DNA of 64,000 nt from Cetorhinus maximus (Eukaryota). The notes beneath the pieces are model-generated. The model was not told the origin of the DNA and did no database searches. It saw only the letters and a list, made by a program, of their open reading frames with translations. The DNA lies in NCBI RefSeq assembly GCF_964194155.1, contig NC_135888.1, positions 122,450,001 through 122,514,000 of the forward strand. The letters run 5' to 3'. Both the position numbers and the translations under genes were made by a program. Of this stretch, positions 1-64,000 are shown one piece after another. Each line of letters begins with the position of its first letter. Positions within the stretch are counted from its first letter, which is position 1.

Positions 1-113
1 GAGAAATTGTACTTTAAAAAGCTGAAAATATAATAGGATGATCTTACAAAGTTTGTTACATACTTATATTCAAATATAGTTTAACCAAGGTATAGTATAA
101 TTCGAGTTCTGAC

Positions 114-200
114 CTTTTTTGCAGGAGCTGTTGATTGCTTGCTCGTCAGTGGTAACATTAGGAACTGGGTGGTCGATGCTGGAACATTTTCTCCCAAGTC
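114..200 (-). CDS. HMGXB3: HMGXB3 coding exon 4 (DLGENVPASTTQFLMLPLTSKQSTAPAKK); gene continues beyond the window
   Basis: Acceptor ttttctccataag|GAC, donor AAG|gtcaga, 87 bp, phase 0/0. TQFLMLPL matches the recalled human TQFIMLPL. Confidence 0.75.
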
Positions 201-744
201 CTTATGGAGAAAATTAATTCATGCTATCACTTCTTTATAAAGACATATAAACAGGGATCATTCAAATTATACTTTACTAATTTCCATCATACATTCATGC
301 TTTTTGTGCAAGTAGGTCAGTAAAAAAAAAGGTTTCTTCCTGAATTTGGCTCAAAAACCCTTAAAATCCCCATTGTCGCCCTCCCTAAAATCTGGTGTAG
401 CAATGTGCTTGACGACCACTTAAGTACTTCTGAAGTGTAGTCACTGTTGCCTTATAGGGAAATGCAACAACCAATTGTATGCAGTACACATGTCACATGT
501 GCTTCTCTGGGCCCCAATTTACTACATTAAAAAAAAATGAGACTCAATTTTCTGTACAGATAAATACATTCTAGTCTAGCAGGTTCTAGGAAATTGAGGG
601 TGAAAATAGTTTTAAAAATCACTTATAGTTCAAATCCAAAGGCTGGCCGTGCCAAAAAATTCTGATTGCTAAATTATCAGTAAAGATTAAGGTCACTAGG
701 ACTGGAGACCTGGAACAAGTCACACAATTCCATCTTCAGTTTCT

Positions 745-950
745 AATTTTTAAAAATTCATTCATGGGATGTGAGCATCGCTGGCAAGGCCAGCAGTATT
801 GCTCACCCTAATTGCCCTTGATAAGAAAGTGGTGGCGAACTGCCTTCGTGAACTGCTGCAGTCCAGTCCGCCTTCGTGAACTGCTGTAGTATAGGTACAC
901 AGTACTGTTAAGAGTTTCAGGATTTTGACCCAGTCACAGTGATGGATGAA
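745..950 (-). mobile_element. 3' tail fragment of the tRNA-headed CR1-group LINE family
   Basis: Reverse complement of the tail ...AAGGGCAATTAGGG...CCCATGAATGAAT seen in other copies. Internal ~27-bp tandem duplication. Confidence 0.7.
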
Positions 951-1049
951 GGAGTTAGACTAAAAGTGATGCTTATAAGGTAAGATACTTATGAAAAATT
1001 GGCTCGAACAAATTTGCAATTATATTGGGTCTTTCTACAGTCAATGATG

Positions 1050-1360
1050 TATATTTGATGTGCATTTACTGTTACAGTGTAGGGAAATGTGGTGGCCAGT
1101 CTGATGTGTAATAATGAATAGATAAATGTTTTTTGTAACGGTGATGTTGAGACATGAACTCCCCTGCTCATCTTGAAAAGTGCTAGCGTAGGTGAAGGCT
1201 CGGTTTAACATCTCATGCAAGAAACATCTCAAGACAGTCCAGCACTCACTCAGTACTGTACTGAAGGGCCAGCCTAAATTATCAACTCAAGGCTCAGGAT
1301 TAGAAAATGATATTGAACCCTACAAACTTTGTTGCACAACTCCCAGTAACTGGGAACATA
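1050..1360 (-). mobile_element. Degenerate DeuSINE/SacSINE1-like SINE
   Basis: Reverse-complement similarity to the copy at 23776-24190. Confidence 0.5.
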
Positions 1361-1974
1361 GCAAAATGGGCAGAGATCTGGACACAAATTATCCACCTGG
1401 TTTATAAACTAGTGATGTGATTGTTGAGCAGCAATTGCAATGTCATATTTTAAATGCTTTTTCTAATTTCATAACAATTTCTATCTGAAGGATACTACAA
1501 AGAACCCAGACAGCAGCTACCATAAATTAAAAAGTAAAGCAGGTATATGCTCCTCAGAAACGGAGAGCCACTGCAGTTAGGTGGACAGCACAGCTTTCAC
1601 ACAGATCTCCCAGAAGTATGCCAATGGAGGAAAGAGCTTATGTCTTTTTTTTAAGTTTTCTCTTATTTAGAGAATGTCCCACCAGTAGAGCTGTACTAGC
1701 CAAACAATAACCAAGATGCAGGAAAGCCTATCTAGGACATATGCTATTCTGTCACTTCAACTGCATAAATACTAGAGTTAAAGACAGATCTTCCACTTAT
1801 GTAGCACCTTTCACGGGCTGAGGACATTCCAATGCATTGACGACACTGAAGTATTTCTGAAGTGTAGTCCCTGTTGTATTATGGGAAAATGCAACAACCA
1901 ACTGTAGGTGTAACAGGGTCGTGGAAAAAAATCATAATCATATGACCTCAGCTGGAGCGAAATCATCCAAAAAC

Positions 1975-2870
1975 ACATCAGTTTCCACAAGTATGCTGAC
2001 CAACACAGCTCTTCCTCACCGCCTCTCCATTGTCTCTAAATTGGCACACTACTTTTTCAACATCCAGTATTGGATGAGCATAAATTTCCTCCAACTAAAT
2101 ATTAGGCATTTGAAGCCACTGTCTTTATCCCCACTACAAACTTCGCTCCTTAGCCACTGGCTCTGGCTCTCTCTCTGGCAACTGTCTGAGGCTGAACCAG
2201 GCTGTTCGTACCCATGGTGTCATATCTGACCACAGATAAGCTTTCAACCACATATCTACGGCATCACTAAGACCGCCTATTTCCACTTCTGACAATGCCT
2301 GACTCTGCCCCACCTAGGTTCACCTGCTTCTGAAATCTTCATCCATACCTTTGTTACTAAACTTGATTATTCCAATGTACTTCCAGTCCTCCATAAAACT
2401 TGAGGTAATCCAAAATTCCGCTGTCCACGTCCTAACTCACTTCAAATCCATTCGTCCGTTGCCCGTGCTTGCTGACTTACACTTACACCCGGTAATTTCT
2501 GAATTTTAAAATATTCATCTTTGTTGTCAAACCTCTCCATGACCTTCCCCTCCCTACCTCTGTAATCTTCTCCAGGCCCACATCCCTCCAAGGTACCTGT
2601 GCTCCCATTGAACATTTCTGATTTTAATTGCTACACCATGGATGACTGTGTGGTGAGGTGAATTCCCTCTGTAAACTTCTCTGCCTCTACAGCGCTTTCC
2701 TCCTTTTAAGACAGTTCTGAAAACCTACCTCTTTGATCAAGCTTTTGGTCATTTGCTCTAATGTCTCCTGTTGTGGCTCAGTGTCATATTTTGTTTTATA
2801 ATTCCCCTGTGAAGTCCTTGAGATGTGTTATTACATTAAAGGTGTTATATAAATGCAACTTGCTGCTGCT
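1975..2870 (+). mobile_element. L2 LINE 3' fragment
   Basis: Degenerate YADDTQL RT motif and LDYSN motif. 3' end with ATAAATGCAA and a short-repeat tail. Confidence 0.75.
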
Positions 2871-2998
2871 TGTGGAAGGCATTAATTCCACTTGGTCCTT
2901 ATACTTACGGTTCACTTTCAATCTAAAAACATCTGTTAGCAATCTCAGTGTATTACTTTGAGATGTGAGGAGTGGACAAAGCAAATTCAGTTTCCTAC

Positions 2999-3631
2999 CT
3001 GTTTGTTATCAATGCCAACAGCCTGTCCTAGAGCTTTATGAGGAGAAGTGAGACTTCCTGTTGGCTGACTCTGATTTGACAATACTGCTATCACAGAATT
3101 AGGCTCCATAGTTTGCTGGTTGGTGCAGCTGGCAACACTTTCTGAGGCATCACTGCCTGTACCTATCAAGGTTCCTTCAATGACAACACAAGGGGAGTCA
3201 TAAGGATGAGTTAATTCTAAAGAAGTCTCATTGGTGACCAGTTCTCCTGCCACTTTATCATCTCCCGAATTGGAAAATTGAGACAGCATCTCCGACGTAA
3301 CAATCTCCTGCATTGTTTCGGTGTGAATGAAAGCTTCATCGGTAATTCCATCAATGGCGATGCTCTCCTCGGTACTATCAATATGGCCAGAGTCTGTAAG
3401 TGTGCTACTAACTGTAAAGAGGCTTTGTATAGTGTCATGGGTAAGAGTCTGCCAGGTGGCATTGCCTTCACCTCCCCTCTGTGTGGGAGACTGTGCCAGC
3501 TGCTGACCATTTCCATCTCCAGATAAATTAGAAGTGGGAATTATAATATAACTGGAACGAGGAAGAATTTTGCGGAATCCTGGAATATCAGCTGGAGGGA
3601 CACCAGTTGATGCACTGGTTAGATTATCACT
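2999..3631 (-). CDS. HMGXB3: HMGXB3 coding exon 3 (SDNLT...DIPGFRKILPRSSYIIIP...QEIVTSEMLSQ...DNKQ)
   Basis: Lies within ORF 2987..3667. Acceptor ctacag|AGT, donor CAG|gtagga, 633 bp. DIPGFRKILPRS is a conserved HMGXB3 motif. Confidence 0.92.
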
Positions 3632-4914
3632 CTGTAGAGAGAAAAAAAGAACACAATGTGAGTGCAACCCATTTATACAGCATTTTGGTTAAATTCAAAA
3701 ACCAATATAAAGAGGCTAAGTCTCCACTTTTGCTAGAAATAATTTATTATACTAATGCCAATAACATGCTGGAGAGCACAGCTGATAAATGTTATTTAGG
3801 TGCAATCGCTTGCAAGTTAGGCATCAGACTAAGAGGCCCAGATGACATCACACAGAAAAAGGCTAAATAATATGTTGTTATTTCAACCTAAGGCTAAAGT
3901 CTTGAGTACTTTAGTGATATTTTTCTTCAGTTAGATATAGCTTATTTTAATAAGAAATAGACATATTCAGGTTCATCTTTTTGTTGACAGCATTTCTTTT
4001 TTAAGTACAGATGGAGACACCCAATACTTTGGGTTGCTGACGTATGATGACACCAGCACAATGGCTGAAATAAATCTCTGCAAAGTGAATCTAGAAATAA
4101 TTTTTAATTATGGATAAATACAATCCAGTAAATGCCACAGTTTCTAAATTACTTGCTTTGAGCCAAGTAATAGTTAAATATTTCAATTCATTGTAAAATT
4201 AAGTGATTGAAGGTGGACAGTTGGAGTTAACATCACAACCTGATGAAATGTTGAAAAAGTTGTTTTATGCCAATCACTATCGTTAGAGAGGGAAACTAAC
4301 ATGATTGTAATTTTAGAACTCTTCTATACTCAGCAGGTATGTTTACATGTTGCTGAGCTCACAGGCTAGAGGTCTTTCATTCTATTTGCCTCTCATTTAA
4401 AATCTTTGCTGTGTACTGCCCTCTCAAGCTCAAGTTTCTCACTGAAATCTCCTCCTTTAGCCTCTGTACCTGGAGACTCCATCAGCTTGGTGACTTCAAA
4501 AGTACTATTGGATACCCTTAGTTCCCTCCTATAATTTCTTTATCCTCCCACTCATTCTTCCTCCACAGAAACTCCCCTAACCACAGCTACCCCCTCAGTC
4601 TCATGATCACTCGTGGTCTTTCCACTACAGATGCTTTGATCATTGGCCAGGTTGTCTCTGGCCACTTCCTCCCATGCTCCCCAACCATTACATAATTTAT
4701 TAATTCCATTTGCCCATGAAAGAGAAGGAAATGTAAAAAGACAATTATTGCAGTTTACTCTTACACGCTTTGGCACCACTGGATGCTGAACGATTGCCGA
4801 CCCTCTTAGGAGGAGAGAAGGGGTTTAATAGGGAATCTTATAAAAGAAATTAAAGGCAGAAAAATATTTTAACCTGCCCTTCTACCCATGGCAGCTAGAA
4901 AAGAAAGCTTTTAC

Positions 4915-5089
4915 CGGATCTATTCCTTCTTTTTCCAGCTTTGCCTTTTCAAGGTAAATACCCTTTTCAGCAACGCTGAGCCGCCTCCAGCTTTCACTGA
5001 TTTTCTTGTTTATCTCAGACCGGGGCAAATTCGGAAAGTCTTGTTGCACTTTTAAATGAGTATCATAATAGTATAGTAAATATGCTGGC
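4915..5089 (-). CDS. HMGXB3: HMGXB3 coding exon 2, HMG box (RPAYLLYYYDTHLKVQQDFPNLPRSEINKKISESWRRLSVAEKGIYLEKAKLEKEGIDP)
   Basis: Acceptor tttcag|G, donor CCG|gtaaaa, 175 bp. Phase fits both neighbouring exons. Confidence 0.95.
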
Positions 5090-5294
5090 CTGAAACAAAC
5101 AAATGACAGTTTAAAGCACAATTTCCATGCAGCTCATTGGTATTAACAAAAATAGCAGAAGTTTAGTAAAACTGTTGTCATTTCAGTGACTGGTTCCATT
5201 CTTATCAATATAATCATAATCAGAGAACCACTTGCAATAGCATCTCTTCTTACATTATTACTTATGGCGTCCCCCGAAGTCCAATCCTTAGTCC

Positions 5295-6299
5295 ACTCCT
5301 ATCTCTCATCTAAATGCTGCCCCTTGACGACATTATTTGAAGGCACAATGTTAGGTTTTACATGTATGCTGATGACACTCAGCTCTACTTCCCACAACTT
5401 CTCTTGCCTCCTCTACTGTTGCTAAATTATCAGATGATTTATTCGATATCCAGTACTGGGTGAGCAGTTAACTCCTTCAAATATTGGGAAGTCTGAAGCC
5501 ATCATTCTCCATCAGTCCTCCAAACTCCAGTCCCTAGTCATTGACTCCATCCCTCTTCCTGGCAACAGCCTGAGATTAAGTCAGTCTGTTCGCAATCAGG
5601 GTGTCACATTTGATCCAGAAATGAGCTTTAGACCTCAAATTCATGCCATCACCTCCTTTTTCCAACTCTGGAGTAATGCCTGACTTCGCCCGTCTCAGCT
5701 CAGCTGCCCTCATTCATGCCACTGTTATCTCTAGACTTGACTACTCCAATGCAATCCTTGCTGGTCTGCCGTATTCTACCCTCTGTAAACTTGAGGTCAT
5801 CCAAATCTCTGCAGACCATGCCTTAACTCACAGCAAGTCCCATTTCCCTATCACCCCTGGGCTCACTGACCTACAATGTCTCCTGGTTAAGTAACAGCTT
5901 GATTTTGAAATTCTCATCCTTGTCTTCAAATCCATCCAAGGTCTCACACCTCCCTATCTTTGAAACCTGCTCCTGCCCCACAGCCCTCCGAGATACCTGT
6001 GTTCCTCTAAACCTGGCCCCTCAAGCACCCCTGATTTTAGTCACTCCACCATTGGTGGCCATGTCTTCAGTTGCCTGGGCCCCAAGCTCTAGAACGCCCT
6101 CCCTACACTTCTCTGCCTCACTACCTTGCTTTCTTCCTCAAATACACTCCTTAAAATTGCCCTCTTTGACCTAGCTTTTAGTTATCTGACCTAATATCTC
6201 CTTATGTCGATCAGTGTCACACTTTGTTTTATAATGGTCCTTTGAGGTGCCTCGGGACATTCCATTACATTAAAAGCATTGTATAAGTTGTAGTTGTTG
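5295..6299 (+). mobile_element. L2 LINE 3' fragment
   Basis: MYADDTQLY and LIHATVISRLDYSNAILAGLP motifs. GTT-repeat tail. Confidence 0.85.
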
Positions 6300-6829
6300 G
6301 GAGAAGGTCAGGTACACCCACTATGAAGTTATCTCACAAATGAAACAATTTTGAGACAAAATCAAATTTTAAAATACTATTTAAAACAAGACCATTCATC
6401 AAAAATACAGATGCATTTTTACAAATTCTCTTTCATAGGCCAAAATGCCTTTTCCATGTCTTGACTTTTGTGAATCTTGGCTGACTTGTTTCTCCTTTAA
6501 TTACAAAGACCTTATCACTGTCTCAGTTGAAATTCATTTAATCAGCAGACTAGGGATTGACCTTGGTACTTTACTGGTTTCTATACATCAGCTTCTTACT
6601 GGATAAATTTGCCAAGCAATAATAGCCGCAAGACTTCTAAATAAAGATGAAGTTTTGTGTCAGACCAACAAAAAGACTTAAAATATGATGAGGGTTTTTA
6701 TCTAAATACATATTACAAATAGCTTCAAAAACAAGCTACATGGCTATCAAATCAGAAAATATTGTAAAGTTCTATATGCATTGCTATTTTGTCAAACACA
6801 ATACTGGCATTTCCCACTCAAGTCTGTGA

Positions 6830-8020
6830 ACCATAGAATTTTTCAACATAAAACCAAGCCCAGTCAGCCCATCATTCCTGTGCTAGCTCTCTGAAAGAGC
6901 TATCTACTCAGTCCCATTCCTCCGCTTTCCACCCCAGCTTATCCATTTCCCTTTACAAGTTATTATGGATTCCAATGGTTCTGATAGCCTGTTCCACAAC
7001 CAAACAATGCTTTGGGTAAAAGAAAATTCTCCTAACATTGCTTTGTTATTTTGATGATCTTAAAAACTTATGCCCTCTAGTTATTGATTCATCTACTGAT
7101 AGAAAATGGCCCAGATCTTCTGGTCTGCGGGAATGCTGGGGCGATCGCCGATGACTGAGAAGACTGTTGCACCCCCCACTTTTTACTTCCTTCCAGCTGG
7201 GACTTCCGGGTGGGTGAGTGAGTGGGCAGTTAGTCGGGTCAGGGTGGGTAGGTAGTTGAGTTGGTGTGGGTTCTGTGCATGGCAGTCAGGTCGAGGGGTT
7301 GAGTTACGCTGTTAATCATTGAGTTACACCAAAGGCCAACAGTGTAACAATTCGAGGGTATCTGGTTAAGTAGCACTTTCCTAGTCCAAGCTTCCAACAC
7401 TGAGATCAAAGAGACATTCGTGGAGTTCCAGGACAGTGCAAATCTGCCCTACAGAAGTTTCAACTTCCCGGGCAATTACAGTGCGTGTGTCTTAACTTCT
7501 GATTGGTCCTAAAGCATAACAATACAGACGCCTCAACATTCGCCACTGTTAGCAATGGAAGATCTGGTCCGTTATTTTTTCTCGAATTGTAAAACCTTTT
7601 ATACTTTCTGAACACTTTGATCAGATCTCCCCTTAACCTTTCCTGTTCTAATTAAAGTCCTGCTGTTTCCATGATCTCTCCTCATAATTAACACTCCTCA
7701 TCCTTGATATCAACTAAATGAGTCTCTTTTACAACCTCTCCAGGACCTTGACATCCTTCCTAAAATGAGATATTTAAACAGTAGCCTAAATGATTTGTAC
7801 AGGTGTAGCATTGCCTCACTGCTATTTTATTTTATATTGCTAGGATCCCATGTGCTCTTTTGTTTACAGCCAATCAGGCTCTAGTTCCCATTTAAAAATT
7901 TGAAAATCTGAATCACAAAGACTCCTGGCTCCTCTACTATTTAAAGTTTTAAATAGTATAGTAATAGTCTACTACTATCTTCCCCTACTCTTCTTTCCAA
8001 AATGTATCACTTCACATTTC
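6830..8020 (-). mobile_element. Old CR1 LINE 3' fragment, interrupted by a MITE
   Basis: KCEVIHFGKK motif on the minus strand and CR1 3' UTR similarity. Confidence 0.55.
7108..7570. mobile_element. Non-autonomous DNA transposon (Harbinger-like MITE)
   Basis: TIRs GGCCCAGATCTTC and GAAGATCTGGTCC (12/13 match). CR1 sequence resumes on both sides. Confidence 0.6.
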
Positions 8021-9369
8021 TGCTCAAGACAATGTGGCTGGGAAATGCACAGATGGTTAACTTCAAAAAAAGTACGGCATGACAATGTCATAGAATAATC
8101 AATCCACTGTACAATTAAGCAGTTTGTGATCATATTTAGAAAGAGTTTATTTTTAAAAAAAATATGTAAGAACTTCATTTCTGTTTTTAAATTACATAAA
8201 GTGCCCCAATTCAGTGCTATAGATCATAAACCAGACTGATCGCATCCATGGTCACCCAAGTGGAAAGCACAAATATTTCCCAAGGTCAGACCAAATCTGG
8301 AAGCACCATATGCAAGTGTCTTTGAACATCTGCCAGTATTACTACGGTAAAGACTGATCCTATGACTTCTGGAGAAGCATAGTACTAGCCATTCAACTCA
8401 TCGCATCTGTGCTAGCTCTCTGAAAGAACTATCCAATTTGTTCCATTCTTTTGCCTTTTCCCATCACTTTTCTATTTTCATATATATATCAACTTCATTT
8501 TTTTAAGATATCATGGATCCTATTCTCACTAGTTTCTCCTATCCTCTAGTTTTGTTATTGAATAACCCTTGCATTTGTGTCCTCTGTTACCTTATTTACC
8601 ACATCAGAATCCCTCATAATTTTGAAGAACTCATCAGATCTCCCACCTCACTTGGTTCTAGTGAAGAGAGGACCATGTCATCTAGTCTCTCCTAATAACT
8701 CAAGCATCGCATCCCTAATACAATCTTCATATACTTTTTTCATTAGCCTCTCCATGGTGTTTGCATCCCCCTGAAGGTAGGGCATCAAAAGCTAGACAAC
8801 ATTCTAGTTCTGGCCCAATCAGTAATTTTATTTAGGTTTATCGGATTAAAATGATTTCTGCATCAATCTAAACTTCAATATATGTTCAATGTTTAAGAAT
8901 CAACATTAAATGTGTGGACAGTGCTAGAATTCTCCAACATTACAACATATCATTTTGAAAAGCACAACTCTAATAGAAGCCTTACCGAGCTGTTAATAAC
9001 CAAATGGATCAAACTGAAGCGAACTAGATCTGGACCCAGGCTGTTACTGAACCAAAGCAAATCACTGATGTAGGTACTATTATATGGCGATAAAGAAATT
9101 GAAGTGAGAAACTTTCACATGATGAAGTTAATCAAAGTAGTGTACTGCAGATGTCTTCAAAAGAATCCTAACTATCCAGATAATCACATCACTGCAGGAG
9201 TGCTGCGCAGAATATCTGCTCCTAGATTGCCTCCAATCAACAGGTTTAACCCATTAAAGATACAAACAGGATGATTGAGACACCACCACTAAATCAAACT
9301 TGACTATTTTAGGATATGTGAGATTTCCGATGAATCGTACCTTCTGCAGGATAAAGAAATGTTATTTAC

Positions 9370-9518
9370 CTGGGCTTTTTGCCTTTTTTACCTCCATCCT
9401 CACTTTGTTCTTTCCATTTTTTTTTCTTTTTGGGTGGAAAGTTTTTTGTGCAGCTGTAACAGCCTTCAATTTCTTCTGTAACCAGTGTTATCTCTGCTCC
9501 ATCATAGGGGGCATCCAT
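9370..9518 (-). CDS. HMGXB3: HMGXB3 first coding exon (MDAPYDGAEITLVTEEIEGCYSCTKNFPPKKKKKWKEQSEDGGKKGKKPR)
   Basis: ATG at 9518, 2 nt after acceptor tttaag|GA. Donor CCCAG|gtaaat. Similar to the recalled human MDASYDGTEVTVVMEEIE...PPKKKKK. Confidence 0.93.
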
Positions 9519-9599
9519 TCCTTAAAGTAGAGGATACAGAAGATTAAAAACTATCTGCCCTAAAGTAAAATGCAACCGTTTGTAACCCATTGAGTACAC

Positions 9600-10110
9600 A
9601 CAAGAACACAAATAGGAGCATCAGTAGACCACATGGTTCATTGAGCCTGCTCCACCATTCAATACGATCATCACTGATCGTGGGCTTCAACTCCATTTTC
9701 CCGCCCACTCCCCATGTCCCTTAATTCCCTGAGACCAAAAAATTTGTCTATATCAGCCTTAAAATGCATTCAGTGATGGAGCATCCACAACCCTCTACTA
9801 TAGAGAATTCCAAAGATTCCCCACCCTTGGCCCCTTATTCTGAGACTGTGTCCCTGTGTTTCAGATTCCCCAACCAGCAGAAACAATCTCTCAGTGTCCA
9901 CCCTATTAAGCCCCTTCAGAATTTTGTACGTTTCAATGAGGTGGCCTCTCATTCTTCTAAACTCCAGAGAATACAAGTCCAATTTACTCAACCTCTCATC
10001 ATAGGACCCCTTCATCCCAAGGATAAAATTTAGTGAACCTTTGCCATACCGCCTCCAATGCAAGTATATTCTTTCTTAAATGTGGAGACCAAAACTGCAT
10101 GTGTTTGAGG
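9600..10110 (-). mobile_element. CR1 LINE 3' end
   Basis: YDERLSKLDLYSLEFRRMRGHLIETYKIL motif and CR1 3' UTR. Confidence 0.85.
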
Positions 10111-11199
10111 CTCTAAACCAAACAAAATACTTTCAGATAAACAGATTGTTATATTAATATTCAATAGAAACAAGTGAGAGGCTGTATATTCAGTAGTCTC
10201 ATTATTTAAAAAAGAATGAAAGAACTTCAAGAATTCCTGATGGGAAACATTGAATTGTAAAGTCATTTATTCAGTTCTGATCTACAAACTTATGAAGCCC
10301 CTTATTTGATATCAGCTCTAATCAACAAGGAACTTTAAGTGTCTCAAGAGATTGACACATTTTTGATCACCCGCTTATCGGGGTATCAGAGTATGAAAGC
10401 TTCAGGGCTAACTGTCCAGAGCGGAGGCTGATATCTTTCCAGTTACTCGACAAAGTAATGGTAAAATAGATTGAATATGGTACAGTGGTTCACAAATCAA
10501 GTTTCCGGAAGTAAAATTCAAGTTGTGTGAAGCATGACCCTTTCAAAATAACGCTTAGTTTGAGAATTTTTTCAAGAGTCGGCACATTGGTGTAAAAGTG
10601 CAAAGGTTTACAATGTGTTAAGGCTCAGGCTCAGTAAATGGTGCCATACTGTCATGGCAAGGTAGCAACTGAAGGCCCGATATTTTTCATACAAAGATAT
10701 CTTTGACAAGCTTGACAGGGATTTCCATGTCCAGTAAATGACATTTACTGAATAAGTGAAGACAACAATTCCTTGGTATTTGACCACTTCTCCACTCTGT
10801 TCCCCGCCTCCATCACACACCAGCCCATTCATTTAATATATTTGACAAAACACATAGGTGAAAAGTTAAAACATAATTTTTCTAATCTCTGTCCCCACCA
10901 CTTTTTGACATTTCCAGTTGCAGGACCATTATCACAGAAAATGCAACAATTCATCGGTCGGTTAGTCTAAAGATGAATGGAATGAATGGAATCACAGCAC
11001 TTGCAACTTGTAGGTTTTTAGGATGCTCGTGAAGTGACAGAAAAACTAGTTGAGCCAAAAATAAAAGTACACTTCTAATGTTCTGAAGCAGAGAATAATA
11101 CGTTAAGACACTGAAGATTCTGTGAACATGCCAAGCGCTTCAACAGACACTCTCCTGTCTCCTTCTGGTATTTCAGATGATTTACATAATGTCAGATAA

Positions 11200-11480
11200 T
11201 CTGCCTCCAGTTATGTTGATTGAGGGATAAATATTAGTCAGAACACCATTGAAAACTCCCCTGCACCTCTTCACATAGTGTCATGGGATCTTTTATACCC
11301 ATCTGAAAGGGAAGACTGGCCTTGGTTTAAGATCTCATCAAAAAGGCATCATCTCTGACAGTACAGCACTCTCAGTACCGTGCTAAAGCATCAGTCTATA
11401 GACTACGTGCTCAAGTCTCTGGATCAGGACTTGCAGGCACAACTTTGTGACTCAGTTGCAAGAGTGCTGCTGCTAAGGTA
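11200..11480 (-). mobile_element. DeuSINE/SacSINE1-like SINE; a plus-strand tail fragment lies at about 11690-11850
   Basis: Similarity to 23776-24190. Confidence 0.6.
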
Positions 11481-12746
11481 GATAGATGAAACAGACTTAT
11501 ACTTATTTTAGTTCTTTTGCCTTAGTCAGGTCATGGATTCAAGCCCCACTCGAGATAGTCCAGGCCGACACATCAGTGCGGAGATGTCTTTTTCAGATGA
11601 ATGATAAACTGAAGTCCATGCACAAAATATCCCGTAGTGCTATGCAAAGACCAGGAAAGCTCCCAATATTTGTCCATCAACCAAGCGCAGAAAAGCAGGT
11701 GATCTGCTTTTTGTGGGACATTGCTGGATGCAAATTGGCTGCTGCACCTCTTACACTGCAACAATGACAGCACCTCAGAAGTACTTCATTGGATGCAAAG
11801 AACAATGGGATGACCAGAAGTTGAAAAAGGTGCTTTAGGAATGCAAGTTTTTCTTTTAAATCTACTGGCGTGCAATAAAGAATCTACAGAGAAAGGTATC
11901 AGCACCCTTTTTCTCATCTCCTGATCCCCAAATGCAAATCATTTGCTAGAATTCCTCTGAAATATAATAGGAGGCGCTACACAGAGAATAGGGGAAAAAA
12001 TGATTACCTCACTCAAAGCTCTGCATTCCTACAAAGTAGGCCTGGTGTGACTTCATTGATAAATGCTAAATGGTAGGTTAAATTTGGTACTAACAAGCAA
12101 TTGTCTCTAAATCTTTATAGAGGAGGTAGTCAACAAAGCATTCACCTACAGCATTATATTAAGAAACTTTGCCAGATTCTCTTACAAAAGCTCTTTAGGA
12201 TTGACTATTTAATTGCGCTGTTTCGTGTGCACAGTGCTTTTCTTTAAATTCACTTTAAGCTTAAAATATGTACTTTGGTTAATTATAACCAGTAAAACCT
12301 CCAAAATTATTTGGCTCTACTGACATGCCAAGCTGATTATATGTACGTTCGTACATTTTAAAGTCCATCGCACAGATTGTTGCAAATGGGCTAATGGTCA
12401 ATGGTAGAATATGTAAAATGTACAGCTTCCAATTTGTGCACGTGGGGCAGGCAGGAAGGGAAGAGACAAGGTCCACTCACAGAAAATGCTGTGACACAAT
12501 TTCAAAACTCAAATCACTACAGCAATTCTCCATTCATCAGATTGCCACTGTGTAAAACAAAGATCAAATTTTTATTGCTGCAAACTAATTGCATACAAGG
12601 TTACAAAGTACAGCATGTGTTTTATACCTCTACAGTTTCCACAGGGTCACGTGACCACAGCACAACAAAAAAAAAATTCCCTCAAAGGATGCAATAGTCT
12701 TTACCTTGCTCATTGTCTGATGAGGTACGCATACTTCAATAACTAA

Positions 12747-13460
12747 TGTTATGATCTCAGTCAAGACCAGCAACTTTTTTAAAAAAGAAATCCAAAATCT
12801 CAGTTATTTATACTGAAAGAATGATGCACAAGATTCCACGGTTTAAAACAAAATATTTTTTACTATACAAGAGTCAAATCAAGCAAACACTAAATACCAT
12901 CTTGGGTAACCACCTACACTCCAAAACCAAAAATCAATACAAGTTAAACATGAATTAACAGGCAAACTGCGGTCAATTATAAACTATAAATTACACATTA
13001 AAAAGCAGATACAATTAAGACAGGTCCAAAGAATTGGCTCGGCTATCCGCTCAGCATATATGTCATCAATCTCAGTTCTTCAAAACTCTGTCTTCCTCAT
13101 GAAGAATTTCAGCTCCTCTTTTAGGATTTAGTCTGGTCCCCAGCTGACAGCAGTGCATAACCAACCAGACTTCACAGGCACGGTCTTCTACACGTCTCGT
13201 TCTGGATGGTGTAAATCCACCAGTTATCAGAAACTGCGGCGCTGTATATGTGCCCATTCTGGATCGACCCTCTCTTCGTCAGCCTGCCTCTACTGCACCA
13301 CTGGATCTTCATCCAAGTTCTGATGGCTCAGTGCCCTTGATATAAGGTTTCAACCAGTTTCTGTCTCCCCAGAAGCTTTAGTTTCCAATCTCAGTTCCAA
13401 TCTTAGTTTCCTTAGAAACTGGTAGGGTCAGTTTCCTTTCTCAATTTCCCTTTTCAAATA
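12747..13460 (-). mobile_element. Possible LTR fragment
   Basis: Starts TGTTATGA, so the minus strand ends ...GAGATCATAACA like an LTR terminus. The other end is unresolved. Confidence 0.3.
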
Positions 13461-13924
13461 GGGATAAGCTTCGAAACTAGGGATTCCATCGCACCAAAAA
13501 TTTTTTCCCCTAACCCCTCCCTTCACATCGAGGACTTTAATCAACCTTCAGCATACAAAGGAAGTAGCTATATTTGTATAGCATGTCCCACATCCTCTTT
13601 TGCTGGTTATAACTCACCATATTTTCAGATAAAAGTGAGTTTAAAGAAATAAGCACTGTGCATATGAAACAGCACAATAGCAAACCATAAAAGTGCTTTT
13701 GTAAGACAATTTGCTCATGAAGTGACAGTAAAATTTCTGCATATAAAGCTGTAGGCAGTTTTCTTGCCTTCTGCGTAATCCTCAGGATGCTGCAAAGTGT
13801 TTCACCATCAATTAATAACTGTAGAGCATTTCACTATGTTAAAGGCGCCATACAAGTTGCTGTTTAATTGAGAGTAATGATGTTGAGAACTGGAGAACTC
13901 CCTGCTCCTCTTTTAAAAAGCATT

Positions 13925-16095
13925 TGTTCATGGGATGTGAGCGTCACTGATAAGGCCAATGTTGATCACCCATTTCTAATTGCCCTTTAGAAGATGCTGT
14001 TAAGCCACCTTCTAGAAGTGCTGGAGACTCCATGTGGTGTAGGTACACCCACAATGCTGTTAGGGAGGGGGTTCTAGGATTTGACACAGCAATGAAGGAA
14101 CAGCGATGTATTTCCAAGTCAGGATGGTGTGTAGCTTAGAGGGGAACTTGCAGGTGCTGGCGTTCCCATGCATCTGCTGCCCTTGTCCTTCTGAGTGTAG
14201 CCACAATATTTATATGACCGTTCAGTTCAGTTTCTAGTCATGGTAACCTCCAGGATGTTGATGCGGGGGATGCAGTGATGGCAGTGCTGATGAACGTCAA
14301 GGGGAGATGTCTCTTATTCGTGTGACAAAACTATAATAATTTTCATATTTTTATGGTTTATTGTGAAGTAGGTTTATGGGGGTAAGTATAGTTGGGTCTG
14401 TCTGTTGTGATTTAATTACATTTGGGGTCAAGTGGACTGCAAGCTTGAAATCATCAAAAGAAGCTTCGTGCTTGACATGCTAATGAGTAAACATGGATGC
14501 TGGCTTTGCATGCAAGGTGTACCGTAATTTGCATTTTTAGATGAAGGGATTGTTGGATTTCAAAGGGATCTTAGTTTGTTTACAACTAGGCAGATAAGCA
14601 AGGCCAAGGACTGTGTTTATTTTTCCCAAAGTTTACTAACAATATTGGCAACATGAAAGTTTTTATATTATGAGGAAGATACAGTTTCAAAGACACATGG
14701 AACAATAGAATTTACATATTAAAAAGAGAGAAATATATATATATATAAAGGAAAATGAAAGGTCTACGTGGGAGAAGGCCATGTAAGATCTAACAGGAGT
14801 GTGTGAAATAACCTTAATGAAGCCTCCAGCCATTTGTGTGGAAGTCTGCTATATAACAAAACTGAAGTTGGGGGAAAGCCATTTGGAATTCCACTGTCAA
14901 GTGGGTATTGTGTTAACTTGCTGGTCCTGTTTTAAACCCAAAATCTATTTTGGACTGCTGTCTTAAAGGGGGTATAACTGGGAGTCAGATCAGTTAGGAG
15001 TTTTGGAATTTGTTATTGTAGTAAGTAATTGTAGTCTTATGTATGTGAACGAAATCTTTATTGATGTTAATAAATATTTCAATTTAATTTTTAAAATCTC
15101 TAAAGATCTTGGTAAACTCTTACTTCTGAAGTCAAGTGTACACATCTTCTCGTAATAAATACAAATTGCAAAACCATTTTGATAGCACGAGCAAGTTGCA
15201 CTTGTGAATTTGATCCGCCTGGCACACATCGTCTGCCACGTCGTAACATTGGAGACGTAGTCACTGCCTGGATTTGCATGCTGTGAATGTTACTTGTTAC
15301 TTATCCACCCAGGCCTGAATGTTGTCCAGATCTTGCTGTATGAGGGGAGGGATTGCTTCAGTATGAGTCACAAATGGTGCTGAACATTATGCAATCATCA
15401 GTGAACACCCCAACTTCTGGCCTTATGACAAAGGGATGGTCATTGATGATGCAACCAAAGACGGTTGGGCACAGGACTTCGAAACCCCACTGTGATGTCC
15501 TGGGCCTGAACTGTCTGGCCTCTACAGCCATCTTCCTTTGTATTTGATAAAACTCCAACTGGTGGAGCTTTTCCCTTGACTCCCACTGAATTCAATTTTG
15601 CTGGGGTCCCTGTAACACTTAATCAAATGTCACCTTGATGTCAAGTGAAGTCACTCTCACCTTACTCTATGGATTCAGCTCTTTTGTTCATATTTAGACC
15701 AAGGCTACAATGAGTTCAGGAACAGAGTGACCCTGGCAGAACCCAGCATAAGAATTGGGGAGCAGGTTATTGCTGAGTAAATGCCACTTGATAACCCTGT
15801 CAGAAATGCTTCCATCAATTTACTGATGATTGAGTAAACCGATGGGGTGGTTATTGGGTCTACCTTGCTTTTTGAGGACAGGATATACCTGGTCAATTTT
15901 CCACGTCAGTTAGGTGCACTGGGACAGCTTGGCTAGGGGCACAACTAGTTTGGTGATGATGGGAGGAAGCAGAGATGGATGGATCCACTCAGCATTTCTG
16001 GCTGAAGATGTTACAAATGCTTCAGCCATGTCATTGGCACTGGCATGTTGGGCTCGCCCATCAGCAGGGATGGGGATGTTTCTGGAGCTTCCTCT
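13925..16095 (-). mobile_element. tRNA-headed CR1-group LINE family copy (RT region and 3' tail), split by a solo LTR
   Basis: FTDDC RT motif (YADD equivalent), SIISKLME, shared 3' tail. Collinear with 45350-46275 and 20650-21235. Confidence 0.85.
14321..15248 (+). mobile_element. Solo LTR (Gypsy-like)
   Basis: Termini TGTGAC...GTAACA, near-perfect 4-bp TSD (TTCG/TTGG). The host LINE is collinear across the insertion. Confidence 0.75.
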
Positions 16096-16099
16096 CCGC

Positions 16100-18598
16100 C
16101 TGCTACACTCCCCCTTCCCCTCCCCTCTTTCATACTCCTCCATACCACTCCTGTCCCTCTCCTCCCCCCCTGCCCCTCCCATTCACCCGTCCCCTCTCAC
16201 ATTGTCCTCTACTTCCTCCTCTCCCACTTTCCCCACCTCCTTCAACCTCTCCCACTCTCCCCATCCCCCTCCCCTTTCTCCCTCCCACTCTCACCACTCC
16301 TCTCCATTCTCCTTTCCTCTCCCCACTTCTCTCTCCCTCCACCTATCACTTTCCCCAACTCCTCCTATCTCTTCTTTCCCCCCCCTCCTCTTATCTCTTC
16401 TTTCCCCTCTTCTTATCTCTTCTTTTCACTCCTCCAGCTCCTCTTCTTTCTCCTCCTGCTCCTCCTCTTCTTTCCCCTCCTCCCTCCTCCTATCTCTTCT
16501 TTCCCCGCGTCCTCCTCCTATCTCTTCTTTCCCCTCATCCTCTTCATATCTCTTCTGTCCCCTCCTCCTCTTCATTCCCCTCCTCCTCTTCATATTTCTT
16601 CTTTCCCGTCCTCCACTTCATATCTCTTCATTCCCCTCCTCCTCTTCATATCTCTTCTTCCCCCTACTCTTCATATCTCTTCTTTCCCCGCTTCTTCTTC
16701 ATATCTCTTCTTTCCCCAACGCCTCCTCTTCATATCTCTTCTTTCCCCTCCTCCTCCTCTTCATATCTCTTCTTTCCCCTCCTCCACTTCATATCTCTTC
16801 CTTCCCCTCCTCCTCCTCCTCTTCATTTCTCTTCTTTGCCCTCCTCCTCTTCATATCTCTGCTTTCCCCTCCTCCTCTTCATATCTCTTCTGTCCCCTCC
16901 TCCTCTTCATATCTCTTCTTTCCCCTCCTCCTGCTCCTCTTCATATCTCTTCTTTCCCCTCCTTCTCTTCTTCATATCTCTTCTTTCCCCAAATCCTCCT
17001 CTTCATCTCTTCTTTCCCCTCCGCCTCCTCCTCTTCATATCTCTTCTTTCCCCTCCTCCTCTTCATATCTCTTCTGTCCCCTCCTCCTCTTCATATCTCT
17101 TCTGTCCCCTCCTCCTCTTCATATCTCTTCTGTCCCCTCCTCCTCTTCATATCTCTTCTGTCCCCTCCTCCTCTTCATATCTCTTCTTTCCCCTCCTCCT
17201 CCTCTTATCTCTTCTTTCCCCTCCTCCTCTTCATATCTCTTATTTCCCGTCCGCCTCCACCTCTTCATATCTCTTCTTTCGCCTCCTCCTCTTCATATCT
17301 CTTCTTTCGCCGCCTCCTCTTCATATCTCTTCTTTCCCCTCCTCTTCATATCTCTTCTTTCCCCTCCTCCTCTTCATATCTCTTCTTTCCCCTCCTCCTC
17401 CTCTATATATCTCTTCTTTCCCCTCCTCCTCCTCTTCATAGCTCTTCTTTCCCCTCCTCCTCTTCATAGCTCTTCTTTCCCCTCCTCCTTCTCTTCATAC
17501 TCTTCTTTCCCCTCCTCCTCCTCTATATATCTCTTCTTTCCCCTCCTCCTCTTCATATCTCTTCTGTCCCCTCCTCCTCTTCATATTTCTTCTGTCCCCT
17601 CCTCCTCTTCATATTTCTTCTGTCCCCTCCTCCTCTTCATATCTCATCTTTCCCATCGGCCTCTTCTTCATATCTCTTCTTTCCCCTCCTCTTCCTCTTC
17701 ATATCTCTTCTTTCCCCTCCTCCTCCTCTTCATATCTCTTCTTTCCACTCCTCCTCCTCTTCATCTCTTCTTTCTCCTCCGCCTCCACCTCTTGATATCT
17801 CTTTCCCCTCCTCCTCCTCTTCATATCTCTCCTTTCCCCTCCTCCTCTTCATATCTCTTCTTTCCCCTCCCCCTCCTTTTCATATCTCTTCGTTCCCCTA
17901 CTCCTCCTCATCTCTTCTTTCCTCTCCGCCTCCACCTCTTCATATCTCTTCTTTCCCCTCCTCCTCCTCCTCTATATATCTCTTCTTTCCCCATCTCCTC
18001 TTCATAGCTCTTCCTTCCCCTCCTCCTCCTCTTCATATCTCTTCTGTCCCCTCCTCCTCTTCATATCTCTTCTGTCCCCATCTCCTGTTCATATCTCATC
18101 TTTCCCCTCCTCTTCTTCTTCATATCTCTTCTTTCTCCTCCTCTTCCTNNNNNNNNNNNNNNNNNNNNNNNNNNNNNNNNNNNNNNNNNNNNNNNNNNNN
18201 NNNNNNNNNNNNNNNNNNNNNNNNNNNNNNNNNNNNNNNNNNNNNNNNNNNNNNNNNNNNNNNNNNNNNNNNNNNNNNNNNNNNNNNNNNNNNNNNNNNN
18301 NNNNNNNNNNNNNNNNNNNNNNNNNNNNNNNNNNNNNNNNNNNNNNNNTTCCCCTCCTCCTCCTACCTCTTCTCTCCCCTTCCTCCTCCTCTCGTCTCTC
18401 CCCACCTCTCTTCACTCCCCCCCATCTACTCTCTTCAGTCCCCCTCCTCTCTTCACTGCCCCTTCCCTCTTCTCTTCCCTCCTCCTCTCTCTTTCCCCCC
18501 ATCTCCTCTCTTTTCTCCCCCCTCCTCCTCTCTTCACTGCCCCTTCCCTCTTCCCTCCCCTCCTCCTCTCTTCTCTCCCCCTCCTCCTCCCTCTCTCC
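16100..18598. repeat. Polypyrimidine/polypurine minisatellite, unit about CCTCCTCCTCTTCATATCTCTTCTTTCC (28-31 bp)
   Basis: Dozens of tandem units visible, with CT-rich flanks. Confidence 0.95.
18149..18348. other. Assembly gap (200 N)
   Basis: Run of N. Confidence 1.
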
Positions 18599-18699
18599 CG
18601 GTAGTGTCTCCACTGCTCACATCCTCACAAACATACTCAAAACCTGACGGCCAATGAGCTGCAGCCTTATTGTCCTGTGTCTCCTCCAATGCTGCCCAC

Positions 18700-19050
18700 A
18701 CTGCGGGGAGGGGGAGGGGAATCCCGCAAAACTGCCGTCCCGGCAAACTCCAGTCGCGCGCCAAAACCTAAAACATTCGCCCCCACAAGCGCTCGACCTC
18801 CGCCGCCATGAATTTTTTACTCTTACCGTGGCTGCTCGTGGCGATTTTAAGAATTCCAGTTCCGCACCTTTCCGCTCCGCCGACAAAATGGCGCCGTTGC
18901 TAAGTTGTATTTCTCCAATCCGATCACGTCGTCTATTTGCCCTGGGTGCGAGGTAGCCAATCAGAGCAGCCGTATTTCGCACGTGGCGAGGCGAAGTGAC
19001 GACGGCGGGGGAGGCTGGGCTTTGGGCGCGTGCGCAGTTACCAAGTCAGA
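18700..19050 (-). promoter_or_regulatory. HMGXB3: CpG-island promoter and probable non-coding exon 1 of HMGXB3 (donor at 18827|18826)
   Basis: CpG-rich. YY1 motif AAAATGGCG near 18885, CCAAT boxes near 18916 and 18957, E-box CACGTG near 18980, NRF1-like GCGCGTGCGC near 19026. Minus-strand donor CACG|gtaaga. Confidence 0.7.
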
Positions 19051-19107
19051 GCTGGTCTGAAAGCACCATCTTGGTGCAGGCGGCAAGAGAGAGAGAAGGA
19101 GAGCGAT

Positions 19108-19205
19108 AGGGGGAATTGAAGAATAAATGTGTGTGGGCATTGAATAATAATATGAGGGCATTGAAGAATATGTCCGGGGGGATTGAAGAATAAATATGCG
19201 GGCGG
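19108..19205. repeat. About 4 tandem copies of a ~22-bp unit GGGCATTGAAGAATAAATATG
   Basis: Direct inspection. Confidence 0.7.
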
Positions 19206-19218
19206 GCAGGGGATTAGA

Positions 19219-21235
19219 GGGAGGCGATGGCATAGTGGTATTGTCGCTGGACAAATAATCCAGATACTCAGGTTAATGCTCTGGGCTCGAATCCCGCCAC
19301 GGAAGAATTTGAATTCAATAAAAATCTAGAACTAAAAGTCTAAAAACCCATCTGGTTCACTAATGTCCTTTAGCGAAGGAAATCTGTTGTCCTTAGGTAA
19401 CTCCGGACCCACAGCAATGTGGTTGACTTTTAAGTGCCCTCCGAAATGGCCTAGCAAGCCACTACAAAGTCACAAAAAAAGAATGAAACCGGACGGACCA
19501 CCCAGTATTGACCCAGGCACCGGAAACCTGCCGACCCTGCAAAGTCCTCCTTACTAACAGCCGGGCGGGCGGTGGCTAGTTCCAAAATTGGGAGAGCAAC
19601 AGCCTGATATAGTCATCCTCAAGGAATCATACCTTACAGATAACGTCTCAGAGCTGATTCACAGGCTAGTCAAGCAACAGCCTGACCTAGTCATACTCAC
19701 AAAATTGTACCTTACAGATAATGTCCCAGACATCACCATCCTTGGGTATGTCCTGTCGCACCGGGAGGACAGACCCAGCAGAGGTGGTGGCACGGCGGTA
19801 AATAGTCAGGAGGGAGTTGCCTCAACATCGACTCCAGACCCCATGAAGTCTCATGTTATCAGATTAAACATGGGCAAGGAAACCTCCTGCTGATTACCAT
19901 GTACCGCCCTCCCTCAGCTGATGAACCAGTGCTCTTCCATGTTGAACAGCACTTGGAGGAAGCATTAAGGGTTGCAAGGGCACAGAACGTACTCTGGGTG
20001 GGGGACTTAAATGTCCATCACCAAGAGTGGCTCAGTAGCACCACTACTGGCCGAATCCTAAAGGACATAGCTGCTATACTGGATCTGCGGCAGGTGGTGA
20101 GGGAACCAACAAGTGGGAAAAACTTACATGACCTCATCCATGACAGTATCAGTAGGAGTGACCACCGCACAGTCCTTATGAAGACAAAGTCACATCTTTA
20201 CGTTAAGAATAGCCTCGATCGTGCTGTGTGGCACTACCACCATGCTAAATAGGATAGATTTCAAACAGATCTGGCAACTCAAGACCAGGTATCCATGAGG
20301 CGCTGTGGGCCATCAACAGCGGCAAAATTATACTCCACCAAAATATGTAAACTCATGGCCTGGCATATCCCCACTCTACCATTATCACCAAGCCAGGGCA
20401 TCAACCCTGGTTCAATGAAGAGTGCAGGAGGGCATGCCAGGAGTAGCACCAGGCATACCCAAAAATGAAGTATCAACTGGTGAAGCTACAACACAGAATT
20501 ACTTGCATGTCAAACCACGTAAACAGCACACGACCAACAGAACTAAGCAATCCCACAACCAACAGACCAGATCTAACCTCTGCATTCCTGCCACATCTAG
20601 TCATGAATGGTGGTGGACAATTAAACAATTAACTGGAAGAGGAGGCTCCACAAATATCCTCATCTTCAATGATGGGGGAGCCCAGCACATCAGTGCAAAA
20701 GATAAGGCTGAAGCATTTGCAACAGTCTTCAACCAGAAGTGCCAAGTGGACGATCCATCTCGGCCTCCTCTGTTGGTCCCCAGCATCACAGATGCCAGTC
20801 TCCAGCCAATTCAATCACTCCACAGGATATCAAGAAATGGCTGAAGGCACCTGATACTGCAAAGGCTATGGGCCCTGACAATATTCCGGCAATAGTACTG
20901 AAGACTTGTGCTGCTCCACATTGAGGCTACCCGCCACCATGTTGTCTGGCACTACCACCATGCTAAATGGGATAGATTTCGAACAGACCTAGCAACTCAA
21001 GACTGGACATCCATGAACTTGGAATAGCCAAGTTATTCCAGTACAACTACAACACTGACATGTACCCGACAATGTGGAAAATTGCCCAGGTGTGTCCTGT
21101 CCACAAAAAGCACGACAAATACAACCCGGGAATTACCACCCCATTAGTCTACTCTCGATCATCAGTAAAGTGATGGAAGGGATTATCAACAGTGCTATCA
21201 AGCAGCACTTGCTTAGGAATAATCTGCTCACTGGT
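19219..21235 (+). mobile_element. CR1-group LINE copy with a tRNA-derived 5' head, APE endonuclease and start of RT; 3'-truncated
   Basis: A box TGGCATAGTGG at 19228, B box GGCTCGAATCC at 19284. APE motifs PDIVILKES, RGGG, YRPPS, GDLNVHH, SDH. RT-proximal motifs GPDNIP, WKIAQVCPVHKK, NYHPISLLS. Confidence 0.9.
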
Positions 21236-22476
21236 TGATCCCCTAGCTTGGTGGTAATGGTAGAGTGGGGACATGCCCGGCCATGAATTTACAGATTGTG
21301 GTGGAGTACAATTCTGCTGCTGCTGCTGATCCACAGTGCCTCATAGATGTCCAGTCTTGAGTTGCTAGGTCTGTTCGAAATCTATCCCATTTAGCATGGT
21401 GGTAGTGCCAGACAACATGATGGAGGGTAGCCTCAATGTGGAGAAGGGTCTTTGTCTCCACAAGGACTGTGCGGTGGTCACTCCCACTGATGCTATCATG
21501 GGCAGATGCATCTGTGGCATGCAGATCGATGAGGACGAGATCAAGTATGTTTTTCTCTCTTGTTGGTTCCCTCACCACCTGCCGCAGATCCAGTACAGCA
21601 GATACGTCCTTTAGTACTCAGCCAGCTCGGTCAGTAGTAGTGCTACTGAGCCATTCTTGGTGATGGACATTGAAGTCCCCCACCCAGAATGCATACTACA
21701 CTCTTGCCACCCTTAGTGCTTCCTCCAAATTGTGTTCAACATAGAGGAATACTGATTCATCAGCTGAGTGGGGGGTGGGGTGGGGGGGCGGGGAAGGTAC
21801 ATGGTAATCAGCAGGAGGTTTCCTTGCCCGTGTTTGACTTGATGCCTTGAGACTTTATGGGGTCTGGAGATGATGTTGAGGGCTCACAGGGCAACTCCCT
21901 CCCAACTGTGTACCACTGTGTCTCCACCTCTGCTGGGTCTGTCCTGCTGGTGGAATAGGAATTACCCAGAGATGGTGATGGTGGTGTCGATGACATTATC
22001 TGTAAAAAAAAATGATTCCATGAGGCTGATTATGTCAGACTGTTGCTTGACTAGTCTGCGAGACAGCTCTCCCAATTTTGGCATTAGATCCCAGGTGTTA
22101 GTTAGGAGAGGACTTTGCAGGGTTGATAGGGCTGAGTTTGCCGTTGTTGTTTCTGGTGCCTAACTTGATGCTGAGTGGTCCATTCGGTTTCATTCCCTAT
22201 GGACTTTGAAATGGCCTATCAAGCCACTCAGTTGTATCAAATGGCGACAGAGGGCAGTTAGGAGTCAACATGGGGTCACATGTAGGCCAGACCAGGTAAG
22301 GACTGCAGCTTTCCTTCTGTAAAGGACATTAGTGAACCAGATGGGTTTCTATGACAATCGACAACGGTTTCATGGTCATTGGACTTTTAATTCCAGCTTT
22401 TTTATTGTCCCCAGAGCATTACCCTGTGTCTTTGGATTACTGGTCCAGCAACAATATCACTAGCCACTGCCTCCCC
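21236..22476 (-). mobile_element. Second copy of the tRNA-headed LINE (head plus APE), convergent with the first and 3'-truncated
   Basis: VREPTREKNILDLVL..SDHRTVLVETK. The reverse complement of 22476-22250 matches the 19219 head. Confidence 0.88.
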
Positions 22477-22479
22477 AGG

Positions 22480-23340
22480 ACACTAGTCCCAACCCAGTTC
22501 AAGTGGAGCCCATTCCAGCAAAATAGCTTACTCTTCCCTGAGTACTGATCCGTGAATCAAAACCCCTTCTTCCCACACCACTCTTTGAACCACACTTTTC
22601 ATTTTCTAATCCGCTTGACCCTATGCCACTTGACGCATGACTCAGGTAACAATCCAGAGATGATTACCTTTGGTGTTCTGCTTTTTAATTTGGACCTTAA
22701 CTCCTCACATTCTCTTAACAAAATATCATTCCTGGTTCCATCTGTATCGTTGGTTCCCCTGTAGACCACGACAATTGAATTCTCGCCCTCCAACTTCAAG
22801 TTCCTCTCCAGCCGCAAGGGGATGTCCTTAACCCTGGCACCAGGCAGGCAAAAGAACCTTCGGAGCGCCCGGCTGCAGCTGCAGAGGACAGGATCTATCC
22901 CCATCTCCTATCGGTACAGCATTCCTTTTTGCTCCCCGCCCCACTTGAATGGCATACTTCACCATGGTGCCATGGCCAATCTGCTCATCCACCTTGCAGA
23001 CCTTCTCCTCATCCACACAGGTAGCAAGCACCTTGTACCTGTTGGACAAACTCAGGGCTGAGGCTACATCACTACATGCCAATTCCTCTTCCTGTCGCAG
23101 TCACACCCTCCTGTCCCTGACCACTGACCAACTCTAAGGTTCTACCTAGCCTAAGGGGTGTGACTGCCTCCTGGAACAGTGACCAGGTAACCACCCAATG
23201 TCTGCAACTCAGACTCAGCTCAGCAACTCGAGCCGAAGTTGCCTAAGCTGCAGACACTCACTGCAGTTATGGTTGGCCAGGATTGCAGTGCATTCTACAG
23301 ATTTCCACATACTGTAGTCACAGCACACCACTAGCCCTGC
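22480..23340 (-). mobile_element. CR1 ORF1 fragment (SGNH/GDSL esterase domain)
   Basis: CLPGARVKDI...VVVYRGTND...VIISGLLP and LSNRYKVL motifs. Confidence 0.85.
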
Positions 23341-23775
23341 CATTTCTGTCCAACCTTATTAGTCAATTAGTTAATTTACACTGATGTGTAAATGTGGGGG
23401 GAATTCATCATTAAATCTTTTGTGGATAGTGTTTGGGAACAAATGCAGGATATCAGTTTCCCACAACTCATTCGCCAGCCTTAAAGCGAAGTGACAGTGA
23501 TAGTGGAGGTTTGTGTGTGAACCAGCGGTTTGTCCCTCTGTGGGTGCCCAGAAACATGTGGTGGCTCCAGAGAGGGATGGGGGATTGCTCTTGATTTTTG
23601 TTATTTTACCGCAATCTGAAGCTATAAAAAAAAAGTGGCAGAACTTTTTTCCTGATTAATGAAGCAGCTGGTCACAACATTTGCCAGTCACAATCATCAA
23701 CTCCTCACCCTCCTCACAGCCTGACACTCACCCTAATCGAAGGACTGGTCCTAGCTCCAGCTTTTGGCTCCACTT

Positions 23776-24190
23776 GTGTTAGCCACAGCTCAGCTGGTAG
23801 GACTGTAGCTTCTGAGTCAGGAAATTGTGGCTTTAAGTCATGCTCCAAGACTTGAGCACAAAAATCCAAAGCTGACACACTAGTACAGTGCTGACAAAGG
23901 TGTCATATTTCAACGGAGATATAAATTGAGGTGTCATATTTCAACGGAGATATAAATTGAGGTCGTCTCAGGTTGACATGATCCCATGGCACTATTTCGA
24001 AGAGCAGCAGGGGAGTTACCCTTGGTGCCCTGATTAATATTTATCACTCATTCTTCATCACAAAAAGATTATCTGGTCATTATCACATTGTTGTTTGTGT
24101 GAATTTGCTCTGTGCAAACTGGCTGCCGTGTTTCCTACATTACAGCAGCAATTACAAAGCTCTATATAAATGTAAGTCTTTCTTATTTCT
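23776..24190 (+). mobile_element. Near full-length DeuSINE/SacSINE1-like SINE with a perfect 31-bp internal tandem duplication (23898-23959)
   Basis: tRNA-like head, central GATCCCATGGCACTATTTCGAAGAGCAG region, tail TATATAAATGTAAGTCTTTC. Family name is from recall. Confidence 0.75.
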
Positions 24191-25595
24191 TTCCACTTAC
24201 AAAAATGCACAAGATCATGAGCAAAACTCAGAAGTCACACCTCTCGCGATGGATTCGTGTACAGAGTTGGCACATCTATTGAAGCTTCATCACAGAAAAT
24301 CGTGTGATCAAACAGCAGGGGAGTACAGCAATTTGTAGCTCCGCCTGTCTCTCAGGCTTCACTTGTATAGGAAACTTCCTGCACTTCTGTGACTATGGAT
24401 TCCAGATATTAGTGATCTGCCAAAGTGACTTGTCTTTTTATCCAGTCTATACAGAAATTGGAGAACATTCTTCAATCGTTGTGTATATTAATGTCAGAGA
24501 ACAGATTTTTAGATACTGAGGGAATCAAGGGATATGGGATAATGCAGGAAAGTTTAGTCGAGGTAGATCAGCCATGATCTTATTGAATAGCTAAGCAAAC
24601 TTGAGAGACTGAATGGTCTACTGCTATTCCTTATATTCATGGACATCTATCCACAAAAGGCTGCATTTTTAAAAAGCAATATTGAGTATCCAATCATTGA
24701 TAAGGGCAAGGATATCTGTAACTGAATGATATAGCTCAAACAATTCACACCTGGGGTATCCCATTGCGTCTGTCTAAGCAATGCATATGTATATACTATG
24801 ATCAGCAAGCAGTAAACAGAATTTCTTAAAAGTACAGACCTGTATTCCTGCCAAGTTTCTAAAATTCCTTCCAGGTCACATTTCCACAGACACCAATAAT
24901 CTTCCTAACCTAAACTAATGTTGGTAGGTTTTGCAACCATGGGTTAATCGAGGGGAATTACTGTGCAGATTGATCCTGTCCTCAACAACTGCATGTCCAA
25001 AAAACATTCACTTTACAGCAATGTAGCCTGATTTTCTTTGCCCCCCTCCCAGTCCATGATCAGTGAAGTGAACTATACCTGTACAATTCCTGTCCTGTCT
25101 ATGCCCAAAATGATTATCACACACAAATTGAATCTGGACCTCTGTACTGTACTTGCCTCTGTATAAAACAAGCCAGTGCATTCACCCGCTAAACCATTCA
25201 GGAAGTTGTGTCTTCCTGAAAAATTAAATTGATGCCAAAGTATTTTAACTTACTCAATGAATAAAAGTAACATCTGGCCGAAGTAGTGATTAAACTTGAA
25301 AGTTCCTAATTGCAAGATCAATTTGGCTCTCACATTGCACCAAAGTATTATCCTCAACATTTATATATTAATCCACACTTGCAACAGAATAATAGCCATT
25401 CTCAATGAAGACTAAACATTTGACTAGAAATAATCGAATAAATAAAAATGGTGGTGCATTTTCTTTAGCAGTCTTTTATTAAAAACATGGGCATTGTTTA
25501 GTTAAATTACAAAAGGTTTAGATATGGCAATGAAAGTAGCTTTCCAAATACAGAATTGCATGGTTCAGACCTGTACCCAGCCTTTCTCTTTTGTA

Positions 25596-25728
25596 TCAAT
25601 CACTTCTGAAATCTTCATAATTTTCAGGTAATGGCATTACTTTCTGACCAGAGGCAGGTATTAGATACAATATTCCAGCATTTGGAACAATATTCCACGA
25701 AAGGGACAAGGAGACATTCTTATTTCCT
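25596..25728 (-). CDS. SPCS3: SPCS3-like exon 5 (GNKNVSLSLSWNIVPNAGILYLIPASGQKVMPLPENYEDFRSD*)
   Basis: Acceptor ccccaag|A, TGA at 25596-25598. LSWNxVPNAGIL motif. Minus-strand AATAAA at 25475-25480. Confidence 0.93.
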
Positions 25729-25904
25729 CTTGGGGATGGAGGTGAGGGAAGAAAGTGGAAAAAAAAACATTAACAGTAGCTGCACATCGTTCAAATCACA
25801 ATCATCTGACAATTCCAGAAACATGGTTTTGACAACACTAGACATTTAGATTCACATTAGGATAAATTGAAAATCCCTCTTTTATTTGCTCTGCGCTGTC
25901 TTTT

Positions 25905-27350
25905 GGGGAACATAGAGAATAGAAGCAGTAGGAAGTAATTCGGCCCTTCGAGCCTGCTGCGCCATTCAATAGGATCATGGCTGATCCTCCATCTCAACGT
26001 CACACTCCCGGTCTCTCCCCATACCCCTTGACACCTTTAGCGTCTAGAAATCTGTCTATTTCTTGATTGGTAAGGGGATCAAAGATTACTGGGAGAAGGC
26101 GGGAGAATGGGGTTGAGAAACTTATCAGCCATGATTGAATGGCGGAGCAGACTTGATGGGCCGAATGGCCTAATTTCTGCTCCTATGTCTTATGGTCTTA
26201 TGGTCTATTTCCTTCTTAATTATATTCAATGACGGCCTCCATAGCCTTCTGTGGTAGAGAATTCCACAGGTTCACTACCCTCTGAGTGAAGAAGTTTGCC
26301 TTCATCTCAGTCCTAAGTGGCCTACCCCACATCCTGAGACAGTGAACCCTTGCACTAGACCCCCCCAGCCAGAGGAAATATCATCCCTGCATCCAGCCCT
26401 GTCAGAATTTCATACCTTTTAATGAGATCCCCTCTCAATCTTCTGAACATCAGTGAATACAGGCCTAGTCCACCCAATCTCTCCTCATACAACAATCCTG
26501 CCACCCCACGAATCAGTCTGGTGAACCTTTGCTGCACTTCCTCTATGGCAAGTATATCCTTTCTTAGGTATGGAGACCAAAACTGCACACAATACTCCAG
26601 GTGTGGTCACCTGCAGTAAGACATCCTTGCTCCTGTACTTAAGTCCTCTCACAATGAAGGCCAACATACCATTTGCCTTCTTAACTGCTTGCTGAACCTG
26701 CATGCTTGCTTTCAGTGACTGGTGTACAAGGACACCCAGGTCCCTTTGTACATCAAATTTTCCCAATCTATAACATTTAAATAATACTCTGCCATTCTGT
26801 TTTTCCTATCGAAGTAGATAACTTCACATTTATCCACATTATACTGCATTTGCCATGTATTTGCCCACTCACTCAACTTGTCCAAGTCCCCTTGAAGCCT
26901 CTTAACATCCTCCTCACCACTCTCACCAAGTTTCGTGTCATCAGCAAACTTGGAAATATTACATCTGGTTCCCTCATCCCAATCATTGATATATATTGGG
27001 AACAACAGGGGACCAAGCACTGACCCCGAGGTGCCCCACTAGTCACCGCCTGTCACTCCAAAAAAGACCCATGTATTCCTACTCTGTTTCTGTCTGCTAA
27101 CCAATTCTCAATCCATGCCACTATATTACCCCCAATCCCCTGTACTTTAATTTTGCACACTAGCCTCTTATGTGGGACTTAATCAAAAGCTTTCTAAAAA
27201 TCCCAATACACCACATCCATGGTTCTCCTTTACCTATTCTTCTAGTTACGTCCTCAAAAAATTCCAGTAGATTTGTCAAACATGATTTCCCTTTCATAAT
27301 TCCACCTTGACTTTGTCTAACCCCATTGATATTTTCTAAGTGTCCTCGTC
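25905..27350 (-). mobile_element. CR1 LINE RT and 3' end, with a nested plus-strand CR1 tail at about 26063-26202
   Basis: LGPLLF.IYIND, KFADDTKL, QFWSPYL motifs. Confidence 0.9.
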
Positions 27351-27479
27351 CTGCGAGTGGTGCTTATAGGTCCATAGCAGTTCTTAAAACAAACTTTTCA
27401 ACAAATAAGATGACAATGATGGAATAGATGGTATTGAGGAATATCAATATAACATCACAAAAATATTAGTGCTATTTCT

Positions 27480-27775
27480 GCACTCTTGCAATTCTGGCCT
27501 CTTGGACAATCCCAGTTTTAATCGCTCCACTATTAGCGGTCATGCCTTCAGCTGCCTATGTTCTAAACTCTGTAGTTTTCTCCCTAAAACTCTCCATCTC
27601 TCTAGCCTCCTTGAAGACACTGCTCAAAACATTTTGACCAAGTTTTTGTTCACCTGTCCTAATATCTCCTTATATGGCTTAGTGTCAAATTATTTTGATA
27701 GCCCTCCTGTGAATCAACTTGTAATGTTTTACTACATTAAAGGCACAGTAAAATGCAAGCAATTGTTGTTTTAGG
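27480..27775 (+). mobile_element. L2 3' end
   Basis: Similar to 6000-6299. Confidence 0.65.
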
Positions 27776-28184
27776 ATCCCAACGTATTTCTACTCCAAAG
27801 ATTCACAATTTCCATATGGTAGTTTCGCAATCTTAAATGAGGCCGAGACTGGAAGCTCCAACTCCCACTAGTATTCCCATCACCTGCAACACTTTCCATT
27901 CATTCACAGACAAAAGACGTAAGCTGAACAGGTAGGTCCACACTTATGAACTTAATCGGCCAGTGCGCTACAGTTACCCTTAAGTGAATTATTTTACACT
28001 GAACGTCCTCTACTTATTCCAATATGCAGAAAACTATAATACTGATAGATCATATTATTCAAGAAAAAAATGCAAATGCAAATATCAGAAATATGAATAA
28101 CGCAGAAGCAAGATAAACTATTAAATAAACAACAACTTTGCAGAAAAGTTGAAACTGTACTTGAAGCCATAGGTACTTAATCAT

Positions 28185-28345
28185 TCACACCTTCCCTGAC
28201 AACACTGTAGGTGTACCTACACCACAGGGACTGCAGCGATTCAAGAAGGCAGCTCACCACCACCTTCTCAAGGGCAATTAGGGATGGGCAATAAATACCG
28301 GCTGAGCCAGTGATGCCCACATCCCATAAATGAATAAAAAAAACA
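28185..28345 (+). mobile_element. 3' tail of the tRNA-headed LINE family
   Basis: TTCAAGAAGGCAGCTCACCACCACCTTCTCAAGGGCAATTAGGGATGGGCAATAAA followed by an A-rich end. Confidence 0.8.
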
Positions 28346-28429
28346 TTGGCTGTGTACTCTCACTGAATGTGTGCTTCCATTTTTGTTCCCTGCTCCCCTC
28401 AATAAAAACATGCATTTGGTGCTTCACAG

Positions 28430-29700
28430 CAATGTAATTAGACAAAAACTGACACCGAGCCAAAGAAGACGTAAGGTAGGGAAGAGAAAGATGACTAAAA
28501 TCTTATTCAAGTTGGCTGATTTCAAGCAGGGTATTAAGAGAGGGGGCTGGAGAGGTTTACGGAGGAATTCCAGGGCTCAGGGTCGAGATGGCTCATGCAA
28601 TGACTCTCAACGTTGAAGGGATTTCAGAGAGCATAAGGGGCTAAAGCTGAAGGAATGCTGAGTTCCCAAAGGGTTGTAGAGTTTGACAATGTTATAGAGT
28701 TAGGAAGGGGTGATGTCATGCAAGGATCTGAACAGAAACGTGAGAATTTTTAATTTGAAATACTGGGAGAATGGGAACCAATGTAGATCAGTGAACATGG
28801 AGTGATGGGTGAAGTGGTCTTAGTTCGGGTTAGGGTACACACAGCAGAGTTTTGGATGAGTTGAAGTTTAGGAAGGATTAAGGATGTGAGGACAGCCAGG
28901 GGACCATTGGATTGGTCGAGTCTGGGGGTGTGGATGAAGGATCTAGCAGCAAATGGGCTGAGGTGGAAACAAGCAGCTTTGAAGATAAAAGTTTGTGCTT
29001 TTGTGGAGGACAGGATGTGGGACCAGAAGCTCACTATGGGTCAAAAAGGATACTGCAGTTGTTAACAATCTGGTTCAATCTGAGACAATAGGTGGGGAGG
29101 GAGATGAAATCAGTGGCAAGAACATGAAATCTTTGGCTTGGACTGAAAGATGATGGCTTTGGTCTTTCCAATGTTTAACTGAAGGAACTTGTGACTCACC
29201 TAGGACTAGATGTCAGACAACATACAAGCAGTGTAGCGGTCAAGGGAAGTAGTGGAGAGGTAATGCTGAGTGGCATCAGCGTACATGTTAGGACCCCAAG
29301 TTTTCAGATGAAGTCACATAAATGAAGAACAGAGATAATGATATAGGAACAAAAGCCATTGCTGGAGATACTCTAGGTTTGGTTGCAGAGGTAAGAGTGG
29401 AACCAAATGAGAACAGTTTTACTGAGTGGAACAACAGAGCGGAGGTGTTGGAGGAAATAACATGGTCAACTAAGTTGAAGGCTGCAGAGAGGTTATAGGA
29501 TAGTGCACCACAGTCATAATCACAGAGGATGTCATTTGTGACTTGGATTAGGGCTGATTCAGTGTGAGAAATCTAATTGTAGAGATTCAAACTTGGAGTT
29601 AAGTGAAAGTCTTGGTTAGTGACATTGCAATTAAAGAATTTGAGAAGAAAGGAACATTGAAATGGGGTGGTAATTTTGAGGAGGGGACAATGGCAGCAAT
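28430..29700 (-). mobile_element. Old L2 LINE
   Basis: RLDQSN..LQLIQNSA motif on the minus strand. Confidence 0.6.
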
Positions 29701-30055
29701 TCTGAAAGGTGTCTGGGAAGAGGCAGGTGTGCCTGACAGGATGTTTCCTCTTGTGGGAGAACTAGGGGTCACTGTTTAAAAATAAGGGGTCGCTCATTTA
29801 AGACAAAGATGAAAAGAAATTTTCTCTCTCAGAGGGTAGTAAGTCTTTGGAACTCCCTTCCTCAAAAGGCAGCGGAAGCAGAGTCTTTGCATGTTTTCAA
29901 GGCAGAGGTAGATAGATGCTCGATGGACAAGGGGGTGAAGGGTTACTGGGGGTAGGCAGGACATTACAGTCAGATCAGCCATGATCTTATTGAATGTCGG
30001 AACAGGCTCGAAGAGCCAAAAGGCATACTCCTGCTCCTTGTTTGTGTGTTCATAA
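29700..30055 (+). mobile_element. CR1 3' end
   Basis: CR1 3' UTR ending ...CTCCTGCTCC. Confidence 0.75.
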
Positions 30056-30960
30056 GAGAGAAAACCATTTAAAATGTTGACTACAACGGGCCAGGGAGGA
30101 AAATTAGATGGAGATAAATTCAAGGGAGCAGGGGATCAGTCACATGGACAAGGTGAGCTCAGAGGGCACAGGATATATAGGAAAGAAAGTAGAGCAAGAG
30201 GCTATTACTTCATATTTCTCTGTATTAAACTGCTTCTGTCACCTGACTTCCCATTTCTCCTGTTTATATTGTCCTGAAGTGTTTTACTGCTCTTCTACTT
30301 CTGTCACCAGCAAATTTGCATACACTCTATTCCGAGGAATGGCACTGACCCTTGGGATACATCACTTCCCTCCTGCAATCTAAGCATTACAGTTTAATCC
30401 CAACCCAATTTTTTCCCTGACATCAACCTACATTCTATCTCAGCTACTATATTTTTCCTATCCTAGAAGCTTGATTTTTTTAAAAACAAGCCTCCCCTGA
30501 GATACCTTATTTAATGGCTTCTCAAAATCCAACATCTTATTTACCCAACTTCAAAAAACTAATAAAGTTTCCAAACGTTACTCAACTTAGGCAAATGCAT
30601 GTTGATTCTCCACGATTATTCCAAGCATTTATAAATGCTCGCTAATTTGACTTTGAATTATGAATTTTAAGAGTTTGTCCATGAGGGTCATTCAACGAAC
30701 TGATCTACAATTACCAGCTTATTCTTCCTGAACAACAATTTTAGAATAACTTCCAAACACTAGAGCTTATAGCTTAGAATATAAAAAAGTTTGATTTTAT
30801 CGGAGATCATAATTGATGCAAACTGTCAACCCTCCAATACATTGAGACCTATAGCAGCAAAATGTAGTTAACAAACGAGAAAGGTTGTGTAGTTCACCAA
30901 CAATCTTTTCGTTTTCTCTTCCCATTTTCTTAAGAATAATATTTTTTTTTTTTTACTCAC

Positions 30961-31076
30961 TTCAGACCATTTCCATCATCCAAAAATAAATATTTGGGAC
31001 TCATATCATGAAGATTAAGTCTAGGATTCTTTCCTCGCTGAAGGATTTTATCCCATAGGACCACTTGATTCAATGC
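30961..31076 (-). CDS. SPCS3: SPCS3-like exon 4 ([39 protein letters not shown])
   Basis: Acceptor gtag|GCA, donor AA|gtgagt, 116 bp. Family motifs NQVVLWDKI and DDGNGL. Confidence 0.95.
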
Positions 31077-31368
31077 CTACATTGTAAGTTAACAGAACAA
31101 AGATAGAAGAAATTAATAAAAATAGGTGCAGGAAGGAATTTTAAGACTGTACTATACCGTCAAGTAAATATTACTATAAGGCACAGGACAGAGCAATAAC
31201 GTATCACTGTGCATTACTACAAAAGAATCAGGTTACTGAAAAAATGGAACATCATACTCAAACAAATAATGATTAACGGTAAGAATACATAAACAGCACA
31301 TCCAAATAGATGAATTTTAGGCAGTCTGCACAGCTTCAATGCATCACATATAGACAAATTCAACTTAC

Positions 31369-31445
31369 ATTCTTCTCTGTAGCATATTCCACTGCTAGAT
31401 ACAGGAAAAGCTGCTTAACATTCCAATTGAATACTGGCCCCAGAT
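31369..31445 (-). CDS. SPCS3: SPCS3-like exon 3 (DLGPVFNWNVKQLFLYLAVEYATEKN)
   Basis: AC acceptor preceded by U12 branch site TTCCTTTAAC. Donor AAT|gtaagt, 77 bp. WNVKQLFLYL motif. Confidence 0.93.
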
Positions 31446-32926
31446 GTAGATAAATAGTTAAAGGAAATATGGGTTCTGGATAAATTCATTTAATAGAAGT
31501 CCTCAACAATAAGTGATAAAATGGCTATTTGCCAAATAAGAATCATATAAAATGACCTCATAATAGCTTCCTTTCTAGGCTGTGCTCTGTTTTTTCTTTT
31601 CTTGGGCCTATCAAAACAGCTGCTCAGGTGCACAACAGCAGCCAAGGATGACTGTTTCTGCAATCTGCTCTCAAAGAAGACAGAATAATTAGAAAAATGA
31701 GATAACAAAAAAGAAATCAGAGAATTTGAAAAAGCTAATAGAATGTAGTACCTTAGTTCAAATCCAGCCCAAAGTGAGAAGGTGAACCCCACTTCTGTCT
31801 GCTGACTTTAAGGGCATTGCATGAAGCCAATTTGGACATCCTAAAAACTGGCCATTATTCAGCATTAAATACCACTAAGTTTGCATTAACAATCCAAACA
31901 GAATGGCTGGAGAGTGAAAGGAAAAACATTACACTGGAACACTGAGGGGTGGCCCTCAAGATTGGGCTGAGGCGTGCTATATAGATAGTGTAGGCAGCTT
32001 CACTTACATCTAACTGTTATAATGCAGAAACGTTATTTCTGTCAGCGAGTGTTAAATCTATGGAACAGGCTTCATAGGGACATGGTGGAAAAGATCATAT
32101 TGAATGAATCAATACTATCAAATTCAAATGAGATACACTTCTTTCAGAAAATATTTTGTGATACAGTATGAGTAATATATGACATCTGATAAATATAACA
32201 TGCTTGGGAAGAACAGGTGACTTTGGATCTAAGATTCCCAAAGATCTCCACAGCCTGGGGTTGTTTCACTTCATAGAAACAAAGTGCACAGCAGAAGGCC
32301 ATTTGGTCCATTGCACCTGTGCCAAATCTTTGAAAGAGCTATTCAATTAACCCCTTTCCCCTGTTCTTTTGCATTAGTTCTGCAATTTTCTCTTTTTCAT
32401 GCATATATCTAATTCCTTTGTGATTGTGCTATTGGATCTGCTTCCACCAGTTTTATCAGGTCACTGCACCAGTTTTATTCTAGATCCTAACAACTTAGTG
32501 CAGAACAAAATGTCTCCTCATTTCTCCTCTGAATACCTTTGACCATTGTCTTACATGTTCTGGTTGCTGACCCTCCTGTCAGTGGAAACAGTACAATGTT
32601 CTTTTTTGGTCTGGCTAGCCTCAAGTATTTTTCTGTTTTCAGATTACATAGCGAATGCTGGGCAGGCAGGTATTGATGCTTCATGCGTTGCAAGTTGTGT
32701 GTGGAATTCAAAGGACCTGCTGTTGTTGAAATTTGTAAAATAAATGCCATTATTAAATAATACCATCATTATCTTTGAACCATGTGACTACCGAGGTGGT
32801 AGAAGACAACCGAGATGGACCTTTGTCTTTTTTCATTGAGCAATTCCTACATTCCTATACCTAACCTGGGATTCCCAGTCCTCAGCTTGATGAACAGAAC
32901 TGTGAATCAAGTACGAAAAAGGATAT
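31446..32926 (-). other. U12-type (minor spliceosome) AT-AC intron 2 of the SPCS3-like gene
   Basis: 5' splice site ATATCCTTT from 32926, branch site TTCCTTTAAC at 31466-31457, terminal AC at 31447-31446. Joining these ends keeps the frame (GTT G|AT CTG). Confidence 0.92.
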
Positions 32927-32991
32927 CAACATAAACGCTAAAATTTACAGATCCTAAATCATACTTTCCAGTGTAGTCTTCATATTTTTTT
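32927..32991 (-). CDS. SPCS3: SPCS3-like exon 2 (KKYEDYTGKYDLGSVNFSVYV)
   Basis: Acceptor atttcag|A, U12 donor G|atatcctt, 65 bp. Aligns to the recalled human [24 protein letters not shown] with a 3-aa deletion. Confidence 0.88.
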
Positions 32992-34199
32992 CTGAAATAG
33001 AAACAAAACATGTACTCCAAAACACAGGCAACACTCCTTCTCTTCCTCTCCCTGATACTACGCTCTTATTTTCCCTACATTTTAAGCAGATGAAGCTTTA
33101 CCTTATCATTTCACATACTTGAAGCTATTTTTTTTAATACTGTGAAAAATATACAATTCACAAAATCCTATTTTATGGGTGAAAAAGTTAGTTGATCCCT
33201 ACTTAGGCGATGTTCCAGTATACACCCATTACAATTTAAATACAGATAAGGCAACAGGAATTTTTTTGAAAAGCAATAAATTATTCAGCCATTTTGCAGA
33301 GTTTTCCAGAGTGAAGAGGGTTTAAGATTTCGGCTGGTATTGGACATCTTTGCTTCTGCAGTAAAGAGAAATATAAACAACTTTTGAGAAGTTTGCACCA
33401 CATACTGGTGCCTGCCACAGAAGCTTTCATACAATAATAGCCGGGTCATTTTCACTGCTGTGAAATACTGCCAGCATAGACAATGTGAATACAAGGCAGC
33501 AGTTGGCTGGGAGGGATTGATTAGGCAGTAATTCAATTAATAAGTTAAGATATTATAAATCGAGATAGCAAAGCCCACATAATACCTGGCTTAAACTGAC
33601 ACCTGGTGCTGTAATTCCGGGCCCAACAATCAAATCCATGGGGTGGCATCGCTCATGCATGATGACGTTCACACTGAAAGAGTAACAATTGTGACGTCAT
33701 TACTGCAGGGATTATCAGGGAATTTTCTGCCACACAGTATGTAAAAGTAATGGGTGTATACTTAAAGCAAATTAATAAGAATGTTACCATTATTTCTGCA
33801 CATTATTCTAATAGCAAATTGGGGAAAAACAGGAATAAACTATTTGGTACACCCAAACTACCATAAATTTCTTTTTCTGTTCCCATTCATGATCATCCAA
33901 AATGACACACAAACTGTCTTATGGCAACCAGTTTTGAAGCAATCTTTTTTCATAATGTTTGAATTATGGACAAATTGAGAAGAATATACTGCAACTAAGA
34001 GAATTAAAGGATCAAGTGACAACGAGGATCACAGCCTGTAAATATGAATAGGAAACAAGAATACTGATGAATAAAACATAATACCAAGACATTAATTCAT
34101 TGAAGGAGGTAGGTTCAGGGGAGATACTTACAAGTATACCCATTGTAGATGGGGAATAAAACTCATTTTTAAACTTCTTACTTTGTACTATTCCCCTGC

Positions 34200-34986
34200 A
34201 TCATCAACGGACCAAAGAGGGACGTGTTTGGTTAATATCAACCACAAGCTCCACACCAATTTGCACCAATACCACTTGTGGTATTCGCCACTAACAGGAT
34301 GCTGCTGTCAAGGCAAAAATATGTTCTGCCTATCACACAAATGAGTAATGTGAATTTCAGTGTCAGTGTGATGCTAGGTATGTAGGCTGTACATTTCAAA
34401 GACTAGTGGATTGTATCAAACAGCATGTCCCAGCCGCTGTTTGCAATGGGCAGTGTACAGACTGCACCCAACCAGCTCGTGCTTGCAAAACTCAAAGAGT
34501 GTCCAACATTAGATGTGATTCTGCGATTGGATAGCACTTGCTAAATAATTCTTAGTGTGCTAATAATTATGCTGACAACCAATTTAAGATTGTCAGTCGG
34601 GCTCGTAATGTGGCACATTTGCGTGTCCTGGAAGCTACATTAATACACAGGGCCCTGTTCTTTGCAGACAGAAAAAACATGTACATACATTGCGCCTATT
34701 TCAGCTAACTCATTCCTCAAGGCAATGCCTTTGCCAATCAGGGTCAAGCTGTCTGGTTTAAATTTCAAACGATGCTTGGCAGCTATCTGTCAGTCACCAT
34801 CAGTGCTGCATTCTCCATGGCAATGCCACTTGCCAACCAATCAGCACTCTCTTCACATACAGTATAAATTGTTGTTTTCCACCTTATACTGGTATTCTTG
34901 TGAGTGTCCTGATGAATGCAAGCTAAAAAGCTTAGACCTGTCTCTTTTTTTCAGCAATACCCAAGTTCTGTATTACCAAACAACTA
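34200..34986 (+). mobile_element. Penelope-like element 3' fragment with pseudo-LTR and hammerhead motif
   Basis: Collinear with 35460-36250. GTC-CTGATGA...AAAAGCTTAGAC at 34906-34938. Confidence 0.8.
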
Positions 34987-35082
34987 AATGACAAATTAAG
35001 GAATGGGATAGTAATAAAAGGAACTGTAGTGCGTTAAGGGATAGACAATAATGGCAGAACAACAGATTGCCAAGTAGTGCCA

Positions 35083-36250
35083 AGGTATGTGGATGATATG
35101 TTTGCTATATTTAAATCCGCAGCTGCATGTAATAATTTCCTTACATGTCTTAATGGGCTCCATCCTGCGCTCAAATTCACCGATGAAATGGAGCAGTCAA
35201 ATAAACTCCCTTTCCTGACATACTAGTTGAGAAATCTGCCAGGGGGGTTCTTTACCACAGTCTACTGCAAGCCTACTTTCACTGGTCAATATACACATTG
35301 GGATTCTAACAGTTCCACACACTATAAGATTGGCCTTATAAGCAATCTTGTAATTAGGGCCCGAGCCATTTGCTCACCATGCAAGCTTGATGCTGAAATA
35401 GGGCGCATCCTGCAGAATAACGGCTACCCTGATCAGATAATTTTGCGCTGCATATCTCATGAACGGGCCTAAGGTTATCACTTTCGGCCCTGAAAAGTGC
35501 CCAATCTACCTCAGGTTACCCTGGAAGGGCAAGGTACCTCAAAAATTTGAGCAACAGGGGAATTTAGCTGTTTCACGCTGCTACTATGCAGTAGCAACAC
35601 GAGTGGCATTCACCACTAACAGGAGGCTGCCGTCAAGCCAAAAATACGTTCTACCTATCACACAAATGAGGAATGTGGTATATGAATTTCGGCGCCAGTA
35701 TGATGCTAGGTATGTAGGCCGTACATCCCAAAGACTGCAAGTCATATCAACCAGTCTGTGCTTGCAAAACTCAAAACACAGTGTCCAACATTAGATGTGA
35801 CTCCGCGATTGGACAACATTTGCTAAATAACCCTCAGTGTGCTAAGAATTACGCTCACAACCAATTTAAGATTGTCAGTCGGGTTTGCAGTGTGGCACAT
35901 TTGCGTGTACTATAAGCTATATATATATATTAATACACAGGCCTGGTTCCTTGCAGACAGAAGGAGCATGTACACACATTATGCCTGTTTCAGCTAAACA
36001 AAATAAGCGACAGCCATTTGCTGTCAAGATGCCTGGTTCAAATTTCAAATGATGCTTGGTAATTAACTGTCAGTCACCATCAACTGGTGTACTCTCCATG
36101 ACAATGCCTCTACCAGAGTCCACTTGCCAACCAATTAGCATTCTCTTCTCATACAGTATAAATTTGTTGTCTCCCTTAGGACATTTCGCAAGAATGCAAA
36201 TCCAAGTGCAAGAGGAAAATCTTTAACAAAAATCTCTTTTTTCCAGCAAG
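35083..36250 (+). mobile_element. Penelope-like element (RT C-terminus plus GIY-YIG endonuclease)
   Basis: RYVDDMF RT motif, TVYCKPTFTGQY, LQNNGYP. VVYEF...YVGRTSQRL is the GIY-YIG motif. Confidence 0.88.
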
Positions 36251-36379
36251 ACTGCCAAGAATAATATTAATCTTTATTATAATGAAAAACTAAGATGACA
36301 TTAAGCAAAACTGATGCAGTGGGGTAGTATTATTAAATAAAAAATCCACACAGTCTGAAGCAATAGGTGAGTATCCTCA

Positions 36380-36910
36380 ACGCCAGCTCAGCTTCAAATC
36401 CTATGTTGCTCCAACAGCAAAGCCACCTAGTCAAACATCACTAGCCCAGATTTCCACTGTAGTTAAAACTCTCATTTGCACCTTTTTTACCTCAAAGTTT
36501 GATGTTTTTACCCCAACCTACAAAAATCTAACTCATCTAGAGTTCTGCAGGCTCCATCTTTTCCGATGCAATTTCATCCACATGTTTCATCTCTACTGGC
36601 TCCCTGCACCTCAGCACAAATTTCAAAATCTTCACACTCTGTCATGGCCTCACTCTACGTTCTATTACACATCCTCTTCTCTTCCAACATTTGGTCACTT
36701 GGCACCTCCCCCTTTCTGTTGCTCTACCATGGGTGCCAGAGCCTTCAGGCACCATACCCCTGGACTTTGCATATCATGTCTCAAACCTTCATTACCTTGC
36801 CCGAACACTCTTTATTCTCAAAAGGTACCTTCTGTGCTTCAGATCATTTCTCATTTCAACCTTTCCTTCTGCTTAATGTAAACTATCATAAATAAATGTA
36901 ACTTATTGCT
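36380..36910 (+). mobile_element. Old L2 3' fragment
   Basis: Degenerate L.WLP...FK motif and tail. Confidence 0.5.
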
Positions 36911-37309
36911 CCAAATTGTATCAAATTAAATATAATTAGAATTAATAAAAAGTTATGTGACCGTTTCTACAATCTGTCCTCAGAATAGTATTATAAATTG
37001 TGACATATTTGAAAGCCAGTATGCAATTGTAATTGGGATATTAAAAGAAAGTAACAAACCAATAACATTGTCAAAGTTATAATGGAGACATATTAAAGAT
37101 AATCAAGAGTTAATATTTATAAGCTATGACCCAGTCTCCACCACCACCACCACCCATTTGCAGATAGGAGAGTATTCCAAGTTATCGGACAAGATAAATT
37201 GAAGACACAATAAATAAGAGAAAATAATAAGCTAAATGAGCAACTGCTCAAAGAAGCATTACAGGCCTTTTGGTCTAACTGATCTATGTTAGTATATAGA
37301 GGAGGTAGA

Positions 37310-37770
37310 TTTTTTTTTTTAAATCGGGTGTTGAGGGCTATGAGGAGCTGGCACGAAAGAGGAGTTGAGGCCTGGGGCAGATCAGCCATGATCTTATTGA
37401 ATGACGGGGAAGGCTTGAGGGGCCGAATGGCCTACACCTGCTCCTACTTCTTATGTTCTCCCATCCTACTTCATCTGACTGCCAGATTCTTGTTCCTTTC
37501 TCCTTCGTGTACTTACCTAGCTTCCCCTTAAAGGCATCTATTCCACGCACCTCATCTACTTCATGCAAATAGCAAGTTCCACATTCTAACCATTCTTCGG
37601 TGTTATTCCTGAGTTCTTTACTGAAATTATATTTATGGCCTCTAGTTTTGGACTCCCCCACAAACAGAACCATCTTCCGCCTAGCCTTAATTTTGGAGAC
37701 CTACCTGTTTTAGGCCACCCCTCTCAGCCTTCTCTTTCCAGAGAACAAAGCCCCCAGCCTTTCCTGACAA
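37310..37770. mobile_element. Two CR1 3' fragments in opposite orientation
   Basis: Plus-strand tail 37310-37460. Minus-strand RRLRG / ESKTRGH fragment 37460-37770. Confidence 0.65.
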
Positions 37771-37923
37771 CTGCCAATTATTGCATTAGGGATATAACTT
37801 AAGAGCCCAAGGCCCAGTTTCCACTGTCGGGGGCAGTCGCACCGAGGAAACGAGGTAATGGTTTGTGGAGAGCTCGCCCTCGGCCCCCGGCCCCCTCCTC
37901 CCCCCGCCCCGGTCCACACTCAC

Positions 37924-38066
37924 AGAGAGATGCCGCTCACACTGATGCTGACCGGTACCCGGGACTGCCGGAACACTGTACTCAGGAGCACCAGCACGGT
38001 CAGCGCCGCCATCACCATCACCGTGAAGGCGAACAGCGAGTTGAACCGCGAGATCAGGTTGTTCAT
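37924..38066 (-). CDS. SPCS3: SPCS3-like exon 1 (MNNLISRFNSLFAFTVMVMAALTVLVLLSTVFRQSRVPVSISVSGISL), signal-anchor TM; full protein 177 aa
   Basis: In a CpG island. ATG at 38066, donor CT|gtgagt, 143 bp. Resembles the recalled human MNTVLSRANSLFAFSLSVMAALT. Confidence 0.93.
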
Positions 38067-38399
38067 CTTCCCGGGCGCCCGGCTCCAGGAGCAAGGTGTA
38101 CAAACAGACCCAGCGCACAAAACACTCCGGTCCAACCGCTGCAACTCGGCATAAAGGTTCCCAGTCCCCTTTTTACCCCCCTCCCACACCTCCCCCTCTC
38201 TCTCTCTCTCTCTCTATCTCTGTGCAGCTTTGTCTTGCACCTGCTCTATCTCAAGACTCCCCAACCGCACATCTGCTTTTTAAACCTTCCCCTCAAGACT
38301 CAGATTTCCAAATAGAATAAGCTAATGAGTTTCGATAATTCTTTCGAGTTATCAACAGTCACAGATTGCAACTCTGTCGAGTACCATCACAGTTCTTGG

Positions 38400-38477
38400 T
38401 TTCCGGGAGTGGGACACGAACCCACAACCCTCTGATTCAAAGGCGAGGGTGCTATGAACTGAGCCACAGCTGACACC
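38400..38477 (-). mobile_element. Isolated tRNA-derived SINE head upstream of the SPCS3-like gene
   Basis: TGTCAGCTGTGGCTCAGTT...GGGTTCGTGTCCCACTCC resembles the head of 23776-24190. Confidence 0.6.
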
Positions 38478-39499
38478 TCCCTAATGAGTTTTGATGATGA
38501 AACTCGTTACAACGAAAGGCTAATCCTTATTAGCGTGCTAGCAATCCAGTAGTAGCACTCATTTCTGGTGGGGGAGGGGGGCATTCCCCAAAGTCAACAA
38601 AATGAGGTGGGTTCAGCAAAAGCGACAACCTGCAAAAACACTTAAAACATCTCTAGCTGTTATTTCTTCCCCCAGCGGACCGTCATAGGCACAATACTAT
38701 AGGTTACAAGTGTAAGCAGAAATGAATGACACAAGACATGAGTGAGGCTTAACGTTATCAGGGTCAGAGTATTATTGCTGCAGAATAATCAATGCAGCGA
38801 AACGCTCATTTCAGTGACTGAGATACATTCTAACTATAATTCTTGAGACTTCAAAATGTCCCGGGCTACATAATGAACAGAATCAACATTTAATATGTCA
38901 AAAAGTAAATTTAAACCCGGCTGTGGAGGAAAATGAAGCAGACAAAACTGCAAATGTTAAGACTTTAAAATTAACAGGATTATGCCAACAGCCCTGAAAA
39001 ATTGATCAGTTTGAGCTAATTTCATTGCTCACTTGAGCTCAAGAGAACGTCTCTCAATTACTGAGATACCCAATTACAGCATTTAAGCTGATTTCACATC
39101 GTTAAAAAATACTTTAGATAAATCTAAAGTTGGCATTCCATTTCATTTCTTTAGAGCTAATCACTATTCAGTAATCTCAGCTAGATGTACACGTGTGATT
39201 AATGGCTATGACAAGATTAGGCTCAGCTGTGATGTCTACTTCTTTTCAATGATAATAAACAATCATACTGCTGGTGGAATTGCAGGCCAAATGTGCACCA
39301 TAAATGTTAGCATGCATCTGCAAGCAGGGAGTGAAACATGATTCCCCCTTTGACTTGTTAAAAAAAAAGCAAAGATTATGTCCACAATTTCAGTATTAAA
39401 ATGAAAGTACACTTTTTTACCAGCTCTCTCTCTTATTCCATACCCATGTACCCAGTATAGCAAGATATAGCACATGTAACATACAAACGTATATACGAA

Positions 39500-40350
39500 C
39501 ATAAGAAATAGGAGTAGGCCATTCAGCCCCACGAACCTGTTCTGCTATTCAATAAGATCATAGCTGATCTGTTTATTCAGAATTCCACATTCCCATCAAC
39601 CCCCAATAACCTTTGATTCCCTTGCCTAACAAGAATCTATCTAACTCCGCCTTAAAAATATTCAATGACCCCACCTCCATTGCCTTCTGAGGCAGAGAGT
39701 TCCAAAGTCATTTTGGAACCCTCAGAAAAAAAAAAAATTCCTCATCTCTGTCCTAAAAGGGCGACCCTTGATTTCAAAACAGTGCCCCCTAGTTCTGGAC
39801 TCACCCACAAGAGGAAACATCCTTTCTACATCAACCTTGTCAATACCGTTCAGGATTTTTTATACTTCAATCAAGTCAACCCTCACTCTTCTGAACTCCA
39901 GTGGAAACAGGCCCATTTGGTCTAACCTTTCCTCATCAGACAAGTCCGCTCATTCCAGGTATCAATCTAGCAAACCTCCTCTGAACTGTCTCCAACGCAC
40001 TTACAACCTTCCTTAAATAAGGAGGCCAAAACTGTACACAATATTCGAGATGTGGTCTCGCCAACCCCCTGTATGACTGAAGCATAACATCCTTACTTTT
40101 ATATTCAATTCCTCTTGTAATAAAGGATAGCATTCAATTAGCCTTCTTGCCTACTTGCTGTACCTGCATATCAACCTTTTGTGACTCATGCACCTGAACA
40201 CCTAGATTCCTCTGCATCTCAGTTCTGCAGCCATTCTTTGTTTAAGTGATACCCTGCTTTTTTATTCTTCCTGCCAAAGTAAACAGCTTCACATTTTCCC
40301 ACATTATACTCCATCTGCCAGATTATTGCCCACTCAACCTATCTATATCT
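39500..40350 (-). mobile_element. CR1 LINE 3' part
   Basis: [17 protein letters not shown] motif. Confidence 0.88.
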
Positions 40351-41758
40351 GTCTTGTGTCACCTTAATTGTAAAACTTCATTTTTTTGTCTTTTTACTAA
40401 TTTTCACTAATAATTTTAACCCACCCCCATTTTGTTCTTTTGCTATCTGGCAAAAGTGGAAACATAATTACAATGATGCATCCTATAGTTCGAAGGGCAC
40501 TTTATTTGTGATGAGGATTCTGATCGCCCACTACAAAGCCCCCCTCCATAGGAAGCATACGAAACGGATTAAAAAGTTTTTACACTGAAATGCAAACCAG
40601 CATTTTTTTTTTAAAAACTAATAGAAGAAACAATTCAGGACACTTGAAAGGCACAGACATCATTCTTGGCCATGGATGGAAATGGAGATCAGGGGGCAGG
40701 AAACAGATTCTCTAACTACATCCATGGCCAGGAATGATGAAAATAGGTTGCAGAATGTGTGCAAAAAGTATCAGTATTGCGCATAAAAAGTAATTTTCTA
40801 AACTGAATAATTTGGAAAACCTGAGGGGAAAAAAGTAAAACGACAAAAAAATGCAGCTTTACAATTAAGAGGTTAAGTCTCTCGGCAGATTTTCTGCAAA
40901 TTAGAAATGGAACTTAAAAACATGGCAATATTTGCACCAACCAATAGCTTTTATTTTTCTGGAGAGCATTTCCCAGTCTCAGTTTTGTCAGGGTGAGGGC
41001 GGGAAACAACATTCGCCTTAGTGCAGTTCCGAGCAGGCCGAACATGTAGTTATTCTCATCACATCCAATAATCCAGCACATACCAACTATTGGCATTGTA
41101 TATGTAGATGTGTATGAATGAAAGAAAAATGTTTTTCAATTAAATAAAGGACTTTACACGTACACTGTAACCCAAAGCTATTTCAAGATGACTCTTCACC
41201 TTGAATCTTTAATGATAGTTTTAAAAATATAAAATGCAGCAGGAAGGCCACAATTTCTGAATTACTTGCAGTAAAGTTAAATGGAAATCTCATTTCTACA
41301 GATGTCAGTAAGACAAGGCATGTAAAAGGAAAAAAGCATCTCTGGAAGAGCCCCATGTTCTTGTATTAATGAGGCTTGGCTGTACTCTCTGTGGCAGAGG
41401 AAACTGATGTAGTCAACATCTGACACTCGCCTTCCAAACAGAATACTCAGAAAGGATTTAATCATTGCAGCAGCTTCTTGGTGGCCTAAGAGTGGCCAAG
41501 TCATTGAAAAGCTCAGTCCATTTCTTTAAGACTAAAGTGCTTTTGTAAACTCAAGAACAGTCTTAAGATAAGAATACAGCCTGAATACATGCTTTCATTC
41601 CTGCTCAGTGCAGGAATCATTAACAAGTATTGTCTTTTCCTTATTCCTGTTGTCAAGGTTTTATAATTTTGGTACTTGACTGCATTCTCACTGAAGAACA
41701 GTATTATCAGTTGGATCACCATGAATGGTTTCAACATAGCACCTCAGCGCTCTGACTC

Positions 41759-41919
41759 TTAATCTTTGTTTCCACAGTCAGTAAGGTCAGATGGTAGATT
41801 TTTAGTTTCAGCAATGAGGCGTTTCACTCCGACCATCCACTGTCCAACTTCATTCACATGGTCAACCATCAAAGATCTGTGGATTTCATCAGCAGAATCC
41901 CAATTGCAGTGCTCCATTT
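41759..41919 (-). CDS. SRA1: SRA1 exon 5 ([53 protein letters not shown])
   Basis: Acceptor ttgacag|AA, TAA at 41759-41761. [23 protein letters not shown] is diagnostic of SRAP. Confidence 0.95.
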
Positions 41920-41959
41920 CTGTCAACAGACAAACATATACAACATATTCTTAGGAATA

Positions 41960-42117
41960 GTCGTTTGGTAGTACAGAATTTGAGTATTGCTGAAAAAAGA
42001 GACCTGTCTAAACTTTCTGTCTTGCACTCACCAGGATATGCCCCCTTATATTGGTATTCTTGCAAGTGTCCTGATGAGTGCAAGACGAAAAGTTTAGACG
42101 TGTCTTTTTTCAGCAAT
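41960..42117. mobile_element. Inverted pair of Penelope pseudo-LTR fragments with hammerhead motifs
   Basis: 41986-42036 is the reverse complement of 42069-42117. Both match 34900-34986. TTCTTAG flanks both sides. Confidence 0.8.
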
Positions 42118-42729
42118 TTTCTTAGAACTTAAAATATATCATTAACCAAACACTACTTACAATACACAGATATCCTAGTAAAAGGCAGGGAAAGGGAGAT
42201 GGGAGGTAAAAGGAGAAAACAGTGTGCTCTGAGGAAAGAATTCTGAATTAGATCCCATACATTAGGAGTACCCAAGCTTTTTGTCTTTGTAATGCATGCA
42301 AAAGAGCCTCACAGGCCAGATATGAATGCTCCCATTAATTTGCATTTCACTATCTATTGGTGCTAACAGATCTTGGTATTCTGATTTGGGGCTTGGCCAT
42401 CAATTAGATAACAGCATTAAGAACAAGTCTTTTCAAACAGAACAAGCCAGCAATAAAAAAAGACGGTACATAAAATAGACACTGTGCTGCTTGCATTCCA
42501 TGGCCCAAACTGCACAGGTTCAAAGGCCATAAACACCCATGGGCTGTACGTTAGACACTCCTGTATTACATTACAGAGCACTTAATCAATATGAAAAGAT
42601 GACCAAAAGAAACATTTTTATCATTACAGAGTTTCATAAACAGTTCTCATTTTACAATGGTTTTGCTTGATAAATAGATTCCTAGGTTTGAATAAATAAA
42701 TCATTTTCCAGCCTCCCTCATTTGACCTA

Positions 42730-44990
42730 AAAACATAGGAAATAGCAGAAGGCCATTCTGCCCCTCAAGGCTGCTCTGCCATTCAACTAGACATTGGTTG
42801 ATCTTCTACCAAAACGCCATTTTCCCACATTATCTCCCCTAATATCATTAATATCTAGAAATCTATAGATCTATCTTGAACATTTGTAGATTCCAAAGAT
42901 TCATCACCCTCTGAGTGAAATTCCTCATCTGTCCTAAATTACTTCTTATTCTGAGACTATGTACTATGTTCTAGGTTGCCTCCACAGCCAGGGGGAACAT
43001 CCTCCCTGCATCTATCCTGTCAAGCCCTATAAGAACTTTGTTTGCTTCAATGAGACCACCTCTCATTCTTCAAAACTCTGGAGAATACAGGCCCAGTCTC
43101 CTCAATCTCTCCTCATTGGACAATCCTGCCATCTCAAGGATCGGTCTGGTGAACCTCCATTGCACCCCTTCTATGGAAAGTACATCCTTCCTTAGGTAAG
43201 GAAACCAAAACTGTACATAATACTCCAGATGCAGTATCACCAAGGCTCTGCACAACTGCAGCAAGACTTCTTTTCTCCTGTGCTCAAATCATCTTGCAAT
43301 AAAGGCCAACTAACCATTTGCCTTCCTAATTGCTTGCTGCACCTGCATGCTAACTTTCAGTAACCTCTGAACAAGGACATCCAGGCCCTTTGAACATAAA
43401 CACTTCCCAACGTCTCACCATTTATGAAATGCTCTGCATTTCTGTTTTTTCTTACCAAAGTGGATAACTTCACCTTTTTCCACATTATATTCCACCTGCC
43501 ATGTTCTTGCCCACTCACTTAGCCTTGCAGTCTCTTTGCAGACCTCCTCAAACTCTCATTCTCTAGTTTTGTGTCATCATCAAACTTGGAACATTACATT
43601 TGGTCCCCACAACCAAATTATTGATATAGATTGTGAATAGCTGGGTCCCAAGCACTCTTCCTTGCGATACGCCACTAGTCACAGCCTACCAACCCGAGAA
43701 TGACCTGTTTATTCCTATTCTCAATCCTTGTTAGTATATTACCCATAATCCCATGTGTTCTAACTTTCCTTACTAACCTGTGGGGGCCTTATCGAAAGTT
43801 TTCTGAAAATCCAAATACACCACATTCACTGGTTCCTCCTCATCAATTCTGCTGGTCATATCCTCAAAAAACTCTGACAGGTTTGTCAAACATAAATGCC
43901 CTTTCATAAATCCATGCCCAATCCTACCATTATTTTCCAAGTACCCAGATATCACAGCTTTTATAATAGGTTTTCCCTACTACTGATGTCAGACTAGCAG
44001 GTCTGTTTTCTCTCTCCTTCCTTTCTTAAGTGGGGTTACATTTGTTACATTCCAATCTGCAGGAACTATTCCAGAATCTATATAATTTTGGAAGATGACC
44101 AGCAATACATCCAGTTTCTCTACTGCCACCTATTTCAACGCTCTGGGATGTAGATCATCAGGTCCAGGGGATTTATCAACTTCCAGTCCCATTAATTTCC
44201 CCAGTATTACTTTTTCACTAATACTAATTTCTTTCAATTCCTCATTCTTGCTAGTCCCTTGGCTCTCTATTATTCTTTGGAGGTTTTCTGCATCTTCCTT
44301 CGTGAAGACAGACAGAAAATATTTGTTTAGTTTCGCTGCCATTTCGTTATTCCCCATTATATATTCTCCTGTCTCTGCTTATAGCCGGCCCACATTTGTC
44401 TTTGCTAATCTTTTCCTCTTTACACACCTATGAGAAGCTTTTAGTCTGTTTTTATACTTCTCACTAGTTTATTTTGGTATTCTACATTTTCTTTCTTTCA
44501 GTTTCTTGGTCCTCCTTTGCCAAATTCTAAAATGCTCCCAATTTTCAGGCTTACTACTTTTTTTGGCAACTTTATAAGCCTCTTCCTTTGCTCAAATACA
44601 ATCTTTAACTTCTCGTTAGCCATGGTCGGATCACATTTCCTACTGGGTTTTTTGTGCTTAAAAGGAATGCAAATTTGTTGTAAACCATATATTAATTCTT
44701 TAAATGCTAGCCATTGTCTGTCTACTGTTATATCTTTTAATGTAGTTGCCCAATCTACCACAGCCAATTTGCCCCTCATACCTTCATAATTTCCTTTGTT
44801 TTGATTTAAGCCCCTAGTTTCGGATTGAATCACATCACTTTCAAACTTAATATAAAATTCTATCATATTATGGTCACTCTTCCCTAGAGGCTCCTTGAGA
44901 ATGAAATTATTAATTAGCCCTTTCTCATTGTACAATACCAGATCTAAAATAGCCCATTCTCTAGTTGGTTCCTCAACATAACGTTCTAGG
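42730..44990 (-). mobile_element. CR1 LINE ORF2 (end of APE to 3' end)
   Basis: EPLGKSDHNMIEF, DKSPGPDDLHPR, VYLDFQKTFDK, HLEYYVQFW motifs. Confidence 0.92.
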
Positions 44991-45021
44991 AAACAAACCT
45001 TTTATATTTCTAACCCTTTCC

Positions 45022-45119
45022 AGTTCTGAAGAAAGGTCATTGACCTGAAATATTAACTTGCTTCTCTCTCCATAAATGCTGCCTTATCTTCTGAGTATTT
45101 CCAGTATTTTGTTTTCATT
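45022..45119 (+). mobile_element. Short Penelope-derived element with a minimal hammerhead motif
   Basis: AGTT-CTGAAGA-A-AGGTC ATT GACCT-GAAA-TATT-AACT. Related copies at about 52105, 53310, 55317, 55830, 58140 and 63398. Confidence 0.7.
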
Positions 45120-45349
45120 GGGGTTTTAAAAAACATTCAAATTAGCATGAATCATGTCCTACTTAATACGTCTCAAAGAGTAAAGCACAATTCCACCTTT
45201 CTTAATTCTGTTTCCCATTTTAAAAATTATTTTTCTCTCCACTTTTCAGCTTTCCGAAATACATAACTATCTGGAATGGAAATAAGACACAGGCCATGCT
45301 CTCTTTCAATGGCACTATAGCCAGTTGCTCAGAGATGCATGGAACACTC

Positions 45350-46275
45350 CTTTTATTCATTCATGGGATGTGGGTGACGCTGGCTAGGCCAGCATTTATT
45401 TCCCATCTCTATAAGGTGGTGGTGAGCTGCCTTCTTGAACCACTGCAGTCCATGTGGTGTAGGTACACCCATAGTGTTGTTAGGGAGGGAGTTCCAGGAT
45501 TTTGACCCAGTGACAGTGAAGGAACGGCGAGATAGTTCTAGATCAGGATGGTGGGTGGCTTGGAGGGGAACTTCTAGGTGGTTTTCCGATGCATCTGCTG
45601 CCTTTGTCCTTCTAGATGGTAGCAGTTGTGGGTTTGGAAGACGCTGCCTAAGGAGCCTTGGTGAGTTCCTGCAGTGCACCTTGTAGGTGGTCCACACTGC
45701 TGCCACTGTGCATCGGTGGTGGGAGTAGATGGGGTGCCAATCAAACAGGCTTTGTCCTGAATAGCATCAAGCTTCTTGAGTGTTGTTGGGGCTGCACTCA
45801 TCTGAGCAAGAGTATTCCATCACACTACTGACTTGTGTTTTGTCAGGAGGTGAGCTACTCGAATAGGATTCCTAGCCTCTGACCTGCTCTTGTAGCCACA
45901 GTATTTATATGGCTAGTCCAGTTCAGTTTCTGGTCAATGGCAACCCCAAGGATGTTGATGGCAGGGGGTTCAGTGATGCTAATGCCATTAAATATCAAGG
46001 GGTGATGGTTAGATTCTCTCTTGTTGGAGATGGTCATTGCCTGGCATGATTGTTACTTGTCAGCTCAAGTCTGTCCAGGTCTTGCTGCATTTGGACATGG
46101 ACTGCATCAGTACCTGAGGCGTCGCAAATAGTGAACATTGTGCAATCATCAGCGAACATCCCCACTTCTGACCATATGATGGAAGGAAGGTCATTGATGA
46201 AGCAACTGAAGATGGTTGGGCCTAGGACACTACCCTGAGGAACTCCTGCAGTGATGTCCTAGAACTGAGGTGAAC
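45350..46275 (-). mobile_element. tRNA-headed LINE family, 3' part (RT GSVLGP/FADD region to tail)
   Basis: Minus strand encodes VPQGSVLGP...MFADDC and ILGVAIDQKLNW. Shared tail. Confidence 0.88.
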
Positions 46276-46374
46276 TAGCACTGAATGAATTACTTTCTGA
46301 TTTTACCCTCTTGCAGCAAGGGATAAAGTATCTGTTCTCCAATCTGTGCCTTTTGCAATAGATAATTTAGGTTT

Positions 46375-46630
46375 GAGTTGAGGAGAAATTTCTTCACTCA
46401 AAGGGTTGTGAATCTTTGGAATTCTCTACCCCACAGGGTTGTGGAAGCTCCATCATTGAATCTATTTAAGGCTGAGATAGACAGATTTTTTGGTCCCTCA
46501 GGGAATCAAAGGATATGGGAAGCACGTAGTCAAGCGGAGTTGAAGCTAAAGATCAGCCACGGTTGTACTGAATGGGGCAGCAGGTTTGACAGGCCATATG
46601 GTCTACTCCTGCTCCAATTTCATATGTTCT
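46375..46630 (+). mobile_element. CR1 3' end
   Basis: RRNFFTQRVVNLWNSLP motif. Confidence 0.85.
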
Positions 46631-46846
46631 TATTCAGAATTTTATAAGTATGCCCTGCTAACTAGAGCCTTTGCAGAAAAATATACAACTCTGTTCACTC
46701 ATATTTTTGCACTTGAGTGTTACATATCTTTTGCACTTATGGAAACACAACTTGCATTTATATAGCATTTTATCACATCTCTCAGCACATCCCAAAGTGC
46801 CTCATATACAAGAACCTGGACAAGATACAAGACACGAGTTGATTAC

Positions 46847-46955
46847 CTAGTGTGAGCAGTTGCATCCTTTTTCGCACTGGTACAGATAGCTTTCCCGATT
46901 GCCACATATCCTGGAGTATTATTAGCCTTCTACCAATATCATCACAAACTTGTTT
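46847..46955 (-). CDS. SRA1: SRA1 exon 4 ([36 protein letters not shown])
   Basis: Acceptor gtctag|AAA, donor G|gtaatc, 109 bp. Matches the recalled human KQVCDDISRRL...GKLSIPVKKRM. Confidence 0.94.
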
Positions 46956-47544
46956 CTAGACAGGAAGTTTGAAAACAAAATTTTCAATTATTAGCTGTTA
47001 CAAAAGTTTTAATGTTAAGTGGCTGTAAGTATTCAGAATAATACTTCTTGACACTTAACAGCTGCCATTAAAATATCACTATTTAAAATGAAATCTTAAA
47101 GTGTTATCAGACTATTGTTTGCACTGTTATATCAATTTATTTAAGATCCATCTGCAACACCCTTTAATTCCTACACATAAGCAGTCAAACTATTGACAGC
47201 ATCTTTTGCTATGGAACAAATTCACACTTTGACGATATGAAGATACTTTGAAGATATCATTGACTCAGTCATATAATTTTCTCTTTCTGGGGAAATGCTT
47301 GGATTTCACTCTGTGTCTCCTCCTCAATTTATAGCCTGAAATTGGGAAATGTGAAAATGGGCAATTGTGGCTGTGATCCAATTTCCCAATATTCTATAAT
47401 ACATCATATTGGTATAATCAGCTTTTTACCAAATTGTTTCACCTATACCAAATATCAATGCATAGCTGTCATTTACTTTCACTTTCAAAGGAAGAATAGA
47501 GCTACTACCTGAAAGATAAGCGTATATTGCTGCTTTCCTGCATG

Positions 47545-47860
47545 TCAGTTTTACTGTTATCTTTGAGTCAGAAAGTTGTAGATTCAAGCTTCAGACCAGG
47601 ACTTGAACCCACAATCAAGGCTGATATTTCAGTGCAATACTGAGGATATGCTTTATTTCTGGTGTTAAACGAATGCCCCACTTTCCTGTTCCAATGGTTC
47701 AATTGAATTAGAGACTCTACATTGTTACTCAGTGGGCAGCTGGTTCTCCTGAGGTTTTGGTCAATATTCTTCCGTCAGCCAATATGACAAAAAAAAGGAA
47801 CTTGTCATTCATCTCACTGCTGTTTGCAAGGCCTTGCTGTGCATATAAGGGTTGCCACGT
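47545..47860 (+). mobile_element. DeuSINE-like SINE interrupted by the CR1 at 47860; its tail resumes at about 48845-48920
   Basis: Similarity to 23776-24190. TATAAAAATGCAAGCTTTCT follows the CR1. Confidence 0.55.
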
Positions 47861-47861
47861 T

Positions 47862-48840
47862 TGCAACTTTTCACTTTATACGTTAATGATCTAGATGAAG
47901 GAACTGAGGGCATTCTGGCTAAGTTTGCAGATGATACAAAGATAGGTGGAGGGACAGGTAGTATTGAGGAAGCGGGGAGGCTGCAGAAGGATTTGGACAG
48001 GTTAGGAGAATGGGCAAAGAAGTGGCAGATGGAATACAACATGGGGAAGTGTGAGGTCATGCACTTTGGTAGGAAGAATAGAGGCATAGGCTATTTTCTA
48101 AATGGGGAGAGAATTCAGAAATCTGGAGTGCAAAGGGACTTGGGAGTCCTAGTCCAGGATTCTCTTAAGGTTAACTTGCAGGTTGAGTTGGTAGTTAGGA
48201 AGGCAAATGCAATGTTGGCATTTATTTCGAGAGGACTAGAATATAAAAGCAGGGATGTGCTGCTGAGGCTTTATAAGGCTCTGGTCAGACTACATTTAGA
48301 ATATTGTGAGCAATTTTGGGCCCCGTATCTCAAGAAGGATGTTCTGGCTCTGGAGAGCGTCCAGAGGAGGTTCACAAGAATGATCCCAGGAATGAAAGGC
48401 TTAACATATGAGGAACGTTTGAGGACTCTGGGTCTATACTCGATGGAGTTTAGAAGGATATGGGGGGATCTGATTGAAACTTACTGAATACTGAAAGGCC
48501 TGGATAGAGTGGACGTGGGGAAGATGTTTCCATTAGTAGGAGAGACTAGGACCTGAGGGCACAGCCTCAGAGTAAAGGGAAGACCTTTTAGAACAGAGAT
48601 GAGGAGAAACTTCTTTAGCCAGAGAGTGGTTGGAGTTCATTGCCACAGAGGGCTGTGGAGGCCAGGTCATTGAGTGTATTTAAGACCGAGATAGATAGGT
48701 TCTTGATTAGTAAGGGGATCAAAGGTTATGGGGAGAAGACGGGAGAATGGTGTTGAGAAACTTATCAGCCATGATTGAATGGCGGAGCAGACTCGATGGG
48801 CCAAATGGCCTAATTTCTGCTCCTATGTCTTATGGTCTTA
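47862..48840 (+). mobile_element. Young 5'-truncated CR1 LINE (RT fragment, 211-aa ORF)
   Basis: KFADDTKIGG, KCEVMHFG, RDLGV, HLEYCEQFWAPY motifs. Intact 3' end with TCTTATG repeats. Confidence 0.95.
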
Positions 48841-49513
48841 AATATAGAAATGGTAGTTTTAAATAATTTGCTGTGCAGGAAGATATTTGGGCTGTTTCTA
48901 TAAAAATGCAAGCTTTCTCTACAAAAATAGAAAATTTGGGTTTATTCTGTTCCAACAGTTTATTAACTTTATTCCAATACCTCCTATGTTTTCAACATAA
49001 TTTTTCCCTTTTACAACAACATTGCTGATGTGCAAGTATCAGGCTGATTATATTTGATGGATATTTGATATTCCAAGAATATGTATGTAGCATCATTCCT
49101 TCTCTCCATTTAGCTTTCCATCATTCACCATTTCCAACCAACCAGCTACTACACATCTGCTAAACTAACTCTGCAATCTGGTGCTATGAGTGTGGGGGAA
49201 TTCTGGGTGATCTTCCCTGCCTCCCATTTTGTGCAGGAATACTTGGTTGTATTCAGCATTTCTGAGACACAAAATTCAGTGTGTAATTAATCAGATACAT
49301 GAATACACATCCTACACCTATTACAGTTGGTTAATCAAGTTAAGAGTTTAAGATGGTATGCAATGATTGATTTGAACAGAATATCAATACAGTCTACTGT
49401 TGGTCAATTCCTTGTCAGCTAATATTATATCTGTAGGATTACCATTGTTTTTAGAACCTAGTGGGATGACATTTCATAAGCCTTGCTGTAGGAACGTTAT
49501 TCACTCTGCTTAC

Positions 49514-49731
49514 CTTAACAGTTTTCCTACAAGCCTCCAGTGCTTTATTCAATGGAACTAAAACATCTTCCACATTTACTTCACAATCGGACATAACTGT
49601 AGCACTCTGCACTGGTTTACAACTGTTGGACTGACTAGATTGCTTTGGAGGTGGTGGCGGTGGCATCTTCTCATGGGCTACGGGAGGGCCCGATGGTATA
49701 ATTGCAGGAGGAATTTCAGCTGGTCCACAAA
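49514..49731 (-). CDS. SRA1: SRA1 exon 3, proline-rich linker ending EDVLVPLNKALEACRKTVK
   Basis: Acceptor ttcccatag|TT, donor AAG|gtaagc, 218 bp. Phases fit. Confidence 0.9.
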
Positions 49732-50473
49732 CTATGGGAAAAATACACAATATATAAATAGAATCTTGCCACTGGCGGAAAAATCTTTCTATCTCCAAGC
49801 CACTGGGAGTAAATGCAATTCAAGGTGTTTCATAAAAAATGAAAGTATTTTGTACTAGAATTCATGGAGGGAATGGAATAATCTCTGAATTAAGCAATAC
49901 TGCTAAATTAATGTGTTGCCAGTGAGCTGCATCATGCGCAGAGTGGTAGGAGGTAGCTTCCCAGGCTCATTTTCCCATGTGGTGAATTCTCAACTGGGGT
50001 TAGGAGGAAGTGCAATGCAGAAAACAGATGACAGTTCTCAGGGGAGGGAGAAAAGGAAGTCAAGGAAGTGATCCAGCTTATGTCTGTGCACCTCCTAATG
50101 ATAGGCTAGAGGTCAGCATTTGTAGAGGTTCCTTGCCCAGCCCCTTAGAAAGAATAGGACACTTCAGGAAACTGCACATAGGAAGAGGAGATTTAAAAAC
50201 ACACACAAACTGGTAAAAATTAAAACTACTTTTATACCGAGGCTGCCCAGTAATACAACAAAGGCAGAGAAAGTGCTGATTTGAGTAAACACTAATCCAT
50301 ACTTGCTCCTCATATTTTGTCGACAGCTGGTGGAGATACCAGCTCAAAAGGGGAAGTTCAATTACATGAGAAAAAAGTGATTACCACAATTTTGATATAC
50401 CTAATTTGAATTTTCATTTCCAAGCAGATATTCTGCCTTAGATTGCACATGTAATATAGTAACTGATGCTCAC

Positions 50474-50602
50474 CTTTTGGTTTATCCAGCTGAGGTGCTG
50501 GTACCCTCTTAGTGAGAACATTTTTCCTGAGACCGATCTGTGCTTGTGTCTGCAACCCATACGAAAACTGAGGAGGATCATTCCAGCCTCGCTCCTGGTT
50601 TC
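50474..50602 (-). CDS. SRA1: SRA1 exon 2 ([43 protein letters not shown])
   Basis: Conserved [18 protein letters not shown]. Acceptor tcag|GA, donor G|gtgagc, 129 bp. Confidence 0.94.
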
Positions 50603-52434
50603 CTGATTTTTTTTTTTAAAAAAGGGTTTATAATTAAGCAAAACAGTACAAGTGACGATATAAAAAATACATTACAGTAAACCATTCAAAACAACTGCAA
50701 CTTGTATTTATATAGCACCTTTGACAAACAAAACATCTCAAGGCACTTAATATTCTGTACATTTCAGTTTTTAAGAATGTTTTCAATATTTTCCAAAATG
50801 AACAAAATGTTCTGTGTGGGGACATCAAATCTTTCCTATTCTCTCCAATTTCTTTAAAACATGAAATTATTTTTCGCAACAACCCATTTTCCTCATAAGT
50901 AATGATTAATGAAAATCATTCTCAAAAAGCCACATTTTTCAAAGCTAACCTGATTTTCTTAGCGGTTCATTAACTACAGAGGAAAACAAGCATTTTCCTG
51001 TTAAACCAAAAATGTGCATCTCCCTAAGCAAATAATTAACTGTGGATGAGAGAACACACACAGGCAGATATCGAGAGCTCTCACTAATGAGGGAACAGAA
51101 GACCTGGACAACTTGCATTTACTCTACTATTTCTAAGATAAGGAACTCCATTATCATTGCAGCACTCAAGTTCTCTGGTGGCCATTCATAACTCAGTCAC
51201 AAGATGTGAAATTAGTCCAGTGAAAACACAATTTTCATCTTGTTGCAAAGGTCTTGAAGTCAGGTCCTCAAATAAGAAAGACTCACCTTATAGCGTGACT
51301 CTGGCCTGAAGGAACACACAACCTCTGATATGTGGTGGTATATTTCTTTTAAAAGCAGCAAAAGGCGATAAGTGGGATCAATTAAATTCTGCTGCAAGTA
51401 GCATGGATGCATCAAGGTAAGGATATCAGTGATGGGCAGTGAAATATATTTTTTCATTAGTCATCATGTAAGTATCAAGTAAAGTTCACCTTATTCTAAC
51501 CAAAAGTCACAAGAACACTCACTCATCACTGTAAATCTTTCCGTTCTAAACTTTGAGTCAGAGAACTTCAGCACAGAAACAGGCCATTCAGCCCAACTGG
51601 TCTATGTCAGCATTAATGCTCCACACCAGCCTCCTCTCACCCCTCCTCATCTAACCCTATCAGCACTCTTTCATGTGCTTATCTAGCTTTTCCTTAAATG
51701 TATCTTTTTGAGAGAGCTTTCCAACTGCTGTGTAAACATGTACCAGGCAAGTGGCAATTCTGTGCTGAGAATAAATATTGATCTTATCCAACAGTGACTG
51801 AACCAGGTGAATCAGCAAAACTTTTCCTGGCCAGGACATGTATCGTCGCAAGCTTTCTCACAGAAAACCAAGACTACTTCCTCTCCAGGGTTCAACGTTA
51901 TAAACATTGTTTCTGGGGTGGAGGTAAATTTGAGTGAATGTACTTGTCACTCCATTAAATTTATTATTCTCCATTAAAGTGCTTTCAAGCTGTGAAAAGG
52001 GATAAATACAAATTTTAGGAATTCAAAATTTTGTTGAAATATAAACTGCTCATAAATGTATTGCTGGTGTCAATTACATTATTTAGTGGACAGTAATCTT
52101 GGTTCAGAAACAGAAAACGCTGGAAAAACTAGGCAGGTCTAACAGCACCTGTGGAAAGAAAAACAGTTAACGGTTCAAGTCCGTATGACTTCTTCAAAGC
52201 AGTATTTTGCTTTTATCTTCGTAATCATGGTTCTCTCAGCTGTAATACAGTGAACTGAGTTGTGCCGTATTTCTTTAAAAAAAGCTATTAAAAAGGGTCA
52301 TTACAGTGTTACCCTGAGTTGGTTCATGGCTTTGGTGCCTTACATCCTGTCAGTTTCCTGGTCTCAATAATGAAGCACTTAAATATGATTGCACATGTTA
52401 AATATAATACTCAGACTATAGTACACCAAATAAT

Positions 52435-53900
52435 CATGATGTGTGCTCTGCTCGCAGGCAGGTCCTTGGGTCATTGTCTTCTCCTTGTCTTGTCCTGTGC
52501 CAGTCTTTTCACTTTTTAAAAACGTCCTTCAATTTTCAAGCCATCCAGTATTGATAATCTCTTGCTTCTTCTTCTTCCTTGAAATCTTCCTTTCATGTCT
52601 CTTACTGGTCCATTTCCTCTGAATGCGCCCTGCCCAGTCTAACTGTTCCTTAATACATTCAGCAAATTTCTTTGTTCGTTCCCTCTCCTCAGCATTTCAT
52701 TTGTTACTATTTCTATCCATTTGATCCTTTCCATTCTCTCCAAACTCACTTTTCAAAACTAATTAGCAAATTGGTCTCTTTTTCCGTAAGGTCCACGTCA
52801 CACATCCATACAAAATACTCCAAATCAAGCTCCTTAAAGGTCTCTTATTGAGTTATTTATTCAGCTTTCCGGTTAGCAACCGTTTCGTCTCACTTAATAC
52901 AGCCTTTCCCATTGACATCTTGTTCTTATTTCTTTGTTGTATCTTCCACCTGCAAATATTATGCTTACTAAAAGCAGAGTTGATTAAAATATGGGAAAGG
53001 TTGTAACATCAATGTTACATTCAATGTTTATTAAGCTGTGCAAAGATATTTACTTATCAGGAGAACAGCCAGAGGACTTCATGCAGACAATAATGATCAC
53101 CCTAAGAAAGAAGCCAAAGGCATGCTGATGTTCTGACTTTCATACAGTCTGATTGCCCTTGTATCGAACGTTATGCTGAGAATTATAACAAAAAGAGTGG
53201 GTGGGAAGACACAGAACTACATCAGAGATGACCAGTTTGGATTCCAGAGAGGAAAAGGGATAAGTGACGCAATCGGTATTGGAAGATCGATGAGTGAATG
53301 TAGTTTAGAAATAAGTGCTGGAAATACTCAGTGGATTTGGCAGCATCTGTGGAGGCAGAAACAGAGTTGAATATGACTTCTTCAGAATGCAATTTAGACA
53401 AAGTATATTTTTGTTTTGTAGATTTTGAAAAAAGCACACAATCAGGTTGACTGCATCTTGGCAGCGCTGAAAGACATTGGAATAGACTGGTGAAATAGAC
53501 AACTCATAAGAAATCTGTACACGGGACAAGCATTAACAGTGAGTAGGAAAAGGTGTAATTGGAAGGAGTTCAACAAGGACATTTTTTTATCACCAGTCCT
53601 CATCAATGTCTATGCAGAAGAAATGATTAAAGGAGCTTTTGTAGAAGCAGAATCAGGTGTTAAGATTTGGGAGGAGGGGATGGGGGTGCGAATGATAACA
53701 TCAATTAGATTTGTAGATGACAAAGCACTTCTAGCAAGCACAGGAGGATTACAAGAACTAATAGAGTATTAACAGCAGGCGTGAACTTTGGAATGAAAGT
53801 GAACATCAGCAAAACCAAAGCAATGCACATCTCAAAATCACCAAGAAATATTCATATATCCATAGAAGGAAAAGATCTAGAACAGATGCAAGAATATTAA
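52435..53900. mobile_element. RTE-clade LINE with inverted 5' portion (minus 52435-52970, plus 52972-53900)
   Basis: Plus strand: DQFGFQRGKG, CFVDFEKA, LSPVLINVY, IRFVDD. Minus strand: (YL)GSII..GRYNKEIRTR and a MERIKW-like RTE C-terminus. Confidence 0.75.
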
Positions 53901-54109
53901 ATAATATATAAATACACAAGAAAGTGGCATATTTATAGACCTTGTGTACAAAACGACAGTTGCAACATGATGTGCCTAAGTAGGGTTGTTAGTGGGTCAT
54001 GCTGGTAAGAAAGCTGTTTTGTACTTTTTTGGTCTGCCACTGTGCTGTCACTTCCTGCATGTTGATTTCTGGTTCAGCTACCTGGTTAATCCTGCTAATA
54101 GCATTTAAT

Positions 54110-54385
54110 ATCTGCACTCCTCTAATTCTGGTCTTTTGAGTATCCTCCATTTTAACCACTCCACCATGGATGGCCGTGCCTTCGGTTGCCTAGGCCCGAA
54201 TTTCTGTAATTCCCTACCCAAAACTCTCCATCTCACTTTCCTCCTTTAAGGTACTCCTTAAAACCAACATTATGGTCATCTGCCCCAATATCTCTTGTTA
54301 TGTGGTTCAGTGTCACGTTGCTTTATAATGCTCCTGTAAAATGCTTATTATATTAAAATCACTACAGGCATACAAGTTGTTGTTA
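54110..54385 (+). mobile_element. L2 3' end
   Basis: Similar to the other L2 tails. Confidence 0.65.
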
Positions 54386-54729
54386 AGTCAAAATTCTACT
54401 CAGTAGCTTACTTTTCCTGTCCAGGACTTTCAACTACATTCCTACAGGCAGCTAACAATCTCAGAAGTAACCTTTGTACCCTTGGGACATTGCTTAACTC
54501 GAGCAGACTGGGACCAGAGATGGGTGTGGGTGGGGAGGGTTCTTGCTCAGAGCCTTCTTGCTACATTCGCCGATAAAAGGTCCTTCAAAAGATGTTTTGA
54601 TGCAGGAAGCTGAGATTTTCTTTAATTGCTGGTGGCAATTTTCTTTTCCTCCTAATGCCGTAGCTTCATTCAACCCATCCACTCCCTTGTTCCTTTCCTT
54701 CCTTTGTCAACCACACTTCTCTCTCTCTG

Positions 54730-54854
54730 TTTATAAATATTATACTATATAATATATATATTACTTTCTTAAAATACTGCCCAGCTTAGATATATATGCA
54801 CATATACACATATATATTCACATAAACCCTAAATATATTATCTCTCTCTCTTTC

Positions 54855-54888
<34 letters not shown>

Positions 54889-54900
54889 TATATATATAAA
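54730..54900. repeat. (TA)n/(CA)n/(TC)n microsatellite cluster
   Basis: Direct inspection. Confidence 0.85.
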
Positions 54901-55107
54901 AGTGATCAGCTCCAGGGCACTATTACATCAACGCCCACAGCTGACTCCAACTTGGCCACGTAACCAGGGTAACACACTAAAGCCGACGCCTCTACACGCG
55001 TCCGCCCCTCAGACACCTCGGCTTCTTTAAACTGCGGCCGCCGTTTCCCGTACGAAACCATTTGCTTTTTTTCTCTCCCCCCGCCCTCTCTCTCTCTCAC
55101 ACTTCAC

Positions 55108-55132
55108 CTGGTTTCACGAACAGATCCGACAT
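55108..55132 (-). CDS. SRA1: SRA1 exon 1 coding part (MSDLFVKP), giving a 213-aa protein; an in-frame upstream ATG at 55192 would give 233 aa
   Basis: Matches the recalled human MAELYVKPG. Donor CAG|gtgaag. In a CpG island. Confidence 0.88.
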
Positions 55133-55139
55133 TTCACCT

Positions 55140-55300
55140 TCGTCCCTCCTGCTCCTCCTCCTCCTCGTCGGCTGCCCAGTCTCCGGCGTCATGGCGTCAC
55201 TTCCGTCAGCAGGCGGAGGCACGTCACAGTGCGTCAGCAGGCCGGAAGTGTGGACGCCATGGGCGTTGCTCTCAAGAGAGCCATTGATTTGACTAGTGTC
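55140..55300 (-). promoter_or_regulatory. SRA1: SRA1 CpG-island promoter / 5' UTR
   Basis: CpG-rich. ETS/GABP motifs ACTTCCG (~55199) and CCGGAAGTG (~55242), three CGTCA half-CRE sites, CGCCAT motifs. Confidence 0.65.
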
Positions 55301-55893
55301 GTTCTGCAGTGGTGATCGTGAGGAAGAGTCATACGGACTCGGAACGTTAACTCTGTTTCTCTCTCTCTCTCTCCACAGATGCTGCCTGACCTGCTGAGGT
55401 TTTCCCACCATTTCTGTTTTTATTTCAGATGCGCAGCAGCCACAGTATTTTGCTTTTACATTATTGTCGTGCTGCAGTGAACCGTCCAACTGCAATGCGC
55501 AGATTTACAATTTAACTGAGATGCAATCACTGGATTGCCACTGCTGCAAACTACAACTTAATATAGATTATCATCTTAATTGACTTTCTCTGTATCCTCT
55601 TATGAACTTTAATATGATTCCCATGGTTGATCAAAAAGTTTTTTTTGCAATCTTGGTGGCTGATTTGACTCAGAGGTGGGCTTCAGACTCCAGTCCACCA
55701 CCAGGGCTCTCTATTTCCACCTCTGGAATATCACCCATCTCTGACCATACCTCAGCTCATCTGCTGCTGAAACCCTTATTTCATTGATGTCTTTGTTACC
55801 CCTGGACTTGACTATTAAAATGCTCTGAAAACATAGAATAGTGGAAATAACTAAAAATCAGGCAACACCTGTGGAGAGAGAAATTGAGTAAAC

Positions 55894-56334
55894 GGGCAGG
55901 ATTTTAGTTTTGGACACAGGACCTTGATGGCAGACACATTTCAAGATCCCAAACCCCCATTGCATTGGTGTCTGATGCCTGATGCAATTTTTGAAGAGCA
56001 GGCCAATTAGTGGTCAGTGAACACACTTGCCATCCAATTAAGGACAGGGATGGACTTCTGAGGCTGGAGGACCTCCTATTGGACCTTCAGCCCTGAGAGG
56101 TCAGCAGCTCTGCCATCAAACGTGGAATCTGCCGAAGTAGATGGAGAGAGAAGACTCTGCCAGATGATATCATCAGAGTGGCCTTGATGCCTAAGTAGCT
56201 ACTTGATGCTTACAGGCAGGTAGCTGTTCCCCCCAAGGAAAACCAGGATTTTCCAAAATGGTCCAGAGGCATGATGGCCAATGGCAGGAAATTGCAGGCC
56301 CATCTGCCTCTTCAATCGTTTAAAGATTTTGCCC
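55894..56334. mobile_element. Harbinger-like MITE inserted into a Penelope-derived element
   Basis: Ends GGGCAGGATTTT and AAGATTTTGCCC (9/12 match). 3-bp flanks AAC/CAC. Host resumes with ATTTCAGG. Confidence 0.5.
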
Positions 56335-56744
56335 CACATTTCAGGCAAAATGCTGCCTGACCCACACTAAAATGTCCATTTTCCACACCAGCTTGATGAG
56401 ATTCTCAAGGGCAGTTAGGGGATAGACAATAAACACTGGCCTCACCACTGACACCCACATATCATGAATGATTTTTTAAAAAATGCCGATTACTACTGAA
56501 TTACAAGGTTTTCTATTGTATGCAAATACCACGAGGAACTGGATTGTAGCTTTCCAGGCTTATATTGCACACAGAACTTACAGCCTGCAGACAAAAAAGG
56601 TTTCATCCCATTAGCCTGGGTTGAACTTGAGCTCAAGTCCCAGAGGCGAAAAGCCAATATCTCAACCTCCACATCACTGAATTTTCCATAACGTGCACAA
56701 CAATGAGAATTACACAAGGACAATTGATTCTGATTTTATTATTT

Positions 56745-57354
56745 GGAGACGGTGGTGTAGTGGTTATGTAACTGAATTGGTAATCCAGAGGCCCAGGCTA
56801 ATGCCCTGGGAACATGGATTTAAATTCCACCATGGCAGCTGGTGGAATTTAAAATTGAAGACAGATGTTTAGAGCCTGGTGCCAAGGTTGCTGATTCAAG
56901 TAAAGCAAGCATGTGGCTTGCGATGTTTAGCTGCAATCCTAAAATGGTTATCGACACACTCCAAGATGAATTCAACTAGGGACACTTTCTCCTGTAGCAT
57001 TACAGCCTTGCCTCGTTCAGGGCCTATCACTTTAATTTAATTTGTTAATTTGATCAATTAGTCCACTTTACTGTTTCAAAGCTAAAGAGTATAAAGTTAG
57101 TCTCAATAATGGTCACCATGAAACTATCATTGATTGTTATTAAAAAAAACCCATCTGATTCACTAATGTCCTTCAGGGAAGGAAATCTGCCATCCTTACC
57201 TGGTCTGCCCTACATGTGACTCCAGGCCCACAGGAATATGGTTGACTCTAAAATGGCCTTGAAAACCACTCATTTCAACGGCATTAGGGATGGACAACAA
57301 TGCTGGCTTTGCCAGCAATGTCCACATGCCATGAAAGAATAAGGGGGAAAAAAA
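56745..57354 (+). mobile_element. Bipartite SINE: tRNA head and 5' UTR of the 19219 LINE fused to that LINE's 3' tail, with an unrelated insert at about 56860-57085
   Basis: A box TGGTGTAGTGG. AAAACCCATCTG.TTCACTAATGTCCTT.AGGGAAGGAAATCTG is shared with 19343-19390. ...CCACTCA joins the tail ...GGCATTAGGGATGG near 57275. Confidence 0.8.
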
Positions 57355-57484
57355 TGGCTATGGTGTATTTTAAATCTAAAAAATTAAACTCTCCAATGAC
57401 TCAATCTTCACTAGTTGATCTGAAAGAATATAAATCATTGAAGCCAAGTGAAATACTACAACTCTTTTCAATAATTATTATATT

Positions 57485-57645
57485 GCCTTCTTAGTAGCAC
57501 TGTGGATGTACCTACGCCACATGGACTGCAGTGGTTGAAGAGGGAAGCTCACCATCACCTTCTCAAGGGCAATTAGGGATGGGCAATAAACGCTGGCCTA
57601 GCCAGCAACACCCGCATCCTGTGAAAGAATAAATAAAATAAAAAA
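57485..57645 (+). mobile_element. 3' tail of the tRNA-headed LINE family
   Basis: Matches 28185-28345. Confidence 0.8.
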
Positions 57646-58139
57646 ATGCACTTTCAGGATGTTAACTATAGCAGCCCAAGAAACAATATTTTAATATAAG
57701 CCCCAATTCTTCTGTTGCATTGAACGGTATTAATCCTCTACAGAAGACCGAGAGGATTGTGGTATACTAGGTTGAAGGCTCCAGTTAAATGGTATAAAGA
57801 TGATGAGGGAGCTCTATCAGGGCAGTTGAAACTTTATTTTGTAAAAAAAATCAAAATGAACAACCAAGACCATAATTCCAGCAGGAATATTGAAAAAAAG
57901 GAACAGGAATCCTATTTGGGTGGAAAGCTGCAATATTGTATTACCAACTGGAATTCTCACAGCACCATGGCATGGCACTGCACACACAACTGAACTATTT
58001 AATAATTTAAAAAAAAACAAAGACAACAAAATAACACCATACCTTGCTTTTTATTCCCCAAACTCCTTTAGCCTAAGATTTATCAAGTTAAACAACATAT
58101 TTGGTGAATTCCTCTTATGTTGAAGATCAGAGGCACAAC

Positions 58140-58340
58140 AGCAAAATACTGCAGATGTAGAACTCTGAAATAAAACCAGAACATGCTGGAAATACTCAGC
58201 AGGTCAAGGAGCAGCTGCAGAGAGAAAAAGAGAGTTAAAGTTTCAGATCAGTCATCAACCTGAAAAGTTAACTCTGTTTCTCTCTTGGCAGCTGTTGCCT
58301 GACCTGCTGAGCATTTCCAGCATTTTCTGGTTTCATATCA
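58140..58340. mobile_element. Head-to-head (palindromic) pair of short Penelope-derived elements
   Basis: ATGCTGGAAATACTCAGCAGGTCA ... TGACCTGCTGAGCATTTCCAGCAT form an inverted repeat. Confidence 0.75.
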
Positions 58341-58534
58341 AAATTGTCAGGCAACTGTTCAGATCAACCTAAACCAGAACAAGTCAAAATATTGGTGCAA
58401 GATTTCGCAGAATGTCCTAATAATTTAGAAACGCATACCCGAATTAAACATACCATAAACAAGAAATATATGAATTCTTGTGCAGAATTTTATTTTTGAA
58501 GCAGTAAAATTCATTTTAAAGCTCACATATCTGT

Positions 58535-59511
58535 GGCCCAGAATTTGCTGGAGACAGGCATTTTGTGGCCAACAGCACGAGATGGATTTTCCTCCTCAAC
58601 CTTCGTCTCCAATTATTTTAGCGCCGCAAATCACTGGAATCAATTATGACACGCCAACAGCAATATGGTAAACTACATGATCATCTTACAGGGACAGCGA
58701 AAGAAACAGGCCAAAAAAGTGGGGGTGAACGCTCTGCCTGCCTCTCTTCGGCACCTGGGTAGCCCTGGAGAAGGAGCGCACAGTTTCCATCAGTACGCTT
58801 CAGGCCTTCCCTGACCAGTGGGCACTGCAAGGACTGCACTGTCGAGACTGTAGCTGATATTCTGAATTTAATTACGTTTCCTTTATTTTTAAAAACAAAA
58901 GATCAGTTTTTATTGTTTATGCGCCTCTTTAAAAAAAGGGGGCACTTTTGTCAAATTTACTTTATCTTATTGTTTTAGTTAAGAGGAGAAAGAAACAGTG
59001 CATGGCAGAGAAGGGAATAGGGTGAATGTGAGCCAAATTAGGTACAAAGACATAAAAAGAGGAATAAAGGTGGGATTGGGAGATGGAGAAAAGGGACTAA
59101 TGAAAAGCAAACAATTTTAAATATATATATATATAATTTGAAAAGCCTTTGAGGACAATTTAATACTCATAGGAGTTGAGACTCCAGTCTTAATTGTTCT
59201 CTTTCTGAGTTTCCGAGTTTGAGTGCCCCATTTAACAGGGCTCTGACGTGAAATAGCTGCCGAACTCTAAGTGGTGTGTTTCATTACATTTACGGTACAA
59301 ATCCAGCAACTTTTTGAAATTCAAGGGGAGGGTGACAGCAAGCTCCTGTTTTTGCAAGGCCAACAATGGTGCATTTCAAATTGTCCAGCAATTTTTGGCA
59401 GTTCACAACTCATGGCATATTTCTTCCTCAACACAAATTCCTGGGTTATTTAAACACCAATAACAGTGTGCTTTGTGAACTTGCCCTTATTTTCCCAGCA
59501 AGTTTTGGGTC
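58535..59511. mobile_element. Harbinger-like MITE downstream of the NUDCD2 stop
   Basis: TIRs GGCCCAGAATTTGCTGG and CCAGCAAGTTTTGGGTC (14/17 match). No clean TSD. Confidence 0.55.
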
Positions 59512-59623
59512 ATTAAGTCCTTCATGCGCTTCAAAGGCTTGTCTTCTGCGCTGTTCTTCTCAAAGTACATTAATGCTCTGTAGGAGCAACTCAGTCACCA
59601 CTTTTCATGTCTTTAAGTCTTCT

Positions 59624-59707
59624 TCACTTTCCCAGATTTGAGAAATCTGGACCTCCACCAGCATAGTTTCCAGAAATGTCAGCTCCACTAAAGTCAAAGC
59701 CGGGATG
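59624..59707 (-). CDS. NUDCD2: NUDCD2 last exon (HPGFDFSGADISGNYAGGGPDFSNLGK*)
   Basis: Acceptor acacag|CAT. NudC C-terminal PGFDFSGA motif. Total CDS 474 bp = 157 aa plus stop. Confidence 0.95.
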   Translation of the reverse strand, partial: HPGFDFSGADISGNYAGGGPDFSNLGK

Positions 59708-61183
59708 CTGTGTAGGAGGAAAATGAAAGCCCATTATACTGATTAAGTTTTTAAATGTTTGTGATTTTCCAACATGAATAATCTTCAGTTTCCAGTGTGA
59801 TCTCCAGAAACATCTTTCTTTGTCACAATGAAAAAGGCTTAGCCTGCTGAAAAATGTCAATTCGCAGCAGGGATAAATGATTGATTAACTTTGGTGGGAT
59901 GGGTAGGGGCCTGTTGTGGGGTGGGGTGTCAAGAGTTGAAAAGTCAAGCAAAATTTCAGCTTTGTGACCTCTTTCATTATTTGCCTTGCTATATTGTTGC
60001 TTTAAATCTCATCCTCAGTATCAAAGATTCCAACTCCTCATCTCCAAAGTACTTTTTTCGTCTCAAAGTTATCCCCTTCACGTTTCTGAAATACCATGTC
60101 TACAACCACTTGCAAGCATCTGCCTCACATCCCCCAATCAGTGTCAGTTTATCCATCCTGTCTCTTATGTTGTCCGTTTCAATTTTTCCCCATTTTGTTA
60201 AGGAAATTGTAACTTTTCCTCTTTTCCACCTTCTCCACACTCTCCCTGGCTGGAAGGGGCAGTCAAGTGATCAATTTTGACATCTTTGCCTCCAGAGTAA
60301 TGCTGCTGCCCAACAATAGCAAGTTCCACCCTGCCAGTTTTTCTCGCCTCTCCATGACATTGTCATTTTCTTAGAGAATAGTACATAACATAAGCTCATA
60401 CATAGAAGAGGATAAAGGGGAAATACCACAGACCACCTCTGGTATTTCAGTCAAGTGGCCATTCTTCACTCTGCGTGTTGTCACTGTTAGTAGGCTACTG
60501 ACCAGAGAATATTGCAGCCACTCCATCAATTTAAAGTTATAATACTTTCAACTCTTAGTATTGCACCTTGCTCCCAAAAAAGGATAATTTCCAATCTTTA
60601 GTGCAGTGCACTTCCAGAAGAATTGCAAAAGTCAAGTCATGCTGCACAGGCACAAAGGCACTGATAGAAACAATGGGCGTGATTAGTGAAATTAAGAAAT
60701 TACAAAAACAGTATGTCTGATTATTAAGATGCAGACATTTATAACTATTTTCTGAGGCAAGCTTAGCTTTTTGGCCATCAGAAGCTTTTGTAGTTAGTGT
60801 ATTCTGTTACTAACTTGTCTACTTTACATCTTCTTCTCATCATATTTATTTAAGACCCTAGGCAACAGAACAGATCCAGTTGTAACCTGCTGATATTACC
60901 CAACCAGGGAACTTTATTTTGCAGGGTACTTTAGTGTTCAATTGTTCTGTATTTGATTATGTGAGTCTGATTACCGTTGATGTTCACTGTACTTGAATGG
61001 TTAAGCTTGGGTGTGGAATCAAAGAAATGTGAATAAAGTTGTAGAAAGAGCTGGAAGCTAGAGCTAGAAGTATGGAGCAGACATTTCTAAGCACTGTGAA
61101 TAAAGCCTGTTACAGTCATAGAAACTAGTGTTATCTCTGCACATATACAAGATACAAATTATGCAACAGGTACCATTACTCAC

Positions 61184-61335
61184 CTCCCGTTGGAACCTTT
61201 CCAGTGTGAGTTTCTTCTGCATTTCATCTTGCAGCAAGGGGTCAGCATTATACTGCCCTTCCAGCAATGAAGGCCAGCAGTTCCCAGCTTCTCGGTTACT
61301 TTTCCTCAGCACAATACACACCTGTTTCTTGTCCT
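61184..61335 (-). CDS. NUDCD2: NUDCD2 coding exon 3 (EDKKQVCIVLRKSNREAGNCWPSLLEGQYNADPLLQDEMQKKLTLERFQRE)
   Basis: Acceptor gacag|AG, donor GAG|gtgagt, 152 bp. Confidence 0.95.
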
Positions 61336-61539
61336 CTGTCAGAAAGTATATGTTTTGTTGGAGGCGGAAGAAAATAACAGTTGAAAATATATATTTCTAA
61401 ATTCCCTTATTTCTTTAGTCCTTTAAAAATATTTTGTTTAGATACAGAGTGGAGGGGTATCACATGTTCTCATACTGAAATGCTAAAGGCAGAAAAAGCT
61501 TATCATTTTTAAAGGTAACATTTTAAGATTGTTCCCTAC

Positions 61540-61588
61540 CTAGTGTCCAGGTTCCTTCATCAGAAACAGTAGAATCATAGAGTTTCCC
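61540..61588 (-). CDS. NUDCD2: NUDCD2 coding exon 2 (GKLYDSTVSDEGTWTL)
   Basis: Acceptor ttttcag|GGG, donor G|gtaggg, 49 bp. Matches the recalled human GKLFDSTIADEGTWTL. Confidence 0.93.
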
Positions 61589-62505
61589 CTGAAAATCAAG
61601 TGAGATTCACCCATAACAATCAGGATTAAATTTACGAAAGTTGACAATTTTCTCCTTTTTAATTTTACACATCATGTCATTTCGACTCAATGACAGCAGT
61701 CTTGCTGGAGTCAGAAATTTTTGAGTTCAAGGCCTAGTCGAACACACAATAAACCATTTCAGTGCAGTATTAGAAGATTGCTGCATTGTCAGAGGTGCTA
61801 TCTTTCAATGATAACACTTTATAGCTGGCTATGAAAGATTTTAGGATGTTCAAGAGAACATGAAACACTATCTGAATGCCATTTTTTTTCTTTTTTTACA
61901 TGCAAGTAGTATAGCACTCTATATAGTTTACATGCCATTACATAATAATCCACGTCATGCACTTATTCAAACAGTCTCTTTAAAGAATTACTAGATTCCT
62001 CTGTATATGTCTAATTATACAAGTAATCGTACTCAATCTTTAGCCTGTATGGTTGCCACCTTTTGCCAAGTCTAAAACAGATTAGAGCTCAGGATCAAGG
62101 CTGGAGTTCCAATGAAAATTCTCATGAACAACTAATGTTTCCCAAGATAAGAGAGGTGGGAAAAATATAGTATTTTAAAATAAGAACAGAACATTGGGAA
62201 ATACACAGCATGCATGTCAGAATCTGCAGAGAAAAATGTTTCTTTTTTCAGTATTTCAATAGTCTTGTCCTGTTTCAATATCAGGTTGTCAATTCAAAGC
62301 CTCGCATTTCTACCTTATCTCCCTATTAAGAGGCGGGAGCTATTATGTCAGATCTATTATCAGAAAAGTGAGATGACAAACCTATTTAAACTGACACGTG
62401 TGTTCATTTAAAAATGAAATGCATCAACTAGGTTAGGTTTTCAAACCAAAATGAATCAGCCTCATGTGAAGTGAAAGAACCAGGAGAGGTAAGGGATCTG
62501 TTTAC

Positions 62506-62694
62506 CTTCAGCATCTCTTTCCCCTTGACAGACAATGTGATATCTTTACTCCCCAGGCTACACTTGATTTCTTTTGCAGATGTTCCAACTGGAACCTGGA
62601 CATCAATGAAAACTTCTTCCATGGTTTGATACCATTCACCCCATGGGGTCTTACAACGCACGGTCCCACTTCTTTCATCAAAGTGAACTGACAT
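62506..62694 (-). CDS. NUDCD2: NUDCD2 first coding exon, CS/p23 domain (MSVHFDERSGTVRCKTPWGEWYQTMEEVFIDVQVP...KEMLK)
   Basis: Lies within ORF 62428..62694. Donor AAG|gtaaac, 189 bp. TPWG.WYQT.EEVFI motif. Confidence 0.96.
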
Positions 62695-63091
62695 GACTTG
62701 AAAATTAAAAACAGATCAAAAGTACTGCAAACAAGGATATAATTATGTCGAACTATGACAAATGCTAATAGTTGGTCTTGGTAATATCACTAGAAAATTA
62801 TGCAGAAACTAACCAATGGCAGTTATATAACTTTAATAGTAGCTATTCTAAAGGTCGGACACGTTTTATATCTGGATATATTCAGCATTAAACACATTTA
62901 TAACATTGGGATCATTCCTTTACCAGTTTTGAGCTACAGAAATTAAAACCATGTTGAACATTATTTTGTTATTCTGTAGTCATTCCTTTAGTATTTATTA
63001 GCTTCAAAAATTAAAGTTCAACCAAGACATGCATAGAAAACAACAACGGATGGCTAAAGACGCTCTCGTGCATCCAATCTGTCCCACATCT

Positions 63092-64000
63092 TGGGCAGGA
63101 TTTTCCCTCCAGGGTTGGGAAACCAAATCGACACTGGGGCCATTCCCAGGTCTCGACCCTGCCCCTGGGGCGGTTTTTGGGGTGGGGGGGTGGGGGGAAT
63201 AGTCACAGCCTGCAATTTTTGCGGAGGCGGGCTGCTAGTTGGCTGGAGGGTGGGTTGGGTGGCCTATTGGGTACAGGATGGAGATGGACACTGCAAGTGC
63301 AGGACCAATTTAAAAGGCATCAAGGCAGTCATGACTGAGGCTGAAGTTTGAAAGAGGAGATGCAGAAGCCAGGGAGACAGCAGGAAAGGCAGAGGTAAAA
63401 TAAAAATGCTGGAACTCAGCAGGTCAGGCAGTCTCTGGGCAAACAGTGTTAACATTTCAGGTCTGACGTTTTATTGATCTCTCTTTTGTTCTTGCAGGTC
63501 TTGCTGACCCCACAGGAGCAAGTTGGGAAAGGAGAGAAGGGCTTACCCGGAAGAGAGGCTGAAATGTTATTGTAATCTTTAGATGAAGGGTCGAATGCAC
63601 TCCTCCACATCTGACAACACGCCAAAGACTCAGCTGCATTAGGAAGCCTCAGCACTGCAATGGTTTCTGCTATCAAAGGCTAGTTGTTATGATCTCTTTC
63701 TTGCATCTCCTACACGTCCTGACGAAAAGGACGAACGCCTGTGTCCTGTCTCAGCCCCATGACCATCAGAAGAAAGCAAGACAGCAGAGTCAGCACATCT
63801 TACGGGCTCATCCTCCACCAGTGCAGATACACTCACATCTGTGGATTCTTGTGCGTGCTCAGAAAGGGTGGCACTAGATGAACAGAAGATCACCAGTGAG
63901 AGTGAGAGAAGCATGCCCACAGCTGCCTCTGATGATGGAGGACAGACACATCCATGCTTAGCTGGGAGTAGATGCTGGGCCTCGGGAGTCACAAGAAAGG
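63092..64000. mobile_element. Probable DNA-transposon remnant with a Harbinger-like terminus
   Basis: Begins GGGCAGGATTTT like 55894. The other end is not in the window. Confidence 0.35.

What the first reader, a model, noticed from the sequence alone, without database searches (positions are those of the whole stretch)
25596..38066. Intact but strongly diverged second SPCS3 gene: probable ohnologue and possible alternative signal peptidase complex subunit
Seen: five exons (143, 65, 77, 116 and 133 bp coding) give an open 177-aa protein with a CpG-island start and a poly(A) signal. It is neither a retrocopy nor an obvious pseudogene. Against the human sequence from memory it is only about 55-60% identical, although SPCS3 is normally highly conserved in vertebrates. 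The TM helix is remodelled (VLVLLSTVF versus FGCFITTAF), exon 2 lacks 3 aa and gains an NFS sequon, and the NV[T/S] sequon is kept. Established: human SPCS3 is single-copy on 4q34, while HMGXB3, SRA1 and NUDCD2 are on 5q31-34, and 4q/5q are paralogous from whole-genome duplication. Inference: a retained ohnologue lost in mammals, possibly forming a variant complex in the way SEC11A and SEC11C do.
Basis: partly seen in the sequence, partly recalled or inferred. Interest (0 to 1): 0.7.

Follow-up and report, generated by a model that had tools for sequence, protein, structure and literature searches.

The report
Second SPCS3 gene kept by sharks
Sharks and rays carry a second, intact and spliced copy of SPCS3, the scaffold subunit of the enzyme that clips signal peptides off secreted proteins; it is likely a leftover of an early vertebrate genome doubling and is predicted to pair with the same cutting subunit, an ordinary kind of retained duplicate that databases already list without comment.

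Summary
Confirmed. Five exons (143/65/77/116/133 bp, minus strand) give a 177-aa SPC22/23 protein. Intron 2 is a minor-spliceosome AT-AC intron, as in the canonical SPCS3, which lies on another chromosome (56% identical). Orthologues occur in 17 named shark, ray and skate species; none was seen in bony vertebrates or chimaera among the proteins listed. Contigs from several public runs are spliced at the predicted joints. Both copies sit tail-to-tail with a VEGF-C-type gene, followed by TENM3 or TENM2 in the same order, so a whole-genome-duplication origin is likely; the tree agrees but does not reject a younger origin (AU p 0.24). The copy evolves about 5.6 times faster, yet keeps 25 of 28 predicted SEC11-contact residues. 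Changes fall on the membrane helix, one loop and the C-terminus. Best reading: an alternative scaffold for the one SEC11 gene found in this genome. Altered substrate choice is untested. RefSeq already lists it as 'SPCS3-like'; my searches found no paper on it; this scan noted it twice before in other genomes. Real, modestly interesting.

The parts
37924..38066 (-). SPCS3-like coding exon 1 (143 bp): start codon, N-terminal and membrane helix
   Evidence: a contig of run X2 covers 37924-38136 and stops at the donor
37801..38200 (.). small CpG island over the first exon
   Evidence: GC 0.61-0.66, CpG o/e 0.66-0.84
33586..33673 (-). alternative 88-bp exon of database isoform X2; replaces exons 2 and 3 in frame and so avoids the AT-AC intron
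   Evidence: P0001 and P0005 mapped; edges read from the flanking AG and GT; no spliced contig seen for it
32927..32991 (-). coding exon 2 (65 bp; 74 in the canonical copy): 3-aa loop loss and new NFS sequon
   Evidence: joint to exon 3 in 3 of 4 runs
31446..32926 (-). intron 2, U12-type AT-AC (1481 bp)
   Evidence: donor ATATCCTT, branch-like TTCCTTTAAC, acceptor AC; a 1481-base skip in runs X2, X6, X9
31369..31445 (-). coding exon 3 (77 bp)
30961..31076 (-). coding exon 4 (116 bp): holds the strand predicted to pair with SEC11
25596..25728 (-). coding exon 5 (133 bp with stop): kept N138 sequon, diverged C-terminus
   Evidence: contigs of 4 of 4 runs stop exactly at 25728
25475..25480 (-). 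AATAAA poly(A) signal
   Evidence: contigs reach 25463-25508, compatible but contigs cannot show an end
41777..49690 (-). neighbour upstream: SRA1 coding exons
   Evidence: PF07304
   Evidence: PF00505 / PF09011
   Evidence: PF04969

Best explanation
This is an intact, spliced second SPCS3 (SPC22/23) gene of sharks and rays, likely an ohnologue from the second vertebrate genome doubling, whose protein is predicted to dock on the catalytic SEC11 subunit in place of the canonical SPC22/23 and would so build an alternative signal peptidase complex. Shown: gene structure, a canonical copy elsewhere, orthologues across elasmobranchs, spliced transcripts, duplicated gene order, faster evolution. Inferred: the 2R timing, loss in bony vertebrates, SEC11 binding. 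Mechanism I think most likely: the luminal beta-sandwich still holds and positions SEC11, while the changed membrane helix, shortened loop and extra glycan site are tolerated or tune the complex in some tissues. My odds: ohnologue 0.85; binds SEC11 in a working complex 0.7; both 0.6.
For: Origin: same exon phases and the same AT-AC intron in both copies. C2 has SPCS3(+) 21.7 Mb, VEGF-C-type(-) 22.0, teneurin(+) 27.7-28.2, XTBD gene 28.8; C10 has SPCS3-like(-) 122.48, VEGF-C-type(+) 122.36, teneurin(-) 118.6-119.3, XTBD gene 106.9: same order for four families, same relative orientation for the first three. The C10 teneurin scores best with solved TENM2 (1099 bits against 978 for TENM3), the C2 one with TENM3 (1129 against 973), so the block split before sharks and bony vertebrates did. 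Tree of 48 rows: the copy forms its own clade (100/100) outside a clade of all jawed-vertebrate canonical SPCS3 (97/96); the best tree found makes the two sisters. At two columns it keeps the state of all 12 outgroup rows where jawed-vertebrate SPCS3 changed. Function: open frame in 17 named species; 68 of 89 animal-wide conserved columns kept; fold model pLDDT 83.8, only match with E under 0.001 is 7P2P chain B. Complex with SEC11A: score 0.64, best of 3 controls 0.00; the mark was reached by 51 of 78 solved and 2 of 108 mismatched pairs (eukaryotes 39 of 65 and 2 of 126); runs agree in at least 93% of contacts, partner pLDDT at least 75. 25 of 28 predicted contact residues are identical in the two copies, against 56 of 114 other luminal residues (Fisher p 8.5e-5). 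Spliced joints exon 2-3 and 3-4 in 3 of 4 runs from three studies.
Against: The AU test does not reject a duplication inside cartilaginous fishes (6.74 log-likelihood units lower, p 0.24); the protein is short and no amphioxus row was on hand. Only 3 of 5 neighbour families tested have a member on both chromosomes; the SAP30 and PLP families had none on C10. The complex pass may come from memory of the solved human complex, used a bird SEC11A as stand-in (50 of 51 and 37 of 40 identical to two shark exons), and cannot tell which family member binds. Among the 14 copies compared, mean conservation of the contact residues (0.84) is no higher than of other luminal residues (0.83), and Q81 varies. 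21 of 89 animal-wide conserved columns are changed or variable. Contacts with SPC12 and SPC25 were not modelled. No run is on record as RNA and no tissue is known. Rodent Arxes show that an SPCS3 duplicate can take another role (PMC3082915, abstract and section 16).
Confidence: 0.6

Rival explanations
1. Same ancient origin, but the protein has left the signal peptidase complex and does another job in the ER membrane, as reported for rodent Arxes.
For: Fixed changes at residues otherwise invariant in animals: C26 (34 of 34) to V (14 of 14), P158 (34 of 34) lost in 14 of 14, D69 (34 of 34) to S in 13 of 14, charged loop deleted in 14 of 14. Arxes are needed for adipogenesis while Spcs3 is not (PMC3082915, abstract).
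Against: 25 of 28 predicted SEC11-contact residues kept against 49% elsewhere in the lumen; complex model passes, 0.64 against best control 0.00 (may be from memory).
Confidence: 0.15
2. Ohnologue from the first, not the second, genome doubling.
For: In the free tree the copy joins the hagfish rows with no support (47/12), and the base of the vertebrate clade is open.
Against: The tree with the copy as sister of jawed-vertebrate SPCS3 is 0.79 units better. The skate paper's table pairs the chicken-13-like chromosome (LER11) as 2-beta with LER1 as 2-alpha (PMC10115646, SI Table 3); that C10 matches LER11 is my inference from TENM2, whose chicken position is recalled.
Confidence: 0.1
3. A younger duplication within cartilaginous fishes, followed by fast evolution and a move to this site.
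For: Found only in elasmobranchs; AU test p 0.24 does not reject it.
Against: It sits at the matching position of an older duplicated block, next to a second VEGF-C-type gene and on the TENM2 chromosome; keeps two outgroup states that all jawed-vertebrate canonical copies lost.
Confidence: 0.08
4. A redundant copy that is drifting towards loss.
For: 5.6 times more amino-acid change than the canonical copy in 10 matched species, fastest in rays and skates (63-64% identity); three ray records start at a later Met.
Against: Open frames in 17 named species from both sharks and batoids; dN 0.36 against a near-saturated dS of about 2.4 between the two copies; U12 intron still spliced.
Confidence: 0.07

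Closest known systems
SPCS3 / SPC22/23, non-catalytic subunit of the ER signal peptidase complex (Pfam PF04573; PDB 7P2P chain B, 9RJB chain D)
   Same: Pfam match, five-exon structure with the AT-AC intron, one N-terminal membrane helix plus luminal beta-sandwich, N138 (N141) sequon in 17 of 17 copies, predicted SEC11-pairing strand.
   Different: 56-60% identity to jawed-vertebrate SPCS3; 3-aa loop loss; membrane helix more hydrophobic (Kyte-Doolittle mean 2.02-2.49 in 12 copies against 1.72-2.10 in 34 others) and without the Gly-Cys pair; extra N64 sequon in 13 of 17 copies; C-terminal 23 residues only 6 identical.
SEC11A / SEC11C paralogous complexes SPC-A and SPC-C (bioRxiv 10.1101/2020.11.11.378711; passages and Results part 2)
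   Same: A duplicated subunit that could give two mutually exclusive complexes.
   Different: There the catalytic subunit is doubled (about 80% identical); here the scaffold is doubled (56%), and four searches found one SEC11 locus in this genome.
Arxes1 / Arxes2 of rodents (PMC3082915; abstract and section 16)
   Same: Expressed, ER-type SPCS3 duplicates that diverged from the parent.
   Different: Arxes are intronless retrocopies, 82% identical and young; this gene keeps all four introns, is 56% identical and lies in an ancient duplicated block.
Ohnologues kept in cartilaginous fishes and lost in bony fishes (PMC10115646; passages and supplement file 2)
   Same: Same pattern: the paper counts 19 such genes and reports more loss and faster change on beta segments.
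   Different: 'spcs3' gave 0 hits in the 3 supplementary files searched (1 file unreadable, 1 cut); the list of the 19 genes was not in the table I could read, so I cannot say whether SPCS3 is among them.

Membership tests
SPC22/23 (SPCS3) family | SPC22 domain (PF04573) over the whole protein | tested here: met
   (E 1e-63 to human SPC22/23)
SPC22/23 (SPCS3) family | single N-terminal membrane helix and luminal beta-sandwich | tested here: met
   model H4-32 then strands, pLDDT 83.8; Foldseek E 1e-15 to 7P2P_B, TM 0.64, rmsd 9.1
SPC22/23 (SPCS3) family | N-glycosylation sequon at N141 | tested here: met
   N138 sequon in 17 of 17 copies; occupancy not testable
SPC22/23 (SPCS3) family | binds SEC11 through the luminal domain | tested here: inconclusive
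   model passes, 0.64 against best control 0.00, but a like complex is solved and a bird SEC11A stood in; 25 of 28 contacts kept
SPC22/23 (SPCS3) family | supports signal peptide cleavage in a four-subunit complex | not testable with these tools
   needs reconstitution or rescue
vertebrate ohnologue | paralogue in a collinear duplicated block on another chromosome | tested here: met
   SPCS3, VEGF-C-type, teneurin, XTBD in the same order on C2 and C10; 3 of 5 neighbour families tested are on both
vertebrate ohnologue | duplication older than the shark-bony split | tested here: inconclusive
   best tree says yes (97/96), AU test does not reject the alternative (p 0.24); flanking teneurins are TENM3 and TENM2
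vertebrate ohnologue | single copy in invertebrate chordates | not tested
   no amphioxus sequence was among the proteins returned
retrocopy (Arxes type) | no introns | tested here: not met
   four introns at the canonical positions
pseudogene | broken frame or lost splicing | tested here: not met
   open 177-aa frame; spliced contigs

The most novel reading that the evidence does not exclude
Sharks and rays build two signal peptidase complexes by swapping the scaffold instead of the blade: one SEC11 gene, two SPC22/23 genes, the mirror image of mammals. The second scaffold's more hydrophobic, Gly-Cys-free membrane helix reshapes the thinned lipid window and shifts which signal-peptide lengths are cut in some tissues, giving a natural experiment on the 'membrane ruler' model.
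Probability: 0.2. Interest if true: 0.7.

Novelty: new member of a known kind. Interest (0 to 1): 0.4.

Why it matters
SPC22/23 is required for signal peptidase activity and is treated as single-copy; the human structure paper says most eukaryotes have three accessory subunits and one SEC11, with only SEC11 doubled (10.1101/2020.11.11.378711, passages). A second scaffold kept across sharks and rays offers a ready-made variant to ask what the SPC22/23 membrane helix does for the lipid window, which a 2026 preprint links to species-specific cleavage rules (10.64898/2026.09.20.752496, abstract only). The same block also bears on an open point: Rauniyar et al. call the origin of the second vegfc of gars 'unknown and perhaps unknowable' for lack of chromosomal context (PMC10328876, passages); in this shark the context is preserved and points to genome duplication for the shark's second VEGF-C-type gene. 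The class itself, an ohnologue kept by sharks, is ordinary.

Tried and rejected
Only SPCS3 in the genome: rejected. A GT-AG reading of exon 2 near 33300: rejected, the exon lies at 32991-32927 and ends at an AT-AC intron. Three more hits on C1 (221.60-221.62 Mb) as further paralogues: rejected, they are 158-base intronless fragments of the canonical copy, 92-94% identical, two with a stop, in a tandem repeat. Orthologues outside elasmobranchs: none among 120 listed of 511 hits or 120 listed of 812 hits with a profile of the copy (eleven full-length elasmobranch rows at 304-362 bits, next 250); in a tree of 206 of the 207 proteins then held, the clade had 21 rows, 20 named elasmobranch and 1 unnamed member of the skate cluster. 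This covers annotated proteins only, not genomes. No RNA holder is on record among 13 runs listed; run X7 showed no spliced joint. Contig depth cannot rank the two copies and tissues are not given. Cross-species dN/dS could not be computed (no DNA of orthologues); of 5 exon-4 differences listed, 4 change the residue, too few to use. A Bombesin search meant to find the SEC11C neighbourhood gave only noise. SAP30-family searches found one gene on C2 and none on C10. Catshark tissue tables could not be read (PMC11979771 supplement too large) and may bear on tissue expression. Whale-shark supplements: 0 hits, 12 of 24 files not searched. Literature searches that found no paper on this gene; on SEC11 evolution; on a shark vegfc paralogue: (listings only, except the papers named). 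Nine of 57 rows were left out of the careful tree (poor models, likely retrocopies, near-duplicates). In the rate comparison one canonical record served two species (Carcharodon, Heterodontus), and the Amblyraja record was assumed to stand for Leucoraja.
Full report
1. The observation. The gene is on the minus strand with coding exons at 38066-37924, 32991-32927, 31445-31369, 31076-30961 and 25728-25596 (143, 65, 77, 116, 133 bp). They give an open frame of 177 residues, identical to database protein P0002, labelled 'SPCS3-like isoform X1' of a shark. Introns 1, 3 and 4 are GT-AG. Intron 2 is AT-AC with a U12-type donor and branch-like sequence. Human SPCS3 is reported as a minor-spliceosome target (PMC3958305, passages). 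A small CpG island covers exon 1 and one AATAAA lies 115 bases behind the stop.

2. A canonical copy exists. A Pfam search of the genome hit two loci. The second, G000:C2:21710601-21746065, has exons of 143, 74, 77, 116 and 133 bp, the same AT-AC intron and 180 residues, identical to database protein P0125. The two copies share 99 of 177 residues; dN is 0.36 and dS about 2.4, close to saturation. The canonical copy is 79-84% identical to three bony-vertebrate rows, the window copy 56-60%. Three further hits on C1 are short intronless fragments of the canonical copy.

3. Distribution. Orthologues were returned for 17 named species of sharks, sawfish, rays and skates. A profile of 15 of them ranked eleven full-length elasmobranch rows at 304-362 bits and then dropped to 250 bits, where canonical SPCS3 begins (120 of 812 hits listed). 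In a tree of 206 of the 207 proteins then held, the clade had 21 rows and no bony-vertebrate, chimaera or cyclostome row. This is absence from listed annotated proteins, not from genomes.

4. Expression. Thirteen runs hold part of the last exon; none is on record as RNA. Contigs of 4 of 4 runs laid stop exactly at the exon 5 acceptor, 25728. For X2 the same 384-base record lies on exon 4 with letters 2-116 and on exon 5 with letters 117-384; X6 shows the same. Joints for exon 2-3 (1481 bases skipped, the AT-AC intron) and exon 3-4 appear in 3 of 4 runs from three studies. The exon 1-2 joint is implied by a contig that ends at 37924 but was not listed. The same three runs carry loose ends that match the canonical copy's exon 4-5 joint, so both copies are expressed in those samples. 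No retrocopy of the window gene was found in this genome that could mimic the joints. Tissue and level are unknown.

5. Origin. On C2 the order is SPCS3 (+, 21.7 Mb), a VEGF-C-type gene (-, 22.0), a teneurin (+, 27.7-28.2) and an XTBD-domain gene (+, 28.8). On C10, read backwards, it is the window gene (-, 122.48), a VEGF-C-type gene (+, 122.36), a teneurin (-, 118.6-119.3) and an XTBD-domain gene (+, 106.9). The first three keep their relative orientation; the fourth does not. The C10 growth-factor exon shares 44 of 61 residues with the C2 one and 41 with the one on C16, and further cysteine-repeat exons follow; the VEGF-C label rests on recalled motifs. The C10 teneurin is TENM2 and the C2 one TENM3 by best match to solved structures. 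Both genes exist in bony vertebrates, so the block is older than the shark-bony split. Two of five neighbour families (SAP30, PLP) had no C10 member. In the careful tree (48 rows; 9 of 57 left out) the copy is one clade (100/100, stem 0.51) outside the clade of all jawed-vertebrate canonical SPCS3 (97/96, stem 0.16). Holding the two as sisters gave a tree 0.79 units better than the free search. Holding the copy with chondrichthyan SPCS3 cost 6.74 units but was not rejected, p 0.24. The skate genome paper reports 19 ohnologues kept in cartilaginous and lost in bony fishes, and faster change on beta segments (PMC10115646, passages). This gene fits that pattern.

6. What changed. In 10 matched species the copy differs from the window's by 24.2% on average, the canonical by 4.3%. 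Of 89 columns conserved across animals it keeps 68. Fixed changes include C26 to V, loss of the three-residue charged loop, D69 to S, loss of P158, G162 to A and F170 to L (canonical numbering). The membrane helix is more hydrophobic in nearly all copies. The N138 sequon is kept in 17 of 17 rows, the new N64 sequon in 13 of 17. The fold model has one long helix and a beta-sandwich and matches only human SPC22/23 below E 0.001.

7. How it most likely works. In the human complex SPC22/23 embraces the SEC11 catalytic core in the lumen, and its membrane helix joins SPC12 on one side of a thinned lipid window (10.1101/2020.11.11.378711). The signal peptide touches only SEC11A directly (PMC13385932, passages). 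A model of the window protein with a bird SEC11A scored 0.64 against a best control of 0.00; the mark was reached by 51 of 78 solved and 2 of 108 mismatched pairs, runs agreed in at least 93% of contacts, partner pLDDT at least 75. Because the human complex is solved, the pass may show likeness only. More telling, 25 of the 28 modelled contact residues are identical in the two shark copies against 56 of 114 other luminal residues, though within the copy's own clade those residues are on average no better conserved than the rest. I therefore read it as an alternative scaffold that still holds SEC11. Any effect on substrate choice would have to be indirect, through the window or through SPC12, and is untested. 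Four searches found one SEC11 locus, on C31. Two proteins I take from recall to be SEC11C-type are 82-88% identical to the query exons, well above the 43-53% matches the same search found for SPCS3. So a second SEC11 is probably absent from this assembly, but these searches are lossy and one assembly is not a lineage.

8. Novelty and score. The protein is in RefSeq under an automatic name. Searches found no paper on it; supplements that I could not read may list it. This scan reported the same gene twice before in other genomes; I saw those notes after forming my reading, and they are not independent support. Retained shark ohnologues are a known and, in this scan, frequent class. What lifts this one a little is that it doubles an essential housekeeping subunit thought to be single, possibly beside a single SEC11, and that its block speaks to the origin of a second VEGF-C. 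Verdict: real; new member of a known kind; interest 0.4.

Noticed in passing
G000:C10:122358110-122379916 (L016-L018), about 95-120 kb downstream of the window gene: A second VEGF-C-type gene, tail-to-tail with the SPCS3-like gene just as the canonical pair on C2. The preserved context suggests genome duplication as its origin, a point left open for gars in PMC10328876. Three exon-like frames seen are open; the whole gene was not built.
   Followed up: partly
G000:C31:20890930-20899899 (L029, L037): The only SEC11 locus found in four searches; SEC11A-like. No second SEC11 gene was seen in this assembly.
   Followed up: partly
G000:C1:221602848-221618649 (L032, L033): Three tandem 158-base intronless 5' fragments of canonical SPCS3 mRNA, 92-94% identical, inside a repeat of about 7.8 kb.
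   Followed up: yes
G000:C1:72647185-72647391 (L040): An intronless SPCS1 reading frame that looks intact, probably a retrocopy; the C6 hit looks like the last exon of the parent gene and the C8 hit is broken.
   Followed up: no
G000:C2:21724251-21726355: Database model P0132 of the canonical SPCS3 misplaces the AT-AC junction by a few residues compared with the genome-derived reading and with P0125.
   Followed up: yes
window 33586-33673: Alternative in-frame exon in database isoform X2 of two shark species; it replaces exons 2 and 3 and bypasses the minor intron. A skate isoform (P0108) also skips around that intron.
   Followed up: partly
window 15900-18650: Pyrimidine-rich low-complexity tract (GC skew to -0.9) with a 200-base assembly gap at 18149-18348.
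   Followed up: no
window 34200-36140: Two similar copies of a repeat about 1.3 kb apart inside intron 1 (contig joints).
   Followed up: no
G000:C10:122587866-122588255 (L050:3866-4255): Leucyl-tRNA synthetase domain exon (PF22947) about 74 kb beyond the window's right end.
   Followed up: no
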